A stretch of DNA of 64,000 bases from a virus (taxonomy: Duplodnaviria > Heunggongvirae > Uroviricota > Caudoviricetes). Below the pieces are notes generated by a model. That model did no database searches. It was not told the DNA's origin and saw only the letters and a list, made by a program, of their open reading frames with translations. Positions 1-64,000 of the stretch are shown here, in pieces. The translations under genes were made by a program, and so were the position numbers. How positions within the stretch are numbered: position 1 is the stretch's first letter; each line of letters starts with the position of its first letter. The stretch is from the IMG/VR virus record IMGVR_UViG_2721755711_000002; one strand, 5' to 3'.

Positions 1-1020
1 TTACTTACTGACCACAAGAGGTAGATCCAGTGTTGGCGTGATTTTTGTTTTGCGATCATAAATCAACACCTGATTTTCTGTTTTGTGCCCACTGAAAATT
101 TGTTTGTCGCGGCTGCTGCCTTCGTAATCTGAAATCCCTTTGGCTTTTATGTCATGGAAGTTGCACCCAAACGGAACGCCGGCTTTTTGCTCGGCTGCAC
201 GTTTAGCCTGATTCCACCAGTTGTTCAGCGTTTTAGCTATGACCTTCCCGCCTTTGGTTGTGTTGATCACATACTCGCATGTGCCGGAAGATACATTTCG
301 GGCTAATTGGATCACTGTGCGTAATCGTGGAGACCATTCCTTGATTTGTTTAGTGCCGGTCTTGTTTTGCTCAATGTAAATCCCTTTATCCATAATATCC
401 TGCCATTTCAGCTCGAGTACATCACCGAGCCTTGCCGCACAAAGATAGGATATCTCCATTGCAATACGTAACTGTGGAATTGCTTCCGCATATATTGCAG
501 CATACTGTTCATCGGTGATGTAAACAGTACGGGCTTTAAGTGTGAATTTTCTGACTCCTTTGCATGGATTATTTTTCACATACCCACGCTCATATCCCCA
601 TCCGTATACACGGCTCAGACTTGCCAGTTCATGGTTTGCCTGGGTCTTGCTCTCAAGTCCTCGCTTATCCATGAAAATTCTTACCTGTTCAATTTTTACA
701 TTATCAGCAAGCACTTTTCCGAATACTGCCAACAATGCCCTTTGATGTTGCCGATAATCTTTTTGGGTTCGGGGGGCCAGTTCTGTAAATGCAGGGGAGT
801 CCATAAACATGTGCCATAATTTAGCTACTGTCATTATGTTGTGGAGTTTTGCTTTTTCCAGCTCATAATTTTGCCAGACTTTAGCTACGCTGGTTTCCCG
901 CACTCTTCCGAGCCCTATAGTTCTTGTGCTTCCTTCGGGTTTCCATACGTAACTGTAACCATTCGATCTAACACGCGGTGGTAGTGCATTATCTTTTTTG
1001 TTTTTTCTTGGTCTTCCCAT
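1..1020 (-). CDS. int: Tyrosine-type site-specific integrase, complete (stop codon at window positions 1-3)
   Basis: 339-aa ORF with phage-integrase-like sequence; Xis-like ORF overlaps its start; position at prophage left edge. Confidence 0.85.
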   Translation of the reverse strand: MGRPRKNKKDNALPPRVRSNGYSYVWKPEGSTRTIGLGRVRETSVAKVWQNYELEKAKLHNIMTVAKLWHMFMDSPAFTELAPRTQKDYRQHQRALLAVFGKVLADNVKIEQVRIFMDKRGLESKTQANHELASLSRVYGWGYERGYVKNNPCKGVRKFTLKARTVYITDEQYAAIYAEAIPQLRIAMEISYLCAARLGDVLELKWQDIMDKGIYIEQNKTGTKQIKEWSPRLRTVIQLARNVSSGTCEYVINTTKGGKVIAKTLNNWWNQAKRAAEQKAGVPFGCNFHDIKAKGISDYEGSSRDKQIFSGHKTENQVLIYDRKTKITPTLDLPLVVSK

Positions 1021-1240
1021 TGTTCAGCGCCTCAAAATCGGGTTCAGCGGAAACCAGTTCAGGTGCTTTTGGCATCGTAGTCAGTCCGTGTGGAATATCC
1101 CTGCGAAGAACTATTGGTTCGTTTTTAGGACCGATTACAAATGGGATACCGTGCAGCCTTAACTGGTGTTGCTGTTTTGTGTATCGCTCGTATTTCGTGA
1201 TCTCTTGAATCTCTGCTGGCGATAGAGTTAATTCGTACAT
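989..1240 (-). CDS. xis: Excisionase-like small basic protein
   Basis: 83-aa ORF overlapping the integrase start, same strand; classic int-xis arrangement. Confidence 0.55.
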   Translation of the reverse strand: MYELTLSPAEIQEITKYERYTKQQHQLRLHGIPFVIGPKNEPIVLRRDIPHGLTTMPKAPELVSAEPDFEALNNGKTKKKQKR

Positions 1241-1306
1241 GTGGTCACGTGCCTTACAGCATGACCGCCGCCAATATAATTCGGAGACGGCGATCAGGGT
1301 TGAACA

Positions 1307-3814
1307 TTAAAAATCAACCGGATTCGGGATCAGTTTTTGCCAGATTGCTGAAACGTATTTTGCCTGGTGACGGGCGTCATCCAGTGCATTGTGGCGCACG
1401 CCTTCGAATGGAATAACGGTTTTGGCATCAAAGTCGATTGTTTTTCCCAGCTCAACGATTGTGCGTACATCGCGATCGTTGTGGTAGCGCCACGGGCAGG
1501 GGATCTCCAGACGTTCGTATGAGGTGCGCAAAATTGCGTTATCGAAAGTTGCACCATTACCCCATACCTGAACGAATTTTTCATCTGAGTATTCGTTGAT
1601 GAACTCCCGAAACCGCGAAAGGGCATCCTTCAGTTTTACCTGGTCTGTTAAAATGGCAGCTCTGGCTTCACTGGACTGCTTCAGCCACCATTTGATGGTT
1701 CCACCGTCAGGAGCAGCCCCTGTATTCATTGCGTCAGTCAGACTGATAACGATATAAAATACTGGCCCGATTTCCCCTGTTTGTGGGTCGAAGAAAACCG
1801 CACCAATAACCACGATGGGCGCATTGGTGTTGGTTCCCATTGTTTCAAGGTCGATCATCAGGTGGTACCACACTCTGCTGGTGGATGTGATAACGTGATG
1901 ACCGTTCACCACAATTAAGGGATCTGCCGTCTCACCAGTTTCATTATCGCTGGTGTGATGCTGATCGTTACCAGCATTCTCATTGTTCGGATGTTCAGCG
2001 CCTTCCATTTCCTCCGGATCATCTTCCTGAACTTCAGCCTGATTTTTTTCATCGAATGTTTCCTGGTATGTTGCGTTGCCCATCACCGCGCCACAGTCAG
2101 GACAGTTGCCGCCGCCGGTCTGACTGCAGGTGGTGCAGACTTTTTCCGGTTCTTGTTGCTCTTTTGGTTCAGGCTGTTTCGTTTCTGGCTCGTTTTGTAA
2201 CGCATTTGGGCTGTTTTGTTCCGCTTTCTGGTCGTTTTGTAACGCATTTGGGCTGTTTTGTTCCGCTTTCTGGTCGTTTTGTTCCGATTCGGGCTGGTTC
2301 TGGTTCACAGAATCGCGGGTTTCAATCCCCTTAACCCATTTCGGATCATTCGGGTCGCTAATTCCGTCAACGAACTCACCGCGATGGACTGCCAGTATTT
2401 TGTCGGCATCAGGCTGGTTGATATTGGCTGCCTGCATAATTTTGTTTACTTCGTCAGCGGTAACTTTTACCTGTTTAACTGGATCTACCTGTTCCTGAGT
2501 ATCCAGCGATTGCGTGTCCTGGTGATGTTCAGTTGTATCCGGCTCCATTGCTTCGGCCGTTGCCTGTTCATCTGCCATTGCGTCAGACGGTTGTGATTTT
2601 TCCTCATTATTTTTTTCTTCTTCTGTTTCGCGTTCAGCAGCCAGTTCGCGGTTAACTTCTTCCAGGATATCTTTTTCCGGTGTATGTCGTGCAGCAGTGA
2701 GAGTTTCCTTGCTGGGGTTCTCGTGATCAGTCTCCGTTAAGTGGGCGTTGATATACCCCTGAAGGCGTCCCGGGTAGTGATAAAACTCAGGGTGAGCGCT
2801 CCGGATAAGTGCAAAAATAGCGGCGCGGGAATAATCCAGAATACCCGGGGTTGCGCGAAGTGCTGCGGACCATTCTTTGAACGGACTTTCTCTTTTCAGG
2901 ACGATTTCTTTTGCGCGACGATAAACGCTACCCGGAATTTCATAAATATTAAAATCCATCGGAAGTGTGGCTGCTGCAGTCTCCACATCCAGCGTATCGA
3001 AGGTGTGTACTAAATTCGGATTGCGATCGGTTTTGTTCCCGCCACCGGCATTTGCACCGGAAGCCGTACGGGTGATACGCGAAACACGATTTCCTTTCAT
3101 CCACTCTTTTGTCAGCAGACCGCGATCGGTGTAGTCGGCGTCCAGGTATGCTTCGATAAAAGAAGTTATCAGTCCCAGGTCCGAATTTACGGGGGCGGGG
3201 AAAACTTTGTCAGTGTCTCGCACCAGTTTGTGGAGATCGCGAATCTCCAGCGGTTCGAGTTGCGCTGCTTTATTTGAGATAGCCAGCGCGGTAACGGCGG
3301 GAAGTTTTTCATCCTGTGCGTTATGTAATGCGCGCAGTTCGTCCCGCGAAACGTGTGTGATCGGTTTTTCGCTGCCGTGCTGTGCCAGCCATCGAACAGG
3401 CAGAATCTGACCTGAAACCGGCAGGAGCATGTTCTCCTCAATCTCAGTCATGTCTTCGCCGTTGACGTTGGTATTGTCAGTGTTGGCTGGTTTATCCTGA
3501 ACAGAGGGCGAGGGCGCGATAAGTACCATTGTGATACCATCTTCCCCGCCTTTTTCGTATCGGTTGCAGAATTCGGTATCAAACACGCCTTCCGGAGGAA
3601 GGTCATTCACAACGGGTAAATGGACGCGAACAGGTTTTTTAAAGTCGTCTTCATCATAATCGTTGTCATCCATTGCGGTAATGCAGCGGGAGATGGCAAC
3701 AGATAATTTTTTTGCTGTAGTCCAGTAAAAACCACCTTTAATTCCAAGGCGTTTTCTGACTTTGTCATTTTTTGCTTCACAATATAATGCAAATTCTTCT
3801 TTATCAGTGCTCAT
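1307..3814 (-). CDS. Large exonuclease with C-terminal DnaQ-like (DEDDh) 3'-5' exonuclease domain and acidic repeat-containing N-terminal region
   Basis: 835-aa ORF; C-terminal motifs MIDLETMG, WGNGATFDNAIL, HNALDDARH match Exo I/II/III of DEDDh nucleases; sits in the lambda exo position. Confidence 0.7.
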   Translation of the reverse strand: MSTDKEEFALYCEAKNDKVRKRLGIKGGFYWTTAKKLSVAISRCITAMDDNDYDEDDFKKPVRVHLPVVNDLPPEGVFDTEFCNRYEKGGEDGITMVLIAPSPSVQDKPANTDNTNVNGEDMTEIEENMLLPVSGQILPVRWLAQHGSEKPITHVSRDELRALHNAQDEKLPAVTALAISNKAAQLEPLEIRDLHKLVRDTDKVFPAPVNSDLGLITSFIEAYLDADYTDRGLLTKEWMKGNRVSRITRTASGANAGGGNKTDRNPNLVHTFDTLDVETAAATLPMDFNIYEIPGSVYRRAKEIVLKRESPFKEWSAALRATPGILDYSRAAIFALIRSAHPEFYHYPGRLQGYINAHLTETDHENPSKETLTAARHTPEKDILEEVNRELAAERETEEEKNNEEKSQPSDAMADEQATAEAMEPDTTEHHQDTQSLDTQEQVDPVKQVKVTADEVNKIMQAANINQPDADKILAVHRGEFVDGISDPNDPKWVKGIETRDSVNQNQPESEQNDQKAEQNSPNALQNDQKAEQNSPNALQNEPETKQPEPKEQQEPEKVCTTCSQTGGGNCPDCGAVMGNATYQETFDEKNQAEVQEDDPEEMEGAEHPNNENAGNDQHHTSDNETGETADPLIVVNGHHVITSTSRVWYHLMIDLETMGTNTNAPIVVIGAVFFDPQTGEIGPVFYIVISLTDAMNTGAAPDGGTIKWWLKQSSEARAAILTDQVKLKDALSRFREFINEYSDEKFVQVWGNGATFDNAILRTSYERLEIPCPWRYHNDRDVRTIVELGKTIDFDAKTVIPFEGVRHNALDDARHQAKYVSAIWQKLIPNPVDF
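2191..2274 (-). repeat. Perfect in-frame 42-bp tandem duplication (2 copies) inside the exonuclease gene
   Basis: cgttttgtaacgcatttgggctgttttgttccgctttctggt occurs twice back to back; encodes duplicated 14-aa unit QNDQKAEQNSPNAL. Confidence 0.85.
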
Positions 3815-3891
3815 TGATAAACCTCATTACAGATTTAAGGGTGAACAAATCCCTGTCATTGCTGACATATAAAAATGAAACCGAATATCAA

Positions 3892-4095
3892 TTACGGCGC
3901 TGTTTTAAGTCCTGCCGGGATTTCGTTATTATCCTGGTGAATAACTTTATCGACCGGATAACAGTTACCGGGAATTTTCTGTTCATCTGCGGCAGCCATG
4001 CATTCTTTCATTGAGCTGTATACGCCAGTAACCATGTCAACTGGTTCACCGGAAACAAGAAAAACCGTCAGAACAAGTGCAAATGTGGTATTCAT
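3892..4095 (-). CDS. Small secreted protein of unknown function (signal-peptide-like N-terminus)
   Basis: 67-aa ORF from MNTTFALVLTVFLVSG; start overlaps stop of upstream ORF (ATGA coupling). Confidence 0.4.
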   Translation of the reverse strand: MNTTFALVLTVFLVSGEPVDMVTGVYSSMKECMAAADEQKIPGNCYPVDKVIHQDNNEIPAGLKTAP

Positions 4096-4280
4096 TGCCA
4101 GCATCCTTTTTGCGTCGGGCGTAAACGGGCCAGCATTGAAGCAATGCATATCTCATTTGATGAATCTGGCTCATGCTTTATCTGATTAATGGCATCCTCA
4201 ATAAAGTTTTTATCGCCAGTGATAACGCCAATTTCAAAACGAGTCTCAGGCGTAGTGGAATTGAGTAATAACGTTTCCAT
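4095..4280 (-). CDS. Small hypothetical protein
   Basis: 62-aa ORF from internal ATG with GAGG ribosome-binding site; translationally coupled to next gene. Confidence 0.35.
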
Positions 4281-4832
4281 TATCGCGTCCTCAACAATGA
4301 ATTTTGTGATGCGGTGCCTGGTGCCTCCAGGTGACGTTAACCAGTTAACAATTAACGCCGGAATACAGGGACCCGCCTGCAAGTACCTACCCATAAGTAT
4401 TGATACGGAGAACAAATGGTCTTTTAACTGTTCCGCGTGCGCTTAGCCGCATTCACCACATCACAAAATTCACTTTAAAAAGGGCGGACATCAGCCAGCA
4501 ATTAAACTGATGCCGCCAAAGGTCAATACTCAACATGGAGTGTTGTAGCGGGGTTGTCACTTAAGCGTATGGTCAACCTGCCAACCCGGTGCCACAATGG
4601 GGTAAGGATAACCCCGCCATACTTACCGCCGCGCCATTTCGCGGAGTGCCACAACCGGAAGCGCACGGTCGAAGAAATCTAACGACAAGACTTCTAAGGA
4701 AAAGAAACCTTCGCCGTGCGATTTCGTGTTGTGTGCCTGCTTTTAACCACATCAGGCGAGGTGGTTCCTGTTGTTCCCCAACAACAAGAAATTTGTATAA
4801 TCCGGATACCCCAACAACACAGAGAGTTAAGA

Positions 4833-5351
4833 ATGCTATCTGGAATAACTTCATCAATAACGGCAATTAAAGTCTCGATTGATTTATTACAGGTAATACT
4901 TGATGCAAAAAGCCAATCTGAACGTGAAAAGGCTGTCTACGAAATGCGTCGCCAACTGGCAGACTTACAAATACAGAACGCAGAGCTAGCGAAAACGCTC
5001 GCGCTTCAGTACGAGGAAATACTCTTGCTTAAGCAAAAATGTCATGAAATTGACGAGCGTAATCGAAAACTTGAATGCTATACGATACACAAAACTGGTT
5101 TTGGGCATTTTGTCTATGCTTTCAGGAACAGCCTCGACGAAGAAGACACATGTTTTCACTATGCCTGTCCCAATTGCTATCAGCATGGTGTAATAGCAAT
5201 ACTTCAACCTGTTGAAATTGGTGAGCATGATAAGTTCCATATTTCTAAATGCCTGAAATGTGATTCGCGCTTTAAATTTGAACGCAATGATGACTATATA
5301 CCGCCCCCATCTGAAGAAGAGATAGGTAGAGCATTGAGCAGCAATCCGTAG
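4833..5351 (+). CDS. Hypothetical coiled-coil protein with C-terminal CxxC...CxxC zinc-ribbon-like motif (moron candidate)
   Basis: 172-aa ORF on opposite strand to neighbours; AT-rich by eye; upstream TGTATAAT extended -10 at ~4793-4801. Confidence 0.5.
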   Translation: MLSGITSSITAIKVSIDLLQVILDAKSQSEREKAVYEMRRQLADLQIQNAELAKTLALQYEEILLLKQKCHEIDERNRKLECYTIHKTGFGHFVYAFRNSLDEEDTCFHYACPNCYQHGVIAILQPVEIGEHDKFHISKCLKCDSRFKFERNDDYIPPPSEEEIGRALSSNP

Positions 5352-5513
5352 GTTATTGCTGTTGTGGATATCCAGATTGTTAAAGAGCATGCCGGAAGGT
5401 TATCCGTGTCCGGCGCACGACCACACGTAGCAGCGTGTTGGTCTCCATTTTTAATTCACCCCTTAATGGAGGATAAAATAATCGTGGTGCTGGTCGGCTC
5501 GGTCCCGCAGGTG

Positions 5514-6149
5514 TTACCCTTTAAACCAGTCAATCCAGAGTGGATAGTGTTCAGCATAAATATAGCTATACACATCCAGGTTGTATTTGCGGTCTGTCCT
5601 TAGCAGGTCGCAAATACAGGCCGCAGCTTCCAGGGCAGCAGCTTTGTTGCTGAATAACCATGTAGCAACATTCCGGCGATTATCTGTATCCCACTCTTTT
5701 GTGAGGGCTGACACCACGAAGGAGCCGTTGGTGTTGCCATCAAATACTTCCGTTTCCAGATTTTTAAGTAATGCCTGGTGAATTTTTGCCAGGTATTCAG
5801 TCGGAATTTCGCCACGAATTCGGATAAGTTTGTCATAAACAAACATGTTCCCCGCATATGGCGATTTTTCTTTCTTTTGTTCACTGGCAGGCTGGTCAAT
5901 TTCGTCTTCGGTTGGTTTCGTATTGATGTTTTGCACTGTCGTTTCTGCAATTTTCTTTGCCACACTCTCTGAGTCGTGTTTATTTTCAGGCGCACAGGAA
6001 TACAGTCCGACAAACGCATCTCGCACATTTCGAGCCATATTATCAGTGTCTTTTTTCGTTACCGATTCCAATGCAAGTTCGTTCAGACGTTGACGTAGTG
6101 TGTGTACTGCAATCTCCTGGATTGATAGCGGTAAATCTTTAAATTCCAT
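5514..6149 (-). CDS. Hypothetical early-left-operon protein
   Basis: 211-aa ORF from second ATG (GAGG site); no family recognised. Confidence 0.5.
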   Translation of the reverse strand: MEFKDLPLSIQEIAVHTLRQRLNELALESVTKKDTDNMARNVRDAFVGLYSCAPENKHDSESVAKKIAETTVQNINTKPTEDEIDQPASEQKKEKSPYAGNMFVYDKLIRIRGEIPTEYLAKIHQALLKNLETEVFDGNTNGSFVVSALTKEWDTDNRRNVATWLFSNKAAALEAAACICDLLRTDRKYNLDVYSYIYAEHYPLWIDWFKG

Positions 6150-6160
6150 CGTTAACCTCA

Positions 6161-6397
6161 TCAGTCAGTATTTCTGGCTAACCAGCGACGCGCGCCAGCT
6201 TCGGTTTTAAACGTTTTGCTTTTGGTATACGTCATCGCGGTGAACGTACCGTCCTGGTTTGGAAACACGCCGTATACCAGAGATTCGTTGTTGCCAAGAT
6301 CGATAGTATCCATGCTGACCTCATTTCCCCTTAACGCCGGGGTAGCGGAACAAAAACCTGCTGCATAGTTAAAGTTGAACCCTGCCGTCATGTTCAT
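6161..6397 (-). CDS. Small hypothetical protein, first gene of leftward early operon
   Basis: 78-aa ORF immediately downstream of operator-like palindromes; stop abuts next gene. Confidence 0.45.
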   Translation of the reverse strand: MNMTAGFNFNYAAGFCSATPALRGNEVSMDTIDLGNNESLVYGVFPNQDGTFTAMTYTKSKTFKTEAGARRWLARNTD

Positions 6398-6495
6398 ACG
6401 CCTCGGGCTGGCTACTTAACCCCTGACCACAGCCTGGTAACTCGAAGTATTGCCCTGCGTTCTGTGGGGCGGAGTGGGTTGGCATGAAAGGAAGG

Positions 6496-6534
6496 ATACC
6501 CATGGGTATCCAAAAAGTAAATACCCATGGGTAA
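6496..6534. promoter_or_regulatory. Two copies of palindrome ATACCCATGGGTAT (second 13/14), OL-like operator candidate
   Basis: Perfect 14-bp palindrome at 6496-6509 and near-copy at 6521-6534, between repressor 3' end and leftward early genes. Confidence 0.4.
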
Positions 6535-6577
6535 TTTTTTTTGAGGTGTCTTAACTGGTGATTGGTTGTTTGGTTAG

Positions 6578-6997
6578 TTATGATGCGTTTTGTGCTTTCT
6601 TTTTACGGATTTCTTCGTAGATCATATTGTAATACTGTTTTTTCTCTTCAAGAGTTTTTAATAAGTTATCCGCTTCACTTTCTGGCAGTTCGTCTAAGAG
6701 ATCTAAAAAAATACGTTGTCGTGGCGTTAGAACCCTTGTTTCATAATTGGAGGCTGTGTTCGTTGATGATGAAACGATACCATCCATCCATCCTCGGGGT
6801 AACCCAAAGGACTCTTCGATAATCTCCACCATATCATCAGCGATCCGTTTTTTTCCCTTTTTCCCCTCTGGGTACAACATTCTTGATACATAAGAAGGCT
6901 CGCGACCGATTTTTCTGGCTACGTTAACCGCTTTACCATCGCATTTCTCATCACGAATTTTGATGAGTTGCTGTCGTCTAAATTCATATTTGTCCAT
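6578..6997 (-). CDS. Prophage repressor-like DNA-binding protein (Rac RacR-like position; no S24 peptidase domain recognised)
   Basis: 139-aa ORF divergent from Cro-like gene; HTH-like segment VNVARKIGREPSYVSRML. Confidence 0.55.
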   Translation of the reverse strand: MDKYEFRRQQLIKIRDEKCDGKAVNVARKIGREPSYVSRMLYPEGKKGKKRIADDMVEIIEESFGLPRGWMDGIVSSSTNTASNYETRVLTPRQRIFLDLLDELPESEADNLLKTLEEKKQYYNMIYEEIRKKKAQNAS

Positions 6998-7030
6998 AGG
7001 TAAATAATAGATGCGATTACCGCAAGGTAA

Positions 7031-7069
7031 ACAACCTGTAGGTATTGACTTTTGTTTACCTGTGGGTAT
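7031..7069. promoter_or_regulatory. OR-like operator/promoter region with direct repeats CCTGTRGGTAT
   Basis: Repeats at 7035-7045 and 7059-7069 in the repressor-cro intergenic region; share GGGTAT half-site with the 6496 palindromes. Confidence 0.35.
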
Positions 7070-7097
7070 TCTTTGCTGTGTTTACTAAGGAGTAGCT

Positions 7098-7379
7098 ATG
7101 GAAGAATTAAGAATATTTCTCAATTCTCTTTCGTCAGATGAACAGCGTATGTTTGCATGCGAGTGTGGTACCAGCATCGGTTATCTAAGAAAGGCATTGA
7201 GTAAAGGTCAAGTGTTAGGGGCATCGTTATGTGTCCTTATTGAGCGAGCCAGTAATGGTGAAGTTACACGTCAGCAACTAAGGCCTTTTGATTGGATGAA
7301 TATTTGGCCCGAGCTGGAAGATACCAAAACGTTAACACAACCACTTTCTAGGAGCTTGATTCATGAAAATCAAGCATGA
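7098..7379 (+). CDS. Cro/YdaS-like small HTH regulator
   Basis: 93-aa ORF with AAGGAG site, divergent from repressor; followed by YdaT-like gene. Confidence 0.55.
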   Translation: MEELRIFLNSLSSDEQRMFACECGTSIGYLRKALSKGQVLGASLCVLIERASNGEVTRQQLRPFDWMNIWPELEDTKTLTQPLSRSLIHENQA

Positions 7380-7788
7380 ACACATCCGCATGGCGATGAA
7401 TGCCTGGGCGCATCCAGACGGTGAAAAAGTTCCGGCAGCTGAAATAACCCAGGCTTATTTTGAGTTGGGGCTGACGTTTCCTGAACTGTACGACGACAGC
7501 CATCCGGAAGCCCTGGGCCGTAACACCCAGAAAATTTTCCGCTGGGTGAAGAAAGACACTCCTGATGCGGTTAAAAAAATTCAGGCGTTGTTACCAGCGA
7601 TCGAAAAAGCAATGCCGCCTCCGCTGGTGGCCCGAATGCGCAGCCACAGTTCCGCTTATTTTCGGGAGTTGGTAGAGACGAAGGAACGGCTGGTGAAAGA
7701 TATTGATGATTTCGTTGCATCAGCGATCGTTCTGTTCGATCAGATGAATCGTGGTGGCCCGGCAGGAAACACTCTGGCTGTGCATTAA
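7363..7788 (+). CDS. ydaT: YdaT-like protein (Rac prophage toxin family)
   Basis: 141-aa ORF starting MKIKHEHI as recalled for E. coli YdaT; position after Cro/YdaS-like gene. Confidence 0.5.
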   Translation: MKIKHEHIRMAMNAWAHPDGEKVPAAEITQAYFELGLTFPELYDDSHPEALGRNTQKIFRWVKKDTPDAVKKIQALLPAIEKAMPPPLVARMRSHSSAYFRELVETKERLVKDIDDFVASAIVLFDQMNRGGPAGNTLAVH

Positions 7789-7801
7789 TTGGGTAATAAA
7801 T

Positions 7802-8311
7802 ATGAGTAATGACAAAAAATTGACACTGAGCGTTTACGAAAACAGTCCGCACATCTGGCGTGGCGGTTTATCTGATATGGAGCTGGCAGAGTGGTTGATA
7901 CATAAAGCTAATGCGCTGCTCTGGCGTTTGTCAGCCAGAGAACAGCGCAAGGAAACCAGAATAAAGCTGGCTGATGCAGAAGCGTGTGCCGGGCTTATTG
8001 AGGATTATACAAATCTTGGTATTTCTTCAGCAGAGAGTGATCCCATTCAGCCTCTGAGCAGGGAGTCAATCCAGCACGCTGGTTGTATGGCACATCTTGT
8101 AACTGCTCGTCAACATGAGGTGGGTATTGGATCACTTCCGGTGGGATATTCGCTGATTCCAGAGCTGGTTGAAGCAAGAAAATCAGTTCAGAAAAAGAGA
8201 GATGACGCACTTCAATTATTGAGAGAGCACTATGGCGCGATACCAGAATGCGAACAGCGTCGATACCCTGAAGGTTATGAATGGATGCAGTCTCTTTTTG
8301 AAGTTCGCTAA
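7802..8311 (+). CDS. Hypothetical early protein
   Basis: 169-aa ORF from MSNDKK; a similar-length antisense ORF exists, so strand is uncertain. Confidence 0.35.
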   Translation: MSNDKKLTLSVYENSPHIWRGGLSDMELAEWLIHKANALLWRLSAREQRKETRIKLADAEACAGLIEDYTNLGISSAESDPIQPLSRESIQHAGCMAHLVTARQHEVGIGSLPVGYSLIPELVEARKSVQKKRDDALQLLREHYGAIPECEQRRYPEGYEWMQSLFEVR

Positions 8312-8528
8312 TCAATATGTCGAGACGAAGGTATGTTTCGGCGCGCAGCCAGGCTCTGTAATCCGGGAGCATTTCGGGGCTGTTACACCAGCGGTTTGTT
8401 GCTGCAACATTTAATACATGAGCCTGATAAAGGCTTTTCAAAAAATACATGTCGAACCTCCTCTGGTTCTGTCGATTGGGCACCACAGATTATATCCGGA
8501 GGAAGGTTCGGCACCAGATGAGGTAGCC

Positions 8529-9638
8529 ATGCGTGATTACGCAAAAGTTTCTCCGCGATTCTGGCTGGGAGAAACGGGGAGAGAACTTAGAAAGGCGGGT
8601 GCAGAAGCGCAAGTTGTTGCTTTTTACCTGATGACATCCCCTCACGCAAATATGCTGGGTTTGTATTACCTGCCAGTTTTATACCTTGCTCATGAAACCG
8701 GGCTTGGTCTGGAAGGGGCTTCAAAGGGGCTTAAAAGGGCTGTTGAAGCTGGTTTTTGTAGCTATGACCATGATGCCGAGATGGTCTGGGTCCATGAAAT
8801 GGCAGCCTGGCAGGTTGGGGAAACGTTGAAGCCTGGCGATAACCGTTGTGCAGGTGTCAGGAATGAGTATGCATCATTACCTGAAAACGCTTTTCTGTCA
8901 GCGTTTTATGACAGATATAAAACGGATTTCCATCTGGATGTGAGGCGGAATAATAGCCGAAATTCGGTAAGGGGCTTCGAAGGGGCTTTTAAGGGGCTTC
9001 GAAGCCAAGAACAGGAGCAGGAGAAAGAACAGGAACAGGACAAAAACACTATGGCTCATGGTGAAAAAAACACCACGAACCAGGCAGGGGATGTTCAGAC
9101 CGTAAATTCTGGTCAGCCAGCAGGCACGACACCGGAAGCCGATTCGGCGTATGCGCTGAAAGCCGATTCGGGCGCTGTGCAGCAGGTGATGACCGCAGGG
9201 TCGGAGCAATCACACCAACTGCAGCAGCCTGAAGCCGATTCCGCCATTCAGCGGGAAGCCGATCGGGTAGTCCCGGAAAACACCGGGCGGCCTGTGGGAC
9301 GAGTGGATTATCCGGATGTGTTCGAACAGGTCTGGCGGGAATACCCGTTGCGTGCCGGGGCAAACCCGAAGAAATCCGCATTCAGTGCCTGGAAGGCCAG
9401 ATTGCGCGAGGGGGTGCCACCAGAGACCATGCTGGATGGTGTGAGGCGTTACGCGAGATACCTGGCGGCGACCGGGAAAGCGGGAACGGAATTTGTTCAG
9501 CGAGCGACGACGTTTTTTGGACCGGACCGGAATTTTGAAAACCCCTGGTTGCTCCCGGTAAGCGGCACGAACAACCAGCGTTGTGTGAATCACATTTCTG
9601 AACCGGACACCGAAATTCCACCAGGGTTCAGGGGATAA
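8529..9638 (+). CDS. Phage replication protein (replisome organizer, O-like) with conserved phage C-terminal domain
   Basis: 369-aa ORF from MRDYAKVSPRFW with GAGG site; both termini resemble prophage replication initiators. Confidence 0.55.
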   Translation: MRDYAKVSPRFWLGETGRELRKAGAEAQVVAFYLMTSPHANMLGLYYLPVLYLAHETGLGLEGASKGLKRAVEAGFCSYDHDAEMVWVHEMAAWQVGETLKPGDNRCAGVRNEYASLPENAFLSAFYDRYKTDFHLDVRRNNSRNSVRGFEGAFKGLRSQEQEQEKEQEQDKNTMAHGEKNTTNQAGDVQTVNSGQPAGTTPEADSAYALKADSGAVQQVMTAGSEQSHQLQQPEADSAIQREADRVVPENTGRPVGRVDYPDVFEQVWREYPLRAGANPKKSAFSAWKARLREGVPPETMLDGVRRYARYLAATGKAGTEFVQRATTFFGPDRNFENPWLLPVSGTNNQRCVNHISEPDTEIPPGFRG

Positions 9639-18379: not shown

Positions 18380-19921
18380 ATGCCAACAGTTCCAATTTCT
18401 ATGAGAAAACTTAAAGAAATTCTTAGGCTTAAATACGGTGTTGGACTCAGCCATCGACAAATTGGTCGTAGTCTTGCAATCTCCCCTTCCGTTGTATCCA
18501 GATATGCTAATCGGGCGGCTCAACTTGGCATAAAGCAGTGGCCCTTACCTACAGGATGGGATGATACAAAACTAAAACATGCGTTCCTTCAGACCCAGGT
18601 TAAGATGAAGAAGCACTCTCTGCCTGACTGGGCTACAGTACACCGGGAACTGCGTAATAAATGCGTGACGCTGCAGCTACTCTGGGAAGAATACTGTGAG
18701 CGTAATCCAGGCGGTTTTTACAGCTATAACCATTACTGCCGGATGTACCGTGAATGGCTCAAAACCACTTCACCATCAATGCGTCAGGTACATAAAGCTG
18801 GCGAAAAACTTTTCGTTGATTACTGTGGACCTACCGTTGGCGTTACCGACCCTGAGACCGGAGAAATAAGAACTGCTCAGGTCATCGTAGCTGTTCTCGG
18901 GGCATCAAGTTACACATGGGCAGAGGCCACCTGGTCTCAGCAGCTTGAAGACTGGGTGATGAGTCATGTTCGCTGCTTCCAGTGGTTGGGTGGCGTTCCT
19001 GAACTTGTTGTTCCGGACAATCTGAAAAGCGCCACATCCAGGGCATGTAAGTATGATCCTGACGTTAACCCTACCTACCAGCAGATGCTTGAGCATTATA
19101 ATGTCGCAGTTTTGCCTGCGCGGCCACGTAAACCGAAAGATAAAGCCAAAGCTGAAGTTGGCGTTCAGGTTGTTGAACGCTGGATCATGGCCCGAATCAG
19201 GCATGAGATCTTCTACAGCCTTGCATCGCTTAATCAGCGCATTCGGGAGTTGCTGGAAAGACTGAATAACAAAATAATGCAGAAGTTGGGTTATTCACGT
19301 GCAGAACTCTTCATCCAGCTTGATAAACCCGCACTGAAGCCTCTTCCTGAAGCCAGTTACAGTTACACCCTGGTGAAGAAAGTCAGAGTTCATGCCGATT
19401 ACCACGTGGAAATCGACAAACATTACTACTCGGTTCCATGTTCGCTGTTAGGCCAGCAACTGGAAGCATGGATCTCCGGAGAACTGGTAAGACTCTTCAA
19501 TCAGGGGCAGGAGGTTGCTGTGCACCCGCGCAAGCGTACTTATGGCTACAGTACCCGCAACGAGCACATGCCTGAAGCTCATCGACAGCATGCCACCTGG
19601 ACGCCAGAGCGTCTTCTGGAATGGGCGGGGCACATAGGCAGTGAAACTCATAGTTATGTGCTTCATATACTGAACTCTCGTCCACATCCGGAACAAAGCT
19701 ATCGCTTCTGCCTTGGACTCCTGAACCTTCATAAAAAATACAGTAAAGCCAGACTTAATGCAGCATGTGCAAGAGCTCTGAAAACAAAGGTATGGCGTCT
19801 GTCAGGTATTAAATCGATCCTGGAAAAAGGTCTGGATAAACAACCTGTTCAGGATCCAAAACCAGATCTGTTATCCACGATGGAACACGAAAACGTACGC
19901 GGCAGTGAGTATTACCACTGA
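18380..19921 (+). CDS. istA: IS21-family transposase IstA
   Basis: 513-aa ORF with N-terminal HTH and DDE integrase-like core. Confidence 0.85.
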   Translation: MPTVPISMRKLKEILRLKYGVGLSHRQIGRSLAISPSVVSRYANRAAQLGIKQWPLPTGWDDTKLKHAFLQTQVKMKKHSLPDWATVHRELRNKCVTLQLLWEEYCERNPGGFYSYNHYCRMYREWLKTTSPSMRQVHKAGEKLFVDYCGPTVGVTDPETGEIRTAQVIVAVLGASSYTWAEATWSQQLEDWVMSHVRCFQWLGGVPELVVPDNLKSATSRACKYDPDVNPTYQQMLEHYNVAVLPARPRKPKDKAKAEVGVQVVERWIMARIRHEIFYSLASLNQRIRELLERLNNKIMQKLGYSRAELFIQLDKPALKPLPEASYSYTLVKKVRVHADYHVEIDKHYYSVPCSLLGQQLEAWISGELVRLFNQGQEVAVHPRKRTYGYSTRNEHMPEAHRQHATWTPERLLEWAGHIGSETHSYVLHILNSRPHPEQSYRFCLGLLNLHKKYSKARLNAACARALKTKVWRLSGIKSILEKGLDKQPVQDPKPDLLSTMEHENVRGSEYYH

Positions 19922-19932
19922 TACGGGATCCA

Positions 19933-20682
19933 ATGATGAATCATCTTTACGAACAACTGACCGCACTTAAACTCACCGGCTTCCGTGATGCGCTTAAAAA
20001 GCAACTTGCTCAGCCGGGCACATACCAGGAGCTGGGCTTCGAAGAACGCCTGTCATTACTGACAGCAGAAGAACTAACCTGCCGTGAAAACAGGAAGGCA
20101 GAGCGTCTGATCAAACATGCACGGTTCAGACTTAATGCTGAGTTATCAAAGCTGGATTATCGTAACAATAGAGGGCTGGACAGGGCCCTCATCCGTTCAC
20201 TCAGTCAGGGAAACTGGTTAACCCTGAAACAAAATATTTTACTGACCGGGGCCACCGGCAGCGGTAAAACGTTCCTGGCATGTGCACTTGGTCATAATGC
20301 CTGCCGACAGGGATACAAGGTCTACTATTATCGCCTTAAAGCGCTGATGGAACAGTGCTATCAGGGGCATGCTGATGGAAGATACAGCAAACTTTTGACC
20401 AGGCTGAATAATAGCGATCTGCTGCTTCTGGATGACTGGGGGCTGGAACCTCTCTCATCAGAACAGCGTAGCGACCTGCTGGAAATAGTGGATCTGATGT
20501 ACCAACGAGGCTCAATCATCGTAGTGAGCCAGTTGCCGGTGGAAAACTGGTACAAAATGATCGGAGACTCCACACATGCGGATGCCATCCTAGATCGACT
20601 GGTTCATGGCAGTATCAAGATCGAACTTAAAGGAGAATCAATGCGGAAAATACAATCTCCGTTGACCGAAGGAGATCAGTGA
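19933..20682 (+). CDS. istB: IS21-family helper ATPase IstB
   Basis: 249-aa ORF with Walker A LTGATGSGKT and Walker B LLLLDDWG. Confidence 0.9.
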   Translation: MMNHLYEQLTALKLTGFRDALKKQLAQPGTYQELGFEERLSLLTAEELTCRENRKAERLIKHARFRLNAELSKLDYRNNRGLDRALIRSLSQGNWLTLKQNILLTGATGSGKTFLACALGHNACRQGYKVYYYRLKALMEQCYQGHADGRYSKLLTRLNNSDLLLLDDWGLEPLSSEQRSDLLEIVDLMYQRGSIIVVSQLPVENWYKMIGDSTHADAILDRLVHGSIKIELKGESMRKIQSPLTEGDQ

Positions 20683-20836
20683 AGGTAATTTAAAAACGGT
20701 TCTGTGAAAGTGACACGAACCGATCTCCATCGATGTTACTCACCGATCTCCTTCACGGTAATACGCACATAATAAAAAAATCCAGAATAAAGCGCAAAAT
20801 AAGGTGATACAGCACTTTATTTGACCACTTACGTTT

Positions 20837-21403
20837 TTATTCACTGATGGGCAGACTTCTGATGGTGTTCAGGTCATCCAGCCCCGCCAGTGTTTCCTTC
20901 ATCTCCCGCTGACGGCGATAAATCTCGTCATTGCGATCGACCTGCGCCTGAACCATTGCAGTAAGCAGTTCATCCAGTTGTTGCATTGACAACTTTACCT
21001 GCTGATTTTCCGCATCACCCCATACCATAGTTTTCCGTGCCGTGACTGATTTTGCTGACATCACCACCGGATAAAGGCGGGCCATTGAATCCGGTCCCCC
21101 GTTCCAGCTATGACCGTTCCATTCAAAAATGAATGGCTGCGCCTCCTGCTCTGTACGCCATGCTTCAATTTCCCGGCGTTTGGCTGCTTTTGCTGCTTCC
21201 AGCATCTCTGACGTGACGGTGAACGGCGTTATTTCTCCCCACTTGCCGCTTTGCAGTTCCTGCCAGACTCGCTGCCCTGTCTCTGCTGTATCCGTGGCAG
21301 TTGCCGTATACGGAACCGGTTCATCCATGCCATCAAACAACACCCCACAGTCAATCGCGCCATTTTCAAGATAACGCGCATTTTCGATGCGTTTTATTTC
21401 CAT
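20837..21403 (-). CDS. Tail fibre assembly protein (Tfa-like chaperone)
   Basis: ~189-aa ORF from MEIKRIENARYLENG, directly after side tail fibre gene. Confidence 0.65.
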   Translation of the reverse strand: MEIKRIENARYLENGAIDCGVLFDGMDEPVPYTATATDTAETGQRVWQELQSGKWGEITPFTVTSEMLEAAKAAKRREIEAWRTEQEAQPFIFEWNGHSWNGGPDSMARLYPVVMSAKSVTARKTMVWGDAENQQVKLSMQQLDELLTAMVQAQVDRNDEIYRRQREMKETLAGLDDLNTIRSLPISE

Positions 21404-21410
21404 AAAACAC

Positions 21411-22835
21411 CTACGCAATACGTATGAACAAACCAATCATGACACTGGCTGACCCGGCAGACCCGAGCCCGTCACCTGACAGTGCCCGATATGACCCCGG
21501 CATACCACCACCAGAACCCCGCACATATACGGAAACGCTGCCGTTATATCCAACCCCGCTACCGGTCGTGCCGTGACACATAAATTCAACCGCGCTCAGG
21601 CGTGACCCCGGATAGCTGTAACCGCGTTTTATCCGGCGGTCGGTGTCTGCGTCTCCCTTACCGTTATAAGCCGCCAGTACAAGACTGCCTGCACCGTACC
21701 AGCCGTCCGTGGTACCGGGAGCAATACCGGACAGAAGAGAGATAATGTCCTGTGAGGTCATCTTCAGATTTTCCCAGCCAGTCAGATAACCATTACCTGT
21801 TGTCCAGTAGCGGTTGTAATAAACATCGCCATTAATACCGTAGAAAATAATGGCCTTTGCTGTATATCGCGGCTCCGGTGGATTATTGCGTGCCTCAACC
21901 CACCGGATGCGGACCATCCCGTTAAACAACACACCTCCGGATATGATTTTACTGTCACCCTCAACAAAATATTCACCCGGCGTCGCATTCCTTACCCAGG
22001 ACAGAAAATCATCCTCTGTGTTAAAACGGATACGCTCTGCGGGCAAAAAAATATGCCCAAAACCAAATGCGCCAGGTGTCGCCAGACGACCTTCAGTCCG
22101 GTCACGAATGTCGCTCTGTGGCGTCATTGTGGCTGCGCTTTTCAGTCCAAGATTATCACGGGATTCCTGCTGAGCCTCTTCACCTTCATCAGCCAGCTCT
22201 GATAAACGATTCGCCGTTTTCAGTGTCGCAGATAACGCAGTATCAATATCTGCTCTGGCCTGCTCTGCACCGGATGCGGCCTTTTTCGCGGCTTCAGCAT
22301 CCTGCCTGACCTCCGCGGCGGTATCCTCAACCCGTGAGGCCAGAGTTTCGACCTGTTGTTTACCCTCCGCAACCGCGTCGGCGTTCTGCTGTACGTCTTT
22401 CGCCAGCGCCTGACAGTCGGCCTTAATCTGCTGTGCATCAGTGGCGTGTTGTCCTGCCTGTTGTTCGCTGCCAGCGGCGGCTTCTGCGCTCTGCTGCGCC
22501 TGTGCCACCATTTCCTCAAAGCGTTTTACCACGTCGGGTTTGAGGTCGCCTTCATCGGGGGCGGTCAGAAAGTCGTTCAGCGTGCCGGGCTTTGAATCGT
22601 CATAAACAGCAATATTCCCCACGCAACATTTCGGGCCGTTCTTTTGTTTTATATGAACGGCATATTTTCCTGTCTGCGCTTCAAAGGCATACTGTCCCGC
22701 CGCATCGGTTTCAATAACCGCAAATGATTCAATAACCACTTCACTGGTATTAACCAGTGCATCTAAATAAATTTTGCATTCCGCCATCGGAACGCCAGTG
22801 CCATTAACAAGTGCACCTGAAATTAATACAGACAT
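21411..22835 (-). CDS. Side tail fibre protein (lambda Stf-like N-terminal domain)
   Basis: 474-aa ORF; N-terminus aligns with lambda Stf (ISG.L.DGTG...YEDSQPGTLNDFL). Confidence 0.8.
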   Translation of the reverse strand: MSVLISGALVNGTGVPMAECKIYLDALVNTSEVVIESFAVIETDAAGQYAFEAQTGKYAVHIKQKNGPKCCVGNIAVYDDSKPGTLNDFLTAPDEGDLKPDVVKRFEEMVAQAQQSAEAAAGSEQQAGQHATDAQQIKADCQALAKDVQQNADAVAEGKQQVETLASRVEDTAAEVRQDAEAAKKAASGAEQARADIDTALSATLKTANRLSELADEGEEAQQESRDNLGLKSAATMTPQSDIRDRTEGRLATPGAFGFGHIFLPAERIRFNTEDDFLSWVRNATPGEYFVEGDSKIISGGVLFNGMVRIRWVEARNNPPEPRYTAKAIIFYGINGDVYYNRYWTTGNGYLTGWENLKMTSQDIISLLSGIAPGTTDGWYGAGSLVLAAYNGKGDADTDRRIKRGYSYPGSRLSAVEFMCHGTTGSGVGYNGSVSVYVRGSGGGMPGSYRALSGDGLGSAGSASVMIGLFIRIA

Positions 22836-22882
22836 AAAGCCTCTGAACTGAAAACGGTCGCCAGACAGCGACCGTTATTGTT

Positions 22883-23407
22883 TTACACGTCAGGTTTTTC
22901 CGGCCACTGAATTAAATAAAAGGAAGATTCATCACTGACCTGACTTAAATCCAGCGCCTTTACCGCTTTGATATATTCCATCCACTTCGTAAGACGGGCC
23001 TTGTCGTCATCACTGATGGTGCCCAGCTCCAGCTCGGTTTTCCAGTCTGAGGTGATGTCCTTTGCTTCATTCAGCAGGCGCTGGCGTTGTTTTTCTGCCA
23101 GTTGCGAATAATCAACAGGAACCGGCAGCACTTCGCCATCTTTGTAATACCAGCAGGCTTCAATGCCAAAACCTTCCGGCAGTTCATCAACTTCCACAAT
23201 GGTGAAGCCAGCCGGATAAAGACGGGACACGTCTTCCGCCATCGAATAAATCACGCCGGTTTCCGGGTGAATACACAATTTGTATTTCTTCGTGAATTTA
23301 TCCAGTGATTCATAAAAATCCTGTCCGTCTTCACTGCGGAAATACTGAATATTTTCACCATAAGGCATATCTTCCGGGTAATAACGCGTGACGTTTCTGA
23401 GTTCCAT
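22883..23407 (-). CDS. Tail fibre assembly protein
   Basis: ~175-aa ORF from MELRNVTRYYPEDMPYG after a tail fibre gene. Confidence 0.65.
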   Translation of the reverse strand: MELRNVTRYYPEDMPYGENIQYFRSEDGQDFYESLDKFTKKYKLCIHPETGVIYSMAEDVSRLYPAGFTIVEVDELPEGFGIEACWYYKDGEVLPVPVDYSQLAEKQRQRLLNEAKDITSDWKTELELGTISDDDKARLTKWMEYIKAVKALDLSQVSDESSFYLIQWPEKPDV

Positions 23408-23421
23408 TATTTTATCCTTAA

Positions 23422-24225
23422 TTAGCCGGCTACAGTGCGCCATGCACCATTGATATAAATCTGCGCGGATTTGTAATACACACCGCCGATGTTATCCGCC
23501 GAACTTCTTCCCGTGTCCTGGACATAAATTCCTGACAACTGACAGCCGGAAGGTGCGCGGAACGTCCAGGTGATTTCGTTACCGCCGGGGTTGTAAAACA
23601 CCTCATTGGTGTACTGAAAATTACGCACAGCGCCGGAATCGGTGGTGTTGATGGTGATATCGCTGCTGCCATCAAACAGCACATTGTTAATCCTGCGGGC
23701 CGTCTGAAGGCGGGTTGCCGTTCCGGCGTTGCCGCCGATGTTGTTGATGGTGATATCCGACGTCAGGGGCATATTGTTAATTTTGCGCGTTTTCGGCGCA
23801 CCGCCGATGTTATCCAGAAACAATTGTTTATTCGGGATGTCTGCGCCGTTACGGTCTTTTGCCAGTCTGGCGTTTGCGTTATCCATCGCAATCTTGACCG
23901 CTTTTGGCGTAGCTGCTTCTGTTTCTGATTCACTGTTAACAGCACTGTTAAGCTGCACCACGCCTTTTTGCGTCAGTGATGCATCCGGGACTTTCTGTCC
24001 AATAAACGAGGTCAGCGCCTCAACCAGCTGGTTTTGTTTTTCCGGGGCAGGGGTGACGCCAGCCTCCTTAAGGACGTTAATCACCTCCTGCTGCAAATCA
24101 CGCGTTGCTGCCTGATGATTATTCATAAATTCAGCAGTAACGATGGTTCCCTCAATTCCCTGAGTCGGGTCACCATCATGAAATAACTTATCCGGCGTAT
24201 TCACCGGGGGCATTAAATTCTGCAT
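23422..24225 (-). CDS. Tail fibre protein (Mu S-like)
   Basis: 267-aa ORF with fibre motifs (AATPKAVKIAMDNANARL, repeated ITINN segments). Confidence 0.65.
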   Translation of the reverse strand: MQNLMPPVNTPDKLFHDGDPTQGIEGTIVTAEFMNNHQAATRDLQQEVINVLKEAGVTPAPEKQNQLVEALTSFIGQKVPDASLTQKGVVQLNSAVNSESETEAATPKAVKIAMDNANARLAKDRNGADIPNKQLFLDNIGGAPKTRKINNMPLTSDITINNIGGNAGTATRLQTARRINNVLFDGSSDITINTTDSGAVRNFQYTNEVFYNPGGNEITWTFRAPSGCQLSGIYVQDTGRSSADNIGGVYYKSAQIYINGAWRTVAG

Positions 24226-24797
24226 TATTCCTCCACCTCATACGTGAAATAACAGTCTGTAAAAGCCGGTTTAAGGTCTTTAAACGTGTTTTCTAAAATG
24301 GATTCACCAAAGGCCGTCAGCGGTTCGCCGGTTGCCGATGCGCCCGTTCTGAACCGGTAGACAGGTGTTTTTGTCCCGATAACATTGACCTGCCACGCCC
24401 AGCGGATTTCTGGTATCAGCAGACGGTCGCCGCAGCGGTTTATCCCCACCCGGAACGGTCGCGGCTCCGTAATGGTGATGGTATAGCCCAGACTGGCGGC
24501 AAGGCTTTTGAAGTAAGGGATTGACAGTCCCCCCGTGGCAGCCATTTTTACCAGAATGTTCTGACGCCGCTCCTGTTGTGTTGCCCCTTCACGGGGAATA
24601 ACACCGTACACGCGCTCCCAGTCGGACAGCGTCATCGATGCCTGCAACGGGGTGATTTGTGCCAGAACGCGCGCCGCTGACGCCTTCACGGCTTCCATGA
24701 CGTCAGCCTCGGCTGTCAGTTCTGCGGAAATATATTTCCCGTTCAGGTCATAACTGACAGGTGGCAGCATGGCGCGAAATAAATCGACCATATTCAT
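24225..24797 (-). CDS. Baseplate/tail protein (Mu gp48 / YmfQ-like)
   Basis: ~190-aa ORF between baseplate J and tail fibre genes. Confidence 0.55.
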   Translation of the reverse strand: MNMVDLFRAMLPPVSYDLNGKYISAELTAEADVMEAVKASAARVLAQITPLQASMTLSDWERVYGVIPREGATQQERRQNILVKMAATGGLSIPYFKSLAASLGYTITITEPRPFRVGINRCGDRLLIPEIRWAWQVNVIGTKTPVYRFRTGASATGEPLTAFGESILENTFKDLKPAFTDCYFTYEVEE

Positions 24798-24801
24798 AAA
24801 A

Positions 24802-25881
24802 TCACCCCTCACGTGGAAAAGACTGAATATCAATATTTCCCGGGCGCAGCCATTCCCACGTTGACGCGTTAATAATGGCTTTTACGTTGTCTGCTGGCGT
24901 AATGATTCGCCGGTCACTGACACCGGAAATTAATGAAATCTGGGTTTCCAGTTGTGAAATTATTAATTCCTGCCCCGGCTCCAGCCGGTTCATAAAATCC
25001 GTGATAACGTCAGTTATCTGCGGTTTTATCTGCTCAACGGTCAGACCGCTGGTTTTTACCCGGACAACGAAATCAACGGCTTTTTTCGTCGGGGACAGTA
25101 CCATAGTGTCCTTTGCTGTGACCGGGCGGACTTCCTCAATATGTGCCAGCACGGCATTAATCAGTTCCTGCGAAGGGAGGTCATTGGCTGACGTAATGGC
25201 CACATCAACCGTCCCCAGTCCACGACGCAACGGCTCCACATACGCAGACGTAACGCCATCCACTTCCAGCGCCCAGCGTTTGTAATCATATTTATTACCG
25301 CCAGCGGGCGGCCTGCGCAGAATATCCAGATAACGCGCCAGCAGGTCGGCGTCGCTTTCCCTGTCCGTTCCGCCGGTCAGGGATTTAATCGTCACCGTGC
25401 TGTTGATGCCTTCCGGCGGACTGACCAGCGTTGCCGTCTGCGTTGTGGATGCGTTCGTCTGTGCGCCCGTGGTGGTGCTTTTTACCGTCACCTCCGCGCT
25501 GCCTTCATCACCGATGGTGCAGTCTGCGGTGGTGGCCACGCTGACACCTTCACCACGAATTTCCGCACCGGCTGGCAGCGTCTTACCGGGTGTGCCGGTA
25601 ATCACTGCCGGACCGGATGAGGCCGTTGCTTTTTTACGAAAAACATTGCGCGTGCGGCAGTGCAGCTCCAGATATTCAGGGTCTGCCGTGTCAGGAAACA
25701 CCTGTCGGAGAATCCATCCCTGATGCATATACAACCCGTCAGCCACGCCGGATACGGCATTTGCACGAATGCGGTAATCGCTGTCTGCGCCGGTATCTAT
25801 GGTTTCTCCCGGCAGGGCGTTAGCGATATCACGTAGCTGGCGTTCTGTGTTTTCAGCAACGCCCGGAACAGGAAACGGCAT
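24802..25881 (-). CDS. Baseplate J-like protein (Mu gp47-like)
   Basis: 359-aa ORF, conserved position and size. Confidence 0.75.
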   Translation of the reverse strand: MPFPVPGVAENTERQLRDIANALPGETIDTGADSDYRIRANAVSGVADGLYMHQGWILRQVFPDTADPEYLELHCRTRNVFRKKATASSGPAVITGTPGKTLPAGAEIRGEGVSVATTADCTIGDEGSAEVTVKSTTTGAQTNASTTQTATLVSPPEGINSTVTIKSLTGGTDRESDADLLARYLDILRRPPAGGNKYDYKRWALEVDGVTSAYVEPLRRGLGTVDVAITSANDLPSQELINAVLAHIEEVRPVTAKDTMVLSPTKKAVDFVVRVKTSGLTVEQIKPQITDVITDFMNRLEPGQELIISQLETQISLISGVSDRRIITPADNVKAIINASTWEWLRPGNIDIQSFPREG

Positions 25882-26231
25882 TACATAATCCTCACAGGGT
25901 GTTCAAACGTCTGCGGTGTGCCCGCGTTATCCGTGACGGTGATTAACAGCAACAGCCAGCCGCGCTGGCCCGGTTTTGTGTCAACGGTAATGGCTTTTGC
26001 CCGCCCGTCATCGAGCAGGGGCTGAAGTGCCTGGCTGGCATACTGCGCTGCCAGTCTGTGAACACGGGAAACGTCTTTTTCCCGCTTCAGTTCGTGCAGG
26101 CGTGACCCCAGCGACGCATCCGCCCAGTAACTGCCAAGCGGTGTCGCCAGTCGCAGATAAACCGCGTTATGGAGTGTATAAATCCGGCGGCGTTCGTAGT
26201 CGCCGGTTGCAGGTGAAATCGTCTGGTCCAT
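25881..26231 (-). CDS. Baseplate wedge protein (gp25/GPW-like, Mu gp46-like)
   Basis: 116-aa ORF; translationally coupled. Confidence 0.55.
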   Translation of the reverse strand: MDQTISPATGDYERRRIYTLHNAVYLRLATPLGSYWADASLGSRLHELKREKDVSRVHRLAAQYASQALQPLLDDGRAKAITVDTKPGQRGWLLLLITVTDNAGTPQTFEHPVRIM

Positions 26232-26284
26232 GCCGCCAGTCTGGCAGCATGGACAGGTCAGAATCAGGTGAGGGTGTTCAGCAC

Positions 26285-26938
26285 TTAATTAACCGGCGTG
26301 TCAGACATGCCGTGTGGGGTTGGATGTTTGTGCGTTCCGATTTTAACGCCATTAATGGTGACGTCAACGGAGGTAATCACACCGCCCACATGGTTGATGT
26401 TGCCTTCAAAGGTGGCGGCGTATTTCTTACCTCCGCTGATGGCCATGCCACCGTTGCCGGTGATTTTGCCTTCCACCGTCAGCCTGTCGCTGGCTGTCAG
26501 TAACGGTGTCGTGAATGCGGCGTTCTCCTCTGCCTCAACCTCATAGCGTTTGCATTTCACCCGGTAAACGTCACATTCGTTTTCAACAATCCGCCCGCGC
26601 TTCAGTACGATTTTCGCGCCTTCGTCGGTATACAGGGCCACTTCCCCGGGTTTCAGTTCCGTCAGGCGATATGCGCCGTGCTCGGTGGCTACGACGACGG
26701 TATGGGAGGTATTACCGTTCAGCGGAACGGCAATACCCATCGAGCCGGGCGGTGGGGATGTGGTGAGGCCGTAATGCTGAAAATACTCCGCACCGTCCAG
26801 CTGTTCGCCTGCCAACCCGTTCAGCTGGAGAAGCTGTACTTTGGTTGAACTATCCGTCGTGCCGGTGATCACCCTGAACGCCTGGCGAACGGTCGCCAGT
26901 GCCTGCTGTATGCGCTGATTAACCTTGTCCCACATCAT
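26285..26938 (-). CDS. Baseplate spike / assembly protein V-like (Mu gp45-like)
   Basis: 217-aa ORF in baseplate module. Confidence 0.6.
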   Translation of the reverse strand: MMWDKVNQRIQQALATVRQAFRVITGTTDSSTKVQLLQLNGLAGEQLDGAEYFQHYGLTTSPPPGSMGIAVPLNGNTSHTVVVATEHGAYRLTELKPGEVALYTDEGAKIVLKRGRIVENECDVYRVKCKRYEVEAEENAAFTTPLLTASDRLTVEGKITGNGGMAISGGKKYAATFEGNINHVGGVITSVDVTINGVKIGTHKHPTPHGMSDTPVN

Positions 26939-28146
26939 TTCTCCCAGACCTTAACAATGGTGACCTCTTTTTTCTTTTTGCCCCTGCGGTGATGGCGTTT
27001 CTTCTCACGCGGGAAGGCGTCAGGTATCCACACGCCGTCCTCCTTAAAGCGAAGCCGGGTTGTCTGCCCGTTCCGGCCTCCGCTGAACTCACGCCCCATC
27101 AGGAAAAAGATGGCATCAATGCCGTGGAGTTCGCTGACAATCCGCACCCGCTGGCCGGGCTGCCACAGAACACCATCTGCCGTGCGATGACCTGCAACCA
27201 GTGCGACGATATCCAGCCCCGACAGGCGGGCATCACTCATCATTTTTTTTGCGCGCCAGTTCACCTGCTCCATGTTACTGGTGTCGCCCTGGGTGATTAT
27301 CTGCGGGCGGTAATAATCCACGGTAGGGTCGGTGGCCACGGCTTTCATGTTATGAATGCCTGTCTGACCACTGCCTGTATTACCGCTGTCCTGCCCGGAT
27401 AATGTGCGCACGCTGCCGTCCTCGTTCCAGATATCCAGCGGCACCACGGCCACCTGTTTCTTGCTGTCTGCGCGGCGGGCGTGGCTCTGGGCCAGCACCG
27501 TCAGCTCGGAGAAACAGCCGTTAATGGACCGGGTATCGTCCAGCTCCATCACGTTGTTCCCGGTGCCGTCCAGCTTCATAATCAGTGTATCCACCGGCGT
27601 GGTGGTGTAGTCAGGGCCACCCACAACCAGCGTACCGTCAGGCTCAAACCACGGCCATAAGCCGCGACCGGCGGCAGCTTTAGCCAGTGCATCCCACGCA
27701 CGCATCCCCGGTTCTATAACGACCTTGTCATTACGTGACACACCGGACGCCTGAATACGGATGCGCTGTATCCCCAGCGGTCTGACAATCCTGTCGATGA
27801 CCTCGTCCAGCGTCAGCTGATTGGCGCTGAACACCGGCGCGGCACAGTCCACCAGAATGGCGGCATCATCACGCCCGGACAGGGTCAGCGTGCAGCTCTG
27901 ACGGGATACACTGCGGCGCACGCTGTCCACGCGCCCACTGAGCACCGTCTCGTCTCCCACCTGCAAACGGACCGGCGCACCCCGGACGATATCCGCCGGG
28001 AACACCTTTTCAGGCAGTCCCAGCTGAAGCTGCCAGCCGTCAGCGGCTTTCAGGAAATCGCTGTCAATACGATAACTGCTCCAGTCAGAATGCGACCTTC
28101 CGGCAATGACCAGGCTGATTTTGTCGTCGTTATTTTGCGTAGGCAT
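26935..28146 (-). CDS. Baseplate hub protein (Mu P / gp44-like)
   Basis: 403-aa ORF between DNA circulation protein and spike. Confidence 0.6.
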   Translation of the reverse strand: MPTQNNDDKISLVIAGRSHSDWSSYRIDSDFLKAADGWQLQLGLPEKVFPADIVRGAPVRLQVGDETVLSGRVDSVRRSVSRQSCTLTLSGRDDAAILVDCAAPVFSANQLTLDEVIDRIVRPLGIQRIRIQASGVSRNDKVVIEPGMRAWDALAKAAAGRGLWPWFEPDGTLVVGGPDYTTTPVDTLIMKLDGTGNNVMELDDTRSINGCFSELTVLAQSHARRADSKKQVAVVPLDIWNEDGSVRTLSGQDSGNTGSGQTGIHNMKAVATDPTVDYYRPQIITQGDTSNMEQVNWRAKKMMSDARLSGLDIVALVAGHRTADGVLWQPGQRVRIVSELHGIDAIFFLMGREFSGGRNGQTTRLRFKEDGVWIPDAFPREKKRHHRRGKKKKEVTIVKVWEK

Positions 28147-29479
28147 TAATCACCATCCCGGCGGTTATGTTGTTCGGGTCACGCAGCTGCGGGTTCAGAC
28201 GTTGCAGCTCTGCCGCACGGCTGTAATCACCGTACCACTGCCACGCCAGCAACAGCAGACAGCTGTCCGCCTGCACCTGTTTCTGCGTCAGCGGTGGGCG
28301 GCGTGACAGAACCAGCAGGCCGACATCCTGCACGGATGCCGCCACGTTCTTCATGCTCTGAATGATTTCCGGGTACATCAGCCCCAGCGGTGATGCGGTT
28401 TCGGTTATCCGTTCGCGTTCGCCTTCATAGCGTTCACGGAACAGCGTGATGGCGGCCTGTAAGCGGGTGCGCACATCCCCGACCAGTCGCCCGATATCCG
28501 CCGGTATAAGCTGCTCTGACTGGGCTTCATCGGACAGTATCGCCGTCGCCACGCTGGCCAGCTCTGAGGCTGCCAGAACCGCATAAGCCGCTTTCACGTC
28601 CTGCACGTCTTCCACGGACGCATCCGGCGGAAGTGCCACAGACGGCGTTTTATCGCCGCTGACCAGTGCGACCGGCAGCGCGACCAGCTCATCCATATCT
28701 GCCATCACCTCATTCCAGCAGGTCATCACTGTCGCAGAACTGGCGACGCTGTCTTCCCCGGTCAGTCCGGTCGTGGTGGCGGAATCAGTACGCTCCAGCA
28801 CCGGCACCGCGTGCCCGACATCTGACGTGTGGATTTCCAGCACCTCTGCCAGCCCGCCGATGAACTTTCCGGGTTCGCTGGCCAGTGACATCATATTGTC
28901 GATGGATGAGAGAAAATCGCTTTTGAACGTCAGCAGGGTATTCACCAGCGTGGCACGCACCGTCTGGATTTTTTTTATCACGCTGTTAATGGTCTTTAAA
29001 GGGGCCGTAACAGCGTCAAATAATTCGCTTAACTGTGCCAGTAACTTATCCAGTTCTTCAAATAACTGCTGTGCAAACAGCTCCGGTAACGGGGTGCTGA
29101 ACAACGCGCTGCCGGTGCGGTTCTCCAGAAAGCTCATGTCGATGGTGCAGCTGTCCGGGCTTTCTGCGTCATGGCGAATGCTGTAGCCGGTCACAATCAC
29201 CGACGGTACGGAGCCGTAAACCGGGTGAATCAGCTCACCATCGCCGCCTTCGTCCAGGGCGGCGATCAGCTTTTCAAGTTTATATTCGTAATACTCCCCC
29301 CACAGGAACGCCGTCATGCGGAACGGTCGCGCCTTGCGTCCGAGGTCGTGCAAATCCGCCCCGTCAACAAACGGGTATTCATAGACCGCATGGTCGCGGC
29401 TGATTTGTTCGTCCGTGTTCAGTACATCAAACTGCACGCCACGAAAGGAGGCGTTTTGCAGGTTTTCAGCCCAGCCCAT
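28130..29479 (-). CDS. DNA circulation protein (Mu N / gp43-like)
   Basis: 449-aa ORF directly after tape measure. Confidence 0.65.
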   Translation of the reverse strand: MGWAENLQNASFRGVQFDVLNTDEQISRDHAVYEYPFVDGADLHDLGRKARPFRMTAFLWGEYYEYKLEKLIAALDEGGDGELIHPVYGSVPSVIVTGYSIRHDAESPDSCTIDMSFLENRTGSALFSTPLPELFAQQLFEELDKLLAQLSELFDAVTAPLKTINSVIKKIQTVRATLVNTLLTFKSDFLSSIDNMMSLASEPGKFIGGLAEVLEIHTSDVGHAVPVLERTDSATTTGLTGEDSVASSATVMTCWNEVMADMDELVALPVALVSGDKTPSVALPPDASVEDVQDVKAAYAVLAASELASVATAILSDEAQSEQLIPADIGRLVGDVRTRLQAAITLFRERYEGERERITETASPLGLMYPEIIQSMKNVAASVQDVGLLVLSRRPPLTQKQVQADSCLLLLAWQWYGDYSRAAELQRLNPQLRDPNNITAGMVINAYAK

Positions 29480-31761
29480 CAGTAAGTTCCTCCCGTGCCT
29501 CTGTTGCCGTCCTGAAGGTTGTATTTGTTCACTGCCTCCGCCACGACCTGACCATCGAGCACCAGTTGTGTGGTGAAATTAATGGGGCTGGCAGGTGGTC
29601 CCCAGTGCGTGAGGTATTCCGGCTGGGTGATGCGTCCGGGTTGCTTTGATGCTGTTTCAGACGCTGCCATTCCGGCTTGCTGTCGGACTTGTTCTGGTGT
29701 TGGCAGAGAATCACCGGCGATAACCCCGGTTTTTTTCAGTTCGTCAAGATACTGCTGGATCCATTTCTCGTTTTCTGTTGAGTAACCTTCGCCAAACTGC
29801 CACCACGGCTGATATTTTTCACGGGCAGCATCAATCAGCCACTGAGGATATTTAGCCCGTATATTTTTCCAGCGCTCCTCGCTTCCTTCGACGGCGGCGT
29901 CTTCTTCCGGGCTGGTTGCAGTGGCCAGTGCCGTAACGGTGCCACCGAAAGAAAGCAGGCTACCGGCAATGCCGGGGAATTTAAATCCTTTGCCTTTTTT
30001 GACCGTGTTTTCAATTACATCACCGACAACCTCGCCAGCCTTGCCACCGGGTTTACCCCCGGTCAGGATTTTGATCCCGGCCCATGTCAGAGCCGCTGCG
30101 GTCATCGCTTCAATGGCTGTCGTGGCACCCACCACTGCTGTGGTCAGCCCCGGAAATTTTTCACCCGCCCAGCTTATGGCATCGGCCACAGTACCGGACG
30201 CATCAGCCAGCTTTTTCATGCTGTCCATTTGTGAAAATTCAAGCGTGTTTTTAGCCTGTTCGGTTTTAAAATCATTCGTGCCTGACATGAATTTAAAATC
30301 CAGATCTCCGGCGCGCTGACCTTCTGGCAGGGTGCGTTGCTGACTGATTTCAGCTTCGACCTGCTTTCGGTATTCCGGGTTATTCCTGTAAGCCAGGATT
30401 GCCTTCAGTGCCTGCATATCACCGACAAGCTCACCAACACCGAACCCCTCAAGAATTTTCGCCATAGACTCCAGAATTTTGTCCTGCTGGCCTTTGTCTT
30501 TTGTTGCTGCCAGGCGCTTCTGAAGCTCCTGATATTGTTTGTTGTTCGCGGCGACTTTATCAGCAAGGCGTGAAAATGCCTCTATCGGATCAATGCCGTT
30601 TTCCATAGCTCGGGTCAATGTACCGGGTAAATCAATACCCTTTCCATCAATCGTGATGCTTTTCGCCCTTGTTGCTGATTCACTACTGAAAAGTTTGGCC
30701 AACAGGTTTACAACGTTATTACCTGCCTCACTGCTGCTGCCTGCGGCAATACCTGCGACCTCATTAAATGCCAGTAATTTCTGGAATCCATCCAGTCCTT
30801 TCATTCCGGCGTTACCAGCTAACGCCATCTGAGGTCCAAGATGCTCCGCCATATCCCGTAGCTCAAAATTACCGGCTTTACCGGCTGCAATAGCCATATT
30901 AAACATGGCCGGAAGATCGTTGTCTGTCAGTCCAAATGTTTGCTTAGCTTTGGCCGCCATAGTGACCAGATCGCGTGGGGATGCACCGGATGCAGTAGCA
31001 AATTTCATAATCTGCGGTAAGAGATTATTCGCGGTATCCCAGGAAAAAGCGCCGCTGGCCAACATCTCATTCATTGCTTCAGCTGCATCCTCTTTCGTTC
31101 CGCCACCATACGTTACCGCCGCGCGGATACTGTTTTTCAGCTTTTCACGCCCAAACTGCCTGCCTTCCAGACCACCATCACTGAACGCCGTGTTCGCCAT
31201 CATGCTGAGCTGACGTTCATAACTCATTTGATTTCTGACTGGTTGCGTCATAATGGCGGCCCCTGCCATAATTCCGCCGCCTATTGTCACGGCATTCCCG
31301 CCAAATGCAGCCGCACGGGCAAAACGCCCCCGTTCAGGGATAACAGGCGTTTTCGCCATCTTCATCTGAGCCTGAGTGACGCCATCCAGTTCACGCTTGA
31401 GTGCCCGGGCTTTTTCCCGGGTGGCCTGCATGGCGCGCTCCTGCTCCTGCGCAGATTCAAAACCGGCGCGGGCCAGACGGTTATAGCTGGCAACCGTCTG
31501 ATAAATTTCACGCCGGATTTCACGTTCTGCACGAATACCGAGCGTTTCCCGGGCACGGGCGGCACGCTGTATCTCTTTTGCCGCCTTTTTCGTGCTGTTA
31601 ATGCTTTCCTGCTCGGTACGCTTCTGCTCTGCGCCTGCCTTCCGTGTCGCCTTTGTTACACCTTCGGTGGCTTTGATAACCTGTTTTTGTCCCTTTTCCA
31701 GAACCTGCGAGGCTTCGTCCTTCGCAGTCAGGGTCATGCCAACTTTGAAATTACCGGCCAT
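29479..31761 (-). CDS. Tail tape measure protein
   Basis: 760-aa ORF, Ala/Gly-rich with central hydrophobic segments. Confidence 0.85.
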   Translation of the reverse strand: MAGNFKVGMTLTAKDEASQVLEKGQKQVIKATEGVTKATRKAGAEQKRTEQESINSTKKAAKEIQRAARARETLGIRAEREIRREIYQTVASYNRLARAGFESAQEQERAMQATREKARALKRELDGVTQAQMKMAKTPVIPERGRFARAAAFGGNAVTIGGGIMAGAAIMTQPVRNQMSYERQLSMMANTAFSDGGLEGRQFGREKLKNSIRAAVTYGGGTKEDAAEAMNEMLASGAFSWDTANNLLPQIMKFATASGASPRDLVTMAAKAKQTFGLTDNDLPAMFNMAIAAGKAGNFELRDMAEHLGPQMALAGNAGMKGLDGFQKLLAFNEVAGIAAGSSSEAGNNVVNLLAKLFSSESATRAKSITIDGKGIDLPGTLTRAMENGIDPIEAFSRLADKVAANNKQYQELQKRLAATKDKGQQDKILESMAKILEGFGVGELVGDMQALKAILAYRNNPEYRKQVEAEISQQRTLPEGQRAGDLDFKFMSGTNDFKTEQAKNTLEFSQMDSMKKLADASGTVADAISWAGEKFPGLTTAVVGATTAIEAMTAAALTWAGIKILTGGKPGGKAGEVVGDVIENTVKKGKGFKFPGIAGSLLSFGGTVTALATATSPEEDAAVEGSEERWKNIRAKYPQWLIDAAREKYQPWWQFGEGYSTENEKWIQQYLDELKKTGVIAGDSLPTPEQVRQQAGMAASETASKQPGRITQPEYLTHWGPPASPINFTTQLVLDGQVVAEAVNKYNLQDGNRGTGGTY

Positions 31762-31923
31762 TTTTCTGCTTACCTTTTCTGCGTTTCTTTCTGAGGGATT
31801 TAAATGACTGGCGGGTGGTCTGTGAGGTGTCCTTCCTTCCTGAGCCGCCGCCGTTCAGCCTGTCAACGGCGGCAAGCCAGCCGTCCAGCTCGGGACGGCT
31901 CATGGTCATGATTTGCTCTTCGG

Positions 31924-32307
31924 TTATTCCGTAGCGCCCGAGGATGAGGACTGCGAGCCGGAGTCCGGCGAGCCGGGATTCCCGCCGTTCCGCTTTACCT
32001 TCAGGACGTTGCGTGATGCCAGCAGAATATTAAAATCATCCGGCGTCATGTTGTCGTGTAACAGCTCCGCCGTCAGTTCTTCCTGCGGAATATCCCCCAG
32101 ACGGACCAGCGTTGCCGCCATCACCGCACAGCGGTAGTAATAATCCGCCGCGAAGCCATCCACCGTCTGAAAGCGTTCTTCAGTTTCTTCCAGTGCCTGC
32201 CCGTTATCACGCATGACCGGCAGACGCAGCTCAAAGTTTTTATGAACGGTGCCGTTAAACACCACGCCATCAGACAGCTCGCCGGTCTGTGTATTAATCA
32301 AAGTCAT
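31924..32307 (-). CDS. Tail assembly chaperone-like protein (Mu gp41 position)
   Basis: 127-aa ORF between tube and tape measure. Confidence 0.45.
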   Translation of the reverse strand: MTLINTQTGELSDGVVFNGTVHKNFELRLPVMRDNGQALEETEERFQTVDGFAADYYYRCAVMAATLVRLGDIPQEELTAELLHDNMTPDDFNILLASRNVLKVKRNGGNPGSPDSGSQSSSSGATE

Positions 32308-32678
32308 CCTGTCACCTTCCTGAGTGCAGCCATTTTGATATCAATTTTCGCTTCATTATCGACGGTGTATTTCTCACCCACTTCGGTTGTGAAGCAGTCC
32401 AGATAGGAGGTGCGCTTGCCGCTGTTGCTGAGCGGATAAATTGAGATTTTCACACCTTCCAGATTTTCCCAGTCCGGCTCGTTGGTATCAGGGATAACCG
32501 CCGAAACTGAAATATCGTAGGTGGCAATGCCACGGGCAAAGCCTTTGGCCCTGCCGGTTTTGTTCATGGTCTTGACCAGCTTTCGTCCGGTGTTGATCTG
32601 AACATCAAAGTCGGTGATCTCGATTTCCTGGCTGTCCACCTCCAGCACAATCGAGCCGACATATTCTTTAATGGACAT
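32304..32678 (-). CDS. Tail tube protein (Mu M-like)
   Basis: 124-aa ORF following sheath gene. Confidence 0.7.
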   Translation of the reverse strand: MSIKEYVGSIVLEVDSQEIEITDFDVQINTGRKLVKTMNKTGRAKGFARGIATYDISVSAVIPDTNEPDWENLEGVKISIYPLSNSGKRTSYLDCFTTEVGEKYTVDNEAKIDIKMAALRKVTG

Positions 32679-32690
32679 TTACCGCGCTCC

Positions 32691-34112
32691 TTACAAAATC
32701 ATGTCGATGCGACCGGCAAACACATGCAGGCCGTTAACCACATCCGCCGGAACCACGCAGTCGAGACGGTTTGCATCTTTCCCGTTTCGCTGAACGCGCA
32801 GCTTTGCCTTGTTCGCTTCCACGTTCTCCAGAATTTCCGCTTCCTCCAGCTTGATCAGCACGTCATACAGTTCGCTTTCCACTTTTGCGATAGTGCGGGT
32901 GCTGAGTTTTTCGCGCGGGAAGCGAAGGCTGATGCGTTCGCGGCACGCCTTGCGGGTGTAATCCAGCGTTCTGATGGACGTGATATCCAGTAACGAGACG
33001 TCAGTCACGCCCTGTGCGTTAACCGTGTACGTACTGACCGCACGCACAATCTGCACCGTGTTACCCGGGCCAACCTCAACCGGCGTCAGGCCGTTATGCA
33101 GGGCGTTTTCCTGCTCGTTACGGCTTTCACGCTGTGACATTGCGACCACATCCAGCCCGGACAGCGCCAGCGAGTTCAGCGGACGCGCCGGGTCTTCCTC
33201 GCCCGCCATCACAGCGCCGTAGATGGCAGCCAGCACCGCTGGCAGCTTCACGGAGCCGCGATACCAGGGGACAGACACGCGCCCACTGTTCACACCGGCG
33301 GCCAGGGTGATCCCGTTTCCGAGACTGCCCGTCCAGCCTGCACAGCCAATCGCGCCGCGCTGTTCCATCGCGTTCCCGGTTTTCTCCAGATGCTGCTTCA
33401 GGGCGGCAAGGGCTGGCGTGGTACTGAACGGACAAATCAGAATGTTGTGACCGGCGGCAAAGACCGCATCCAGTGCGGGCTGAATATCCGGGTCCATTTC
33501 GCCGTTCGCCATCGGCGTGGCGCTCACGGTCAGACCGCCTGCCGTGGTGGATGCTGACAGGGTGATATCATTCCCCCAGGCACCTTTGGTCCGGGTGGTG
33601 ACCGTCAGCTGAGAGGTTTCTGATTTGTATTCCCCCGTCACCAGAAGCGAGGGCGTCTGCGTCATTGCTTCCACCAGTGCCGGAATGATTTTCGACGGTC
33701 CATCACCGGTTTCCACATCCACCGAAACCTGCTCACCGGCAACCCATACCGACAGTGTGCCGCTGCTGATTGCCGTACCGCTGACAGTAACCGCACCGGT
33801 TGCTGCCTTTCCTGCGCCACTGTCTGCAATACCGATAACATCCAGTTGCAGATAGCTGTTGGCATTAATGGCCGCGCGCGCCATTGCAGCGGCCAGCGAA
33901 CCGGCCCCGAAATACAAATCCGCTTCGTCTTCGGAATACACAGAAACGGCATTCAGGGGCCTGGCGGTGCCGCCTGACAGCATCGGGCCAATCACCAGAA
34001 CACGCTGTTCGTTACCCGGCAGCGTGTTAACGGCGAGCCGGGTATTGAACTCAAAATGCACACCGGGCTTACGGATGCCGCCCGAAATGGTGTCAAACTG
34101 AATTTCACTCAT
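32691..34112 (-). CDS. Contractile tail sheath protein (Mu L-like)
   Basis: 473-aa ORF. Confidence 0.85.
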   Translation of the reverse strand: MSEIQFDTISGGIRKPGVHFEFNTRLAVNTLPGNEQRVLVIGPMLSGGTARPLNAVSVYSEDEADLYFGAGSLAAAMARAAINANSYLQLDVIGIADSGAGKAATGAVTVSGTAISSGTLSVWVAGEQVSVDVETGDGPSKIIPALVEAMTQTPSLLVTGEYKSETSQLTVTTRTKGAWGNDITLSASTTAGGLTVSATPMANGEMDPDIQPALDAVFAAGHNILICPFSTTPALAALKQHLEKTGNAMEQRGAIGCAGWTGSLGNGITLAAGVNSGRVSVPWYRGSVKLPAVLAAIYGAVMAGEEDPARPLNSLALSGLDVVAMSQRESRNEQENALHNGLTPVEVGPGNTVQIVRAVSTYTVNAQGVTDVSLLDITSIRTLDYTRKACRERISLRFPREKLSTRTIAKVESELYDVLIKLEEAEILENVEANKAKLRVQRNGKDANRLDCVVPADVVNGLHVFAGRIDMIL

Positions 34113-34347
34113 CGGAATCCACCTGTTTCTCTCTCTTCGCCTTCGCTTTTACCTGCACGGCGTCCTGTTCAGCCGTCACGATAGTTTCAGGCTCATCCTT
34201 CACCAGAATCAGGTCACCGTCCTGAACGGCTCGCCGGTAATAAACGGTGTTCTCAACGGTCACAACTTCCGTGGTGATGTATTTCCGGGCGTTATCCTCC
34301 ATCGGGAACTTCATCCCGGGAGCCGCCTTAACCTTCATTTTGTTCAT
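34105..34347 (-). CDS. Small conserved Mu-like protein (gp38 position)
   Basis: 80-aa ORF upstream of sheath. Confidence 0.45.
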   Translation of the reverse strand: MNKMKVKAAPGMKFPMEDNARKYITTEVVTVENTVYYRRAVQDGDLILVKDEPETIVTAEQDAVQVKAKAKREKQVDSDE

Positions 34348-34988
34348 GCTGTTGCTCTCTTAATTCAGTCAGCCCTGATATTTCAGCGTCGCTGTCCTGC
34401 ATCTGGTACCGGATGCCAAGGTTCAGCAGCTCCGGGTCAAGGTCTGACAGCCTGCCGTGGTAGCGGTTGAAGAGGCGGTCCGCTTCTGCGCCACGCTCCG
34501 GCCATTTGCCGTTCTCCAGCGCGTGCTCCACCCAGCGGGTATCGAACTCACAGGCAAACACGGACATTGCCCGCTCTGCCACGCCGGTGTTAAACAGCGT
34601 CCTGACCCGCCCGGGTTCGAAATAATCAATCTCCAGCCCCAAATCCTGACCGGTCAGCAGGCGACGGACGGATTCAACCAGCTGGTTTGTCCCGACCTCA
34701 TCCCGGACGGTGCCTCCCTGTCTGGCGCTCTGTTCGCTGCGGGTGTTGTAATCACCCACCACAACCACAAAGCGTCCGGTGGCAATGTATTTCCGGCGTG
34801 ACGTGGAATAGCGTTCGGTTTTCACGATGCCGCCGAACGTCACCCAGGCTGCCGGAAGGCTGCGAACAATCCGGCCCGGATCTTCATCCAGTTCACCGGC
34901 ATAGGTGCGGACATCCTGCACCATATGCCCCAGACCACAGCGCAGACGCTCAACCAGCGCCCGTTCAATTTCAGTAATCAGAATGCAC
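34328..34988 (-). CDS. Mu gp37-like protein; 5' end disrupted by IS629
   Basis: ORF continues from inside the IS629 inverted repeat; phage-derived part starts at 34988. Confidence 0.5.
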
Positions 34989-35030
34989 TGAACCGCCCCG
35001 GGTTTCCTGGAGAGTGTTTTATCTGTGAAC

Positions 35031-35922
35031 TCAGGCTGCCAGATCATCGTTTCCGATGGAAGCATAATAAGCTTTTTCTGCTTCTGCCGGTGGGATATGG
35101 CCCAGCCTTTCCAGCAATCGTCGATTGTTATACCAGTCCACCCACGTGAGTGTGGACAGCTCCACTTCTGTCCGGTTTTTCCAGCGCTTACGGTGTATTA
35201 CCTCCGCTTTGTAAAGGCCATTGATGCTTCTCCGCCATCGCGTTGTCATACGAGTCACCAGTACTCCCTGTTGATGCCAGTAAGCCGGCTTCCTTAAGCC
35301 GCTGCGTGTAGGCCAGCGATACATACTGAGAACCTTTATCACTGTGGTGGATTGTGCCGGACGGCCGACGGGCCCACAACGCCTGCTCCAGTGCATCCAG
35401 CACGAATGCCGTTTCCATGGATGATGAGACCCGCCATCCCACGATGTATCCGGCGAACACATCAATGATGAACGCCACATAAACGAAGCCCTGCCATGTG
35501 TTTACCCAGGTAAAATCAGCCACCCACAACTGGTCAGGACGTTCTGCCACGAACTGACGGTTTACGCGGTCGCATGCGGCAACGGCTTTCCGGCTGACGG
35601 TAGTGCGGACCTTTTTACCCCGGAGAACACCGGCAAGTCCCATAACCGCCATGAGACGTGCCACAGTGCATCTGGCCACTCTGATACCTTCCCGTAACAA
35701 CTGACGCCAGACTTTACGCACACCGTATACCTGGTGATTTTCATCGTATACGCGCTGTATCTCTTTCTTCAGCCAGTCATCGCGCTGCGCACGGGCACTG
35801 CGTTTATCAGGATGATGTCGCTGTTGCTGACAGTGGTAATACGTTGACGGGGCAATATGCAGTTCGCTGCATACCGGTCCGACCCCGTACTGCTCACGCA
35901 GCTTATCCAGCAGTGGCATCAT
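35031..35922 (-). pseudogene. IS629 transposase orfB interrupted by a 1-nt insertion frameshift
   Basis: ORF pieces 35188-35922 and 35031-35480 are in different frames; extra base in GAGAAGC (plus-strand ~35227-35231) breaks the expected DNAMAESINGLYKAEV. Confidence 0.7.
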
Positions 35923-36245
35923 TTTTTCCAGAGGCGGTCGAACTCCGCCTTCGCAAAATAAGCGGAAGCCTGGCGAAGGATATCGTTACTGCGGCGCAGT
36001 TCACGATTTTCACGTTCCAGCTCTTTCAGACGCTGACGTTCAGCGGTGGTGAGCCCACCATCACCGCCCCCGGTATCCCGCTCATGCTGGCGAACCCAGA
36101 CACGCAGAGTCTCCGGCGTACAGCCAATTTTTGGGGCAATGGAACAAATTGCCGCCCACTGTGAATCATACTCATCCTGACTTTCCAGAACCATACGAAT
36201 CGCTCGCTGACGGACTTCGGGGGAAAAACGAGTATTTTTAGTCAT
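35919..36245 (-). CDS. IS629 transposase OrfA (HTH)
   Basis: 108-aa [24 protein letters not shown]... with leucine-zipper-like C-terminus. Confidence 0.85.
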
Positions 36246-36270
36246 CCTGTTTACCTCTTTCTCAGGGAGT

Positions 36271-36723
36271 TTAGTCTCCAGGATTCCCGGGACGGTTCAC
36301 ACCTCCCCGCGTGGACTCACGCCCGAACTGACGGGAGCCGGAGCGGATACGCACCTGTGACGATGACTGGATCACACTGCCGGACGTATCCCGCCCGAGG
36401 TTGATTTGTCCTGCCGCGACTTTCTCCAGAAAGCGGATGGCGTCCCGGTAGCGCATCTGAATTTCTTCTGAGCAGATACGGTAATCGGTCGCCAGGTGAT
36501 AACGGGCGATATCGCAGCAGTAACCCACCAGAATCCCCGGGCTGTCAGGCCACGGGGTCCGGTAACGCCCCACCAGATAGCCATCAATCTGGGCACTGGC
36601 GCGTGCAAGCGCGGAGGCCAGCTTTTCTTCGTCGATGAATCCCGTCATGTCTTCATCCGTCAGTGTGCGTGCCTCGCGTTCACTGAACGCCCTGATGAAC
36701 TGTTCCGGTGTGGCGTAAGACAT
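36271..36723 (-). CDS. Mu gp36-like protein; last ~9 codons replaced by IS629 end sequence
   Basis: 150-aa ORF whose 3' end runs into the IS inverted repeat. Confidence 0.55.
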
Positions 36724-36726
36724 GGG

Positions 36727-37056
36727 TTACTTCTCCTTTTTGTCCGCTTTTTTTGTTTTCTGTGCGGCGGTCAGTTCACTGACTTTCTGGCGTTCTTCTT
36801 CCAGTTGCGCCGTCAGTTCGCTGACTTTCTGACGCTCGGCATCCAGCTGTGCGGCCAGCTCATCACCCCGGGCCGCGTCGTTCTGGCCGGACGCTTTATC
36901 GCGCTCCACCACAATCAGCATGGGGTCAGCCTTCAGCACCGCCAGCTGTTCCGGGGTGAACGCATCCGCAGGCCATTCCTTCGTGGTTGCGCTGTGTGCC
37001 ACACCGCAGCGGCGAAAACCCTCACGGCGGGCGGTAATTTCAATCACCTTTTCCAT
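36727..37056 (-). CDS. Hypothetical head-module protein with internal 11-aa tandem repeat
   Basis: 109-aa ORF; QKVSELTAQLE repeat; adjacent to major head gene. Confidence 0.5.
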   Translation of the reverse strand: MEKVIEITARREGFRRCGVAHSATTKEWPADAFTPEQLAVLKADPMLIVVERDKASGQNDAARGDELAAQLDAERQKVSELTAQLEEERQKVSELTAAQKTKKADKKEK

Positions 37057-37059
37057 GCA

Positions 37060-38010
37060 TTACTCCGTCGTACCATCAGAACCAAATGCCATCTGCCAGA
37101 AGCCGTAACCGCCGTTACAGCGCGCTTCGGCACCAAACAGGAACTTCTTACGCTTGAACACGTTGTCGCTGTTGTAGTCCGTCTGCTCCACAAAAACAGG
37201 CTTTTTACGCAGCTGATAAATCAGCGGTTTCACCGGTTTGGTGGTGTCAAACAGGAACCACGCAGAATCCGACGCCAGCTCCGGCATCACCAGCACTTCG
37301 GCGGTATTGCGGTACGGGTTCGGCGTGCCGTCCGGGAACTTCTCGGCGGTCATCAGGTAGTTCGCGTCATCCTCCAGCGCCGGTGGCACAACCAGCAGAT
37401 TCGGGCGAATTTTGAGGGATGCGCCTTCGTCATCTTTCAGACTACGCATGGCCGTACGGGCGGCACCGTAGGAGGCTTTCGCCTCGGCAAGCGAGCCAAC
37501 TTTGAGTTTTTTGGTGCCTTTGTTGGACACCGATTTACCGGCGACCAGGTGGTCGGTATCAAAGAACATCTGACCGTCGTAACATGGATTGGTAAAACCG
37601 TTACTGATAAGGGACGCCACAATATCTGCCGGTAGCTCTGCTGCCGACTGTCCGGCTCCTTTCGCCTGAAGGGCATAGCCCATAATCTGGTCGTCCTCGA
37701 TGTCGTTACGATCGACTTCAACCGTGGCTTCCCAGTCCTTGTTACGGATGGTGTAGTTAAATGCCGCCAGTGATTTGACGACCTTGTCACCAATCCACTC
37801 GCGCATTTTCGGGAAACGACTTAACCAGCTGTAGTCGTTCTCCTTGCCGTTTGATGGCACTTCCATTGCCACCTTCTGCCAGTCAGTTGGTGACTGGTCG
37901 AAGGCTTTCTGGAAGGTGGCCTTCAGATTGATAAAAATCTGTTTGACGTTTTTAACGTTGACTAACACGTTTTGCTCCTTAACTGAAATGAACCCAGACG
38001 CCATCGTCAC
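37060..38010 (-). CDS. Major head subunit (Mu T-like)
   Basis: 316-aa ORF in the Mu T position. Confidence 0.75.
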   Translation of the reverse strand: MTMASGFISVKEQNVLVNVKNVKQIFINLKATFQKAFDQSPTDWQKVAMEVPSNGKENDYSWLSRFPKMREWIGDKVVKSLAAFNYTIRNKDWEATVEVDRNDIEDDQIMGYALQAKGAGQSAAELPADIVASLISNGFTNPCYDGQMFFDTDHLVAGKSVSNKGTKKLKVGSLAEAKASYGAARTAMRSLKDDEGASLKIRPNLLVVPPALEDDANYLMTAEKFPDGTPNPYRNTAEVLVMPELASDSAWFLFDTTKPVKPLIYQLRKKPVFVEQTDYNSDNVFKRKKFLFGAEARCNGGYGFWQMAFGSDGTTE

Positions 38011-38374
38011 CGATGCCGATCACTTTCCCGGCGACAGGGCGGGCGCTGCTGTTGTCGGTTTTCGCCACGGTCACGCTGTCTTCCACGTAGCATTCTTTAC
38101 CAACCTGCGATTGCGTGACCGGGTCTGAGGTGCTGTTCGCCATCAGAAAGGCTTTGCCGCAACGCACCAGAACGGTGGCGTCGCCATCGCTGCCCTTGCT
38201 GTTATCCACCCAGCCATCAGACACGCCCAGCGTAATCTGTGAGGCCGTGGCACTGGCCGGAACGGCATAACCGGATGCGTTAACGGCCACCATATGGCCG
38301 CCAAAAATTTCGGTCGCAGCGGCAACCGGCACCGGGTTCAGCTCGCCGTCACGGTAGGGGGTATTGCGATCCAT
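37979..38374 (-). CDS. Hypothetical head-associated protein
   Basis: 131-aa ORF between protease/scaffold and major head. Confidence 0.45.
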   Translation of the reverse strand: MDRNTPYRDGELNPVPVAAATEIFGGHMVAVNASGYAVPASATASQITLGVSDGWVDNSKGSDGDATVLVRCGKAFLMANSTSDPVTQSQVGKECYVEDSVTVAKTDNSSARPVAGKVIGIGDDGVWVHFS

Positions 38375-39499
38375 TTACTCATCTCCTGCGTAACGGGCGA
38401 CATCCTCTGGATCAACGCCCATCATGGAACAAATGGCGATATCGACATCGACGTCATCGCCGGTTTTAATCTGCGCCGGGGCAGGCGACGGCGTTTTGGG
38501 TGGCTTGCCGCCGGTCTGGGTCTGACTGAGCGCAACAAGTTTCGGCGCGTTCTCCAGCCAGGACTTAAAGCCGTTGATATCGCGGCTGGCGTAATCTTTC
38601 GCCCAGTCTTCCTGCGCCGGAAGCAGTCGCCCGTCAGACAGCGCCGCCTGAATCAGTGCCCCGGCTTCGGCCTCACCGGACTGTTGCGCCAGTGCGGCAT
38701 AACGTCCCTGAAGTTCTTCATATGCCGTCAGAGGGATATGCTTCGTCGGGTCATAGGCACTGGCTGACAGGCTGGCGATTTGCTCGTCTTTCTGATTCAG
38801 CAGGGTCAGCAGGCTGACGGATGCCGCCGCCGTTCCCTGACCGTTCGAAATCATGTCAACGACCTTTTGCAGCTCGTTTTTGATATCTTCCGCCGTTGAG
38901 GTAACCGGGAGGTTAAGCATCCAGCGCAGGCTGGACAGCAAATCGTTTAACAGTTCTTCATCCACTGTTGTGGTCTCCGTTTCAGTTGACAGACTCGCCA
39001 GACGGCTGGCCGCAGCCAGCATGACTGCATCCATACCGTCCAGCGCCGGGGTATTGGTCAGCGCAGCGTGTAACAGCTCCAGCACTTCGCCGCGCTTGTT
39101 GTAGGCAAAAACAGGGGAAATAAACTTGTACTCACCGGCGGCAATCATGGCCGCCGCGTTATCCGTCCACTCCACACCGGTGGCATACAGGCCCGCACCT
39201 TCTCGCCATTCCACCTGGCTGAACCAGCCCGCCGCCGGGGCGGGCTTGCCGTTGTTTACGGCGCGCAGCGTCTGATGTTCGTAATCAATGACAAAAGGCG
39301 TGGTACGGGCGGCCACCTGCGCGACAAGCTGCGCGGCCAGTTCAGCGGTCAGCACCCATTTACCGCTTTCGACTTCATCGGTATGTGGGCGACCATCCAC
39401 CGCGCTGAACTCGCCCGCCGGAAACAGCTGGATTTCGCTGTGGGTTGCTTTAGTAATTTCGAGGCTTAATGCCGCAATGTTCAGTTTCATACGCGGCAT
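38375..39499 (-). CDS. Head maturation protease/scaffold (Mu I-like)
   Basis: ~375-aa ORF between G-like and head genes. Confidence 0.65.
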   Translation of the reverse strand: MPRMKLNIAALSLEITKATHSEIQLFPAGEFSAVDGRPHTDEVESGKWVLTAELAAQLVAQVAARTTPFVIDYEHQTLRAVNNGKPAPAAGWFSQVEWREGAGLYATGVEWTDNAAAMIAAGEYKFISPVFAYNKRGEVLELLHAALTNTPALDGMDAVMLAAASRLASLSTETETTTVDEELLNDLLSSLRWMLNLPVTSTAEDIKNELQKVVDMISNGQGTAAASVSLLTLLNQKDEQIASLSASAYDPTKHIPLTAYEELQGRYAALAQQSGEAEAGALIQAALSDGRLLPAQEDWAKDYASRDINGFKSWLENAPKLVALSQTQTGGKPPKTPSPAPAQIKTGDDVDVDIAICSMMGVDPEDVARYAGDE

Positions 39500-39699
39500 G
39501 ATGACGGAAGGGGAACACGGGGTACTGTGGAGGGTGTTCAGCACCCTGCCATAACGGGAAAAGATAAAAGAGGAAATAAAACCGTTTTTAAAACCCTTTT
39601 AAAAACGATTCTGACAGCATTTACGGGGTGCAGTGCTGTAATGACTCATCCGTGAGGCGTTTATGTTGTCACAGGCGATTACAGCGCGTTTGTGGCCAT

Positions 39700-40251
39700 T
39701 CAGTCAATCACACGCGCAAAATAGCGGTTTGCGGTGTTCTCCAGCTCGTCGATGTCGTCCTGCACAAGCTGAAGGAAGGGACGCGCGGGCATGTTGACCG
39801 TATACGCTCCGACCGTTGCGCTCTGCACAAAATTACTGTTGCGCTTTTTCACAAAGCGGGTACTGACGCTGCCGTTTTTGTACTGTTTAAAATACAGGTT
39901 CTGCGTCCGTGCCTGATGGCGGATTTCGCCGCCTTCGTTGTGGATACGGGCATAACGAACGTTTGTCCCGACCGTGGCCTCGTTATTGTTAACCGCAGAG
40001 CGGATACTGGCAGCCAGTCGCCCTGACTTCTGAAGGATTTGCCCGGGACCGCGTCGCTTCGCATAAGCCGGACTCCAGCCCATCCATTTCGGGCGACCCT
40101 GTTGTTCAAAGTTAGTCTCAACCGCATCCAGCATGGAACCCGCAAGTGCCGCCATCAGGTCGCGCCGGTCCTTCACGGAACGAATCAGTTTCCCCAGCGT
40201 GGTGTTATACGCGCTTAAATCAATCTTAATATCCAGTTTACCGTCGCTCAT
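39700..40251 (-). CDS. Virion morphogenesis protein (Mu G-like)
   Basis: 183-aa ORF after F-like gene. Confidence 0.65.
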   Translation of the reverse strand: MSDGKLDIKIDLSAYNTTLGKLIRSVKDRRDLMAALAGSMLDAVETNFEQQGRPKWMGWSPAYAKRRGPGQILQKSGRLAASIRSAVNNNEATVGTNVRYARIHNEGGEIRHQARTQNLYFKQYKNGSVSTRFVKKRNSNFVQSATVGAYTVNMPARPFLQLVQDDIDELENTANRYFARVID

Positions 40252-41414
40252 GATGCCTCCGGGGTGTCCTGCATAACCCAGCCTGTCAGCACGTCATCCT
40301 CAACCGTCGCCACTGACCAGCGGTCGCCCGACTGTAACGCATACCGCCACGCGTTGCCGTCCTGCGTGACATGCTCCGCCCGTTCGATGGTCTGCTGCAT
40401 CAGCACATAGTCGGCGGCGGTCGGGGGCGTGTCTGTTGCACTGAGGCGCTTCATGACGTCAGCCGTAAGGTTTACCGTCTGCCGTGCAGCGCCCGTGGCG
40501 GCGACCTGTTCCGGTGAACGGATGGCCAGCGGATATCGCTGGCGCGCATCCAGTTCGCTGACGTTCGCCAGTCCCCGGGCAAAATCCGGCCCGGTCAGGG
40601 TGCCGGTGACATACTGGCGGGCGCTGCGGTAATCATATTTTTCCAGTTCCGGCTGCCATGCCACCCGACCGGGATTAAATCCGAAGCCCGGGTCGGCGGT
40701 ATACACGGAGCCGTCCGGCATCTTCAGCCCCATTGTTCTGATGGTCTGGCCCGGCTGGCCATATTCCTGCTCAACCTCAACCAGTCGCCCCTCGCTGCTC
40801 TGCACCGTCAGGCCGTATTTCTCCACATCAGACGCCGAACGCGCCCGGATACGGCAGCGGCAGTGATAACCGTCCGGGGTGTATAAAAACTCCCAGACCG
40901 GGTCATCCGCCCGGGCGGTAAAACCGTTCAGGGCGGCGTGTTTCGGACGGGTGTGAAGGTCCATCACTGCCACGCGTTCAAAATAAGGCCGATCAGCCAC
41001 GTTCGCCATCTGTTGTTGATAACGCCCGGCGTTATATGACGACTGAATGTTGGTATCAAATATCGTGCGTAACCGGCGCGGCGTCAGTTGTCTGCCATGC
41101 AGTTCGCCGGTGTCCTCGTCCACAATCAGTTTTTTACCCAGCCAGCCTTTTGATTCCAGCAGTGGTTCCAGTTGTGCAGCAAACTCCCGGAACGTCCCGC
41201 CGTCAGCCAGTGCCGCCGTCAGGCCATCACGGACATCCTTCAGAACATCCAGTTTCAGCACACCCGCCACCGTGAACGCCCGGGCGTTGGCGATGTCCTT
41301 CACATCGTGCCAGCGGAAGCCGATAACGTACCCCTTGCTTTCGAAATACTTGATCGCTTCTTCCGGTTTCAGGGTGTACGCATAACCCAGGTCAACATCG
41401 TCAGCTGTCGGCAT
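40248..41414 (-). CDS. Head morphogenesis protein (Mu F-like)
   Basis: 388-aa ORF immediately after portal. Confidence 0.75.
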   Translation of the reverse strand: MPTADDVDLGYAYTLKPEEAIKYFESKGYVIGFRWHDVKDIANARAFTVAGVLKLDVLKDVRDGLTAALADGGTFREFAAQLEPLLESKGWLGKKLIVDEDTGELHGRQLTPRRLRTIFDTNIQSSYNAGRYQQQMANVADRPYFERVAVMDLHTRPKHAALNGFTARADDPVWEFLYTPDGYHCRCRIRARSASDVEKYGLTVQSSEGRLVEVEQEYGQPGQTIRTMGLKMPDGSVYTADPGFGFNPGRVAWQPELEKYDYRSARQYVTGTLTGPDFARGLANVSELDARQRYPLAIRSPEQVAATGAARQTVNLTADVMKRLSATDTPPTAADYVLMQQTIERAEHVTQDGNAWRYALQSGDRWSVATVEDDVLTGWVMQDTPEAS

Positions 41415-42996
41415 TCAGTCGCCCCCAGATATCCGCCACAAAGAATGCCTGCGTCAGCAACTGCCGCAGCGTGTCATCCGGCAGCTCCGGCCATGCTTCC
41501 GCCAGTACGTTCATGGCCTCGTCTGCATCCCGGCCTTCCTGTATGGCCTGCACCAGTGGGGCCACCAGTTCGTTCATCCCCTGCGCGATGGCCTCTGCCG
41601 GAAGCTCTGCCCGGTCGATGGTGCACTGTGCCGGGTCGTCCTCCCCGTTGTCCTGCTGACTGAGTACAGCAACATTCAGCCGCTCCCTGTGCTGGCTGAG
41701 GCCCGCCTGCGCAGGGAGACGCTGTGCCACTGGTACCAGTACCTCTTCGCCGTCTTTCGGGGTGGGGATACCGGTTTTTTTACGTACCCACGACACCGGG
41801 ATATCCTTCATCCCCACGTTATTGACCAGTATGCTGATGGCTTCCGCCACGCCCTTAATATCAGACTCCTGCTGTACATCGAATACCAGACGTGGCAGAC
41901 GACGAACCGGGATATCCTTCCAGCCATTCAGGCTGGCCATCATCTGGATCAGACTGCTGAACATGCCGGACAACTGGCGGGCATCGGCGGCCAGAATATC
42001 GTGACGGACCTCGTTGTGGATCACACCCAGCGCATTGGTGGAGGTTTTACCGTCTGCCTGTGTGGTTAACGTGCTGCCAAGAATGGCTTTTGAGGTGGTC
42101 CGCTCTGCCCAGTCCACCATCGCCATAAAGGCCTCCGGTCCGCCTGATGCGGCCTCCTTGAATTCAATCTCGTTACCCTGCGGCAGGGCTGCCACCGCTT
42201 CATGGCCCAGATTGACCAGGGCTTCGAGAATGTTGTCCCGGTCTTCGTCACTGGTGCCCTGTGCATAGTACGCAATACGCGCCGGAAGGCCGTAAATCTC
42301 CAGGAATTCCGCCATATCACGCAGCGCAAAGTTTTTGAACAGATACGGCCAGACCAGTACGCGGAACAGGCCGGATGAACCCAGGAGCCCCGACCGGGCG
42401 TTGTAACGGTGAACCAGCCAGCCGAACGGCCACAGTGCGGAACCGTCCTTACCATCTTCCCCGCGACCGCCGTCATCCAGCCGGAGTTCGTCATTGTGTT
42501 CCGGCAGGGTTATGAACCAGTTATGCGGGCGCAGCGTCACCGCATCCGGTAACCACGTTTTATCCACGAACGCCCAGCTGATTTCCTGACAGCTGAAGCC
42601 GTAACCGACACTGCTCATCCCGTTGAGGATGATGTCCTCCATGTCCGGGATACCGTGCAGCCATTCATCCACGGCGGCGGCCAGCTCCTTTTCTGCCTTC
42701 GAGGCATTGCGGGGCGGCTCCACCGACCAGTCCAGCGTCAGCAACGCTTTTTTGCGCTTTTCCATCTCGGCGAACAGATGGCCATCACGTTCTTCCATAT
42801 CCGCAAACAGCATCGCCTGCGCCGGAAGATAACCGCGTTCGGCAGCTTCCAGAATGCGCGGTAGTTTTCTGATGTTCAGACCACGCGACGGGTGGTCGGG
42901 ATAAATGCGCAGCCGTTCTGCCACTCTGACCGACTGCGTGGTTTTGAGTGCCTCACGTTTCAGCGGGCGTCCGTAAATATCAACAAGCTGTGCCAT
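41401..42996 (-). CDS. Portal protein (Mu gp29-like)
   Basis: 531-aa ORF following large terminase. Confidence 0.8.
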   Translation of the reverse strand: MAQLVDIYGRPLKREALKTTQSVRVAERLRIYPDHPSRGLNIRKLPRILEAAERGYLPAQAMLFADMEERDGHLFAEMEKRKKALLTLDWSVEPPRNASKAEKELAAAVDEWLHGIPDMEDIILNGMSSVGYGFSCQEISWAFVDKTWLPDAVTLRPHNWFITLPEHNDELRLDDGGRGEDGKDGSALWPFGWLVHRYNARSGLLGSSGLFRVLVWPYLFKNFALRDMAEFLEIYGLPARIAYYAQGTSDEDRDNILEALVNLGHEAVAALPQGNEIEFKEAASGGPEAFMAMVDWAERTTSKAILGSTLTTQADGKTSTNALGVIHNEVRHDILAADARQLSGMFSSLIQMMASLNGWKDIPVRRLPRLVFDVQQESDIKGVAEAISILVNNVGMKDIPVSWVRKKTGIPTPKDGEEVLVPVAQRLPAQAGLSQHRERLNVAVLSQQDNGEDDPAQCTIDRAELPAEAIAQGMNELVAPLVQAIQEGRDADEAMNVLAEAWPELPDDTLRQLLTQAFFVADIWGRLNADS

Positions 42997-42999
42997 TAA

Positions 43000-44646
43000 T
43001 TACCATCCTCCTGAACCAAAACGCCCGCCACGGTCACGCCCGCTGCTGCGTGGGGTGTGTATCTGAAATTTTGCGCTACGCGAAACCGCCAGCGTCCACA
43101 GCATGTGCAGACAGTCCGGGCCATCATCGTGGTCAGCTTTGGGGTAGTGGCGCAGCTGGTCAATCAGCGTCTGATGTGTGTGGCTGATACGAATCAGGCC
43201 GTTGGCCATATGCGGCTGAAGGGATTCGATACGCAGTGCCTTATCCTCCAGCGGGATGACCGGCAGCGCCGGAACCGGTACGCCCAGCGCCGCCGAACGC
43301 TCAACCAGCACGGTACGCAGAAACTCCTGAAACTGAACGGACTCAAACGACCAGCACAGACAGTGGTATTCCCGCTGATACTTGATCACGTCTTCGATAA
43401 TTTTATTCGGCAGACGTCGGCGGATATCGGCTTCAACCACATCCAGAATGCCGGTAAAGCGGTTAAAGCCCCCCACGAGAATGGCTGACGGGTCGCGGTT
43501 TTTATTCTTCTTCCCGAGACTGGGGTCAGCAGCACCATAAAACACCCATTCATCAAGACGGTTAACCCAGAACTTAATGCAGCCCGCAAACAGCGCGTCT
43601 TCACCGCTGACCGGGTCGTTCTGGTATTCAGAATCAAAGGTGTCGTGACCGTCACGGACACGAATTTTCATCAGTGCCAGCAGTGGACGCGCCGCCCATG
43701 ACACCACCGACCCGGCGAGCATGTCGGCTTCGTTCTGCTGATAAAGCGCCTCCGCCGCTTCCGGCTGTTTGTTGCGGATGAGTTCTTCCCACTCGTCCCA
43801 CAGCTTCATGTTGGCAGGCCACTGAATGACGGCCTTAAAACGGGCCGTTTTCCACATCGGGTTATTGAGTGTGCGCGACAGTACGGAGTCGTAATGCAGG
43901 ATGGTCCCGATATAAATAATATCGGTTTTACCGCCAGCCTCGCCCAGCGGCATCACGGTTTTGGTAAGCCAGTTATGCAGCTTGTCGCGCTGCTCCGGGT
44001 TACGCACCATCTCGTCGTTCTCGATGTCGTCGAGGATGACCAGGTCAGGACGGTACGGACCGTGGCGCAGACCACGCAGTTTTTTACCACTACCGGCAAC
44101 GGTCACCTTGATATTGTTGGCTGTGACGATGGTCCCCATACGCCAGACGCGACCCTGCCCACACACCTCCGGGAAATCGTTTTTTAAACGGGGGTTAAAT
44201 TCCAGTTCAGCCTTGATGGCTTCCAGCATCGGATAAGCCTGGTCGATACTGTCCATAATGATGACCGGATAATGCTTAATACCCCGGATAATGGTCCACA
44301 GGGTAAACAGCTGAGTCACCAGCGTGGATTTTGCTTCACCACGGGGCGCGGCGATGGCGTCGTTCTCCGGGTCCGGGCTTGCCACAACCTGTGGCAGACG
44401 GGTGAACAGGTATTTATGCAGCTCACTTTTTGCCGGGTTGCGGACGTAGTGCGGGAAATAGTTTTCGACAAAATAATCGTAGCCCGTCACCGGGTCGCAG
44501 ACTGCCGCCCGGCGGGCCTGTGTGGCCTGCGGGTTAACATCGAACCCCAGACATTCAGCCTCAATGGTCTGGCGGAGGTTGGCGATGTACTCCTGCAGGC
44601 TTCTCTGAAACTCTTTAATGGAAAGTTTACGTTTACGTTTTGCCAC
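43000..44646 (-). CDS. Terminase large subunit
   Basis: ~548-aa ORF (GTG start proposed next to MTase stop); Walker-like and nuclease-like segments. Confidence 0.8.
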   Translation of the reverse strand: MAKRKRKLSIKEFQRSLQEYIANLRQTIEAECLGFDVNPQATQARRAAVCDPVTGYDYFVENYFPHYVRNPAKSELHKYLFTRLPQVVASPDPENDAIAAPRGEAKSTLVTQLFTLWTIIRGIKHYPVIIMDSIDQAYPMLEAIKAELEFNPRLKNDFPEVCGQGRVWRMGTIVTANNIKVTVAGSGKKLRGLRHGPYRPDLVILDDIENDEMVRNPEQRDKLHNWLTKTVMPLGEAGGKTDIIYIGTILHYDSVLSRTLNNPMWKTARFKAVIQWPANMKLWDEWEELIRNKQPEAAEALYQQNEADMLAGSVVSWAARPLLALMKIRVRDGHDTFDSEYQNDPVSGEDALFAGCIKFWVNRLDEWVFYGAADPSLGKKNKNRDPSAILVGGFNRFTGILDVVEADIRRRLPNKIIEDVIKYQREYHCLCWSFESVQFQEFLRTVLVERSAALGVPVPALPVIPLEDKALRIESLQPHMANGLIRISHTHQTLIDQLRHYPKADHDDGPDCLHMLWTLAVSRSAKFQIHTPRSSGRDRGGRFGSGGW

Positions 44647-44647
44647 G

Positions 44648-45388
44648 TCACACCTGCGCTGTTTCTGCCTGCGCTTTTTCGATACGTGCGCAGGCGATAT
44701 CAAAATACTGGTTAGTCATTTCAATGCCGGTAAACCGTCCGCCACGGGCAAGTACAGGGATGGCGGTGGTGCCGCTTCCCATAAACGGATCGAGAACGTG
44801 CGCATCCGGTGCCAGCGGTTTAACCAGCTCGGCCATCAGCTGAACCGGCTTTGCGGTCATGTGCAGTTTTTCGGACGGGACAACACGCTGCGTAATCACA
44901 CCCGGGAACGGGCCACCGTGCGGGCATTTGTCGAGTTTTCCGTTGCTGCCCCAGACCACATACTCGGCCTGATGCCGGAAATAGCCGGTGTGTGGCGCAC
45001 GGGAAGCCTGCGTTTTATCCCAGACAACCAGACCGCGCCACAGCACACCACCGGCCTGAAATGCATCGGTAAGCGCCGGTAGTTGTCGCCAGTCACTGAA
45101 CACCATGAAATAACCGCCGGGATTCAGCCTGTGCAATGCATGAGATATCCACATGGAACACCAGAACGCCCAGCTGCGCTGGTCGCGGTTATCGCCGGTG
45201 AACTCGGCATACTGGGTGTGACCGACATACTTGTCCGAAGGGGCCATGCTGCGGTCTGATTTGTGTGTGCCACCACTGCTGTAAGGCGGGTCGGTAATGA
45301 CGGCATCAAAACGTTCAGATAACGCTGGCAGCACATCAAGAACATCACCGCAATACAACGTTGCGTTACCAATAATCTGTTTTTGCAT
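44648..45388 (-). CDS. Orphan DNA methyltransferase (beta-class N6-adenine or N4-cytosine)
   Basis: 246-aa ORF with DPPY motif early and FMGSGTT AdoMet motif late; no adjacent restriction endonuclease ORF. Confidence 0.85.
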   Translation of the reverse strand: MQKQIIGNATLYCGDVLDVLPALSERFDAVITDPPYSSGGTHKSDRSMAPSDKYVGHTQYAEFTGDNRDQRSWAFWCSMWISHALHRLNPGGYFMVFSDWRQLPALTDAFQAGGVLWRGLVVWDKTQASRAPHTGYFRHQAEYVVWGSNGKLDKCPHGGPFPGVITQRVVPSEKLHMTAKPVQLMAELVKPLAPDAHVLDPFMGSGTTAIPVLARGGRFTGIEMTNQYFDIACARIEKAQAETAQV

Positions 45389-45434
45389 TACAAATCCCGA
45401 ATATCAGACGGCCCGGAAAACCGGGCCGCTGTGG

Positions 45435-45935
45435 TTAACTGAAATTATCCTCAAGCTCTTTAGCGAAGCCTTCGAGCACCTCAAGAAACGGGGCATACTG
45501 TGCCGGGTGACGCTCCTTGATGAACGCGCCGAGCCGCTGCACCACTTCCAGTGCCGTGGCGAGCCGGTCGGTTTCCGGCAGGATTTTTTTGCTGCTGGCC
45601 ACCGCCTTACTGAGACTGTCGGACAGACTCGCCAGCAGTTCGACGGACTCCTGCGGCGGGATGTCCGGGTTCTGGTTCAGCCGTTCAAGCGTCGTCTGAC
45701 ACTTCACCACCAGACTGATAAGCACGGTGCGGGCGACACTTTCCAGCCCGTCACCGGCGAGCGCGTGCGCGGCCCGCAGCTTGTCCCAGTCGTCGCCGTT
45801 CTTCATCGCCTGCGTTTTCCAGCGCCGCGCGGTGTCGTGCGGCACGGCGTACTTCATGGCGACGATATCCAGCGGAAGCTGGTCAAAGATGTACCCGTTA
45901 CGGACTTTGTCCCTGATATCCTGTGACCACGCCAT
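45435..45935 (-). CDS. Putative terminase small subunit (Mu gp27-like)
   Basis: 166-aa ORF upstream of MTase and large terminase; assignment by position. Confidence 0.4.
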   Translation of the reverse strand: MAWSQDIRDKVRNGYIFDQLPLDIVAMKYAVPHDTARRWKTQAMKNGDDWDKLRAAHALAGDGLESVARTVLISLVVKCQTTLERLNQNPDIPPQESVELLASLSDSLSKAVASSKKILPETDRLATALEVVQRLGAFIKERHPAQYAPFLEVLEGFAKELEDNFS

Positions 45936-46141
45936 TAAGTGACCTTCTGAGCCTGTTCAATCAGGCATTTAACTTCGTCGGGATTTTCAAGAACATACAC
46001 GTTTTTCCCGGTATCCAGCTCAATGATCGTGCCACCATATGCACCACACTGACGGTAAAAATGGGTGATGCGTTCAGCGACTACCATGACAGCGCTGGTG
46101 CTCCCTGAGCCTGCGCATTCTGTAAATCTGATAATGCTCAC
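45935..46141 (-). CDS. Small hypothetical protein
   Basis: 68-aa ORF between lysis and packaging genes. Confidence 0.4.
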   Translation of the reverse strand: MSIIRFTECAGSGSTSAVMVVAERITHFYRQCGAYGGTIIELDTGKNVYVLENPDEVKCLIEQAQKVT

Positions 46142-46161
46142 TGTGTCAGACCTTCAAAAAA

Positions 46162-46344
46162 TCAGTTCTGCGAACACTGCCGGATGCCGTCAATAATCCG
46201 GCAGACCTTTGCCGCCGCGTCAAACAGCTGGCCCGCTCTGTTAATGTCTGTGCATCCCACCGGAAGCAACATCACCAGAAACAGGGCCAGAACACAGCGC
46301 GCGGCTTTACGTGGCGTTCTGTGGGTCCAGTGCTGACGCGTCAT
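46162..46344 (-). CDS. Small lipoprotein (possible o-spanin-like lysis component)
   Basis: 60-aa ORF with lipobox LLPVGC, start overlaps endolysin stop; paralogue at 59166-59348. Confidence 0.55.
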   Translation of the reverse strand: MTRQHWTHRTPRKAARCVLALFLVMLLPVGCTDINRAGQLFDAAAKVCRIIDGIRQCSQN

Positions 46345-46886
46345 ACCGCTACGCGCTCCTTCAGCCAGCCATAAACAAACGATTCGTTAGCCTCGCGTTT
46401 CTCTGCCAGTTCCAGATAGCGGTCACCCTGCGTGCAGTTCAGGGCTGTCAGCATCACCCGTTCGCCGTCCTGACCGCGATTATTCAGGAAGGCGCGCAAT
46501 GCGCTGATGGTACGAGGTCCGATGCGTCCGTCTGCGTCCATATCCGGGTACAGCCTGCCGCGCAGGTTGAAAACGTTCAGCCAGCGTTGGAGCATTTTTG
46601 ACGCCACGGATGGCCCCATATTCACACCGGTATCACACAGCTCTGCGGCAATATCAGGGGATAATGCCGCAACCTGATCAAATCGCGGGCCATACCAGTA
46701 ATCGGCTTCAAGGATGTCCAGCGCCTGTTCGCGGGTTAACTCACGCATATCGCCACGGTATCCGTGGGCACGGGCGACTTTTTCCGTAATGCCCCATTTG
46801 GTCGGGCCGCCCTTATCATCCGGGTGATTGACGTAACCGCCTTCTTTGCCCAGGACTTCATCAAAAATTTCATCTTTTGATTTCAT
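46341..46886 (-). CDS. Endolysin (glycoside hydrolase family 108-like muramidase with peptidoglycan-binding domain)
   Basis: 181-aa ORF with N-terminal EGGYVNHPDDKGGPTKWGIT motif. Confidence 0.75.
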   Translation of the reverse strand: MKSKDEIFDEVLGKEGGYVNHPDDKGGPTKWGITEKVARAHGYRGDMRELTREQALDILEADYWYGPRFDQVAALSPDIAAELCDTGVNMGPSVASKMLQRWLNVFNLRGRLYPDMDADGRIGPRTISALRAFLNNRGQDGERVMLTALNCTQGDRYLELAEKREANESFVYGWLKERVAV

Positions 46887-47172
46887 GTGGATGCCTCAGT
46901 AACGAAAGGATTTTTGACAAATTCCCGTGCGCCCACACGATAAGCGCACAGAAAACCAGATTCAGCGCCACAACCAGCCAGCTGGAGTGCGTGTATGTAC
47001 CGGACAGCCAGCGGAACGGGATGATGATGTAGCCGAGCATCAGCCAGTACGCCAGCCAGGTAATCATCGGTTTATGCGCCGCACCGTGGCGGCGATACAC
47101 AAACAACCCCAGCACAATGGCGAGGCACAGCCAGACGTTCACGATACCGGCAAGGCTACTTTCCATTTCCAC
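46870..47172 (-). CDS. Lysis-associated multi-pass membrane protein (holin/antiholin candidate)
   Basis: 100-aa ORF with hydrophobic helices between holin-like gene and endolysin. Confidence 0.45.
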   Translation of the reverse strand: MEMESSLAGIVNVWLCLAIVLGLFVYRRHGAAHKPMITWLAYWLMLGYIIIPFRWLSGTYTHSSWLVVALNLVFCALIVWAHGNLSKILSLLRHPHEIKR

Positions 47173-47548
47173 CCCCTCCGCCGCGCAGTCTGGAAAACAG
47201 GCCGAACAGCGATGAAATTTCCTGTTGATAAAGAAAAGTCAGTATCTTGATGGATAAAGCAGAGACACCGACCGCACACAATGCATCGAGCGGTTTGTCG
47301 TTATAGTGGGTCAGCCACTGCATCAGTGACGCAGCCACGCCAGCCCCCAGAACGCCAACCACAAACGCGACGAGCAGGTGAATAGCCATTCGCCATACCG
47401 GGATTTCTTTCTGCTGAGTGACAACAAAAAGCGCCCCGGCAAACGCGCCCACCACGACCCCGAAATCGGTATTGGTGAGAAGGCCAAACACACTGGCACC
47501 ACCGATGGTGACTGCCACAGCTCCGCCGCCTGATAAGGGTTCAGACAT
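47156..47548 (-). CDS. Holin-like membrane protein
   Basis: 131-aa ORF, Gly/Ala-rich helices; homologue of the truncated gene at 17956; upstream region also similar. Confidence 0.5.
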   Translation of the reverse strand: MSEPLSGGGAVAVTIGGASVFGLLTNTDFGVVVGAFAGALFVVTQQKEIPVWRMAIHLLVAFVVGVLGAGVAASLMQWLTHYNDKPLDALCAVGVSALSIKILTFLYQQEISSLFGLFSRLRGGGGGNGK

Positions 47549-47730
47549 GAGTTTCTCCTGTAAATCTGAGCCACTGACGGCCCGTAAATAACACCCTGTC
47601 AAAGGCACAAAAGCCTTTTGCAGGGCGCTATCCCTTAAGGTGCCTTGTGGTCTGAGTGGACAGGGTAAACGGTCTGGTGTGGTGGGTACTGCTGGGGGAG
47701 TTCAGCACCCCGCGGCGGCGGGGTGATAAA

Positions 47731-48009
47731 TCAGAAGCGGGAAAGAGAATCCGGCGTAATAAGAGGTTTATTACAAAGCGGAGCAGAGGCGTTCGCCTTT
47801 TCCATCGCTGCGCGCATCTCGTTTTCGCTGGCGATGATGTCAGCAATGGCACACTGCAACGCTTCTTCCTGAACAACCATATCCGGTTGTTCGGCCATTC
47901 GGTTTAACTGACTGGCCAAATTTTTCATATAAGCAAAGCGACGTCCGGCAGCATCCCGGGCCTGCTCTGAGTAGGCCGTATACTCGCCAAGTGCCATATA
48001 GTTGGTCAT
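47731..48009 (-). CDS. Hypothetical protein
   Basis: ~92-aa ORF between Mor and lysis genes. Confidence 0.4.
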   Translation of the reverse strand: MTNYMALGEYTAYSEQARDAAGRRFAYMKNLASQLNRMAEQPDMVVQEEALQCAIADIIASENEMRAAMEKANASAPLCNKPLITPDSLSRF

Positions 48010-48035
48010 AAGTGTCTCCTTTTTTCTGAGGCCCA

Positions 48036-48503
48036 TTAATCAAAAAGCCCCACCTGAGTGGGGCTTTTCAGCGAAGTCTGTTTTTGTCGTCGGTGTATCA
48101 GCTGCCATGCGTACCGGTCTGAAATGCCGTAACGGGGACAGAGCAGTGCCAGCGCCTGCCGGTGTGAGCATCCGTCTTTTACATGCTGCTGTAAATCAGC
48201 CATAAAACGGGTGTTACGCAGGGCACGTAATGCATGATCGCAACGGGGAATGTAAAACGGAGCACCGCCAAGAAAGCGGATCAGTTTGTTGATTTCGTCT
48301 TCGGTCAGCACATCATGTAACAGGGCATGGACACCGCCGGTTCGTTCGGCGTGTGCGCCGGTTTTACCGCTTAACGTCACGCCACCAAAAGAACGGATTA
48401 ACCGGGTCAGGGCGGGGAAGCCAATCACGCTAATCAGTTGCTGCACGGAATCAGGCAACAGTGCCTGCGCATCGCGAAGATCTGTTTCACTGAAGGTCTG
48501 CAT
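48036..48503 (-). CDS. mor: Mor-family transcriptional activator (middle operon regulator)
   Basis: 155-aa ORF; C-terminal HTH region resembles Mu Mor/C family; conserved position before lysis and late genes. Confidence 0.7.
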   Translation of the reverse strand: MQTFSETDLRDAQALLPDSVQQLISVIGFPALTRLIRSFGGVTLSGKTGAHAERTGGVHALLHDVLTEDEINKLIRFLGGAPFYIPRCDHALRALRNTRFMADLQQHVKDGCSHRQALALLCPRYGISDRYAWQLIHRRQKQTSLKSPTQVGLFD

Positions 48504-48598
48504 GATGGCGTCTCCGGTAGTAACTTACTGTTATTATAGCCATACATGATCGCCTGTACAGACCACAAAAAAGCCCCTGCAAGGCAGAGGCTGATTCT

Positions 48599-49012
48599 TT
48601 ATTGTTTACGTGCTGCTCTGGCTCGTTTTCTGGCGTCTTTTGTCAGCGCCACCATCACCCCGAACAGTTGATCATCTGTCAGCCATTCGATCACATGTTG
48701 CTTATACATGTGAGATGCCAGTCCTTCCGCATACGCCCAGGAACGACCGGCATCAGCCAGCAACGCTTCAATTTTGGATAATACTGATTTTCTGCTCATT
48801 GCAACACGGGGGCGGCGACCTTTACCGGCGGGTGCCTTGCGCGGAAATCCCTGTTCGTGCATGTATTCCCGGATGATGCGCAGTTCATCAAGATTGCAAC
48901 GTGTGGTGCTGGTTTTACCTGTCAGGCGGGCCAGTGTCTGGCGATAAAGGGCATCATCCCACCCCAGATACGCCTGACCGGCTTTAATGGCCCCGATCAT
49001 CTTTTTCAGCAT
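48599..49012 (-). CDS. Mu gp16/GemA-like protein
   Basis: ~137-aa ORF immediately upstream of mor. Confidence 0.5.
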   Translation of the reverse strand: MLKKMIGAIKAGQAYLGWDDALYRQTLARLTGKTSTTRCNLDELRIIREYMHEQGFPRKAPAGKGRRPRVAMSRKSVLSKIEALLADAGRSWAYAEGLASHMYKQHVIEWLTDDQLFGVMVALTKDARKRARAARKQ

Positions 49013-49262
49013 GTTTGTTATCCTCAAAACGCACGGTAAAACGTGAAACGCCAATCCCCGACAGGAACGCGGCGGCACGGTCAAGAGACAGCCACGTCTT
49101 GTAATCGCCACGGCGTTCCTGTAGAAAATAGGACACCCCGGCGCGGCGATTCACAGCGAAGAGGTGATACACACCACCGAACCGCTGCACGACGAACTCA
49201 TCCACGCCACCGCTTTCAGCCTGTTGCCTGAAAGCTGCCATTCCGATTTGTTCAATCTTCAT
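48984..49262 (-). CDS. Hypothetical early protein
   Basis: ~92-aa ORF overlapping the gp16-like gene start. Confidence 0.4.
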   Translation of the reverse strand: MKIEQIGMAAFRQQAESGGVDEFVVQRFGGVYHLFAVNRRAGVSYFLQERRGDYKTWLSLDRAAAFLSGIGVSRFTVRFEDNKHAEKDDRGH

Positions 49263-49516
49263 AATGACCAAAACATCACTTTTGGCAGACCAAAACATAT
49301 GTTTTGGTCTGCTGTTGGTTATTATTTAATTACTTTGCGTTAGTGTGATTCTTCCAGCGATTTTGGGCTGCGCTGGGCTTGTTAAGGGAACACATCACAA
49401 TATCAGCTGTGTTTGTGAACAAACCCATTCTGCGGTTACTGAGTTTTAGCCATTGCTGGACGCCGCGAGCGTTTCTACAGGTCAAAAGAATTTTTGCTTT
49501 ACGGTTTTTCATCTGA

Positions 49517-49825
49517 TTATTCTCCTGAAATCAGTCCTGAACGGATTACTGTTTTTGCAATATGCGCCCGTAATTGCTGCGTTCCGTGGTATTTGATTGC
49601 CACATCGCGTAATTTATTAACCAGCTCCCTGAGCTGATGCTCTTTTGCTCCCGGTGTCACCGGAATGATTCCTGCTCTCCGGTATTCCTGAAGCTCCAGC
49701 AGGGACTGCCGTAAGAGCGTCCACCACTCTCTGTCTACAATCGGCCCGCGCATATCAAGCATTTTGTCAGCATCGGCAATCAGTCTGGTCAGGCCCTTAT
49801 CGCTTATTCTGGTTTGCTGGTTCAC
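49517..49825 (-). CDS. Hypothetical early protein
   Basis: 102-aa ORF. Confidence 0.4.
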   Translation of the reverse strand: MNQQTRISDKGLTRLIADADKMLDMRGPIVDREWWTLLRQSLLELQEYRRAGIIPVTPGAKEHQLRELVNKLRDVAIKYHGTQQLRAHIAKTVIRSGLISGE

Positions 49826-50112
49826 TGCGCCGCCTCCTGTTCATTTTTTTCACTCCGGTATACCAAAATCACGACATCACCTACGGGGATAACGCGGGTT
49901 GGTTCTCCCGGCTCTATGCTGTCGATATCGAAGGCCTCAAAGAACTCATTCATCGCCTTCTGCTGCTGCGTCTGTTTACGGTGCTTATTCCATGTTTTCA
50001 GGAATACAAGGGACAGCCACATCCCGGCGCGGAGCATGATGTAACACCAACCGAGAAGAGCGATGCCTGCATTCATGGCTACATCTATCGTTATCGTTTT
50101 ATCAATGACCAT
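49822..50112 (-). CDS. Small membrane protein
   Basis: 96-aa ORF with hydrophobic segment. Confidence 0.4.
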   Translation of the reverse strand: MVIDKTITIDVAMNAGIALLGWCYIMLRAGMWLSLVFLKTWNKHRKQTQQQKAMNEFFEAFDIDSIEPGEPTRVIPVGDVVILVYRSEKNEQEAAQ

Positions 50113-50332
50113 TGCCAGCCTCCTGTTTTGCCACTTTAAACGCCCGTAACATCGGAACCGTTTTACCGGTGATGACGGTTTTCATTAAAAGGCCACCGCC
50201 ACTCTGATGGCGCACTTCAGGTGCCACAAACAACGCCGCATCCACAACCCGGTTATAGCGGCGAAACTCCCAGAGCCAGCAGGTAACAATGATTTTTGCT
50301 TTAGTCCCATAGTTATAAAATTCAATATTCAT
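50102..50332 (-). CDS. Hypothetical early protein
   Basis: 76-aa ORF, overlapping neighbours. Confidence 0.35.
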   Translation of the reverse strand: MNIEFYNYGTKAKIIVTCWLWEFRRYNRVVDAALFVAPEVRHQSGGGLLMKTVITGKTVPMLRAFKVAKQEAGNGH

Positions 50333-50556
50333 TTGCAGTTAAACCTTCTTTTGTGACGTTCTACAGCGGCTTTCATGGCGTTGTGCACGGTTCTTTTAAT
50401 AATCCGGCGTCCCGCACTGTCATAGAACCGCCACCGGGAAGCCCCCGGATATCCGGGGAACTCAACCACCGCGCTACCGTCATTCATCCTGTATTCGTGG
50501 CGTTCTCCGGGCGGCTGGTATATTGCTTCGGTAACACTGAGAAGTTTAAAAGCCAT
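50329..50556 (-). CDS. Hypothetical early protein
   Basis: 75-aa ORF. Confidence 0.35.
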   Translation of the reverse strand: MAFKLLSVTEAIYQPPGERHEYRMNDGSAVVEFPGYPGASRWRFYDSAGRRIIKRTVHNAMKAAVERHKRRFNCK

Positions 50557-50558
50557 CG

Positions 50559-51269
50559 TTACACCCTCCCCAGTGCCAGCGGTCTGTTGCTCTGACCATT
50601 AACCCCCTGATGCAGTCTGGCGTTTTTCCCGGCGATAAAACCGGCTGTAGCGGCAAACTCTGCACCCCGGCACGCTTTAGCTGTGCGCATATCCCCGTTG
50701 CGCAGCCCCTTAGTGCTGTGCAGGTTCTTTCTGTAAAGCTCAAGGCGGCTTTTTTCTTCCGGGGAGACGTCATACACCGCAATGACATCACGGGCACCAA
50801 AGACCCAGCCTTCGCAGAACTGGTCGCCACGGGCTACCCGCGTGGACGGACCACAACGTTTGCAGTGTTTATCCTGATATTTTTTACGTTCAGCCATCAT
50901 CTGACGGGAAAGCACATCAAACGCGTATGCCGCAATTTCCGGGCGGCTGTCAGGACCATAAAAACGAACGTAACGTTTGAGTGAACCAGAAGCCCGGTAT
51001 TCGCCGGATATGTAACACTCGACACCGAAGGCTTTACAGACCAGGTCACACAGGATGTGCATATAACGCGGCGGTGTACTGGCATCACTCGGCGCACCCG
51101 CGCTGGCAGCTTCCTGAATGTCGAACAATTCCGCGTCGTTTTCGCTGATGCCATGCTGGCGCATATAAGCCTGGGCTTTTGCAATAGCGTTAGCGGCTTC
51201 TTCCGGGCTTGATGTTCCTCTGGCAAGGCGTAACAGTTTTTTGATTTTGGCAATGTATTTATCTTTCAT
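50559..51269 (-). CDS. DUF2786-like protein with Cys-rich C-terminal domain
   Basis: 236-aa ORF starting MKDKYIAKIKKLLRLA. Confidence 0.55.
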   Translation of the reverse strand: MKDKYIAKIKKLLRLARGTSSPEEAANAIAKAQAYMRQHGISENDAELFDIQEAASAGAPSDASTPPRYMHILCDLVCKAFGVECYISGEYRASGSLKRYVRFYGPDSRPEIAAYAFDVLSRQMMAERKKYQDKHCKRCGPSTRVARGDQFCEGWVFGARDVIAVYDVSPEEKSRLELYRKNLHSTKGLRNGDMRTAKACRGAEFAATAGFIAGKNARLHQGVNGQSNRPLALGRV

Positions 51270-51282
51270 GGTCGTCTGAACC

Positions 51283-51465
51283 TCAGCATCCTGAATTCTG
51301 AATTACGCAACTTCCGGCACGGCCTTCAGGAACGTGGGGAGTTCGTTCTGGCTGCGGTACTGAATGAACATCTGCTGTCGATTGAGAACTGGTCGCAAGA
51401 CGATTAAAACAAACGATTGTCAGATTAATTTCGCGGGCGAACTTTTTTTGCTTAGCGATATTCAT
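51283..51465 (-). CDS. Small hypothetical protein
   Basis: 60-aa ORF directly downstream of hairpin element A with GAGAGAG site. Confidence 0.3.
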   Translation of the reverse strand: MNIAKQKKFAREINLTIVCFNRLATSSQSTADVHSVPQPERTPHVPEGRAGSCVIQNSGC

Positions 51466-51475
51466 AAATAAACTC

Positions 51476-51540
51476 TCTCTGATTCAGGCGTAAGCCAGCC
51501 CCGGCGGGTTTACGCCATATACAAATAAAATTAAAAACAG
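51476..51540 (-). repeat. Intergenic hairpin element, copy A
   Basis: Nearly identical to 52551-52612; hairpin GGCGTAA(N16)TTACGCC next to TTAATTTT-rich stretch and ribosome-binding site. Confidence 0.6.
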
Positions 51541-51545
51541 ACTTA

Positions 51546-52097
51546 TTAACTACGACGTTCAGTTTTCCGGTAATGGCGGTCAACAGATTTAACGAACGCC
51601 TTCACATCACGGGAAATCGAATCCAGCGGATAATATTTATCCAGCAGTTCCATTCCGCTGAATCGAATCTGAAAAAAATCAGGCTTATCTTTATATGACT
51701 CCATCAGGTCAATAAACCGCAGCTGACGCGGGAGGGATTCCTGCACGCCTGAAATAGTGAGCAAATCATCTTCAAGGATATATGCGAGGTCTTCCATATC
51801 CTTACAGTCAGACATCATGGATATTCTTGTCAGTATGTTCCGTGTGGCGATATACAGCGCGGCTGTGTCATTCGCCATCATGGCGAACAAATCCCCCTGA
51901 ATATAAGCCCCCTTACTGGCCATAGCATTCCCGGCAATCTGCGCATCAAGTACCACATACATAAAATCGCCAGGTGCACCCAGATGGCCCAGCAATGATG
52001 ACGCCCATAACGTTACATTGGTTAACTTCCCAGATGAACGGACAGCAAAACCTTCAGGAGTAACAATAAATTCCCAGACTTTATCTTTCATATACAA
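51546..52097 (-). CDS. Hypothetical protein
   Basis: 183-aa ORF bracketed by the two hairpin elements. Confidence 0.5.
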   Translation of the reverse strand: MYMKDKVWEFIVTPEGFAVRSSGKLTNVTLWASSLLGHLGAPGDFMYVVLDAQIAGNAMASKGAYIQGDLFAMMANDTAALYIATRNILTRISMMSDCKDMEDLAYILEDDLLTISGVQESLPRQLRFIDLMESYKDKPDFFQIRFSGMELLDKYYPLDSISRDVKAFVKSVDRHYRKTERRS

Positions 52098-52155
52098 ATC
52101 CCCTTAATTCAGGCGCAGACCTGTTTACCTGCGCCATAAAAAAACGAAGTCAGAG

Positions 52156-52548
52156 TTAAAAATCGAAGACGTCAGTTAATTCCCGCTTCAGTGAAACGCA
52201 CTCAGAATAAAAGCCCTCGCTCTCACCGCACCATCTGACGACTACACAGCCTTTTGATGTGCCGAACTTAAAGAAACTCCATGTCTGATGACCTTCCCCA
52301 ACATCACATTCTTCGGTAACCACTTCAGCCTCTGTCAGCGGTTCATCTTTCAGGTCGTCAAGGTCTCCGACGATGTCCTCAATCCAGACTTTTTCGCAGC
52401 CTTCCTGAAAGTGGAAAAATGTAAACACGGTTCCCCATACTCCCCGGGAATAATCACCACGAAAAACAAGTTCATCGTTTTCATTCTTAACTACTTCTTT
52501 AAATGTACGCCCGAGCATTTCATTGATAACGGTAACACTCATTTTCAT
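52156..52548 (-). CDS. Hypothetical acidic protein
   Basis: 130-aa ORF; GGAG site directly after hairpin element B. Confidence 0.5.
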   Translation of the reverse strand: MKMSVTVINEMLGRTFKEVVKNENDELVFRGDYSRGVWGTVFTFFHFQEGCEKVWIEDIVGDLDDLKDEPLTEAEVVTEECDVGEGHQTWSFFKFGTSKGCVVVRWCGESEGFYSECVSLKRELTDVFDF

Positions 52549-52550
52549 TT

Positions 52551-52612
52551 CTCCAGATTCAGGCGTAAGTCAGCCCCGGCTGGTTTACGCCTGTTTTAAA
52601 TAACAATTAAAA
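52551..52612 (-). repeat. Intergenic hairpin element, copy B
   Basis: GATTCAGGCGTAAGTCAGCCCCGGCTGGTTTACGCC plus ATTAAAAACA, matching copy A. Confidence 0.6.
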
Positions 52613-52622
52613 ACAAATTAAA

Positions 52623-52814
52623 TTAATGCGGTGCTTTCAGTGTTTCGACTTTTACGAAATAAGGCTCGACATTAATTTCAACCACACAACCACATTTAAA
52701 ATCTCTGGCAGGTGAAACGGTTTTCACCACACGACCACCACGCAACGCCGGATGTGCAGTGTGCATGAAGCGAGTCCCTACCGGATACTGCTTATTAAAG
52801 TTCTTCGCATTCAT
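52623..52814 (-). CDS. Small hypothetical protein
   Basis: 63-aa ORF. Confidence 0.35.
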   Translation of the reverse strand: MNAKNFNKQYPVGTRFMHTAHPALRGGRVVKTVSPARDFKCGCVVEINVEPYFVKVETLKAPH

Positions 52815-53028
52815 GGCGTGGCCTCCAGCCCTTCAGGTGAGCGTTAGCGCAGAACTCCGCACGATGTTCAGCCCAGATGCGGCGCAGGGTGCTACACGGG
52901 CTTTGTGCTGCCTTACGCCACAGCTTTTCAGCCTCGGCATAATCACCGCGCTGTTCAGCTCTTGACGCTCCCAGTGAATACGCCGCGCAACGGTTCCCGG
53001 CTCTGTACTCTTTGATATCCTGATGCAT
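52795..53028 (-). CDS. Small helical protein, possibly ANR-like (AraC negative regulator family)
   Basis: ~77-aa ORF; AEQRGDYAEAEKLWRKAAQSPCSTLRRIWAEHRAEFC recalls ANR-family patterns from memory only. Confidence 0.3.
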   Translation of the reverse strand: MHQDIKEYRAGNRCAAYSLGASRAEQRGDYAEAEKLWRKAAQSPCSTLRRIWAEHRAEFCANAHLKGWRPRHECEEL

Positions 53029-53029
53029 G

Positions 53030-53674
53030 TTAAACCCCTGCAATATCAAGCGGGATTGCGCGATATTCGTCAGAATCGCCGACGCGCTCATACACACGAA
53101 TATAGCTCTTGCTGCCAATCACCTGGACGGCTTCACCAATCAGCGTCATTGCGTTATTCCAGCGTTCGTCCTCAATTTCAAGGCGACGCAAGGCCAGAAC
53201 GCGCCCGGTGTTAATGTTGCCTTCCTTGTCCGTGCTGAATGCCTCGCTGATGATGGCTTTGATTTCAGGGCGTGCACCTTCCGTCCAGTCAGCCAGGCAA
53301 TCATCAATCAGCGACTTCGCGGTCTGAATGCGTTCATCAAACGCGATACGGTCCTGCATGGCGCGCTGAATCTTGTAACGCCCGTCAAAGCTGTAAAGCG
53401 TGATATTGCCTTTTTTGCCACCTTTCACTGCGCCGTATTTCTCCGCCGACAGGTCAATAAACGCCTGAATATCACCAAAGGCACGTAGTTTCAGTTCACG
53501 CAGTGAGGCGGAGGCAGCAATCACCAGTTCCACAATCTCACCGACCAGCTGCTCGCGGTCGCGGTCAATATCTTTGATAAGGCTTTCAGGTGTCATTACG
53601 CCACGGGCATCCACCCAGTAACCTTCAGGCGCTTGAGTTTTCGTGTATTGCTTAACTTTATTTTCAGTCGTCAT
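53030..53674 (-). CDS. Hypothetical early protein (DUF3164-like)
   Basis: 214-aa ORF in Mu-like early region. Confidence 0.45.
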   Translation of the reverse strand: MTTENKVKQYTKTQAPEGYWVDARGVMTPESLIKDIDRDREQLVGEIVELVIAASASLRELKLRAFGDIQAFIDLSAEKYGAVKGGKKGNITLYSFDGRYKIQRAMQDRIAFDERIQTAKSLIDDCLADWTEGARPEIKAIISEAFSTDKEGNINTGRVLALRRLEIEDERWNNAMTLIGEAVQVIGSKSYIRVYERVGDSDEYRAIPLDIAGV

Positions 53675-53703
53675 AATTAAATTACCTCAGTGATATTTAC
53701 AGA

Positions 53704-53919
53704 TTAATTTGTGTTATGTGCGCGAGGCGCAACGTTTTCAGAAAAAATATTCACGCCGTTGTAGTCATTTCTCAGTGCTTCCTTGATAACATCATGTAAT
53801 CCTGTTGCCACCTGAAGCTCCCTTTTGGAAGCGCCATCCTTCGAATAACTCCCTGTAATCCGGGTAAAAGTCGCGCCTTTTTCATTGGTATAGATAATTA
53901 CTTCTAATTTAACCGCCAT
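53704..53919 (-). CDS. Hypothetical early protein
   Basis: 71-aa ORF. Confidence 0.4.
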   Translation of the reverse strand: MAVKLEVIIYTNEKGATFTRITGSYSKDGASKRELQVATGLHDVIKEALRNDYNGVNIFSENVAPRAHNTN

Positions 53920-53931
53920 TCTGATTTCCTC

Positions 53932-54171
53932 TCATTGCCATACGACGGTGCAGCCGTCGATACAGGATGTTTTCACCACGCGGCGCAGGCCGCTGAATGT
54001 CTGGATGATTTCCGTTACCGGCCATACAGGACCACCCACAGGCGGGCAGGCATAAACCACAGGTAAACGGTGATGTTGCCCCGTTACACGACCGCCGGTG
54101 GTGTGGATGGCCACACGGGCACGGGAACGGACGGCATTAATGGTCTGCTTTTCCATCATTTTGTTCTCCAT
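53932..54171 (-). CDS. Hypothetical early protein
   Basis: 79-aa ORF just downstream of B. Confidence 0.4.
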   Translation of the reverse strand: MENKMMEKQTINAVRSRARVAIHTTGGRVTGQHHRLPVVYACPPVGGPVWPVTEIIQTFSGLRRVVKTSCIDGCTVVWQ

Positions 54172-55064
54172 CAGTGAATTAACATTTCTGAATATTTATC
54201 AATGGCCTGCACACTGACCGGTGCATCGCTGATATCACAAATCCGGTACACACCACGCGCCAGCTTGAACAGACGACGGGCATTACCCAGCGAACGTGTG
54301 TAAAGTGCCTCACCAATTTCCGGGTCCGCCGCTTCCGGCATCATGTCTGTGGCAATCTTGTTAAAATCTTCCTGCGTCAGCGTATCGCCCAGGTTAAGCG
54401 CCAGCGCCACGCGGCTGTATAATTGAGCGAACTCACCACAACGGCCCTTAAGGTTAATCAGAAGGTGAGGCATACCCGCCAGGACAATCCCGATACCCGC
54501 TTTGTCATGCAGACGGCGCAATACCTCCAGTGCACGATAGGGGAGCAGTTCAGCCTCATCCACCATCAGCAGACGACCTGACCCACGCAGTTCACGCACA
54601 CAGGCATCAATCTTCTCGCGAATATCGCCGTGAACCTTTATGCCCAACTGGCGGCACAGTTCATCGAGTAACTTTCTGGCCGTATAGCCAATATCGGCTT
54701 CAATGAGCACTACATCCCGGTTTCTGGCGGCATATTCACTCAGAATCATGCTTTTACCCAGGCCCGCCGCGCCATACAGAACGCAAATATCACACTCCAG
54801 ATGGGCGTAGGTCAGTACTTCCAGCCCTTTGGCAGCCATGCCGGTGGTGACAAATCGCACTTTAATACGGCGGTTGTTTTCCTTTTCCCATTCACGGGTC
54901 ACAAAGGCAGAAATGCGTTCTTCAATATCAGCCATATCGCCCTGATATTTGCCCTGCAAATACTGGTTGATAACAGCGCTGCTACGACCAATAGCACGGG
55001 CAACGTGGGTCTGCGTAAAGCCGCGACGGGCCATTACGTCATTTAATTGCGTAATTAAACTCAT
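54171..55064 (-). CDS. B: DNA transposition protein B (AAA+ ATPase, Mu B-like)
   Basis: 297-aa ORF with N-terminal HTH and Walker A GAAGLGKS; follows transposase A. Confidence 0.85.
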   Translation of the reverse strand: MSLITQLNDVMARRGFTQTHVARAIGRSSAVINQYLQGKYQGDMADIEERISAFVTREWEKENNRRIKVRFVTTGMAAKGLEVLTYAHLECDICVLYGAAGLGKSMILSEYAARNRDVVLIEADIGYTARKLLDELCRQLGIKVHGDIREKIDACVRELRGSGRLLMVDEAELLPYRALEVLRRLHDKAGIGIVLAGMPHLLINLKGRCGEFAQLYSRVALALNLGDTLTQEDFNKIATDMMPEAADPEIGEALYTRSLGNARRLFKLARGVYRICDISDAPVSVQAIDKYSEMLIH

Positions 55065-55082
55065 AATTAAATACCTTTTAAA

Positions 55083-57125
55083 TTAACGATTATTTGTGCC
55101 GTTTTTCTTTAAATTGCGCTCACGGTCAGACACGAATAAATAAAGTTCTTCTTTTTCCTTTTTCTCCTGGCGTTCCAGTCCATATCCCAGATTAAACTCA
55201 GGTTTCTGCGTAATAGCCGGGGTAAGTTCGCGTTTAGCCTCTTCGATTTTCTGCGTGGCCCGTGCAATGCGGCCTCGGGCGCGTTTCTCCTGCTGCTGTT
55301 CGATAACGGCTTTCGGGAACGCATCGACCTTGTTACCGTTCCAGATGGCATCGCAGATATAAGAACCGTCCATTCGCCTGACAATCACGCTGTTTGCGTC
55401 GTGAATGTCGTAACAAACCCTGACTTCATTTCCGTGCTCTGCTGCCAGTTCTGTGGAGAAATAGATGTTTCTGAATAACACCACTTCACCGCGTCGCACC
55501 GTGCAGATGCTTTCCGGTCGGAACATTTCATGCAGTTCTTCCGGCGACAGCATGTCGATTTCAGCCTTTTGCTCTTTTATCAGTTTCCGGCGATACGCTG
55601 CCGGGCTGTAATGTTCGCCATCCTCTTTGCGGGGAAGGCTGCTGTGTGGTCGGTTGTTATACCGTTTCACCTCCAGCTCTATTGCGGCCAGCAGTTGCTC
55701 AAAGGTGGGGACTTCTCCCATCGCTTTAACCTGCCGTTTTGTCAGCTCTTTCCCTTTGTGGGTGGCCTTAATGGCTGACTGTGTGATGCGTTGCTGCATC
55801 ATCACCGTTTCCTTGTCTGCATTTTTTGAGCAGTACGTCTGGAAACTCAGGGCCACATCTTTGGGTATTCCTTTGTTTGCCCGTTCTATTACCCCGCGCC
55901 CCTGCGGGTTACCAGGTATCCCCGTGTGATGCTCCACACCCAGTCGGGGCAGAATCCCGGTAATATCGGCATCAAGCACCCGGTTTTTTTCACCGCCCCC
56001 GTTATCGGAGTAATAAATCAGCGGTATTCCGTGTTGTGACATGCCATGACGCAATGCATCAGCAACGGCTATCACGTTCTCCGACAGGGACAGCGACCAG
56101 CCCACAATAAAGCGTTGCCCCGCATCCATAACCAGCGTCACTTCTGGCCGGAATGTATTCCCGGTGGCGGGGCTGAATGCCATCAGTTTCATACAGTGAC
56201 CATCCCCGACCCATACCGCATTAACCGGTAATGTGCTCCAGTCGCGCCGCACAAAGGGATTGAGCGAACGCCAGGCTGAACCGGTGGAGCGGAAACGCTC
56301 CTTCACAATCACCGGGACGTTGCTTAACACCCGTCTTACTGCGTGAACTGAAGGCAGTGCTGCCAGCATTCCTGCGTCATTCGCGTGCTTTTCATGCCAC
56401 CAGGCTGAAAACTCGCGATACGCATATTCAACGGTCGGGCGCTTCCATGAGCGATAGAACATAAAGAAATCGCTCAACCACCAGACCTGCTCCCACGGTG
56501 TTCCCTTATGATGACCGGGAGCCAGTAACGCCAGTAACTGATTGGCATCACCGCGCGCCATCAACCAGGCGGAATACCATTCCTGCAAACTTCCCCAACT
56601 GACGCCAGTTCGCTTACCCTGTCTGGCGTTTGCAGTGCCTGCGGCCTCAATAATGCGGTCAGGTAACGCCCCCATGCGCACACCATCAATGATGTGTTTT
56701 ACTGCTGCCGTCCTGGACATTCCTGCGTATTCACGCAGTTTATGCACTTCGGTAGCCAGCAATATCCGCGCATCAGCGATGGCCTTTTGCTTGTCGGTCA
56801 GTGCCTGAACTTCGCGTAATGCCAGTTCCGGGCATTTGACCATCACTTCCAGTTCATCGCGAACGGTGACGTTTTTAACTGCCTTCTGCTCAACCACGGC
56901 GGGCAGTTGCGCATCTTCCAGAACCTGATGAGTCAGGCGCTTACGTAAAACTTTCTGCGCTTCAGTGGGCAGGCAGTCGATGTGATACTCGAATGCTTTG
57001 GTGCCTTCACGCTTGCGCTTCCATTCCGGGTGCGTCTCTGTGATCCGATTGAGCGTCCAGCGCACCCCCTGAACTGTACCGGGCAAACCAGGAAGACCGG
57101 CCAGCTCATTGGCTGAATAAAACAT
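55083..57125 (-). CDS. A: Mu-type DDE transposase A
   Basis: 680-aa ORF; N-terminus ANELAGLPGLPGT resembles MuA; ner-A-B order. Confidence 0.9.
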   Translation of the reverse strand: MFYSANELAGLPGLPGTVQGVRWTLNRITETHPEWKRKREGTKAFEYHIDCLPTEAQKVLRKRLTHQVLEDAQLPAVVEQKAVKNVTVRDELEVMVKCPELALREVQALTDKQKAIADARILLATEVHKLREYAGMSRTAAVKHIIDGVRMGALPDRIIEAAGTANARQGKRTGVSWGSLQEWYSAWLMARGDANQLLALLAPGHHKGTPWEQVWWLSDFFMFYRSWKRPTVEYAYREFSAWWHEKHANDAGMLAALPSVHAVRRVLSNVPVIVKERFRSTGSAWRSLNPFVRRDWSTLPVNAVWVGDGHCMKLMAFSPATGNTFRPEVTLVMDAGQRFIVGWSLSLSENVIAVADALRHGMSQHGIPLIYYSDNGGGEKNRVLDADITGILPRLGVEHHTGIPGNPQGRGVIERANKGIPKDVALSFQTYCSKNADKETVMMQQRITQSAIKATHKGKELTKRQVKAMGEVPTFEQLLAAIELEVKRYNNRPHSSLPRKEDGEHYSPAAYRRKLIKEQKAEIDMLSPEELHEMFRPESICTVRRGEVVLFRNIYFSTELAAEHGNEVRVCYDIHDANSVIVRRMDGSYICDAIWNGNKVDAFPKAVIEQQQEKRARGRIARATQKIEEAKRELTPAITQKPEFNLGYGLERQEKKEKEELYLFVSDRERNLKKNGTNNR

Positions 57126-57361
57126 TACGCCGCCTTACTGGCATACCGGCTTGGCCAGATCTCCGCAGGTTCCACACCAATAGCATCGGCTATGATGCGT
57201 TCATATTTAGGGCATGAGCGATACAGTGCATTTTTTAAAGAGTCTTTTTTTAGACCAGCGCGTTCAGAAAGTTCACGCAATGTAAAACCTTTGGTGTGCA
57301 CAGCGGCAACGATGTACTCGCGGTGCCAGTCTTTGTTCATTACTTCATTTCTAACCATCAT
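57125..57361 (-). CDS. ner: Ner-like DNA-binding regulator
   Basis: ~79-aa ORF with DWHREY and IWPSRY motifs shared with Mu Ner/Nlp. Confidence 0.8.
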   Translation of the reverse strand: MMVRNEVMNKDWHREYIVAAVHTKGFTLRELSERAGLKKDSLKNALYRSCPKYERIIADAIGVEPAEIWPSRYASKAA

Positions 57362-57543
57362 TAGGTTACCCTTAAAAGTTATCCGTGCGGATAACACCGC
57401 CGTGTTATCCCTTCGGATATAAGTATTGATCCATATGTAACCCATGTAAAGCAAAAATAGCCTTTTCTTTGTATTTTCTTTTTGCTTTTGGTCTTTATAT
57501 GGTTTTGTGATTGAAAATCAATTGGTTAAATAGGAAAGGAAAA
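57362..57543. promoter_or_regulatory. Divergent c/ner operator-promoter region
   Basis: AT-rich intergenic region with repeated CTTTT motifs between divergent ner and c genes. Confidence 0.4.
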
Positions 57544-58191
57544 ATGACAAAAAATGATGACGCTTTTTCTTTAGTTGACCGAGGAAAAGAAAGTTTTAGA
57601 GAGCGTTTAGTAAAACTAATAGGTGGGCGCAGTGTCAGAACTGCCGCGAGCGACTGGGGTATCCCTCCTTCAACCTTAAACAACTACATCCATAAAGGAA
57701 CAGAACCCTCTTTTAAAATAGCCTGCCTTATCTCAGATAAAGAGCGGGTGAGTTTAAATTGGCTCGCTTATGGTGAGGAACTCACCGCCACAGCAAACTC
57801 TTTATCAAACCAAACAGCGCAGCCTTCTCCCGATATTACAAACGAGCTAGCTAACGAGTTATTGAAAAGAGCGTCCACAGAAGATAAAGAACTATTGATA
57901 AATGCAATATGTGATATGGGTATCAAAGGAATCCTAAAACGTCTGCAACAACCCACTAGGCAAGCGAAACAAGCCGCTAACACGCTGGAGGAGCAAGAGA
58001 ATGCTATCCAAAGTCTGAATATCAGGAAATCACTTAAGGATGCAATCCGAGTAGCATTACATGGAAACGAAGATACTGACAGAGAGATTTTGCGAATTGT
58101 TGAATCTCATATACGACCACAATCGCCGGGTGATCAGACCGATGTCACACCGGAGCAAGAAACAAAATCTGTAAGTAAAAAATCAGCATGA
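57544..58191 (+). CDS. c: Mu-type repressor c
   Basis: 216-aa ORF divergent from ner with AGGAAAGGA site; N-terminal DNA-binding-like region. Confidence 0.7.
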   Translation: MTKNDDAFSLVDRGKESFRERLVKLIGGRSVRTAASDWGIPPSTLNNYIHKGTEPSFKIACLISDKERVSLNWLAYGEELTATANSLSNQTAQPSPDITNELANELLKRASTEDKELLINAICDMGIKGILKRLQQPTRQAKQAANTLEEQENAIQSLNIRKSLKDAIRVALHGNEDTDREILRIVESHIRPQSPGDQTDVTPEQETKSVSKKSA

Positions 58192-58465
58192 ACGCCTCGT
58201 TTTGGCGGGGCGCATGCTGCTAACTAATCAGCAACAACCACATCAAAACAAAACCAAACAGGAAAAATAAGGAAACGGGTACAGATAAAGCCCGTTTTAA
58301 AAGCATTTAAAACACGATCAATTATCTGCCATTAATGATTAAAACAGTCCAGATTTGAGCGCAAAAAAATGTACTTTTGATCATTTTCTTCAAAACGATC
58401 CAGAATCGGTAAAATCTCTCACATCCTGCGCCACTCAAGGCTTATAGGCTCGTCCAGGCTGTTCT

Positions 58466-58496
58466 CACTCAGTCCAGAATTGATCACTACCCCACA
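58466..58496. other. Candidate Mu-like prophage left terminus (approximate)
   Basis: Repeated ATCCAGAAT-like motifs at 58341-58360, 58388-58409, 58466-58486; possible end ...TGATCA at 58486; expected distance from c gene. Confidence 0.2.
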
Positions 58497-58755
58497 GGTA
58501 ACAGAAGACGGTCGTCATGTTGAGGAAGTGCATGTCCTGGGGGATATGTACCGCCTGGAGTTCTATCCGCGTAACACTCATCTTGCAGCGAAGATTGAGT
58601 ATTGCCGGGACGGGAATATTCCGTGCATTCCTGTAGAAAAAGAGGATGAAGCCTACATCATCACACTGAACGGTGACACGGCGCGTTGTATCTGTCGTGG
58701 CGACAGTGAAGCCCGGAATGAAATAGCAAGATGTCGCGCCCATACAGATAAATAA
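58480..58755 (+). CDS. Hypothetical Cys-containing small protein; 5' end uncertain, possibly a gene remnant
   Basis: 91-codon ORF (TTG in track; internal ATG at MYRLEF) with own terminator. Confidence 0.35.
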   Translation: MITTPQVTEDGRHVEEVHVLGDMYRLEFYPRNTHLAAKIEYCRDGNIPCIPVEKEDEAYIITLNGDTARCICRGDSEARNEIARCRAHTDK

Positions 58756-58763
58756 AAAGCAAA

Positions 58764-58800
58764 AACCCCGGCTGCGGGAACAGTTCGGGGTTTTCTGTTT
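58764..58800 (+). terminator. Rho-independent terminator
   Basis: Stem AACCCCG/CGGGGTT followed by TTTTCTGTTT. Confidence 0.5.
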
Positions 58801-58826
58801 CTGACCTTGAGTAAGCAAGGGAGAAC

Positions 58827-59009
58827 ATGGAGAAGTATAAACGAATTCTGTTTAGGTTGACTATGAAAAACGGCCTTGAATTGAAAGCGCCTGTAACTGA
58901 TGACATCAGCAGAGCGGTGGCTTTTGCCATTAAGTGGGTGGCTGTCGGTATCGCTGTGTCTCCGATTCTGTATGGGATGGCAAAATTGATCATTGCTGTG
59001 AAATCGTAA
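58827..59009 (+). CDS. Small membrane protein
   Basis: 60-aa ORF with C-terminal hydrophobic helix; GGGAG site upstream. Confidence 0.35.
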   Translation: MEKYKRILFRLTMKNGLELKAPVTDDISRAVAFAIKWVAVGIAVSPILYGMAKLIIAVKS

Positions 59010-59026
59010 GTGGGGCAGGGGTAAAT

Positions 59027-59161
59027 ATGTCAGATAGCATTATAAAACTGGCGCGAATTCTCTGTGTGGTTGTTGGCCTTTCATTTTCAGCAATGTTGGT
59101 TGCCATTTTCATTTCCACCGCCTGGCGAGTATTGAGCTTATCCGGATTGATTGGTGGATAG
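59027..59161 (+). CDS. Small hydrophobic peptide (44 aa)
   Basis: Short ORF MSDSIIKLARILCVVVGLSF... directly upstream of lipoprotein gene. Confidence 0.25.
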   Translation: MSDSIIKLARILCVVVGLSFSAMLVAIFISTAWRVLSLSGLIGG

Positions 59162-59165
59162 TGAG

Positions 59166-59348
59166 ATGAAGCGAAAACACTGGACACACAGAATGCCGCG
59201 AACGGCGGCGAAATGGGTACTGGTAGCGATACTGGTGCCTTTTTTCCTGGTGGGATGCGTCAGCCTGGATAAGGCGCGCCAGCTTTTCGATACGGCTTCT
59301 CAGGTCTGCGAAATTGTCGACGGTGTTCGACAGTGTCTGCAGAGCTGA
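59166..59348 (+). CDS. Small lipoprotein, paralogue of 46162-46344
   Basis: 60-aa ORF; lipobox FLVGC; mature-part motifs QLFD.A..VC.I.DG.RQC shared with paralogue. Confidence 0.55.
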   Translation: MKRKHWTHRMPRTAAKWVLVAILVPFFLVGCVSLDKARQLFDTASQVCEIVDGVRQCLQS

Positions 59349-59510
59349 TCGCCCGTAAGAGCAGAATATTTTGCTGAAAAATGAAGGATGTGTCAGCGTC
59401 CGGAAAGCATGAAATTCTGCTGCGTGTACCAATTTTATCTTATTCATTCTAAATCTTGCCGAATCAAGCAACTGCCCGGGCGGCAAGGGGTATTTTTATC
59501 CGGAGGGGAT

Positions 59511-59735
59511 ATGAAGAGATTACTGGTAACCGTAAAGCCCTTTAACGGAACGATTCCATTCAGGGTTTTGCAGCGTGGACGTGTTCTGGTTAAGGATATC
59601 TTCAGTGGTAAATGCACGGAATGTTATTCCCGGACATATGAAGTGGATGCCACGGATGAAGAAATTTCTGTTGAATGTGATCTGAACGCGAATATGGCGG
59701 GGATTGTAACAGCCACGTTGTTGCCGGTTTCATGA
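59511..59735 (+). CDS. Hypothetical protein
   Basis: 74-aa ORF with GGAGGGG site. Confidence 0.4.
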   Translation: MKRLLVTVKPFNGTIPFRVLQRGRVLVKDIFSGKCTECYSRTYEVDATDEEISVECDLNANMAGIVTATLLPVS

Positions 59736-59775
59736 ATGACATAGAATGTCTCCGGGTACCCAAAAGGAGAACACT

Positions 59776-59991
59776 ATGTTTGTAGAAAATAACCTGAAGG
59801 CTGATCCTGATAATCAGGGATGGGTTCTGGGTTGGGCTGTAGTACGTGACAAACCGTGGCATCTGGTCGGTATTTATGCGACGGAGGATGGCGCAAAGTC
59901 TAAACGCTCTGAATTGAATGGGGAGTATGAAGTTCGTTATGGTTCCCATCGTTTAGGTAGTGATGATTTTATGTCTGTCGGACTTAGCTAA
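59776..59991 (+). CDS. Hypothetical protein
   Basis: 71-aa ORF followed by terminator. Confidence 0.4.
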   Translation: MFVENNLKADPDNQGWVLGWAVVRDKPWHLVGIYATEDGAKSKRSELNGEYEVRYGSHRLGSDDFMSVGLS

Positions 59992-60012
59992 CTGGCTGTG
60001 ATGCCTGTTTGT

Positions 60013-60038
60013 AGCCCCGCAAATGCGGGGCTTTTTAT
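60013..60038 (+). terminator. Rho-independent terminator
   Basis: Stem AGCCCCGC/GCGGGGCT, loop AAAT, then TTTTT. Confidence 0.6.
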
Positions 60039-60052
60039 ATTTGGAGACGATA

Positions 60053-60445
60053 ATGAAAAAAACAGAAAATAAACCGGTTGCAATTGGTGCCGCTGTTGTT
60101 CCGTTTAAGTTTGAGTTGTCTCAACTGGTGGAGATGCGCATCAGTGATGAATGGGGTGAGGTTAAAGCCCGCGCGCAGTATGCGGATGGCGAAAACCAGT
60201 ACTTGATCCACTACAAGGCTGCTGATGGTCGCGCCACAACGGCGTGGTTTGGTGAGTCAATGCTGGAAGCAACAGAAGATGATCGCCATCCGGGCTGTCC
60301 GGTATTTGCCGGTATGAAATTACCGGAAGGCGCAGTTGAACTGCAGCCGGGTGAGGTGTTCGTAATGTCAGAAGTCATTGATGGCAAACCGCAGTATTCA
60401 CGTATTGAAACTAACGGCAAGGACGTTTGTCTGGTTCGCAAGTAA
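60053..60445 (+). CDS. Hypothetical protein
   Basis: 130-aa ORF with GGAG site; followed by hairpin GCAGCCCTT-CAGTG-AAGGGCTGC. Confidence 0.5.
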   Translation: MKKTENKPVAIGAAVVPFKFELSQLVEMRISDEWGEVKARAQYADGENQYLIHYKAADGRATTAWFGESMLEATEDDRHPGCPVFAGMKLPEGAVELQPGEVFVMSEVIDGKPQYSRIETNGKDVCLVRK

Positions 60446-60650
60446 CTTGCATTACAGCAGCCCTTCAGTGAAGGGCTGCGATAATGTGAGAAATAAAAAA
60501 CCGGTCACAGGGAGCAGCTACACAGAACCGGCCGGCGAAGACCGCCAATACCACCCATGCTTCAGTAAAACATGCATATGACATTAGCTGGTATTGATGT
60601 AAATGCAATGTTACGCATCGACAAAAATAAAAAACCGGCAGGGGAAATCC

Positions 60651-60875
60651 ATGGAAGATTTGCCGGTGGCAAAAGTTGCCAATGCTTTTATAACCGTAGT
60701 CGCAGAGTTGCGGAGTGCAACTACGAATGCTGCAGGTATATGGCTGAATGGCGTTTCAATGATGTACGTCATCTTATCTGTAAATGTTAATGATAAACGC
60801 TCCCATTTGTGCGGGTCCTTTCCGGGAGTTGAAACACCGGGGGTCATGGGACGCGCAAAAACGCGCTATTTATGA
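60651..60875 (+). CDS. Questionable small ORF overlapping the cos region
   Basis: 74-aa ORF running into cos-like sequence; may not be translated. Confidence 0.2.
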   Translation: MEDLPVAKVANAFITVVAELRSATTNAAGIWLNGVSMMYVILSVNVNDKRSHLCGSFPGVETPGVMGRAKTRYL

Positions 60876-60960
60876 AAATTTTTCGAGTTCCACTTCCGGT
60901 TTTTTAATTATCTAACCAATTGATTAGATTGTTTTTAGTTATCAAGAAAACCGGAAGTCC
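60840..60960. other. Lambda-like cohesive end site (cosN/cosB region)
   Basis: CGCTATTTATGAAAATTTTT closely matches sequence next to the lambda left cohesive end; ~170 bp upstream of Nu1; inverted ACTTCCGGTTTT / AAAACCGGAAGT. Confidence 0.45.
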
Positions 60961-61027
60961 GACCAGTTTGTGGGAAAATAGCGGCAAAAACGGAGTTGAG
61001 TGTAAAGTGAACAGCTAAAGAGGGTGT

Positions 61028-61537
61028 ATGGCAACGCAGGCGGAGGTAGCCGAGCATCTTGGTATAACTGAACGCTGGTTGCGGGATCTTCAGAAGCACC
61101 CGGGAGCGCCAAAAAATCGAAAGCGTGGTGAATACGATATTGATGCCTGGCGATATTTTTATATTTCATACCTTAAACGCAAAGGAAGAAGCGATACTGA
61201 TGACGATGGAAATAGCGATTACGAAGAAAAATTACTTATCGCCAGATGGAAATTGACTGAAGAACAGGCAATAGCACAGCAATTAAAAAATCAGGTAACC
61301 GAAGGCAAGCTCATTGATTCTGGGTTCTGCGTTTTCGCTCTCAGCAAACTGGCGATGGCATTGTCCAGTACGCTTGATTCCATTCCTTTATCCATGCAGC
61401 GACAGTTCCCGGATTTAACCCCGCGTCATATCGATTATCTGAAAACCCTTATCGCAAAAGGCGCGAATCAGTGTGCGCGGACAGGGGATAAATTGCCGGA
61501 GTTACTCGATGAATATATCCGAACTACAGCTGAATAA
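61028..61537 (+). CDS. nu1: Terminase small subunit (lambda Nu1-like)
   Basis: 169-aa ORF; central region aligns with lambda Nu1 (FC.F.LS..A...S.LD..PLS.QR.FP.L..RH.D.LK). Confidence 0.8.
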   Translation: MATQAEVAEHLGITERWLRDLQKHPGAPKNRKRGEYDIDAWRYFYISYLKRKGRSDTDDDGNSDYEEKLLIARWKLTEEQAIAQQLKNQVTEGKLIDSGFCVFALSKLAMALSSTLDSIPLSMQRQFPDLTPRHIDYLKTLIAKGANQCARTGDKLPELLDEYIRTTAE

Positions 61538-63425
61538 TATGATGGCTGCTGTTTCAGTTGCGCTGCAGCCTCTGGTCAGGGTTGTACCGATGACGGCAGT
61601 TGAATGGGCTGATCAAAATTATTATCTGCCTAAAGAATCGTCATACGGTGATGGGGAATGGAAAACACTGCCGTTCCAGGTCGCCATTATGAACAGCATG
61701 GGGCACGACAGGATCCGCACTGTTAATCTGATTAAATCGGCGCGTGTGGGTTACACCAAAATGCTGCTGGGCGTGGTCGGGTATTTTATTGAGCATAAAT
61801 CCCGTAACAGCCTGCTCTTCCAGCCGACAGATTCCGCAGCTGAAGATTTTATGAAAGCGCATGTGGAAGCAACGCTCCGGGATGTCCCCAGCCTTAAAGC
61901 GTTATCGCCATGGCTGGGCAGAAAACATCGTGACAACACACTCACTCTGAAGCGTTTTTCCTCCGGCGTGGGGTTCTGGTGCCTGGGGGGTGCCGCTGCT
62001 AAAAACTACCGTGAAAAATCAGTGGATGTGGTCTGCTATGACGAACTCTCCTCGTTTGAACCGGATGTGGAAAAGGAAGGCTCGCCAACGCTGCTTGGCG
62101 ATAAACGTATCGAAGGTTCGGTATGGCCTAAATCCATACGCGGCTCAACGCCAAAAATTAAAGGTTCCTGTCAGATTGAAAAAGCCGCGAACGAATCTGC
62201 ACATTTTATGCGGTTTTATGTGCCATGCCCTCATTGTGGTGAAGCCCAGTATCTTAAGTTTGGCGATGATGCGACAACCTTTGGCCTGAAATGGGAGAAG
62301 GGTAAACCGGAAACGGTGTATTACCTGTGTGAACATAATGGCTGTGTGATCCGGCAGTCGGAGCTTGACCAGACCGACGGGCGCTGGATTTGTGACAATA
62401 CCGGGATGTGGACGCGTGACGGCCTGGCATTTTACAGCGCCGGTGATGAGGAGATGCCGCCACCGCGCTCAATCACGTACCACGTGTGGACAGCGTACAG
62501 TCCGTTCACCACCTGGGTACAGATTGTTTATGACTGGCTGGATGCGCTGAAGGATCCGAACGGTGTCAAGACGTTTATTAACACCACGCTCGGGGAGCCC
62601 TATGAAGAGGCCGTGGCAGAAAAACTGAGCTTTGAGTTGTTGCTGGAAAAAGTCTGCCACTATGATGCGCAGGTTCCCCTGCGGGTGGTTTACCTGACTG
62701 CCGGGATCGACTCCCAGAAAGATCGCTATGAAATTTATGTCTGGGGCTGGGCTCCCGGCGAAGAAGCCTTTCTGATTGACAAGCAAATTATCATGGGGCG
62801 ACCGGAGGACGAGGACACCCTTAAACGTGTTGATGCGGTGATCCGGAAAAAATACCGCCATGCTGACGGTACTGAAATTTCCATTTCCCGCGTCTGCTGG
62901 GATACCGGTGGTATCGACCAGGACATTGTGTATCAGCGTTCCAGGAAACACGGCACTTTTTTTGTGCTTCCCATAAAAGGGGCATCGGTGTATGGCAAGC
63001 CGGTGATCACCATGCCCAAAAAGCGCAACCAGCGTGGTGTGTTTTTGTGTGAGGTGGGCTCCGATACCGTCAAGGAAATGCTGTACGCCCGTTTTGCCCT
63101 GCCGGTGGTTTCTGCCAGTGAAGCAGCCCCGTATACCTTCCGTTTTCCGGATAACCCGGACATTTTTTCGGAAGAAGAGGCGCGTCAAATCGTAGCGGAA
63201 GAACTGGTGGAAAAGGTGGTTAACGGCAGGGTGAAACTGCTGTGGGATAAAAAAGGGCGACGCAACGAAGCCCTCGACTGCCTGGTATATGCTTATGCCG
63301 CCCTGCGCGTTTCGGTACAGCGGTGGCAACTGGACCTTGAAGCGCTGGCGAGGGCACGAAGAGATGAGCAGGATGAGGATGATATGAGCATGGAAGAGAT
63401 CGCGGCTGCACTGAGTGGAGGATAA
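61509..63425 (+). CDS. A: Terminase large subunit (lambda gpA-like)
   Basis: ~639-aa ORF from MNISELQ; strong colinear similarity to lambda A (TAVEWADQNYYLPKES...). Confidence 0.9.
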   Translation: MNISELQLNNMMAAVSVALQPLVRVVPMTAVEWADQNYYLPKESSYGDGEWKTLPFQVAIMNSMGHDRIRTVNLIKSARVGYTKMLLGVVGYFIEHKSRNSLLFQPTDSAAEDFMKAHVEATLRDVPSLKALSPWLGRKHRDNTLTLKRFSSGVGFWCLGGAAAKNYREKSVDVVCYDELSSFEPDVEKEGSPTLLGDKRIEGSVWPKSIRGSTPKIKGSCQIEKAANESAHFMRFYVPCPHCGEAQYLKFGDDATTFGLKWEKGKPETVYYLCEHNGCVIRQSELDQTDGRWICDNTGMWTRDGLAFYSAGDEEMPPPRSITYHVWTAYSPFTTWVQIVYDWLDALKDPNGVKTFINTTLGEPYEEAVAEKLSFELLLEKVCHYDAQVPLRVVYLTAGIDSQKDRYEIYVWGWAPGEEAFLIDKQIIMGRPEDEDTLKRVDAVIRKKYRHADGTEISISRVCWDTGGIDQDIVYQRSRKHGTFFVLPIKGASVYGKPVITMPKKRNQRGVFLCEVGSDTVKEMLYARFALPVVSASEAAPYTFRFPDNPDIFSEEEARQIVAEELVEKVVNGRVKLLWDKKGRRNEALDCLVYAYAALRVSVQRWQLDLEALARARRDEQDEDDMSMEEIAAALSGG

Positions 63426-63428
63426 AGG

Positions 63429-63638
63429 ATGGTTTATACGCATGAAATGCTTTGCGAGGCGCGTCGGGCATTACATGAACTGATGATCGGGCGTGCTGTG
63501 GTTTCTGTCGGCAGGAACGGACGGCAGGTTCAGTATTCGCGTGCGACGATTGGTGAACTGCGGCAATACATTGAAGAGCTGGAGAGTGCGCTGGGCGTGT
63601 CCGGACGGCGTCGCGGTCCGGTGGGAGTGAGACTGTGA
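63429..63638 (+). CDS. W: Head-tail joining protein (lambda gpW-like)
   Basis: 69-aa ORF aligning with lambda W (ARRALHELM.G..V..V...GR.V.......EL..YI.ELE......RRRGP). Confidence 0.8.
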   Translation: MVYTHEMLCEARRALHELMIGRAVVSVGRNGRQVQYSRATIGELRQYIEELESALGVSGRRRGPVGVRL

Positions 63639-64000
63639 ATGTGGAGTTGATAGATGTTCACGGACAGCCCCTGCGACAGAGTATGGGATATTCCGGTGGC
63701 GGCTCCGGATTTGGTGGGCAGCTTGCGGAATGGTTACCTGCACCAGAAAGTGCCGACGTGGCGCTCTTACCTTCCATTCATCTGGGTAACGCCCGCGCGG
63801 ATGATCTGGTCCGTAATAATGGCATTGCCGCGAATGCTGTGGAAATTCATAAAGACCATATCGTCGGGCATATGTTTCGTCTGAGTTATCGCCCCAACTG
63901 GCGCTGGCTGGGGATGTCGGAAGCAGATTCACATGCTTTTATTGAAGATGTTGAGGCGGCGTGGATGGAATACTGCGATCCGGTGTTTGGTACGATGGAT
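63635..64000 (+). CDS. B: Portal protein (lambda gpB-like), 5' partial, continues beyond the window
   Basis: Translation from GTG 63635 matches lambda B N-terminus (GGGSGFGGQL...LLP...GNARADDLVRNNG.AANA...HKDHIVG). Confidence 0.8.
   Translation, partial: MNVELIDVHGQPLRQSMGYSGGGSGFGGQLAEWLPAPESADVALLPSIHLGNARADDLVRNNGIAANAVEIHKDHIVGHMFRLSYRPNWRWLGMSEADSHAFIEDVEAAWMEYCDPVFGTMD

Follow-up and report, generated by a model that had tools for sequence, protein, structure and literature searches.

Two well-described nucleases frame the gene analyzed here. RecE of the E. coli K-12 Rac prophage (exonuclease VIII, 866 aa) is encoded toward the end of an early-left operon in this lambdoid element, and its C-terminus is a PD-(D/E)XK 5′→3′ dsDNA exonuclease, with recT directly downstream of its gene. 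DEDDh exonucleases digest in the 3′→5′ direction, the polarity opposite to that of lambda Exo and RecE, and many of them accept DNA as well as RNA. T4 DexA (exonuclease A; PDB 8KEL and 8KEN) belongs to this class and is a stand-alone protein of 227 aa, in which W152 and D169 recognize 5hmC. An E. coli homologue of DexA, EcD (HREX), degrades 5hmC-containing T4 DNA and protects cells (NAR 2025, PMC12153337). Among lambdoid prophages, the Qin element of E. coli K-12 carries dicB, ydfD, and ydfE in one operon, in which ydfE is described as a pseudogene beside an IS element. Finally, a survey of 314 lambdoid phages (Genome Res 2025, PMC12315714) defines a "Tritos" type (its Table 1) that has a nuclease, lacks both a SAP and an anti-RecBCD function, and is rich in Chi sites; the same study reports that DnaQ-type nucleases usually inhibit recombination.

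The window, a 64,000-nucleotide stretch of tailed-phage DNA, contains an 835-aa exonuclease gene at 1307–3814 on the minus strand. An original prediction from the DNA letters described its product as a recombination exonuclease in the lambda exo position. Our analysis shows that it is a mosaic of RecE and a DexA-type nuclease, and it gives the gene a different setting.

Architecture of the 835-aa Protein

The reading frame is a real gene. A GAGG Shine-Dalgarno sequence lies 6 nt before its ATG, the product matches Pfam PF06630 and PF16473 as well as PHROG 607 and PHROG 255, and an 835-aa E. coli "exonuclease" at NCBI is 98% identical to it. The family is already known, because annotations of it exist for E. 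coli genomes by the thousands; DNA matching the gene is present in 4742 of 5426 complete genomes of this species. Many homologues carry the RefSeq name "3′-5′ exoribonuclease", and "exonuclease" and "RecE family" are used as well. The protein consists of the RecE N-terminal region followed by a DexA-type DEDDh nuclease that replaces the PD-(D/E)XK nuclease. This description follows from the alignments, since residues 60–635 are RecE-like and the C-terminus is DEDDh.

PF06630 (Exonuc_VIII) matches aa 57–189 with an E value of 4e-28, and aa 1–635 align with positions 1–603 of the 877 in the NCBIfam model for RecE, PRK09709. At 874 bits, this match falls short of the equivalog cut-off of 1269. 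BLASTP aligns residues 60–635 with residues 52–592 of K-12 RecE at 54.9% identity and ends there, at a junction marked by ADPLIV (aa 630–635; 1910–1927, minus strand), the final RecE-homologous residues. The alignment of the two proteins breaks directly after "...ADP.IV" (query 635, RecE 592). The PD-(D/E)XK 5′→3′ nuclease domain of RecE (residues ~564/606–866) is absent from the protein by NCBIfam, BLASTP, and alignment. The DEDDh domain is therefore not the only recognizable one, as had been proposed, given PF06630, PRK09709, and 55% identity to RecE.

AlphaFold2 (AF2) predicts that residues 4–377 fold and that aa 378–646 are disordered. The predicted folded part comprises an N-terminal α/β module (aa 4–100; 3515–3805, minus strand) and two helical modules (aa 136–248 and 256–377; 2684–3409, minus strand) within the RecE-N/YdfE region that matches RecE by BLASTP, with pLDDT values of 75–93 over aa 4–100 and 136–377. 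The remainder is an acidic linker (aa 378–646; 1877–2683, minus strand) with pLDDT below 50, a pI of 4.2, and 21% D+E, in which the RecE alignment continues to aa 635. Low-complexity sequence in the strict sense is confined to approximately aa 504–559, and the earlier description of ~600 residues of acidic low-complexity sequence cannot stand beside the modules predicted to fold. K-12 RecE shares the N-terminal ~590 residues, the acidic linker, and a conserved CxxC-x8-CxxC motif (aa 560–574; 2093–2137, minus strand), which is a putative zinc knuckle.

The C-terminal domain (aa 651–825; 1340–1864, minus strand) matches PF16473 (Rv2179c-like) at 1.2e-69, scoring 234 bits where the cut-off is 27 and covering profile positions 2–177 of 177. 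PHROG 255, the family that contains T4 DexA, matches at 1.2e-83. The DEDDh residue set was examined as D + E in Exo I, D in Exo II, and H-x4-D in Exo III. All five residues are present: D655, E657, D758, H808, and D813 align with DexA D7, E9, D119, H186, and D191, with conservation of at least 95% at every one of these positions across an alignment of 62 sequences. The AF2 model has pLDDT above 90 across aa 650–830, and its top Foldseek match is T4 DexA (8kel; E 4e-9, TM 0.68–0.75), followed by RNase T, Orn, and REXO2, with ERI1 also among the structural neighbors. The family profile likewise finds T4 DexA (8kel, 1.8e-19) among PDB sequences; DexA alone came up in that search, and Rv2179c itself was not recovered. 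The closest solved relative, both by sequence and by fold, is therefore T4 DexA. These data bear out the assignment of a C-terminal DnaQ-superfamily DEDDh exonuclease. By homology, the domain would be expected to have metal-dependent 3′→5′ activity, and any preference for DNA over RNA is likewise a prediction from its relatives.

The resemblance to DexA thus extends to PHROG 255, the five catalytic residues, and the fold. However, identity is only ~23–26%, DexA has extra loops and stands alone, and the domain in the window is tethered to 650 residues of RecE-N. The 5hmC-recognizing residues are not clearly conserved. Much closer in organization are the exonucleases of Tritos, mEp460, and EHEC prophages (CP-933P type), which have the same architecture in 823 aa; DNA identity to these alleles is ~82% and is confined to the C-terminal half.

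Operon Context and Absence of an Annealing Partner

The exonuclease gene closes a dicB-type early-left operon. The order begins with a DicA/CI-like prophage repressor (6578–6997; PHROG 5736 at 4.7e-70, with a weak NCBIfam DicA match) and continues with DUF1391 (YdfA/YdaF-like), the first early-left gene (6161–6397, minus strand; Pfam 1.3e-28), a DicF-like small RNA (4482–4528, minus strand), the cell-division inhibitor gene dicB (4092–4415, minus strand; Pfam 1e-25, NCBIfam 2.6e-35), and a YdfD-like gene (DUF1482; 3892–4149, minus strand; Pfam 1.5e-23) directly upstream of the exonuclease gene. The repressor gene is also on the minus strand. Directly downstream are the excisionase gene (DUF4224; 989–1240, minus strand; Pfam, PHROG) and a tyrosine integrase gene (1–1020, minus strand), the homologue of which is so annotated in strain RM11911. 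The DicF-like locus scores 37.9 bits (E 6e-6) with Rfam RF00039, under the gathering score of 48; it has a terminator-like hairpin, and Tritos has DicF annotated at the same place. Two further neighbors, proteins of 211 aa (4716–5351) and 215 aa (5514–6161), were assigned no function by Pfam or PHROG and are not conserved beside the gene, where the relatives L013 and L015 carry other small genes.

The position of the gene, last in the early-left operon and before xis-int, fits Rac recE and Qin ydfE rather than lambda exo specifically. Relatives of the window protein also have a precomputed match to Pfam PF27432 (YdfE_C), and the window gene, unlike the K-12 ydfE pseudogene, is complete and has kept its nuclease domain intact. 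A search of the literature found nothing joining "exodeoxyribonuclease VIII" and DicB. Tritos-type phages share the order CI ... DicF, DicB, YdfD, exonuclease, xis, int. The prophage copy in the window, unlike Tritos and mEp460, is broken by IS21 and a Mu-like prophage; therefore, expression of the gene as part of a normal lytic program is in doubt here.

The gap between the exonuclease gene and xis is 66 bp and contains no recT, unlike the RecE-type allele, in which recT lies directly downstream. Pfam searches of four of the six frames of 3815–6600 (three minus, one plus) returned DUF1482, DicB, and DUF1391 only, with no SSAP, which makes a pseudogenized annealase hidden in this interval unlikely over those frames, the plus-strand frame included. 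Searches of the early-left ORFs with Pfam and PHROGs found no SSAP of the RecT, Redβ, Erf, Rad52, or Sak family; the ORFs from 7098 to 21436 gave no match to RecT, Bet, Erf, Rad52, Gam, or SSB, and the early regions gave no Pfam match to Abc2. The same partner-less layout occurs in all eight relatives checked: E. coli RM11911 and PapRG-04-4, the phages mEp460, vB_EcoS-640R1, and Tritos, and three others that are 34–46% identical to the window protein. The observation that no Bet/RecT/Erf-like protein is encoded nearby, including among the small adjacent genes, is thus upheld by the Pfam and PHROG searches of the early regions.

Chi sites complete the picture. Seven are found in the window, all in its first 17 kb, six on the plus strand and one on the minus strand, a count that covers only the portion of the prophage inside the window. 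The expectation for the whole 64 kb is 2.2, and none of 100 shuffles reached seven. With its nuclease, its many Chi sites, and no annealase, SSB, or anti-RecBCD function, the lambdoid prophage belongs to the Tritos class.

Proposed Role

We favor a reading in which the protein is a mosaic prophage nuclease, RecE-N joined to a 3′→5′ DEDDh domain, that works without an annealase, with recombination carried out by host RecBCD-Chi and RecA; this is probably, though by no means certainly, correct. After induction, the protein would act as a Mg2+-dependent 3′→5′ exonuclease on DNA 3′ ends, as its homology to DexA suggests, and the RecE-N region may provide targeting or regulation. No Exo/annealase pairing would take place, and phage recombination would be left to host RecBCD-Chi/RecA. 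RecBCD needs blunt ends, and the nuclease could assist by creating them through removal of 3′ tails. Recombinogenic 3′ tails are normally destroyed by 3′→5′ exonucleases. A pro-recombination role of the nuclease is speculative for this reason and because DnaQ-type nucleases usually inhibit recombination (PMC12315714). The interruption of this prophage copy also counts against the favored reading, as do two further observations: an E. coli homologue of DexA works in defense (PMC12153337), and the Pfam family is named for the M. tuberculosis exoribonuclease Rv2179c, with a fold near RNase T and oligoribonuclease.

The first of these observations underlies the alternative that the protein is an HREX-type anti-phage nuclease of the prophage, acting in superinfection exclusion by degrading the modified DNA of T-even-like invaders and so protecting the lysogen. 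We consider this unlikely, although several features suit it. The activity of EcD is the obvious precedent, and its N-terminal MIDTET resembles MIDLET at aa 653. EcD A78 corresponds to DexA D90, an equivalence that seems to fit the indel pattern of the domain family when numbered from M653. The domain family comprises 12,153 representative clusters, a very large number, and consists mostly of stand-alone proteins of ~180–200 aa. Matching DNA is present in most complete E. coli genomes, as given above for the gene. However, compared through its N-terminus and reported numbering, EcD appears to be short and stand-alone with Ala at the tetramer residue DexA D90, whereas the window protein keeps Asp (D730), as do 91 of the 96 homologues that have the MIDLETMG anchor (96 of 120 close homologues). 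In a MAFFT alignment, the columns of W152 and D169 hold H778 and T792 in a region that aligns poorly, with the 94%-conserved W775 three residues off. PADLOC has no match for the gene or its neighbors, and the gene is distal in a repressor-controlled early-left operon with no σ70-like promoter just upstream on its strand. A defensive role also leaves the 650-residue RecE-N extension unexplained. Attempts to tie EcD (HAK9828821.1) to the domain gave no "MIDTET" protein among 150 family representatives, and an exact contig scan with the 20-mer EcD reverse primer returned one chance match, in an Acetatifactor MAG. The second observation leads to a 3′→5′ exoribonuclease that acts on host or phage transcripts or on small RNAs such as DicF. 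The name of the Pfam family, the RefSeq label on many homologues, the RNases among the structural neighbors (RNase T, Orn, REXO2, and ERI1), and cotranscription with the DicF-like locus are all compatible with it. Yet a family name is no evidence of substrate, because many DEDDh enzymes act on both DNA and RNA. The closest characterized relative in sequence and fold is a DNA exonuclease, and the domain stands in for a DNA nuclease on the scaffold of a recombination protein, so that we regard an RNA substrate as very unlikely. Our literature search on Rv2179c found no link to phages.

Least probable of all, in our estimate, is that the gene, placed like lambda exo, supplies the exonuclease of a two-part phage recombination system, paired with a neighbor that has diverged beyond recognition as an annealing protein. 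Its location is that of recE in Rac-like prophages, the N-terminal 590 residues of RecE are common to both proteins, and the 215- and 211-aa neighbors could in principle supply such a partner, having no assigned function. These two neighbors are not kept in relatives, however, and neither the four scanned frames of 3815–6600 nor the early-right ORFs contain an SSAP match. The Tritos type has no SAP among the 314 lambdoid phages surveyed (PMC12315714), and recT, which adjoins RecE-type alleles, is absent beside the DexA-type alleles checked. The polarity expected of a DEDDh enzyme is also wrong for making the 3′ tails that an annealase requires, and this is the only nuclease domain of the protein, in place of the PD-(D/E)XK 5′→3′ domain of a two-component system. 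Because of this expected polarity, opposite to that of lambda Exo and RecE, and the lack of an annealase match in the early regions searched, the protein is most probably not part of a two-component recombinase of the Exo/Bet or RecE/RecT type, and there is no good ground for calling it a "recombination exonuclease".

The favored mosaic-nuclease reading can be extended, at some risk, to a dedicated RecBCD-Chi helper. RecE-N would then be a nuclease-agnostic delivery module, joined by lambdoid phages to nucleases of opposite polarity, and the DexA-type domain would trim 3′ tails so that RecBCD could load and reach the Chi sites of the phage. We judge this extension improbable. If it were true, the exonuclease would serve as a RecBCD-Chi recombination helper in annealase-less, Gam-less, Chi-rich phages, rather than as half of a phage recombinase. 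In the alleles compared, one RecE-N scaffold carries either of two nucleases, a 5′-3′ enzyme with RecT or a predicted 3′-5′ enzyme without it. This natural swap could reveal the role of the N-terminal 590 residues of RecE and how annealase-less lambdoid phages use RecBCD. For the window itself, little changes: the family is abundant and annotated, the class was described in 2025, and the duplication considered below adds another allele to those of a linker prone to repeats.

A 42-bp Duplication in the Linker

The perfect, in-frame 42-bp tandem duplication reported at 2191–2274 (minus strand) is real. Positions 2191–2232 are identical to 2233–2274, TRF gives the repeat a score of 193, and period-42 identity spans 2190–2282, or two copies plus 9 bp. 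The duplicated protein unit is NDQKAEQNSPNALQ, present twice (14 aa × 2) at aa 513–540. Only 1 of the 120 nearest homologues has two copies; the Tritos, mEp460, and EHEC alleles have a single unit, and K-12 RecE has none. A 60-nt query across the junction gave no single-piece match of at least 99% among the matches listed for complete E. coli genomes. Rows with "100% coverage" for this query proved to be two joined partial matches rather than the duplication, as in L008, which is single-copy.

The single-copy allele contains a 9-bp direct repeat, ACAAAACGA, spaced 42 bp apart, and the duplication appears, from this arrangement, to be the product of recent replication slippage between the 9-bp repeats. 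As had been suggested, it is recent, because a single copy is present in the nearest alleles, which are 98.5% identical at the DNA level. The accompanying proposal of a slippage hotspot also holds in the comparison of repeat number among homologues, since other alleles show independent gains and losses in 21-bp steps. The duplication is most likely neutral, lying in a length-variable part of the linker that is predicted to be disordered. This part is periodic at 21 bp, with lengths of 38, 45, 52, 54, 59, and 66 aa among alleles (steps of 7 aa connect five of these six length classes), and in one allele the unit QNSPNAL is present five times.

Domain architecture of the exonuclease

The exonuclease gene is a minus-strand open reading frame (ORF; 1307-3814) encoding 835 residues, with a GAGG Shine-Dalgarno sequence 6 nt 5' of its ATG. 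The original prediction recognized a single domain in its product, but two Pfam families match: PF16473 (Rv2179c-like 3'-5' exonuclease; residues 651-825, 1.2e-69, full profile) and PF06630 (Exonuc_VIII; residues 57-189, 4e-28). Positions 1-603 of the 877-position NCBIfam RecE equivalog PRK09709 correspond to residues 1-635, and the score of 874 bits falls below the 1269-bit cut-off because nothing in the protein corresponds to the final third of the model. Direct BLASTP gives 54.9% identity between residues 60-635 and residues 52-592 of K-12 RecE, with no match beyond. In a multiple alignment, the two proteins co-align across an acidic linker, a conserved CxxC-x8-CxxC motif, and "...ETGE.ADP.IV", past which RecE enters its own nuclease domain and the window protein continues with "VNGHH...HLMIDLETMG". 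This alignment up to "...ADP.IV" and the divergence that follows indicate, at the sequence level, that the gene is a RecE gene with an exchanged nuclease domain.

The description of the ~600 N-terminal residues as low-complexity sequence does not hold. AlphaFold2 (AF2) models of the full-length protein and of residues 1-400 predict three folded N-terminal parts (pLDDT 75-93): an alpha/beta module (residues 4-100) and two helical modules (residues 136-248 and 256-377). The pLDDT is below 50 at residues 378-646, and low-entropy windows are confined to about residues 504-559. Together with the pI of 4.2 and 21% Asp plus Glu of residues 401-650, this composition is consistent with the AF2 division into folded and disordered parts.

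A sequence search of solved structures with the exonuclease protein returned only 8KEL and 8KEN, and the family profile lifts this match to 1.8e-19. The chains were identified by tblastn as T4 exonuclease A, DexA, a member of PHROG 255, which the exonuclease protein matches at 1.2e-83. When 60 stand-alone family representatives were aligned with DexA, D655, E657, D758, H808, and D813 corresponded to D7, E9, D119, H186, and D191, the catalytic residues of DexA (PMC12153337); each is at least 95% conserved. AF2 assigns a pLDDT > 90 across residues 650-830, and a Foldseek search of the PDB with the model ranks DexA top (E 4e-9, TM 0.68-0.75); the next hits, RNase T, oligoribonuclease, REXO2, and ERI1, are likewise DEDDh enzymes. 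With all five residues present, the C-terminal DEDDh exonuclease originally proposed stands; the protein combines a mosaic architecture with a DEDDh domain whose active site and fold are intact.

The PF06630 plus PF16473 architecture is precomputed for every close match. Of 5426 complete E. coli genomes, 4742 have DNA matching the gene, and in 1069 of these the match spans 80% or more of its length; RefSeq names homologues "exonuclease", "3'-5' exoribonuclease", or "RecE family". In the nearest relatives with complete genomes (98.5% DNA identity), including E. coli RM11911 (7001-9466), the annotation consists of a RecE-family pseudogene fragment and an "exonuclease" CDS; this split implies that the gene is disrupted there and intact in the window. 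The fusion is real but ordinary, with known architecture, names, and phage class, the nuclease-only, Chi-rich class being already published (PMC12315714). Its interest lies in the role of the RecE N-terminal scaffold and the reason for carrying nucleases of opposite polarity.

Probable function without an annealing partner

Pfam and PHROGs searches of every early-left ORF and of 20 early-right ORFs turned up none of the RecT, Red-beta, Erf, Rad52, Sak, Gam, and SSB families, nor did Pfam when run on 3815-6600 translated in the three minus-strand frames and a single plus-strand frame. The order exonuclease, xis, int, with no partner, recurs in E. coli RM11911 and PapRG-04-4, in phages mEp460, vB_EcoS-640R1, and Tritos, and in three representatives 34-46% identical to the window protein. 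RecE-type proteins with the same linker, by contrast, have RecT directly downstream in K-12 and strain 401651. The scans and the partner-less order in relatives agree with the earlier view that no annealing partner lies nearby, and a hidden annealase near the gene is very improbable. The terminal early-left operon position is conserved, an annealase is absent, and the early region is Chi-rich.

Homology to DexA and to DEDDh enzymes in general predicts that the exonuclease is expressed upon induction and degrades DNA 3' ends in a Mg2+-dependent 3'->5' reaction. This predicted polarity is opposite to that of lambda Exo and RecE, so a "recombination exonuclease" in the Exo/annealase sense is not supported. 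By analogy, the protein is probably a 3'-end-processing exonuclease that works without a phage annealase. An RNA-directed role is quite improbable. The main alternative is a defence role like that of EcD, an E. coli DexA homologue that breaks down 5hmC DNA and confers protection from T4 (PMC12153337), but this is rather unlikely given that the gene belongs to an operon under repression and has no promoter-like sequence directly 5', PADLOC gives no match, the tetramer-forming Asp is kept (D730), and the 5hmC-recognition residues lack clear conservation in the alignment.

Duplication in the linker

The 42-bp duplication is perfect and in frame, as first described: 2191-2232 is identical to 2233-2274. 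Period-42 identity extends over 2190-2282 (two copies plus 9 bases; TRF period 42, score 193), giving NDQKAEQNSPNALQ twice at residues 513-540. Two copies of this 14-residue unit occur in only one of the 120 database proteins most similar to the window protein (87-98% identity), an 835-residue E. coli entry from NCBI that is 98% identical; the other 119 carry a single or diverged copy, and no copy is present in K-12 RecE. The nearest complete genomes (98.5% DNA identity) have one 42-bp copy fewer. In the single-copy allele, a 9-bp direct repeat, ACAAAACGA, flanks the unit at 42-bp spacing and is, as read from the sequence, the microhomology expected for replication slippage.

The linker region is composed of 7-residue (21-bp) units such as NDQKAEQ, NSPNALQ, and NEPETKQ. 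Distances from DPxDPKW to the Cys motif fall into classes of 38, 45, 52 (n = 94), 54 (n = 1), 59 (n = 16, with QNSPNAL twice), and 66 residues, and the 45-residue alleles differ in the units lost. In the homologous exonuclease gene of E. coli JNEC-KY176 (NZ_AP045172.1 3376693-3377052), QNSPNAL occurs five times in tandem, an independent expansion that affected this linker position but involved another unit. Because of these units, length classes, differing losses, and the fivefold QNSPNAL, the site is regarded as an in-frame indel hotspot, with the window allele as one recent event. The varied alleles, the single copy in close relatives, and the microhomology support the earlier suggestion of a recent duplication at a slippage hotspot. 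A functional effect is unlikely because the duplication lies within a linker predicted to be disordered.

Chi sites and genomic context

In 2025, a survey covering 314 lambdoid phages listed a "Tritos" type with a nuclease, many Chi sites, and no SAP (phage annealase), SSB, or anti-RecBCD gene, pointed out DnaQ-type nucleases near int, and proposed dependence on host RecBCD-Chi (PMC12315714). The window fits this description. It contains seven Chi octamers (GCTGGTGG) against 2.2 expected for its whole length, all in the lambdoid early region that makes up the first 17 kb, and none in the remaining 47 kb. Six are on the plus strand (1877-1884, 7623-7630, 12939-12946, 14029-14036, 14086-14093, and 16942-16949) and one on the minus strand (14671-14678). 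Published lambdoid phages without an anti-RecBCD gene have the same pattern. The RecE-homologous codons end at 1910 and the DEDDh domain starts at 1864; the Chi at 1877-1884 falls exactly within the ~45 bp that separate them, and therefore at the domain-swap junction.

The early-left gene set is that of a Qin-type dicB operon. In order along the minus strand are integrase (1-1020) and, by profile matches, excisionase DUF4224 (989-1240), the exonuclease gene, DUF1482/YdfD (3892-4149), DicB (4092-4415), DUF1391 (6161-6397), and a DicA/CI-like repressor (6578-6997). In Qin of K-12, the operon ends with dicB, ydfD, and the pseudogene ydfE; Rac is syntenic with the window, with recE-recT at the place of the exonuclease gene. 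Upstream of dicB is a DicF-like sRNA with a terminator hairpin (4482-4528, minus), which escapes a default Rfam scan because its 37.9 bits (E 6e-6) fall below the gathering score of 48. Adjoining it is a sub-threshold STnc100 match (4261-4480, minus; E 6e-5). The 215-residue PHROG 2151 protein of unknown function (5514-6161, minus) has just its first ~90 residues in common with several other PHROGs, pointing to a shared N-terminal module joined to a variable C-terminal domain. A 211-residue ORF of PHROG 1244, also of unknown function (4716-5351, plus), lies on the opposite strand within the operon, at the place of sieB in Rac; it has Cys-pair motifs (CPNC...CLKC) and is a possible exclusion or moron gene.

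Right of the repressor are YdaS/YdaT-like genes, replication genes, DUF968, RusA, and Q. Just 3' of antiterminator Q, a PemK/MazF-like toxin domain protein (16213-16692, plus) and an AraC-family regulator (16858-17778, plus) occupy the expected lysis-gene position and are probably cargo genes. An IS21 element (18380-20682, plus) adjoins a Mu-like transposable prophage (~20837-58000, minus) inside the lambdoid prophage, with genes for tail fibre, baseplate, tape measure, sheath, protease, portal, TerL, and a MuA-like transposase (55083-57125); a lambda-type large terminase (61473-63425, plus) lies beyond it. Within the Mu-like region, an ALIL pseudoknot, an Rfam cis-regulatory family (35848-35964, minus; 121 bits), may mark an IS3-family insertion, since in E. 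coli PK8241 this element is annotated next to an IS3-family transposase.

Follow-up and report, generated by a model that had tools for sequence, protein, structure and literature searches.

The gene under study, a plus-strand open reading frame (ORF) in a 64,000-nt stretch of viral DNA (IMG/VR record IMGVR_UViG_2721755711_000002; this whole stretch is hereafter the window), encodes a 172-aa protein that sequence comparison and structure prediction place in the Rip1 ("ring interacting pore 1") family as a rare and diverged member. It probably provides a functional, Rip1-type single-protein antiphage defense, encoded by a moron that occupies a lambdoid prophage's sieB slot. This reading is based on homology over the full length in both sequence and fold, on the same opposite-strand slot, and on the same promoter/antisense module as those of rip1 in phage HK446. 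The family itself is known and has a solved structure; the window gene is a new, rare allele of it, and its slot is the same as that of the coliphage member.

An intact gene opposing a dicBF-type operon

The host element is a Rac/Qin-like lambdoid prophage, and the operon surrounding the gene is a PL-type "dicBF" early-left operon (Table 1). The original prediction, made from the DNA sequence without database searches, had placed the gene in a leftward recombination operon; the leftward direction holds, but the operon is better named for its PL-type dicBF organization, with a RecE-like exonuclease also aboard. The rip1-like gene lies antisense within this operon, flanked by the 215-aa gene and DicF/dicB, in what is the classical sieB superinfection-exclusion slot. 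The lambdoid prophage has been broken up by an IS21 element and a Mu-like prophage, and no second Rip1-like gene was found in the latter within the window.

The opposite-strand ORF is real and intact. It runs from an ATG at 4833 to a TAG at 5349 to 5351, bearing out the predicted 172-aa product, and it does stand opposite to its surroundings, as every neighboring gene is on the minus strand. The mechanical ORF is longer (GTG 4716 start, 211 aa), but the ATG at 4833 is preferred, as the N termini of the homologues agree with it. That the gene would be AT-richer than its neighbors was also correctly anticipated, with a GC content of 0.405 for the ORF (1.2 percentile among 519-nt windows) compared with 0.514 for the window, 0.49 to 0.51 for the directly flanking DNA, and 0.42 to 0.49 for the neighboring genes. 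An ORF of 134 aa on the other strand (4986 to 5390, minus) was considered and dismissed as mechanical, as all of the homology and all of the invariant residues sit in the plus-strand frame.

Table 1. Coordinates of the rip1-like locus and the surrounding early-left operon (window positions)
Feature	Position	Strand	Basis or remark
Integrase (int)	1-1020	-	
Excisionase-like (xis)	989-1240	-	
RecE/Rv2179c-type exonuclease, 835 aa	1307-3814	-	
DUF1482	3892-4149	-	
dicB	4092-4415	-	
DicF-like sRNA	4482-4528	-	37.9 bits, under the Rfam 48-bit gathering score
Putative sas-like antisense RNA region over start codon, Shine-Dalgarno, leader, and two conserved hairpin regions	4718-4837	-	Ends via homology to the 127-nt P22 sas
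Highly conserved core CTTTTAACCACATCAGGCGAGGTGG	4740-4764	.	
Covarying hairpin TTCCTGTTGTT-CCCC-AACAACAAGAA	4765-4790	.	
PsieB-type promoter: weak -35 equivalent TTGTTC (4771-4776), 19-nt spacer, -10 TATAAT (4796-4801)	4771-4801	+	Homology to P22 sieB promoter
Predicted mRNA start, A before CCCC; 25-nt leader	4808	+	Inferred; equals P22 sieB RNA start
Second copy of direct repeat CCCCAACAACA, predicted mRNA 5' end (first copy 4776-4786)	4809-4819	+	
Shine-Dalgarno-like GAGAG, 6 nt ahead of ATG	4822-4826	+	GAGAG(T) conserved
rip1-like CDS, 172 aa + stop	4833-5351	+	ORF, homology, predicted structure
Codons C112-P-N-C115, first CxxC of zinc ribbon	5166-5177	+	Invariant in alignments
Codons C140-L-K-C143, second CxxC	5250-5261	+	Invariant in alignments
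Terminator-like hairpin GACCACACG...CGTGTTGGTC, then T run	5419-5452	+	Hairpin + T run
PHROG-2151 gene, 215 aa	5514-6161	-	
DUF1391/ydfA-like	6161-6397	-	
Repressor	6578-6997	-	

The product is related to Rip1

PDB entry 9oox, titled as a cryo-EM structure in which Rip1 of Escherichia phage HK446 binds the T6 small terminase, was the sole entry matched when the protein was compared with the PDB by phmmer (9oox_L, E 6e-9, both CxxC pairs aligned). A single-sequence homologue search gave near-identical proteins only, and the distant relatives were reached through an exhaustive representative search combined with a profile. A total of 343 cluster representatives from a library of 1.84 billion proteins matched at E<=1e-3 in the exhaustive search, nearly all of them 145 to 175 aa in length with CxxC pairs near residues ~111 and ~137. 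A profile of 59 relatives matched 9oox_L at E 3.4e-36, with profile positions 4 to 149 of 154 aligned to chain residues 14 to 159, and the runner-up in the PDB at E 1.5e-4. BLASTP comparison with HK446 gp37 gave 24% identity (E 6e-12), a level at which the trigger specificity, and even the activity, of the window protein cannot be read from the HK446 protein. The protein also matches PHROG 1244 (function unknown) at E 7.5e-32. There was no significant match in Pfam, NCBIfam, or PADLOC, and a weak match to NCBIfam ECs_2282 CxxC (E 0.016) is confined to the zinc knuckle. The Rip1 family was described only in 2026 and is absent from PADLOC 2.0.0; PHROG 1244, HkaP, WP_050940250.1, and the window ORF are still labeled hypothetical and can now be named.

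The C-terminal CPNC...CLKC motif noted in the original prediction is conserved, as its four cysteines (C112, C115, C140, and C143) are invariant in alignments of 59 and 75 sequences and align with the HK446 cysteines, while Y83, G91, and L124 are near-invariant in the 59-sequence alignment. From this pattern, the two CxxC pairs are presumed to form a zinc-binding four-Cys knuckle. An AlphaFold2 model based on 75 homologues (mean pLDDT 85.7) predicts helices at residues 2 to 24 and 28 to 80, a beta-rich four-Cys domain at 83 to 150, and a short C-terminal helix, the long N-terminal helical region agreeing with the coiled coil proposed earlier. When this model was compared with the PDB using Foldseek, 9oox_M/L ranked first (E 4.8e-7, probability 1.00, TM 0.67 normalized to target), with the next match after 9oox at E 0.34. 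Remote homology and structure prediction, the checks suggested along with the original prediction, thus both point to Rip1. Residues 1 to 24 are the most hydrophobic segment of the protein (<H> 0.37-0.40, muH about 0.3) and resemble HK446 residues 7 to 30, and residues 2 to 24, predicted to form a hydrophobic/amphipathic helix, are a candidate for the pore helix. The C-terminal tail (residues 151 to 172, with a helix at 161 to 169) is missing from most relatives.

The DksA/TraR-like proteins, in which a coiled coil and a zinc finger act on RNA polymerase, likewise have long helices ahead of a C4 motif, and TraR-type genes occur in lambdoid early-left operons. The likeness is superficial, however, and a DksA/TraR-like role is extremely improbable, as there is no match to Pfam zf-dskA_traR at E<=0.1, no such protein is among the 50 best Foldseek matches in the PDB, and the protein departs from that family in its cysteine spacing (CxxC-24-CxxC) and its beta-rich domain.

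According to a review of the published work (Patel et al. 2026, Nature 651:1060, as covered in PMC13434031 section 5; also PMC12908700), Rip1 acts as a one-protein antiphage defense encoded by prophages and is non-toxic alone; a 12-mer Rip1 ring encircles the 11-mer small terminase, or Rip1 senses the portal; the pore is made by the N-terminal amphipathic helix; and the infected cell is killed ahead of phage maturation. The earlier suggestion that the window gene is a defense or exclusion gene is supported both by the sieB slot and by the experimental demonstration of prophage antiphage defense for this family, as summarized in that review (PMC13434031).

It is conceivable that a Rip1-related moron acts otherwise, either through SieB-like abortive exclusion without a ring-templated pore or by sensing another phage component. 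The low identity to HK446 Rip1 and the unusual C-terminal tail would fit such a departure, and hkaP of HK620 has been labeled 'putative superinfection exclusion protein', although from position alone. We nonetheless regard a different mode of action as quite unlikely, as neither a Pfam SieB (PF14163) domain nor a transmembrane segment was found in the rip1-like protein, whereas true SieB cargo in the slot matches PF14163 at 1e-27. Moreover, the full-length homology to Rip1 covers both the N-terminal helix and the four-Cys domain, to which the structure, as summarized in PMC13434031, assigns pore formation and ring binding, respectively. A Rip1-type defense therefore remains the preferred reading.

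A sieB-type promoter and a putative antisense RNA

Approximately 110 bp upstream of the ATG are conserved among loci whose coding sequences are ~30% identical or unrelated. This upstream element is 82% identical to P22 over 61 nt under the annotated sieB promoter, and the alignment reaches the start codon. The curated P22 record places the sieB promoter at 29690 to 29720 and the RNA start at 29727, and the window aligns with both register-exact; it is this homology, rather than the hexamer itself, that supports the rip1-like promoter. Bare TATAAT occurs 14 times in the window compared with 17.4 expected, which is not above chance. The original prediction had given the gene its own extended -10, and this was right in part: a TATAAT promoter is supported by homology to P22, but it is not a canonical extended -10, as the TG preceding it is at -14/-13, one base off the canonical -15/-14. 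A consensus scan for promoters and terminators missed both this promoter, with its poor -35 and 19-nt spacer, and the bulged terminator, for which the T run exists on the plus strand only. With an opposite-strand orientation and its own promoter homologue and terminator, the gene is predicted to be transcribed independently of its neighbors, and the same applies in HK446 and JBD30.

This arrangement raises the question of whether the main role of the locus is regulatory, with convergent transcription curbing leftward expression of dicF and dicB, which are toxic division inhibitors, and the protein being secondary. The gene does run head-on into the operon directly upstream of DicF and dicB, and the promoter module is conserved whatever cargo follows. 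However, module and cargo are also found in HK446, HK620, HK630, P22, and PhiR29_2, all of which are without dicF/dicB, and the protein family is conserved far outside the dicBF context, in Pseudomonas Mu-like phages and alphaproteobacteria. A primarily regulatory role is therefore very unlikely.

Read on the other strand, the upstream element matches the 127-nt sequence of the P22 sas RNA (RNA-seq, PMC13397905 Table 2). In P22, sas starts just inside the sieB start codon, crosses the leader and a GGGG-loop hairpin, and extends to an invariant CCACC..GCCUGAYGUGGUUAAAAG..CAGGC (PMC13397905), and the antisense RNA, known for P22 only, arises in lytic growth and shuts off translation of the cargo (PMC12197685, PMC13397905). 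Folding predicts the hairpin adjacent to the core for the window as well as for P22, and this hairpin covaries through compensatory changes. It folds at <=-7 kcal/mol in 81% of 94 unique variants compared with 35% of controls, and in the GGGG-loop variants (n=24 unique) each of the four pairs nearest the loop is retained in 23 to 24 of 24, with 3 to 4 pair types. Covariation was measured here by a loop-anchored pair count; the search pattern itself dictated the sequence of the first hairpin. A MAFFT alignment of the antisense region scrambles the covarying arms, so that RNAalifold missed the variable hairpin, and the single-sequence fold z-score of the region is unremarkable (-1.1). No Rfam family covers the region. 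The core, together with GCCTG at 4735 to 4739, could form alternative hairpins or a pseudoknot, and both copies of the CCCCAACAACA-type repeat change in step across other variants of the module. Within the rip1-like coding sequence, no sigma-70-like promoter that could drive an antisense RNA was found, so the case for antisense shut-off draws on homology to P22 together with read-through from PL.

Distribution and integrity of the allele

The rip1-like allele is present in 2 of 5,426 complete E. coli genomes. In one, PapRG-04-4, it is a single nucleotide from the window coding sequence, a C-to-T change that creates a nonsense codon at position 68, indicating that the gene is dispensable in some lineages; strain 41 has 6 nucleotide differences, 4 of which are synonymous. 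Seven further contigs from E. coli draft genomes carry the allele, always with dicB on one side and the DUF1391 gene on the other, but the repressors and immunity modules nearby are of several kinds. The occurrence of an unchanged allele beside several immunity modules implies recent spread by recombination and is consistent with the gene behaving as a recombining cassette. More diverged alleles in E. coli TK3046 and phage PhiR29_2 (31-34% identical) occupy the same slot, and these, as well as HK446 rip1 and hkaP of HK620 and HK630, are on the opposite strand inside the early-left operon. In the neighborhood comparison suggested along with the original prediction, related prophages thus keep this ORF or a diverged version at the same position, and the outcome named there as a refutation, an absent or unconserved ORF over a conserved antisense sequence, did not materialize. 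Beyond these, the family extends to Pseudomonas Mu-like phages and alphaproteobacteria.

These data also bear on whether the gene is a moron that looks intact but has lost its function, leaving a Rip1-family relic without protective value in a crippled prophage. The nonsense allele one nucleotide away, the rarity of the allele, and the splitting of the lambdoid prophage by IS21 and the Mu-like prophage all point in that direction, and the interruption in particular means that the gene could be a relic even though its ORF, promoter, and terminator are intact. On the other hand, the ORF is full length with every invariant residue present, the -10 is a perfect TATAAT, the terminator is undamaged, most of the differences from strain 41 are synonymous, and the unchanged allele beside several immunity modules implies the recent spread noted above. 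Prophage-expressed defense genes also stay useful to the host even when the prophage is defective. Decay thus seems unlikely, and a functional Rip1-type defense is still the favored reading.

A model for defense and self-immunity

Based on the published Rip1 mechanism, the window protein would act as follows. In a lysogen, PL would be repressed, and the gene would be transcribed from its own PsieB-type promoter, starting near 4808 and terminating at 5419 to 5452, to give a protein that should be harmless alone. When a superinfecting phage forms small-terminase or portal rings late in its cycle, the C-terminal four-Cys domain would bind around the ring, which would template oligomerization and gather the N-terminal hydrophobic/amphipathic helices into a membrane pore. 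The inner membrane would then fail, and the cell would die or lyse before progeny mature, resulting in abortive infection.

When the resident phage itself enters lytic growth, leftward transcription would produce a sas-like RNA (from about 4837 to 4718) over the ribosome-binding site and start codon. By analogy with P22 sieB/sas, this RNA may silence the rip1-like gene so that self-exclusion is avoided, although we hold this antisense shut-off with less confidence than the defense function. The fact that a coliphage Rip1 shares the sieB/sas module suggests how an induced prophage escapes its own ring-sensing defense.

The module as a cargo slot across Enterobacterales

The conserved upstream DNA, represented by a 25-nt core (CTTTTARCCACRTCAGGCNNGGTGG), was used as a search pattern and was found in at least 120 IMG/VR contigs and in 70 stretches of GTDB representative genomes. 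The genera bearing it include Escherichia, Citrobacter, Enterobacter, Proteus, Providencia, Morganella, Xenorhabdus, Photorhabdus, Arsenophonus, Serratia, Pantoea, Hafnia, and Edwardsiella. Among the matches listed, 153 of the 169 loci with enough downstream sequence have an ORF that starts 35 to 200 nt past the core, and these ORFs form at least 28 clusters of unrelated cargo families. SieB (PF14163) accounts for 34 loci and the Rip1 family for 26 to 29, again among the matches listed, proportions that are rough because the set includes a few loci fetched on purpose. The other cargos are uncharacterized small proteins, including a 144- to 147-aa family, a 106-aa membrane protein, small zinc-ribbon proteins, and proteins of 166 and 167 aa; the remaining families gave no Pfam or PADLOC assignment of note. 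Only SieB and Rip1, among the at least 28 cargo families, have a known exclusion or defense function.

It is tempting to view the sieB/sas module as a cassette system that is not generally recognized: an opposite-strand early-left slot used across Enterobacterales by at least 28 unrelated cargos, with a universal off-switch for defense cargo in lytic growth. We advance this only tentatively, as a possibility that falls somewhat short of an even chance. In such a system, the hairpin and repeat of the sas-type antisense RNA would co-vary with the leader of the cargo. If the cassette interpretation is true, the other cargo families amount to a catalogue of new small antiphage genes, and the self-immunity of Rip1 is RNA-based. 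The sas-type module marks a compact and easily searched hotspot for further candidate defense genes, and the antisense-RNA module and its many uncharacterized cargos are more worth pursuing than the gene itself, which is of modest interest.

Comparison with known systems

By inference from Rip1, the window protein shares its outcome, failure of the infected-cell membrane before phage release, with pore-forming abortive-infection effectors such as the bacterial gasdermins and RexB-type systems. These effectors have no sequence or fold relation to the window protein, and, unlike them, Rip1 combines sensor and effector in one small protein that is templated by ring oligomers of the phage.

The superinfection-exclusion module sieB/esc/sas of P22 is reportedly the subject of work by Ranade and Poteete in 1993. 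As annotated (BK000583), it shares with the window locus the slot, a homologous promoter, the RNA start, and the leader, but its cargo, SieB, is a membrane protein (PF14163) unrelated to the Rip1-family protein of the window, and the window locus gave no sign of an internal product like Esc.

Within the family, homologues in Pseudomonas Mu-like phages (JBD30 gp30, D3112 orf25, DMS3, and MP38) are about 28% identical over 90% of the length and are likewise on the opposite strand to their neighbors, but they lie in the late (packaging) region and are without a sas-type upstream module, whereas the window gene is early-left. HkaP of HK620 and HK630, PhiR29_2, and TK3046 (WP_050940250.1) are diverged alleles (28-34% identity) that share both the slot and the upstream element of the window gene, with HkaP carrying its superinfection-exclusion annotation.

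HK446 Rip1 (gp37, PDB 9oox) resembles the window protein in its predicted fold, in homology over the full length, in the four cysteines, and in the hydrophobic N-terminal helix, and its gene occupies the same opposite-strand early-left slot behind the same upstream module. The two are also similar in size (164 aa for HK446 Rip1 compared with 172 aa). They differ in the C-terminal tail of ~20 residues on the window protein and in their immediate neighbors, as HK446 rip1 sits between N and a ral-like gene and the window gene between DicF/dicB and the 215-aa gene. At 24% identity to HK446 Rip1, the diverged window allele should be useful for mapping the residues that determine trigger specificity.

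The module and its cargo

The conserved promoter and sas-like antisense module that precedes the rip1-like gene (window 4718-4832) is also found 5' of at least 28 unrelated cargo clusters (loci L008-L199), and its carriers are temperate phages and prophages throughout the Enterobacterales. SieB forms the largest cluster behind the module, followed by Rip1, and the remaining clusters are small uncharacterised proteins, which are candidates for new exclusion or defence genes. The 25-nt module core was additionally detected on very short, low-coverage contigs assigned to Nocardioides, Paenibacillus, Enterococcus, Bradyrhizobium, and Arthrobacter (the loci from unrelated taxa being L142, L144, L145, L153, L156, L175, L179, L181, L182, and L187). 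These matches most likely reflect contamination of the assemblies with lambda or coliphage DNA rather than true occurrence of the core in these taxa.

The module occurs in two forms. In long-form modules, the 5' end of the mRNA carries a second copy of the hairpin loop and 3' arm, and the two copies of this direct repeat vary in step among variants (CCCCAACAACA, CCCCTACAG, TTCCACAGTCAA, and CCCCAATGCAA); antisense pairing between the loop and the 5' end is one possible meaning of this co-variation. Short-form modules lack both the duplication and TATAAT, the Shine-Dalgarno sequence sits within the 3' arm of the hairpin itself, and the core terminates in TGGTATCCT, an extended -10-like motif. 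In the invariant 3' part of the sas-like RNA (4735-4766), GCCTG/CAGGC is interleaved with AACCAC/GTGGTT, and this part could fold as an H-type pseudoknot or as two alternative hairpins; the pattern that defined the loci fixed the bases there.

A nonsense allele and the surrounding prophage

A near-identical copy of the rip1-like gene in Escherichia coli PapRG-04-4 (NZ_CP049201.1; L001 5326-5646) differs by 1 nt, which converts codon 68 from CAA to TAA, a nonsense change. The 106-aa database proteins P0005 and P0006 correspond to this truncated form, annotated from an upstream GTG.

The lambdoid prophage is itself split, at approximately 18380-57200, by an IS21-family element and a Mu-like prophage (see table), and the gene for an AraC-family regulator within it may be another moron.

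Features of the lambdoid prophage and of the elements that interrupt it (window coordinates)
Feature	Position	Strand	Remark
RecE-like exonuclease	1307-3814	-	
STnc100-like match	4261-4480	-	Overlaps dicB leader and coding region
DicF-like sRNA and terminator hairpin	4482-4528	-	37.9 bits, below Rfam gathering score of 48
Direct repeat copies, long-form module	4776-4786 and 4809-4819		
PHROG-2151 gene (215 aa, function unknown)	5514-6161	-	Adjoins rip1-like gene
AraC-family regulator	16858-17778	+	Shortly before IS21 element
istA, IS21 family	18380-19921		
istB, IS21 family	19933-20682		
Mu portal, Mu-like prophage	41401-42996	-	
MuB-like, Mu-like prophage	54171-55064	-	
MuA transposase, Mu-like prophage	55083-57125	-	
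gpA-type large terminase	61473-63425		Lambdoid late genes resume after Mu-like prophage

Neighbouring genes of the early-left operon

The RecE-like exonuclease has Exonuc_VIII and Rv2179c-like domains, between which lie a low-complexity centre with a tandem repeat (two copies of NDQKAEQNSPNALQ) and a CxxC...CxxC motif (CTTCSQTGGGNCPDC). Among carriers of the same rip1-like allele, some have the PHROG-2151 gene and others lack it (L203 and L206 versus L200-L202), which points to mosaicism in this stretch of the operon too. In PhiR29_2, a phage with a diverged rip1-like allele in the equivalent opposite-strand slot, an STnc100-like match directly adjoins the module and DicF is absent.

Follow-up and report, generated by a model that had tools for sequence, protein, structure and literature searches.

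Among the closest known systems, the prophage CP-933P (Sp12) of E. coli O157:H7 has been characterized experimentally: its repressor PaaR2 is short, of non-S24 type, and made from a leaderless mRNA, the footprints of Cro (YdaS) and of the repressor overlap on OR, and a PL/OL region is present; its YdaT, tetrameric and POU-like, binds DNA, activates a PRE-like promoter, and showed no toxicity (PMC8630535, PMC9986795). DicA of the Qin prophage and GfoR/GtgR of the Gifsy prophages are likewise short repressors (about 135-140 aa) with neither an Ala-Gly site nor an S24 domain, features that they share with the repressor described here, and DicA is similarly chimeric, its N-terminal domain being 59% identical to that of the S24-type C2 repressor of P22. 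In the Rac prophage, a DUF1391 gene (ydaF), the repressor gene, the divergent cro-like gene and ydaT, and the replication genes follow one another in the same order as here. The phage mEp043 is close in another way, through its operators and the DNA-binding domain of its repressor; a literature search returned no study of the mEp043 switch, only unrelated matches for phage Tritos, and nothing relevant for WP_000362152/ECs1072.

The region at 6490-7790 of the window (by which we mean the whole 64-kb stretch of DNA that was analyzed) is, we believe with good confidence, the immunity region of a lambdoid prophage, a bistable lysis/lysogeny switch that includes a chimeric short repressor (Table 1). 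What we report directly are sequence features, homologies, and comparative conservation. The 100-bp gap between the repressor and cro-like genes holds overlapping promoters PR and PRM and three sites of the TACC-N4-GGTA type, all kept in relatives; the cro-like and ydaT-like genes occupy the positions of cro and cII, upstream of replication genes; and the DUF1391 gene stands where Rac and Qin have theirs, behind racR and dicA, respectively. Genes, operators, and domain searches thus agree with the original prediction of a prophage immunity region with a small repressor of non-S24 type, whose rightward operon opens with a gene of the Cro/YdaS superfamily followed by one of the YdaT family. The description of the region as Rac-like fits less evenly: it holds for the gene order (DUF1391, repressor, cro, ydaT), but the DNA-binding domain of the repressor, Cro, and the operators are of the mEp043 type, and YdaT, which is 33% identical to Rac YdaT (E 2e-16), is nevertheless of the CP-933P type. 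Rfam and tRNA scans of the window returned nothing in this region.

Table 1. Genes and predicted regulatory elements of the immunity region and the adjoining leftward gene, with positions in the window
Feature	Position	Strand	Description
DUF1391 (YdaF/YdfA-like) gene	6161..6397	minus	first leftward gene after PL; Pfam DUF1391, E 1.3e-28
PL candidate	6493..6521	minus	-35 TTTACT (6521-6516), 17-bp spacer, -10 TATCCT (6498-6493); found by eye
Hairpin of paired OL palindromes	6494..6542		A-rich run on one side, T8 on the other; terminator scan
OL1	6497..6508		TACCCATGGGTA, exact; overlaps PL spacer and first bases of PL -10
OL2	6522..6533		TACCCATGGGTA, exact; 25 bp from OL1; adjoins PL -35
Repressor gene	6578-6997	minus	139 aa
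PRM-like promoter	7004..7031	minus	-35 TTTACC (7031-7026), 16-bp spacer, -10 TATTAT (7009-7004); promoter scan
OR3	7018..7029		TACCGCAAGGTA, exact; overlaps PRM -35
OR2	7033..7044		AACCTGTAGGTA, one mismatch; between PRM and PR -35 hexamers
PR promoter	7045..7072	plus	TTGACT, 16-bp spacer, TATTCT; promoter scan
OR1	7057..7068		TACCTGTGGGTA, exact; within PR spacer, overlaps PR -10
Cro-like gene	7098-7379	plus	93 aa; YdaS/Cro superfamily
YdaT high-affinity operator OM (putative)	7356..7373		TTGATTcatgaaAATCAA; spans ydaT start codon and cro end
YdaT-like gene	7363-7788	plus	141 aa; predicted CII-equivalent transcription activator

Judged by its homologies, the repressor (PHROG 5736, E 4.7e-70) is a domain chimera in which a DNA-binding domain from a family that mostly has a self-cleaving S24 domain at the C-terminus is joined to a helical tail of about 50 residues, the tail found in DicA and in many short phage repressors: an HTH domain (residues 3-63) is followed by a flexible linker (64-91) and the DicA-type tail (92-138). 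The DNA-binding domain is 53-85% identical, depending on the relative, to CI repressors of 221-242 aa with a Peptidase_S24 domain; over the N-terminal ~74-86 residues the identity is 65-85%. These include mEp043 cI, with 65% identity over 86 residues and invariant HTH residues, which differs from the repressor here in its length of 228 aa and its S24 domain. The segment REPSYVSRMLY in the HTH region is invariant across short and long forms. The other end of the protein matches the NCBIfam DicA model (residues 84-136, E 2.5e-5), with a full-length score of 24 against that model's cut-off of 101 bits because the N-termini differ, and BLASTP aligns the tail with that of DicA at 33% identity over 46 aa (E 1e-7), in keeping with the homologous C-terminal tail that the two proteins share. 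The repressor was also aligned with 29 tail-bearing proteins, and it has the conserved tail, whose pattern includes L-[ST]-P-x(4)-L-L-x-L-F-x(2)-L-P-x-S-E. In an exhaustive phmmer search the tail was always C-terminal, in proteins of 117-216 aa with very diverse HTH N-termini; a word-indexed protein search with the 54-aa tail recovered only fragments of the same repressor. The tail may serve in dimerization.

An S24 domain was sought in several ways. Pfam gave no match to the repressor at E <= 0.1, the S24 domain included, and inspection by eye found no Ala-Gly dipeptide. When four S24-type relatives were compared with the window by tblastn, nothing beyond their N-terminal 74-108 residues matched, which leaves no S24 remnant downstream of the repressor or elsewhere in the window. 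The domain search that the original prediction had proposed therefore agrees with its view of a repressor without a LexA/S24 autocleavage domain. The AF2 monomer model (mean pLDDT 79.7, pTM 0.49, a moderate confidence; the Tritos sequence was left out of the input alignment) has an HTH domain that a disordered linker joins to a helical hairpin. Foldseek matched it only to generic Xre-type HTH folds, the best being SPC32H Rep of Rep-Ant (PDB 5d50), whose E of 1e-3 is weak and too marginal to be used as evidence of membership, and a PDB sequence search with the repressor gave matches at chance level only. Two candidate identities were rejected. For RacR, no similarity to the repressor was detectable (best BLASTP E against K-12 RacR, 2.3). 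PaaR2, compared by its published description only, differs in its N-terminus (MQKKE), in its operators, and in the paaA2-parE2 toxin-antitoxin pair that lies behind it in CP-933P, whereas here the interval from OL (6533) to the repressor stop (6578) contains no complete ORF of at least 40 aa; PaaR2 is also reported to form octamers. Gifsy repressors were not among the best 30 of the 36 phage records found by tblastn at E <= 1e-3.

The operators that we predict for this repressor share the motif TACC-N4-GGTA, whose exact form occurs four times in the window, always within 6497-7068, where 0.28 occurrences were expected and none of 100 shuffles reached four. With one mismatch allowed there is no enrichment over the window (13 sites against 12.45 expected), and the one extra site in the region is OR2. 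Two of the exact sites form the doubled 14-bp palindrome that had been noticed on the 3' side of the repressor gene: the first copy is exact (ATACCCATGGGTAT, 6496-6509), and the second (ATACCCATGGGTAa, 6521-6534) agrees at 13 of the 14 positions, a 13-mer and the 12-bp core within it being exact. This pair is real, but it is better described as OL at PL, belonging to one operator family with the intergenic sites, than as a curiosity at the end of a gene. The direct repeats that had been noted toward the cro-like gene are also present (CCTGTAGGTAT at 7035-7045 and CCTGTGGGTAT at 7059-7069); they are, however, not a separate class of repeat but the right-hand parts of the palindromes AACCTGTAGGTA and TACCTGTGGGTA, and a third intergenic palindrome, TACCGCAAGGTA, was absent from the earlier account.

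Conservation of these sites follows the DNA-binding domain. All seven other loci with this domain (E. coli O26, phage mEp043, three Yersinia, and two Salmonella) have exactly four exact sites in a 2+2 layout, one pair 39-40 bp apart in the cI-cro gap and another, spaced 25-26 bp, upstream of the leftward early genes (of N in mEp043 and Yersinia). In alignments, the OL half-sites are invariant, unlike the variable flanks and central 4 bp, the position and half-sites of OL1 being kept in the mEp043, Yersinia, Salmonella, and E. coli O26 loci; the same holds for OR except in the left half of OR2, whose first base is not T in relatives either (A in mEp043 and O26, C in Yersinia) and whose ACC half-site is retained solely in mEp043 and O26, with an invariant GGTA half and a variable 4-bp center. 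The mEp043 locus shares the operators, their 3 + 2 layout, and the positions of PR, PRM, and PL; it differs in having a lambda-type cII, not ydaT, and an N gene after PL. No exact site was found in the Rac, Qin, and Tritos loci, whose repressors bind DNA through other domains. DicA, and probably the Gifsy repressors, have a DNA-binding domain unrelated to the one here, and their operators therefore differ; the operators of CP-933P differ as well, being 18-bp inverted repeats with the half-site consensus GTTTAGTAA. On this comparative evidence, the proposal that the palindromes are operators appears sound.

The layout has much in common with that of lambda: a tripartite OR, a distance of 24 bp between OR1 and OR2, an OR2 at about -42 from PRM (here centered at -41.5 from the predicted start), a leaderless repressor mRNA (predicted here), and OL at PL. 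These lambda figures are long established, as is the 23 bp between OR2 and OR3, which here is 15 bp, so that the rules of cooperativity may differ. Further differences from lambda are the repressor without S24, operators of 12 rather than 17 bp, an OL with only two exact sites, and the replacement of CII by the structurally unrelated YdaT. In the mechanism that we propose, the 139-aa repressor, presumably a dimer, would bind the 12-bp palindromes through its Xre/lambda-type HTH domain. As OR1 lies inside PR, its occupation would block the cro-ydaT-replication operon. OR2 adjoins the -35 hexamers of both promoters, and repressor bound there would activate PRM; lambda CI activates PRM from about that position. 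OR3, over the -35 of PRM, would provide negative autoregulation. On the left, OL1 and OL2 flank the -35 of PL and cover its spacer and -10, and PL would drive the early genes on the DUF1391/kil/recE side. The Cro-type protein would be expected to use the operators of the repressor in the opposite order of preference. mEp043 and Yersinia have the same PRM-like layout. Since the repressor ATG follows the PRM -10 by 7 nt, a leaderless repressor mRNA is predicted, for which paaR2 and lambda cI are precedents (PMC8630535).

With the DicA-type tail in place of an S24 domain, the repressor is probably not inactivated through self-cleavage stimulated by RecA. An induction route other than RecA cleavage, as the original prediction had it, is a reasonable expectation because DicA, to whose tail that of the repressor is homologous, is relieved by the antirepressor Rem (PMC10448788); the Gifsy repressors are controlled by small antirepressors that can act in trans from other prophages (PMC3121763). 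By analogy with Rem acting on DicA and GfoA/GftA on the Gifsy repressors, it is plausible that a small antirepressor, in cis or in trans, relieves repression here, alongside stochastic switching. In the window, tblastn detected no Rem homologue, and the ORF immediately before the DUF968 gene (13660-13986), on the side where Qin has rem, is not similar to Rem. No antirepressor family appeared among the PHROG matches of the scanned ORFs, those of the early-right region included. Nor is there a credible LexA box, often the control element of such antirepressors, in the window: CTGT-N8-ACAG has one match, inside istB, and consensus scoring reached at best 12/20. These negative results suit a different explanation, in which the repressor has no dedicated inducer and serves as an uninducible lock of a defective prophage, which only dilution (zygotic induction), stochastic switching, or general proteolysis would derepress. 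An IS21 element and a Mu-like prophage, both after the Q region, interrupt the prophage, and spontaneous antirepressor-independent switching is known for DicA/dicBp (PMC10448788), as is bistable switching for CP-933P (PMC8630535). We consider such a lock possible but doubtful. The absence of an antirepressor gene from the window is weak evidence, since those of Gifsy can act in trans (PMC3121763), and small antirepressors are hard to recognize by sequence; moreover, repressors with the same tail occur in the sequenced phage genomes Tritos and PhiR42_1 (with a cI 100% identical to DicA), and these phages presumably need an induction route. Antirepressor control is the reading that we prefer. 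The prophage itself looks defective, and its switch may now just silence early genes.

The palindromes at OL could also be read at the level of RNA. The doubled palindrome (6497-6533) might be primarily an intrinsic terminator, possibly bidirectional, and not an operator pair, ending the repressor transcript and/or stopping convergent rightward transcription. On the minus strand the terminator scan found 16 pairs and then TCCTTCCTTT; on the plus strand the hairpin is followed by T8, and the predicted RNA structures are very stable on both (-29.3 kcal/mol on the plus and -24.2 kcal/mol on the minus strand; z about -5.2). However, the OL motif is the OR motif, and any two similar palindromes pair, so the hairpin would arise as a by-product of two operators. 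The T-run is poor or absent in mEp043 and Yersinia, which both keep the half-sites, a spacing of 25 bp, and the positions of the -35 and -10. In one Yersinia locus (L006) and one Salmonella locus (L009), other genes separate the pair from the repressor gene, which it follows at a distance of 0.8 to 3.9 kb, and so it is not a repressor terminator there. A primary role as terminator is, on balance, unlikely. The OL hairpin may nonetheless have a secondary role as terminator, in addition to its operator role, in this E. coli lineage. The PL promoter, to which we assign the two operators, reads leftward into the DUF1391 gene. It agrees with the consensus at 8/12 positions, under the scan threshold of 9/12, and is therefore not listed by the promoter scan; better hexamers stand at the aligned position in mEp043 (TAGACA-17-TATATT) and Yersinia (TTTACT-17-TATATT).

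The two genes of the rightward operon carry names that invite another interpretation. The Cro-like protein shares 70% identity with mEp043 Cro and with the Cro of a Yersinia prophage, compared with 26% for Rac YdaS, and Cro thus travels with the operators; Rac itself has no TACC-N4-GGTA at this locus. It matches the PDB entries 8c7k and 8co2 (both named Cro; E 1e-10), which places it clearly in the Cro superfamily, and PHROG 35, while its score for Pfam YdaS (PF15943), 25.8 bits, is under the gathering cut-off of 30. The YdaT-like protein matches PDB 3c4r (E 2.7e-82) and 8bt1, which is CP-933P YdaT (E 2.5e-80), as well as Pfam YdaT (PF06254; 38.9 bits against a cut-off of 21) and PHROG 163, annotated as a 'CII-like transcriptional activator'. 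CP-933P shares the switch logic, with YdaT as the CII equivalent that binds TTGATT-N6-AATCAA at the ydaS/ydaT junction, and this operator is identical here: the motif has a sole match in the window, with zero mismatches, at the putative OM, and in CP-933P it was footprinted at the equivalent location (PMC9986795). By analogy, YdaT would bind this site at the cro/ydaT junction and switch on a PRE-like leftward promoter, through which repressor synthesis would be established. The original prediction instead saw a toxin-containing immunity module, similar to a toxin-antitoxin pair, in which the repressor restrains YdaS and YdaT toxins as proposed for Rac. Such a reading draws on the Pfam family names YdaS_toxin and YdaT_toxin, and on K-12, where racR silencing is lethal through ydaS/ydaT expression (PMC5700377, PMC5700373); the toxicity reported for the Rac proteins on derepression has, however, been argued by Jobling to be the usual effect of over-expressed Cro/CII regulators (PMC5917428). 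Here the close homologue from CP-933P is a PRE activator without toxicity (PMC8630535, PMC9986795) whose operator is conserved, the Cro-like protein resembles the Cro of a viable phage (mEp043), and the two genes stand exactly at the cro/cII positions upstream of replication genes. PADLOC returned no defense-system match for the module or its neighbors. The toxin claim is unsupported, we think it very improbable, and the Pfam "YdaS/YdaT toxin" names should not be taken literally here.

That the 139-aa ORF is a truncated pseudogene remnant of an S24-type CI, as might be supposed from its N-terminal 74 residues, up to 85% identical to full-length S24 repressors, is a reading to which we give almost no credence and which is already refuted by the homology of the C-terminal 50 residues (a conserved module related to the DicA tail, not out-of-frame debris) and by the missing S24-coding remnant after the stop codon, and further opposed by the short architecture being kept at 51-58% identity in Serratia and Yersinia. 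The exact protein is found on at least 1000 contigs, and of 5426 complete E. coli genomes, 821 (about 15%) carry the module, among them O157, O26, O111, O145, and ST131 strains. With these counts and homologues, the repressor appears to be under selection rather than debris.

In these E. coli genomes the DicA-tail form, which would be uncleavable, is often carried by defective prophages; the S24 form, which would be SOS-cleavable, is that of mEp043 and of prophages in Salmonella, Yersinia, and Pantoea. We suggest, tentatively and as one of the less secure parts of this account, that a single immunity specificity (DNA-binding domain, operators, and Cro) exists in two induction forms. If both forms recognize the same operators, a resident short-form prophage would behave as a trans-dominant ind- repressor does and confer SOS-proof immunity against mEp043-type phages, a co-resident long-form prophage could stay silent during DNA damage, and the tail would be a portable module that shifts a phage from RecA to antirepressor control. 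Such loci would amount to a natural experiment in which the induction route is exchanged between phages without a change of immunity, relevant to prophage induction, including the biology of Stx phages in multi-prophage strains. Since the architecture and every type of component have precedents, the advance is incremental. The RefSeq label of the repressor is "hypothetical protein" in every row among the matches listed, and its role, the operator motif TACC-N4-GGTA, and the promoters could give these prophages a more useful annotation. A swap of tails similar to that seen here distinguishes DicA from P22 C2, and phage Tritos has the tail on a third DNA-binding domain.

By its architecture, the immunity region of this prophage is best described, by analogy, as a lambda-type bistable switch. 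The original prediction had noted a doubled palindrome on the 3' side of the repressor gene and direct repeats toward the Cro-like gene, and these are present in the sequence, as are the genes: an exact copy of ATACCCATGGGTAT lies at 6496-6509 and a second copy, differing in its last base, at 6521-6534, and the repeats are CCTGTAGGTAT at 7035-7045 and CCTGTGGGTAT at 7059-7069. All of these belong to one family of 12-bp palindromes, TACC-N4-GGTA, of which the 64-kb window holds four exact members (at 6497, 6522, 7018, and 7057) against 0.28 expected; none of 100 shuffles gave four. The member at 7018 had not been listed before, and AACCTGTAGGTA at 7033 is a copy with one mismatch.

A consensus promoter scan placed PR and PRM in the gap between the repressor and Cro-like genes, which also holds three of the sites, the putative operators OR1-OR3 (see table). 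Measured between centers, OR1 and OR2 are 24 bp apart, OR2 and OR3 15 bp, and the sites of the left pair, OL1 and OL2, 25 bp. If the PRM transcript starts at 6997, OR2 is centered at -41.5, the same position from which lambda CI activates PRM. The left pair brackets a candidate leftward promoter, PL (TTTACT-17-TATCCT, 6521-6493), which was read by eye and matches 8 of 12 consensus positions, under the threshold of the promoter scan. The repressor ATG (6997) lies 7 nt past the PRM -10 hexamer, where a Shine-Dalgarno sequence would not fit, so the PRM transcript should be leaderless; leaderless repressor mRNA has been demonstrated for lambda cI and for CP-933P paaR2 (PMC8630535).

Features of the immunity region and its surroundings, in window coordinates
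Feature	Coordinates	Strand	Remarks
Repressor ORF	6578-6997	-	139 aa
Cro-like ORF	7098-7379	+	93 aa
YdaT-like ORF	7363-7788	+	141 aa; 17-nt overlap with Cro-like ORF
PR	7045-7072	+	TTGACT-16-TATTCT
PRM	7031-7004	-	TTTACC-16-TATTAT
OR1	7057-7068		inside PR spacer, overlapping PR -10
OR2	7033-7044		between -35 hexamers of PR and PRM
OR3	7018-7029		overlaps PRM -35
Integrase	1-1020
RecE-like exonuclease	1307-3814
Replication genes	from 8418
Q antiterminator	15403-16098
PemK/MazF-like toxin-domain protein	16213-16692		159 aa; downstream of Q, moron-like position
AraC-family regulator	16858-17778		306 aa; downstream of Q, moron-like position
IS21-family element	18380-20682		istA (rve + Mu-transposase C-terminal domains) and istB; right after Q, MazF-like, and AraC-like genes
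Mu-like prophage	~20800-57200	-	adjoins truncated lambdoid prophage
Mu-like: tail fibre	21411-22835	-
Mu-like: tail tape-measure	29479-31761	-
ALIL pseudoknot (Rfam RF01497)	35848-35964	-	121.5 bits
Mu-like: Mu portal	41401-42996	-
Mu-like: MuB-like AAA protein	54171-55064	-
Mu-like: MuA-type transposase	55083-57125	-
Lambda-type terminase large subunit	61473-63425	+	gpA ATPase + nuclease domains; past Mu-like prophage

Over its N-terminal ~74-86 residues, the repressor shares 65-85% identity with the N-termini of many Peptidase_S24 repressors of 221-242 aa, including mEp043 cI. In the repressor itself a Pfam search found no domain, and there is no S24 remnant anywhere in the 64-kb window, which bears out the earlier view of a small repressor lacking a LexA-type domain. 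PHROG 5736 ("transcriptional regulator") covers the protein end to end, and a PDB sequence search returned no significant relative. In the AF2 model (mean pLDDT 79.7), a four-helix HTH (residues 3-63) is followed by a disordered linker (64-91) and a tail of two helices, a short one at 92-102 and a long one at 106-138; Foldseek with this model found Xre/lambda-type HTH proteins only, the best match, a marginal one, being Rep of the Salmonella phage Rep-Ant complex. Residues 84-136 hit the NCBIfam DicA model in its C-terminal third (E = 2.5e-5) and align at 33% identity with residues 84-129 of K-12 DicA (E = 1e-7). An exhaustive phmmer search of 1.84 billion representatives found the tail only in C-terminal position and only in short proteins (117-216 aa), whose HTH N-termini are otherwise mutually unalignable. 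With S24-type identity at one end and DicA-tail matches at the other, the repressor reads as a domain chimera of an mEp043-CI-type DNA-binding domain and a DicA-type tail, joined just after the conserved GWMDGI. Judged by sequence, DicA is built in the same chimeric way, sharing 59% identity in the N-terminal domain with P22 C2, an S24-type repressor. Phage Tritos (L004) combines a different DNA-binding domain with a tail close to that of the window (the Tritos representative matches it at 72%), and the cI of PhiR42_1 (H64), a sequenced phage genome, is 100% identical to K-12 DicA. Tritos and PhiR42_1 suggest that the DicA-type tail also serves complete phages and is not confined to cryptic prophages.

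The Cro-like gene has a strong ribosome-binding site (AAGGAG, 7 nt 5' of the ATG), and its product is 70% identical to the Cro proteins of mEp043 and Yersinia prophage, matches PDB entries named Cro (8c7k and 8co2, E = 1e-10), and scores slightly below the Pfam YdaS threshold. It co-occurs with the DNA-binding domain and the operators irrespective of the C-terminal domain of the repressor, as would be expected of a Cro using the same operators. YdaT matches PDB entries 3c4r (E = 2.7e-82) and 8bt1 (CP-933P YdaT, E = 2.5e-80), at roughly 90% identity in the alignments shown; its identity to Rac YdaT is 33%. The CP-933P protein, a tetrameric DNA-binding protein of POU-like type, leaves a footprint on TTGATT-N6-AATCAA where ydaS and ydaT meet, acts as activator of a PRE-like promoter, and shows no toxicity (PMC9986795; PMC8630535). 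The window contains a single match to this footprint, an exact one at 7356-7373, across the ydaT start codon. The original interpretation holds as regards an immunity region whose repressor is not of the S24 type and whose operators are palindromic, but a toxin-containing module is not supported for the YdaT/Cro pair of the window (PMC8630535, PMC5917428), and likeness to Rac extends to gene order and the YdaT family but not to the rest: a RacR homologue was rejected, the repressor being without similarity to RacR, and the Cro-like protein is 26% identical to Rac YdaS.

From this architecture, from lambda, and from experiments on CP-933P, we infer how such a switch may operate. In lysogeny, repressor bound to OR1/OR2 and OL1/OL2 would turn off PR and PL and would probably activate its own leaderless PRM transcript, with OR3 capping synthesis; in the lytic state, Cro made from PR would turn off PRM via the same sites; and during establishment, YdaT made from PR would act on a leftward PRE-like promoter to set up repression. 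The step that would differ from lambda is induction. RecA-stimulated self-cleavage would be excluded because the repressor has no S24 domain, making the earlier proposal of induction by something other than RecA cleavage probable, with the inducer route drawn by analogy. Short repressors of the DicA/Gifsy class are inactivated by small antirepressors (PMC10448788, PMC3121763): Rem is the antirepressor of DicA (PMC10448788), and GfoA and GftA, which are under LexA control, target the Gifsy repressors, which are dimers, at times doing so in trans from a different prophage (PMC3121763). We regard a small antirepressor as a plausible induction route here, falling a little short of probable; the step is an analogy because the window has no Rem homologue, no credible LexA box, and, among its scanned ORFs, no match to an antirepressor-family PHROG. 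The main alternative is that the repressor is a lock with no dedicated inducer, opened by stochastic switching only, as documented for dicBp and CP-933P. As for an antirepressor, in two Yersinia prophage loci (L005 and L007, 5287-6126) a protein of 272-279 aa, encoded between OL/N and the short repressor gene and lacking a counterpart in the window, shows a weak match to Bro-N, a domain found in some phage antirepressors; it could be a lead to the missing inducer.

Seven loci with the same DNA-binding domain were compared: an E. coli O26 prophage (L001), phage mEp043 (L003), three Yersinia prophage loci with a short repressor (L005-L007), and two Salmonella prophage loci with an S24-type repressor (L009 and L010). 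Each of the seven carries exactly four perfect copies of TACC-N4-GGTA, arranged alike: one pair, its members 39-40 bp apart, flanks a degenerate OR2 in the cI-cro gap, and the other, with a spacing of 25-26 bp, precedes the leftward early genes, standing immediately upstream of N in mEp043 and Yersinia. The motif does not occur in three loci with other DNA-binding domains (Rac, Qin, and Tritos). In the alignments, the half-sites of OL, OR1, and OR3 do not vary, nor does the GGTA side of OR2, while the central four bases, the flanks, and the left half of OR2 do; the HTH residues REPSYVSRMLY show no variation across short and long repressor forms. The hexamers aligned with the weak PL of the window are closer to consensus (TAGACA-17-TATATT in mEp043 and TTTACT-17-TATATT in Yersinia). 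The assignment of the TACC-N4-GGTA sites as predicted operators, and of the doubled palindrome as OL/PL, is well supported. In the E. coli lineage of the window, the OL pair may possibly have a secondary role as a terminator: on either strand its two sites fold together into a very stable RNA hairpin (-24 and -29 kcal/mol, z about -5), which is flanked by an A-rich run and T8 and listed by a terminator scan. However, the hairpin is partly a by-product of two identical palindromes, the T-run is not kept in relatives, and the pair is not simply the repressor's terminator because in Yersinia L006 and Salmonella it lies 0.8-3.9 kb past the repressor gene, behind inserted genes. Precedents exist for all component types and for the overall logic of this operator-based switch in lambda, CP-933P, DicA/Gifsy, and Rac; what is new is the role given to a very common, mostly unannotated repressor, together with its operator motif, and the pairing of one immunity specificity with an S24 domain in some cases and a DicA-type tail in others.

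The exact repressor protein is found on at least 1000 contigs, the module is carried by 821 of 5426 complete E. coli genomes, and Serratia and Yersinia have short homologues at 51-58% identity, a distribution on which we rejected the idea that the repressor is debris. RefSeq labels the gene 'hypothetical protein' in all 12 of the matches listed from the 821 E. coli genomes. The best E. coli hits share 96-98% identity with the region (97.7% for window 6480-7100, over which no E. coli RefSeq genome reaches 99%), so the window may derive from a lineage or sister species that this collection lacks.

The switch is part of a lambdoid prophage occupying about 1-18.3 kb of the window, which appears to be broken by the IS21 element ahead of its lysis and late genes. 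Within the adjoining Mu-like prophage, an IS3-type insertion is indicated by the ALIL pseudoknot, which we take to be the frameshift element of IS3-family transposases. The terminase gene may belong to the late region of the lambdoid prophage that carries the switch, which the Mu-like and IS21 insertions would then have split, or may come from another prophage. Directly after ydaT, two long ORFs overlap on opposite strands: 7802-8311 (+, 169 aa) is covered over its full length by PHROG 8304 (E = 1.4e-119), and 7995-8486 (-, 163 aa) scores 105 bits, above the cut-off of 70, with the NCBIfam model 'ECs1072 family phage-associated protein', the counterpart of the latter being the ORF annotated by RefSeq in the O26 relative. 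Between the repressor gene and the OL pair, the Salmonella loci (L009/L010, 4733-5298) have a ParE-toxin gene with a small upstream partner, which recalls paaA2-parE2 behind paaR2 in CP-933P, and Yersinia L006 has AAA_15/AAA_21 and DNA-methylase genes; this slot looks like a recurrent landing site for toxin-antitoxin or defence cargo.

Follow-up and report, generated by a model that had tools for sequence, protein, structure and literature searches.

IS629 is an IS3-family insertion sequence of E. coli and Shigella, of which IS1203 and IS3411 are isoforms, and its insertions duplicate 3–4 bp of target DNA (Rump et al., PMC3271280). In O157 strains, IS629 subtypes differ from one another by 4–5%, and 62% of the copies lie in prophages (PMC3271280). 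The genes between which the element described here has inserted have counterparts in phage Mu, where cryo-EM reveals gp36 as a dodecameric adaptor with a C-arm that reaches into the clip of the portal, and gp37 as a hexameric tail terminator (PMC11915804). Among Mu-like prophages, those of E. coli TUM1881 (NZ_CP128979.1) and of GCA_012351965.1 are collinear with ours over almost its whole length, with 99–99.5% identity across the morphogenesis genes in the case of GCA_012351965.1. Both of these relatives have uninterrupted gp36 and gp37 genes that overlap at CTGA, and both have a complete right end (...CGCGAAGTTACA).

Within the window, by which we mean the whole 64,000-nucleotide stretch of DNA that was analysed, one element shares with IS629, IS1203 and IS3411 its inverted repeats, orfA, an ALIL-stimulated −1 frameshift, a DD(35)E orfB (296 aa when its frame is repaired) and a target duplication of 3 bp. 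It departs from the IS629 standard in being 1311 rather than 1310 bp long, in carrying an extra A after the Glu231 codon of orfB and in a private S141N substitution. The surrounding prophage differs from those of TUM1881 and GCA_012351965.1 in that it carries the insertion sequence and lacks the last 52 nt, and from that of TUM1881 also in an extra DNA methyltransferase gene. The two genes that flank the insertion align with nearly the entire Phage_Mu_Gp36 and Phage_Mu_Gp37 profiles and lie, as in Mu, between the major head and sheath genes. This likeness to Mu gp36 and gp37 is at the family level only, and their roles are transferred from the Mu structure. We give a probability of roughly 85% to an account in which an IS629 element inserted at the junction of these genes, carries a transposase gene frameshifted after the Glu231 codon, and leaves the head–tail genes impaired. 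As an insertion sequence the element is already known, its location in a prophage is a usual one, and the way in which it has decayed is common.

An IS629-type element with intact ends

The element and the parts of it that remain intact all lie on the minus strand:

34989–36299, minus strand: IS629-type IS3-family insertion sequence, 1311 bp (canonical length 1310)
36275–36299, minus strand: left inverted repeat (IRL), starting 5'-TG; the first 30 nt are those of the intact copies L001 and L002
34989–35013, minus strand: right inverted repeat (IRR), ending CA-3'; equal to that of the intact copy L001, and the sole copy of the inverted repeat in the window
35919–36245, minus strand: orfA, 108 aa, intact, with HTH_Tnp_1 (Pfam PF01527, E 2.6e-12)
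35848–35964, minus strand: ALIL pseudoknot, stimulator of programmed −1 frameshifting, intact (Rfam RF01497, full length 1–117)

With 1311 bp running from TGAACCG to CGGTTCA, the element falls within the length range of the IS3 family (~1.2–1.55 kb) and has the family's 5'-TG...CA-3' termini. Its ends read TGAACCGTCCCGGGAATCCTGGAGAC on the left and TGAACCGCCCCGGGTTTCCTGGAGAG on the right (reverse complement), and 22 of the first 26 positions match. The internal organization is also that of the family: orfA and orfB overlap, orfB is in the −1 frame, and signals for programmed frameshifting are present, with an A6 run at ~35924–35929 and a pseudoknot that scores 121.5 bits against a gathering score of 50. 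The OrfA protein is identical to OrfA of L001 and L002. On either side of the element stands CAC, a duplication of the short length (3–4 bp) expected of IS629.

Full-length 1310-bp E. coli copies are 96.9–99.6% identical to the window element, the three that we aligned with MAFFT being 99.6, 98.9 and 98.5% identical, and copies in Stx2a-converting phages are 97.9% identical. In all, 7,009 records from 4,258 of the 5,426 complete E. coli genomes contain a match; the matched copies have the canonical 1310 bp and bear the annotation ‘IS3 family transposase, programmed frameshift’, along with an ‘AL1L pseudoknot’. These values lie above the ~95% nucleotide identity to recognised copies that marks an IS629 isoform, by an indirect comparison in which the reference copies are annotated only as ‘IS3 family transposase’ or are unannotated, and they argue for IS629 at the isoform level. 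The first-pass annotation had likewise described a 1311-bp IS629 copy with intact ends at this place, and the identities and inverted repeats agree with it. A search for a second IS629 copy within the 64-kb window found none.

Insertion between the gp36-like and gp37-like genes

The insertion separates a pair of genes that overlap in intact relatives, with the following features around it:

36300–36302, unstranded: operon-upstream copy of the target-site duplication (CAC on the plus strand, GTG on the minus strand), from flank reading and empty-site rebuild
34986–34988, unstranded: operon-downstream copy of the target-site duplication, from flank reading and empty-site rebuild
36271–36723, minus strand: gp36-like head–tail adaptor gene (Pfam PF07030 Phage_Mu_Gp36, E 4.5e-33)
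36302–36306, minus strand: Shine–Dalgarno GGAGG that once served the gp37-like gene, from sequence reading; now 1.3 kb from that gene
34328–34981, minus strand: gp37-like tail-terminator gene, 217 aa, CTG start, coding sequence intact (Pfam PF08873 Phage_Mu_Gp37, E 2.5e-48; full-length by tblastn)

A 3-bp CAC duplication between these two genes had been proposed earlier, and it is borne out by reconstruction of the empty site. When the insertion sequence and one CAC are removed, what remains aligns without a break to 54 complete E. coli genomes at 98.5–99.2% identity; when the window itself is aligned to intact relatives, its two segments share just the 3 duplicated bases. On the coding strand, the site in intact relatives reads ...GGAGGTGCATTCTGATT... 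We propose that the IS629-type element transposed into the Mu-like prophage by a copy-out–paste-in mechanism. It landed at the GTG that separates the Shine–Dalgarno sequence from the CTGA in which the stop of the adaptor gene overlaps the start of the tail-terminator gene, and it generated the 3-bp duplication. A 2.5-kb query spanning the junction found no place with at least 80% coverage in 5,426 E. coli genomes, the exact IS/prophage junction pattern is absent from species-representative genomes, and the empty-site sequence has no near match in the phage collection.

One further contig begins close to this site. A short-read Logan contig of a near-identical prophage (L014, SRR28154181) starts at window position 34977, 12 nt from the insertion point, and contains no IS sequence. 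A contig break induced by a repeat would normally include some IS sequence. The sample could nevertheless carry an insertion at the same place.

The two genes are affected in different ways. The gp36-like gene keeps its native 141 codons, which end at 36301, and residues 1–141 are 100% identical to a 143-aa protein of the annotated prophage L004. In intact relatives this gene ends in ...RGGAF-TGA, whereas in the window its C-terminus is read from the end of the insertion sequence and changes from AF-stop to VNRPGNPGD-stop, a replacement of the last two residues with a net extension of seven. The gp37-like gene starts at a CTG codon 4 nt downstream of the insertion, which in intact relatives overlaps the gp36 stop as CTGA and has the Shine–Dalgarno GGAGG 6 nt upstream. 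Three observations favour this CTG as the start. In the Pfam alignment, profile position 2 is the first to be matched, by the residue that follows CTG; the same start is annotated in the relatives L005 (L005:500-511), L009 (L009:6774-6784) and L010; and a start at a downstream ATG would drop 19 conserved N-terminal residues of the gp37-like protein. Public annotations disagree on this point, some placing the start at CTG (212–217 aa) and others at the downstream ATG (193–198 aa).

The insertion leaves the gp37-like coding sequence unaltered and separates the gene from its Shine–Dalgarno sequence and from the CTGA coupling to gp36. The first-pass annotation had both genes changed, one at its 3' end and the other at its 5' end. 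The first of these changes is present as described, whereas the second concerns the loss of translation signals in front of the gp37-like gene and not the gene's coding sequence.

A frameshift directly after the catalytic glutamate codon of orfB

In catalytic cores of the IS3-family and retroviral type, the helix that bears the glutamate and a Lys or Arg seven residues later are needed for catalysis. In the window copy, the reading frame is broken within precisely this part of orfB:

35228–35229, minus strand: AA dinucleotide with one base extra, directly after the GAG codon of catalytic Glu231 (35230–35232)
35188–35922, minus strand: orfB 5' part, 244 aa (residues 1–231, then 13 out-of-frame codons and a stop)
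35031–35228, minus strand: orfB 3' remnant, 65 C-terminal codons (SINGLYKAEV...DDLAA) out of frame, with rve_2 and rve_3 matches

An extra nucleotide at this point, GAGAAGC in place of GAGAGC, had been noticed beforehand together with the suggestion that the copy be aligned to a reference IS629. In the MAFFT alignment with three 1310-bp E. coli copies, the extra A (IS positions 1071/1072, window 35228/35229) is the sole indel. It splits the conserved segment after the Glu231 codon, with DNAMAE on one side and SINGLYKAEV on the other, as had been claimed, so that the uninterrupted OrfAB frames of an autonomous insertion sequence are broken by a +1 insertion. The 5' part contains HTH_21 and rve (Pfam rve, E 2.1e-25) together with D136, D195 and E231, which have the 35-residue spacing of a DD(35)E transposase. 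In the frameshifted product these three acidic residues are kept, and KHQWPLQSGGNTP-stop then replaces the 65 C-terminal residues with 13 aberrant ones. Deletion of one A in silico restores a 296-aa OrfB. The copy has one further private change, a substitution at window position 35501 (IS position 799) that gives OrfB S141N, five residues after D136, and that is absent from the three reference copies. Rescue of the frame by recoding was considered and rejected, as there is no slippery or +1 site near GAGAAGC.

An OrfAB protein made from this copy would keep the DNA-binding part and the three acidic residues. Missing from it would be the helix after the Glu, with its conserved Lys seven positions further on, and the whole of the 65-residue C-terminal part. 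Given where the frameshift falls, the transposase is predicted to be inactive. The copy is predicted to be non-autonomous, which does not necessarily make it immobile. Because its ends are intact, the transposase of another IS629 copy, if the genome has one, could in principle act in trans to move or excise it. The earlier description of the element as probably immobile is apt with respect to the frameshifted OrfB and the resulting lack of autonomy, but is too strong for a copy in which the inverted repeats, orfA and the pseudoknot are intact and mobilisation in trans is possible.

Origin of the extra base

The extra A could have arisen after the insertion or could already have been present in the donor copy. 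Among the collections searched, it is private to the window copy. With a 61-nt probe centred on the extra base, the 5,426 complete E. coli genomes gave 11,920 places, the best of which matched at 60/61, and plasmids (148 Shigella records among them) gave 4,397, with zero full-length exact matches. The exact 24-mer with the extra A is absent from species-representative genomes, viral contigs and metagenome contigs; as a positive control, the wild-type 23-mer matched at least 120 viral contigs. Other copies sharing the base would have spoken against a lesion specific to this element, as the first-pass annotation had pointed out, and the base occurs in none of the ~16,000 copies examined.

Uniqueness is also what a sequencing or assembly error would produce, and the assembly collection has no second assembly with the altered gp36 protein or the truncated OrfB. 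Were the extra A such an artefact, the insertion sequence would be a normal, functional 1310-bp copy, and only its insertion into the prophage would be real. The nature of the site and the quality of its surroundings argue against this. The change is from one base to two within an AA dinucleotide and not in a long homopolymer. The 21 kb of flanking prophage is 99.0–99.3% identical to the independent assembly L010 without any net frameshifting indel: its only gaps are two insertions and two deletions, which cancel one another out within 8 nt. All 47 of the other prophage proteins compared gave single full-length tblastn matches, and these neighbouring genes are intact. Moreover, copies of this type are often defective. 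In a length-based count, a premature stop or a length that departs from 1310 marks 13 of the 50 different full-length IS629-type sequences drawn from viral contigs (an anchor-based recount was unreliable for orfB and was set aside). We consider an artefact improbable and the extra A, in all likelihood, a real mutation.

Truncated transposases act as inhibitors in other IS elements, and this copy would yield OrfA joined to 231+13 residues of OrfB, because orfA, the slippery run and pseudoknot that direct frameshifting, HTH_21 and most of rve are intact; however, that such a truncated OrfAB, with DNA-binding and multimerisation parts and no working catalytic core, is kept as a trans-dominant brake on the IS629 copies of the host seems far-fetched for a variant that is private to one copy and bears no sign of selection, that has a private S141N near D136 which fits drift, and that has no other IS629 copy beside it in the window. 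Insertion of IS629 and ordinary mobile-element decay, the reading we prefer, is of little significance beyond annotation.

Predicted effects on head–tail assembly

Carried over to the roles known from Mu, the insertion would alter the C-terminal arm of the adaptor by adding IS-derived residues. Expression of the gp37-like gene would fall, with its weak CTG start deprived of a ribosome-binding site and of translational coupling. Because the adaptor arm is altered and the terminator gene has lost both its ribosome-binding site and its coupling, head–tail joining and tail termination are probably impaired. Two features of the insertion sequence weaken this prediction. First, no intrinsic terminator turned up in the element's sense strand, so read-through transcription into the downstream genes may continue. 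Second, translation from an in-frame ATG within the element (35065) might in principle yield gp37 with an N-terminal extension. The change to gp36 is also a small one, confined to the final two residues and the net gain of seven.

The morphogenesis operon had been called probably defective on account of the insertion. We infer a probable impairment of head–tail assembly, in keeping with that view, but trace the defect of the prophage chiefly to the 52 nt missing from its right end.

The Mu-like prophage and its missing right end

The Mu-like prophage lies, together with a second insertion sequence, inside a lambdoid prophage:

20768–58496, minus strand: Mu-like transposable prophage, left end present, terminal 52 nt of the right end missing
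18219–20767, plus strand: ISEc12, IS21 family, abutting the truncated Mu-like right end
1–18218 and 58497–64000: lambdoid prophage hosting ISEc12 and the Mu-like prophage

The gene set and order are of the Mu type (repressor, MuA, MuB, Mor, lysis, portal, F, protease, gpT, gp36, gp37, sheath, baseplate and fibres) and are collinear with the annotated prophage L004, with 47 proteins at full length. Only one of the two transposon ends is present. The left end, ...GATCACTACCCCACA, is at 58496. On the right, relatives with an identical tape-measure protein end in ...ATTATG-TCAACCGTTCAAAATAAAGCGCTAAATAGTCCAGAAAAAATCGCGAAGTTACA, whereas in the window the last 52 nt, which are seen in L009–L011, are absent and ISEc12 abuts the break. 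Because the right end is missing, the Mu-like element cannot transpose or replicate, regardless of the IS629 insertion. Judged by its termini, the prophage is defective, and the missing end is an independent and stronger reason for this than the insertion. An alternative pair of ends at 20704 and 58424, both beginning TGTGA, was rejected: the 5-bp flanks are mismatched, the relatives place the left end at 58496, and the sequence at 20704 belongs to ISEc12.

For annotation, these results describe the IS629 copy as pseudogene-bearing and non-autonomous, place the start of the gp37-like gene at the CTG overlapping the gp36 stop, and mark the Mu-like prophage as a remnant incapable of transposition and probably also of particle assembly. 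The junction of IS629 with gp36 and gp37 and the private extra base could serve as strain-typing markers, because both are absent from the public collections searched.

ISEc12 (istA 18380–19921, istB 19933–20682) is 99.7–99.9% identical to E. coli copies. By comparison with three independent copies, it lacks ~31 nt of its own left inverted repeat, and it is joined directly to a truncated holin gene of the lambdoid prophage. A similarity that continues ~10 nt past the end of ISEc12 was dismissed, after comparison of three independent copies, as a chance likeness of A/T-rich flanks. The lambdoid prophage has its integrase/exonuclease/dicB side on the left and its terminase and portal genes on the right. 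A related prophage in E. coli PapRG-04-4 keeps the rest of the holin gene, a second holin gene and an endolysin gene, all of which the window prophage lacks. One deletion of ~1.1 kb would explain together the loss of these lysis genes, of the Mu right end and of the left end of ISEc12.

Two further genes are of note. The late region of the lambdoid prophage contains a gene for an AraC-family regulator (16858–17778, plus strand), for which the best matches are to YdeO/GadX-type models, all below cut-offs. In the Mu-like prophage, the extra DNA methyltransferase gene encodes 246 aa (44648–45388, minus strand), has the DUF1804 gene on one side and the large terminase gene on the other, is absent at that position from the relative in TUM1881, and looks like a moron-type insertion.

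Follow-up and report, generated by a model that had tools for sequence, protein, structure and literature searches.

The window, by which we mean the entire 64,000-nucleotide stretch of viral DNA analyzed here, contains a Mu-like prophage with a DNA methyltransferase gene lodged among its late genes. In the reading that we consider probable, this gene encodes a functional solitary DNA amino-methyltransferase, carried as an optional cassette at the junction between the DUF1804 and large terminase (TerL) genes, made late and protecting phage DNA from restriction. We infer each of three parts of this reading, namely the late expression, the adenine target, and the protective effect. Phages routinely counter restriction with solitary methyltransferases, and the gene is already annotated in RefSeq, so the presence of such an enzyme here is in itself ordinary.

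An intact, solitary beta-class methyltransferase

The methyltransferase coding sequence occupies positions 44648-45388 on the minus strand and, according to both the ORF list and the sequence, runs from an ATG to a TGA and specifies 246 amino acids. The DPPY tetrapeptide of motif IV lies at residues 33-36 (window 45281-45292), which is N-terminal to the FMGSGTT of motif I at residues 202-208 (window 44765-44785), and motif IV before motif I in a protein of 246 residues is the beta order. The protein matches the Pfam family PF01555 (N6_N4_Mtase) with E=1.8e-24 and 87.3 bits, where the cut-off is 26.7, and it also matches PHROG 67, labeled "DNA methyltransferase" (E=1e-54), and the PADLOC profile MTase_II for Type II restriction-modification (RM) methyltransferases (E=1.1e-64). 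Its RefSeq counterpart, WP_001171801.1, is annotated as "DNA-methyltransferase", is 98.8% identical at the nucleotide level, and has an identical gene context. A first-pass annotation of this DNA had described a 246-residue methyltransferase with DPPY before FMGSGTT in the beta order, and the ORF, the PF01555 and PHROG 67 matches, and the structural comparisons described below all bear this out.

The catalytic motifs are conserved, with DPPY and FMGSGTT invariant in 20 homologues of 54-93% identity and near-invariant across 73 homologues of 47-80% identity. Among the 73 family members, conservation is highest in motif IV and in a block at residues 99-148, and the invariant core of the family reads DWRQLP...SRAPHTGYFRHQxEYVVWGS. 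The putative target-recognition region is a stretch of about 27 residues (residues 149-175) that is moderately variable across the same 73 homologues. The dN/dS ratio relative to relatives is 0.06-0.33 (the value for one relative, L005, is unreliable due to an indel), and the gene is full length in every copy that we looked at.

We modeled the protein with AlphaFold (AF2) using an alignment of 20 homologues and obtained a pLDDT of 82.5 and a pTM of 0.82, with floppy loops only at residues 39-70 and 126-140. The best 40 Foldseek matches of the model in the PDB are beta-class DNA methyltransferases, led by M1.HpyAVI (8e-15), CcrM, and M.BceJIV, and the N4C enzyme 8s9m is also among the structural matches. 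We regard it as confirmed that the window protein is an intact beta-class N6/N4 amino-methyltransferase under purifying selection. Judging from the DPPY motif and the nearest structures, the target base is likely N6-adenine, and DPPY would be compatible with N4-cytosine as well. We picture a compact SAM-dependent enzyme that is most likely N6-adenine-specific and that would be dimeric, as other beta-class enzymes are.

The methyltransferase is also confirmed to be solitary, as the first-pass annotation had proposed when it noted the lack of a cognate endonuclease, and we found no endonuclease anywhere in the prophage. Antisense ORFs over the methyltransferase region have no Pfam match, and nine small neighboring and early-region ORFs have no match in the defence library. 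We also considered whether an extra 1.3 kb of DNA in the window might hide an endonuclease, and this was ruled out because the sole excess DNA in the window compared with the annotated relative L001 is an insertion at positions 34988-36300 (minus strand), which separates two head-tail genes in the late operon. We take this insertion to be a probable IS3-family element, and its ORFs have a transposase-type layout, with orfA at 35919-36245 and an orfB that is split into 35188-35922 and 35031-35480.

A solitary methyltransferase could in principle be a remnant or part of an RM or other defence system whose partner has been lost or lies elsewhere, and the best PADLOC match of the window protein is indeed to a Type II RM methyltransferase profile. 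However, no nuclease or defence match was found among the neighboring genes, the antisense ORFs, or the early-region ORFs, and the boundaries of the cassette enclose this one gene and no other. In addition, no endonuclease adjoins any of the homologues that we sampled, and these are placed in prophage late regions or at prophage ends, with the exception of the bpm gene of phage BPP-1, which is in an early operon. An origin from a defence system is thus very improbable.

An optional cassette in the late operon

On the phage strand, the genes run in the order Mor-family activator, lysis genes, two small ORFs, DUF1804, methyltransferase, TerL, and Mu-type portal. The gene for the Mor-family late transcription activator (48036-48503, minus strand) encodes a 100% amino acid match to the "Mor transcription activator family protein" of L001, and a promoter scan places a sigma-70-like match just 5′ of it at 48533-48560 on the minus strand. 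The DUF1804 gene, which is the counterpart of Mu gp27, is at 45435-45935 on the minus strand (PF08822, 2.8e-52; PHROG 756, 1.8e-67), and its product carries the PHROGs label DNA-binding protein. TerL follows the methyltransferase at 43000-44646 on the minus strand (PHROG 38, 5.3e-144), with its GTG start at 44644-44646, and the next gene of the late operon encodes the Mu-type portal (41401-42996, minus strand; PF06074 Portal_Mu, 6e-95). The first-pass annotation had placed the methyltransferase between a putative small terminase and TerL. The position is correct, with DUF1804 on one side and TerL on the other, but "small terminase" is a putative name that DUF1804 owes to its position. In phage B3, a Mu gp27-like gene directly 5′ of a gp28-like terminase gene is annotated as "terminase small subunit".

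Just 1 nt separates the methyltransferase TGA from the TerL GTG, with identical spacing in the RefSeq annotation of a relative, and the TerL Shine-Dalgarno sequence, AGGTG, sits within the last methyltransferase codons. On the other side, 46 nt lie between DUF1804 and the methyltransferase, and they include a strong, conserved G+C-rich hairpin (45405-45431, minus strand; core GGCCCGG-TTTT-CCGGGCC) just 3′ of the DUF1804 stop, whose 71-nt context has a folding energy of -24.9 kcal/mol (z = -3.1). In a consensus scan of the minus strand from the Mor promoter to TerL, we found no other sigma-70-like site; the scan covers promoters of the sigma-70 type, and an internal late promoter of the Mor/C type is conceivable. 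We read this arrangement as translational coupling of the methyltransferase to TerL inside the late operon, and since the methyltransferase stop codon so closely precedes the TerL start and no promoter-like site accompanies the gene, late co-expression is expected.

In the mechanism that we favor, the methyltransferase would be read from a Mor-dependent late transcript along with the lysis and packaging genes, and the enzyme would be made only late in lytic growth, as replicated phage DNA awaits packaging. Replicated phage DNA, along with the DNA of the dying host, would be methylated before headful packaging, and the methylated progeny DNA would resist methylation-sensitive restriction enzymes in the next host. 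This job would be equivalent to that of Mom in Mu but done by an unrelated enzyme. Given the position of the gene in the late operon and the contexts of its homologues described below, anti-restriction is the best-supported role for the methyltransferase.

The first-pass annotation had offered protection from restriction and an epigenetic role side by side, and only the former fares well. For an epigenetic role, the enzyme would have to be expressed from the repressed prophage and methylate host DNA, either altering expression or marking the chromosome as self. Such a role has precedents in that the orphan methyltransferases Dam, CcrM, and M.BceJIV have regulatory roles, and the window gene is intact and under purifying selection in many lysogens, as might be expected if it acted there. 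But the scan identified no promoter-like site that would serve the gene alone, the gene is embedded in the late packaging operon and coupled to it through TerL, and the family elsewhere lies behind Com, which is a late translational switch, or in a lysis cassette. Furthermore, the comparable prophage methyltransferases M.EcoGI and M.EcoGII stay silent during lysogeny (PMC5778455). Thus, we consider an epigenetic role improbable.

The cassette itself is 744 nt long (44656-45399, minus strand) and consists of an 11-nt leader, CGGGATTTGTA, followed by the ORF up to ...GCAGCGC. In near-identical prophages with the empty allele, just the 8 nt TGTATACC are found at the position of the cassette. In the junction alignment, where the occupied alleles of the window and L088 are compared with the empty allele of L092, the flank common to both alleles on the DUF1804 side includes the DUF1804 stop, the hairpin, and GTCTGATATT, and the common flank on the TerL side is AGGTGTGACGTG, which contains the Shine-Dalgarno sequence and the TerL start. 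The last methyltransferase codons, CAG GTG TGA, extend into this TerL-side flank. The hairpin is part of the phage backbone and is outside the cassette. We had considered it as a cassette-borne terminator, and this was ruled out because it is found at empty sites too, has no T-tail, and was not called by the terminator scan. Like a moron, the cassette is present in some prophages and absent from others with sharp boundaries; unlike a moron, it does not bring a promoter and a terminator of its own.

To sample the junction more broadly, we fetched 80 loci from IMG/VR with DUF1804 as the anchor and then located TerL and the methyltransferase in each. Among loci with both DUF1804 and TerL at least 95% identical to those of the window, 13 are occupied, with a 786-nt gap between the two genes, and 7 are empty, with a 50-nt gap. 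The backbone gene is present in 54 of 5426 complete E. coli genomes and the methyltransferase in 35, which gives an occupancy of ~65%. Since about one third of near-identical prophages are without the gene, any benefit that it brings must be conditional.

These empty alleles also bear on the idea that the methyltransferase acts in phage development, where methylation would be needed for recognition of the packaging site or for control of late genes. Dam methylation is needed both for cleavage of the P1 pac site and for transcription of Mu mom, and a developmental role would suit a gene that sits between the gp27-like and TerL genes, is coupled to TerL, and keeps this order in diverged Serratia prophages. 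However, ~35% of near-identical prophages are empty with the same flanks, so packaging is independent of the gene, and in other transposable phages the slot holds unrelated cargo. Homologues of the methyltransferase are also found at very different positions in other prophages. A requirement for the enzyme in packaging or late gene control is thus quite improbable, and we retain protection from restriction as the preferred role.

Among transposable phages, the DUF1804|TerL junction is a hot spot for cargo genes. The slot is empty in RcapMu, contains a 48-aa ORF in Mannheimia phage 3927AP2, and contains the reverse-strand orf25 in D3112. In the IMG/VR loci, it holds a forward ORF of 73-104 aa (31 loci), one of four reverse-strand ORF families, or one membrane protein, and a Pfam search with seven other proteins encoded in the slot identified no domain. 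In contrast to the reverse-strand cargo, the methyltransferase shares the orientation of the late operon, to which it is coupled. An exact insertion slot with both empty and occupied alleles gives a place to look for further accessory or anti-defence genes.

The prophage and its right end

The Mu-like transposable prophage spans positions 20789-58496 on the minus strand, with its repressor/MuA/MuB end at ~58.5 kb and its tail-fibre end at ~20.8 kb, and its annotation was transferred from a prophage of E. coli B1172 that is 92-98% identical. The element lies within a lambdoid prophage, and the DNA on its flanks matches lysis and terminase genes of the lambdoid type. A megablast search with a 3.2-kb region against deposited phages gave no match, and the element is known solely in its prophage form.

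The first-pass annotation had also suggested that the missing right end of the prophage would normally carry a mom-type modification function, and this is not what we observe. At the right end, ISEc12 of the IS21 family (18219-20788, plus strand; istA 18380-19921, istB 19933-20682; 99.7-99.8% identical to annotated ISEc12 copies) abuts the last tail-fibre assembly gene, where it stands in place of the last ~65 bp of the prophage. In four intact E. coli relatives, the prophage ends ~95 bp past the last tail-fibre gene, after which host or other prophage DNA begins, and their conserved right terminus, ...CCCAGAATTGCGCGTCAATTAGCCCAGAAAAAAACGCGAAGTTACA, is absent from the entire window. There is no com, mom, or gin in any of these four relatives, and we found no ORF of the Com type (CxxC...CxxC) in the window. 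Judging from where these relatives end and what they carry, the window prophage has lost only ~65 bp of repeats, and its lineage never had mom at this end. The methyltransferase, ~24 kb away from the right end, is an optional cassette, not a substitute for a lost mom.

With its right end truncated and an insertion sequence in its late operon, the window prophage is probably defective, and the methyltransferase copy here may therefore be silent. Taken further, the window copy could be a decaying passenger, that is, a silent remnant with no current function, and the loss of the right terminal repeats at the ISEc12 junction, the IS3-family element between the head-tail genes, and the nesting of the prophage within another prophage all point in this direction. 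On the other hand, the ORF is intact, non-synonymous changes are not in excess, and copies with 98.8% nucleotide identity are found in prophages that appear complete. We consider such decay unlikely, though it carries some weight; it concerns the window copy only and is compatible with a protective function for the family as a whole.

Relatives in other phages and known modification systems

The family to which the window enzyme belongs contains 5787 proteins at E<=1e-20 and is found at 430 loci in species-representative genomes. The DUF1804-methyltransferase-TerL order also occurs in Buttiauxella, Intestinirhabdus, and Edwardsiella, and it is kept in Serratia prophages where TerL is just 35% identical. 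In Mu-like prophages of Salmonella, a 61%-identical homologue lies between the holin and lysozyme genes, with 4-nt overlaps on both sides, and the DUF1804|TerL slot is filled by other cargo. In a Mu-like prophage of Serratia marcescens, the homologue comes last at the right end, where it adjoins the host men genes and occupies the mom position. In P2- and HP1-like prophages and in phage Chuche, the homologue occupies the prophage end and overlaps a gene for a Com zinc-ribbon protein that immediately precedes it. Com-coupled homologues of this kind are found in Salmonella, Yersinia, Delftia, Acidovorax, and others, with the Com gene matching PF10122, and a Com gene is directly upstream in ~12 of the 74 species-representative loci with enough upstream sequence.

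Bpm of BPP-1 and the Chuche methyltransferase are both members of this family, with 52-54% identity to the window enzyme over 94% of its length, and both are encoded by solitary phage genes, although in different settings. In Chuche, whose genome is P2-like, the gene lies behind Com at the genome end, whereas Bpm, which at 52% identity is the closest named phage homologue, has its gene immediately past cro in an early operon, which means that not all family members are late genes. Our literature searches on Bpm, Mu-like prophage methylomes, and DUF1804 returned no specificity or functional data, and we found no report of expression or methylation for the window protein or for relatives above 50% identity, nor one on the specificity of the Bpm or Chuche methyltransferase. 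The Com-coupled ORF48 of phage B3 was considered as a member of the same family and was ruled out, since it is of the D12 class (PF02086) and has no similarity to the window enzyme.

Mu-like prophages without mom have previously been shown to carry the Com-coupled adenine methyltransferases Hin1523, Nma1821, and Hia5 (Drozdz et al. 2012, PMC3299994), and enzymes of this Hia5 type methylate adenine with hardly any specificity and block a wide range of restriction enzymes (PMC3299994). Like the Hia5 type, the window enzyme is solitary, SAM-dependent, and located in a Mu-like prophage without mom, where it presumably supplies a late anti-restriction modification, and members of its family lie behind Com and, in one case (Serratia), at the mom position. 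These locations parallel the published replacement of Mom by Com-coupled Hia5-type methyltransferases (PMC3299994). The published description sets the two types apart, however. Hia5-type enzymes are related to Dam, with DPPY near residue 194 and Dam enzymes as their closest structures (PMC3299994), and are ~281 aa long with the alpha order of motifs, whereas the window enzyme is 246 aa long, has the beta order, and belongs to PF01555. Unlike the Hia5-type genes, the window gene has no Com and is not at the right end.

Mom itself is an enzyme with an acyltransferase fold that makes N6-(1-acetamido)-adenine and is not a methyltransferase (PMC3299994), so it is of a superfamily unrelated to the PF01555 window protein. 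The likeness to Mom/Com of Mu would lie in the proposed role, a tightly regulated modification that is applied to phage DNA late and blocks restriction, and in the coupling of homologues to Com genes. The window gene differs from com-mom in that it has neither an upstream Com nor a right-end location, and its E. coli lineage has no com or mom. These contexts show that the beta-class family has more than once come to occupy the place of Mom or to adopt its regulatory logic, which extends the Hia5 story to an unrelated enzyme. The link of the family to Com-controlled, possibly low-specificity modification is suggestive.

M.EcoGI and M.EcoGII are solitary beta-order enzymes encoded on lambdoid (Stx-type) prophages that methylate adenine non-specifically, and the window enzyme is likewise of the beta order, solitary, and prophage-borne. 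They differ from it in their length of 349-352 aa, with ~100 extra central residues, and in the type of phage that carries them. Identity of the window enzyme with M.EcoGII was ruled out, as M.EcoGII is 349 aa long and, in a pairwise comparison, its close relative from phage 1720a-02 aligns with the window enzyme only in the blocks around motifs IV and I (30% over 63 aa, E=2e-8). The M.EcoGII-like gene of 1720a-02 is in a late transcription unit, after Q.

M.EcoGIX and M.BceJIII are promiscuous enzymes that make m6A at SAY on single strands (PMC7736820). They are likewise compact beta-class anti-restriction enzymes of mobile elements but differ from the window enzyme in that they are encoded in the plasmid leading region and target single-stranded DNA as it enters by conjugation. 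Identity with the plasmid-borne M.EcoGIX of E. coli O104:H4 was also ruled out: the NCBIfam profile PRK13699 gives a weak full-length match at residues 13-240 of the window protein that, at 75.3 bits, is far below the cut-off of 244. By sequence, then, the window enzyme appears to belong to a subfamily apart from the Hia5, M.EcoGII, and M.EcoGIX types.

A bolder proposal, which we regard as doubtful but possible, is that this compact family is a third independent lineage of low- or non-specific adenine methyltransferases, after the Hia5 and M.EcoGII types, and a phage equivalent of Mom. If the specificity were indeed low, toxicity would explain why the family is repeatedly wired for late expression, whether behind Com, in a lysis cassette, at the right end, or in the packaging operon. 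Com could then be seen more generally as a switch that controls four or more unrelated enzymes of DNA modification, and chromatin footprinting would gain a small new enzyme.

M1.HpyAVI of Helicobacter pylori (PDB 5hfj/5hek) is the nearest solved structure to the window enzyme by sequence (E ~1e-14, residues 24-236), and it is also the nearest by fold, with a target-normalised TM of 0.79-0.83. It differs from the window enzyme in that the two share only 21-24% identity and in that M1.HpyAVI is chromosomal and not phage-borne. The specificity of M1.HpyAVI is reportedly relaxed and of the GAGG type, according to a 2016 structural paper, and is not transferable to the window enzyme. What the two enzymes have in common is a compact beta-class protein of ~230-250 aa with a very short recognition region. 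The specificity of the window enzyme would be cheap to determine and could be relaxed.

Com-type genes beside the methyltransferase family

Immediately upstream of members of the methyltransferase family, we find Com-type zinc-ribbon ORFs (IRCxxCxRKLAE...IKCPRCGT), which gene finders often miss. One such ORF lies beside the family member in the Delftia locus L175 (about 4700-5095), and others are found in L017, L018, L020, L022, L076, L078-L080, and L083. Thus, Com has partners in at least four unrelated groups of modification enzyme, namely Mom, the Hia5 type, the D12 type in B3, and the beta-class family to which the window's enzyme belongs.

Homologues of the methyltransferase also occupy other prophage positions. 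In Mu-like prophages of Salmonella enterica (L170-L172, 5807-7286), a 61%-identical homologue sits between the holin and lysozyme genes and overlaps each of these neighbours by 4 nt, and this placement is an independent recruitment of the homologue into the late operon. In a Mu-like prophage of Serratia marcescens (L173, 4292-5768), the homologue occupies the mom position as the final gene of the right end. A reverse-strand hexapeptide-repeat acetyltransferase gene comes before the homologue and a truncated host men gene after it, and no Com ORF was found upstream of it.

When the window's methyltransferase is compared with a 93%-identical allele (protein P0001; loci L098, L100, and L106), 15 of the 17 changes fall within residues 75-109 (window 45065-45166). 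Such clustering would fit a recombination patch in a surface helix better than gradual divergence.

Other occupants of the DUF1804-TerL junction

The gap between DUF1804 and TerL hosts many unrelated cargo genes (IMG/VR loci L113-L166; L084, 4003-4539), and no Pfam domains were found in the seven cargo representatives that were scanned. The cargo genes include a forward ORF of 73-104 aa at 31 loci, a membrane protein of 246 aa, and, on the reverse strand, D3112 orf25-like proteins that contain a CxxC...CxxC pair, one family of 162 aa, and another of 126-163 aa. The reverse-strand genes are candidates for exclusion or defence functions expressed in the lysogen.

The DUF1804 stop codon is followed by a strong, G+C-rich hairpin that lacks a T-tail (window 45405-45431). 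This hairpin is common to the empty (L092) and occupied (L088) junctions, between which only its loop varies (TTTT versus TCTT), and it may act in RNA processing or stability, in attenuation, or as a recombination landmark.

Prophage nesting and insertion elements

The Mu-like prophage is surrounded by a lambdoid prophage (window 1-18200 and 58497-64000), whose flanking genes are 91-96% identical to those of E. coli prophages. One flank carries lysis-type genes, and the opposite flank carries genes for the small terminase, the large terminase, head-tail joining, and the portal. At its tail-fibre end, the Mu-like prophage is bordered directly by a complete ISEc12 of the IS21 family (istA/istB; window 18219-20788), at which no obvious target duplication was seen. 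The right end in the window lacks its final ~65 bp, which carry the transposase-binding repeats, so the prophage is not expected to be capable of transposition.

Relative to the Mu-like prophage of E. coli B1172, the endolysin module (window 46332-46894) has been exchanged, such that a GH108/PG_binding_3 endolysin (window 46341-46886) stands where B1172 has an M15 metallopeptidase and two holins. B1172 also lacks a probable IS3-family element (window 34988-36300) that sits between the DUF1834-like (window 34328-35065) and gp436-like (window 36271-36723) head-tail genes. Its orfB is broken into two ORFs, its orfA presumably resembles that of IS629/IS1203, and the insertion may be polar on the tail genes downstream.
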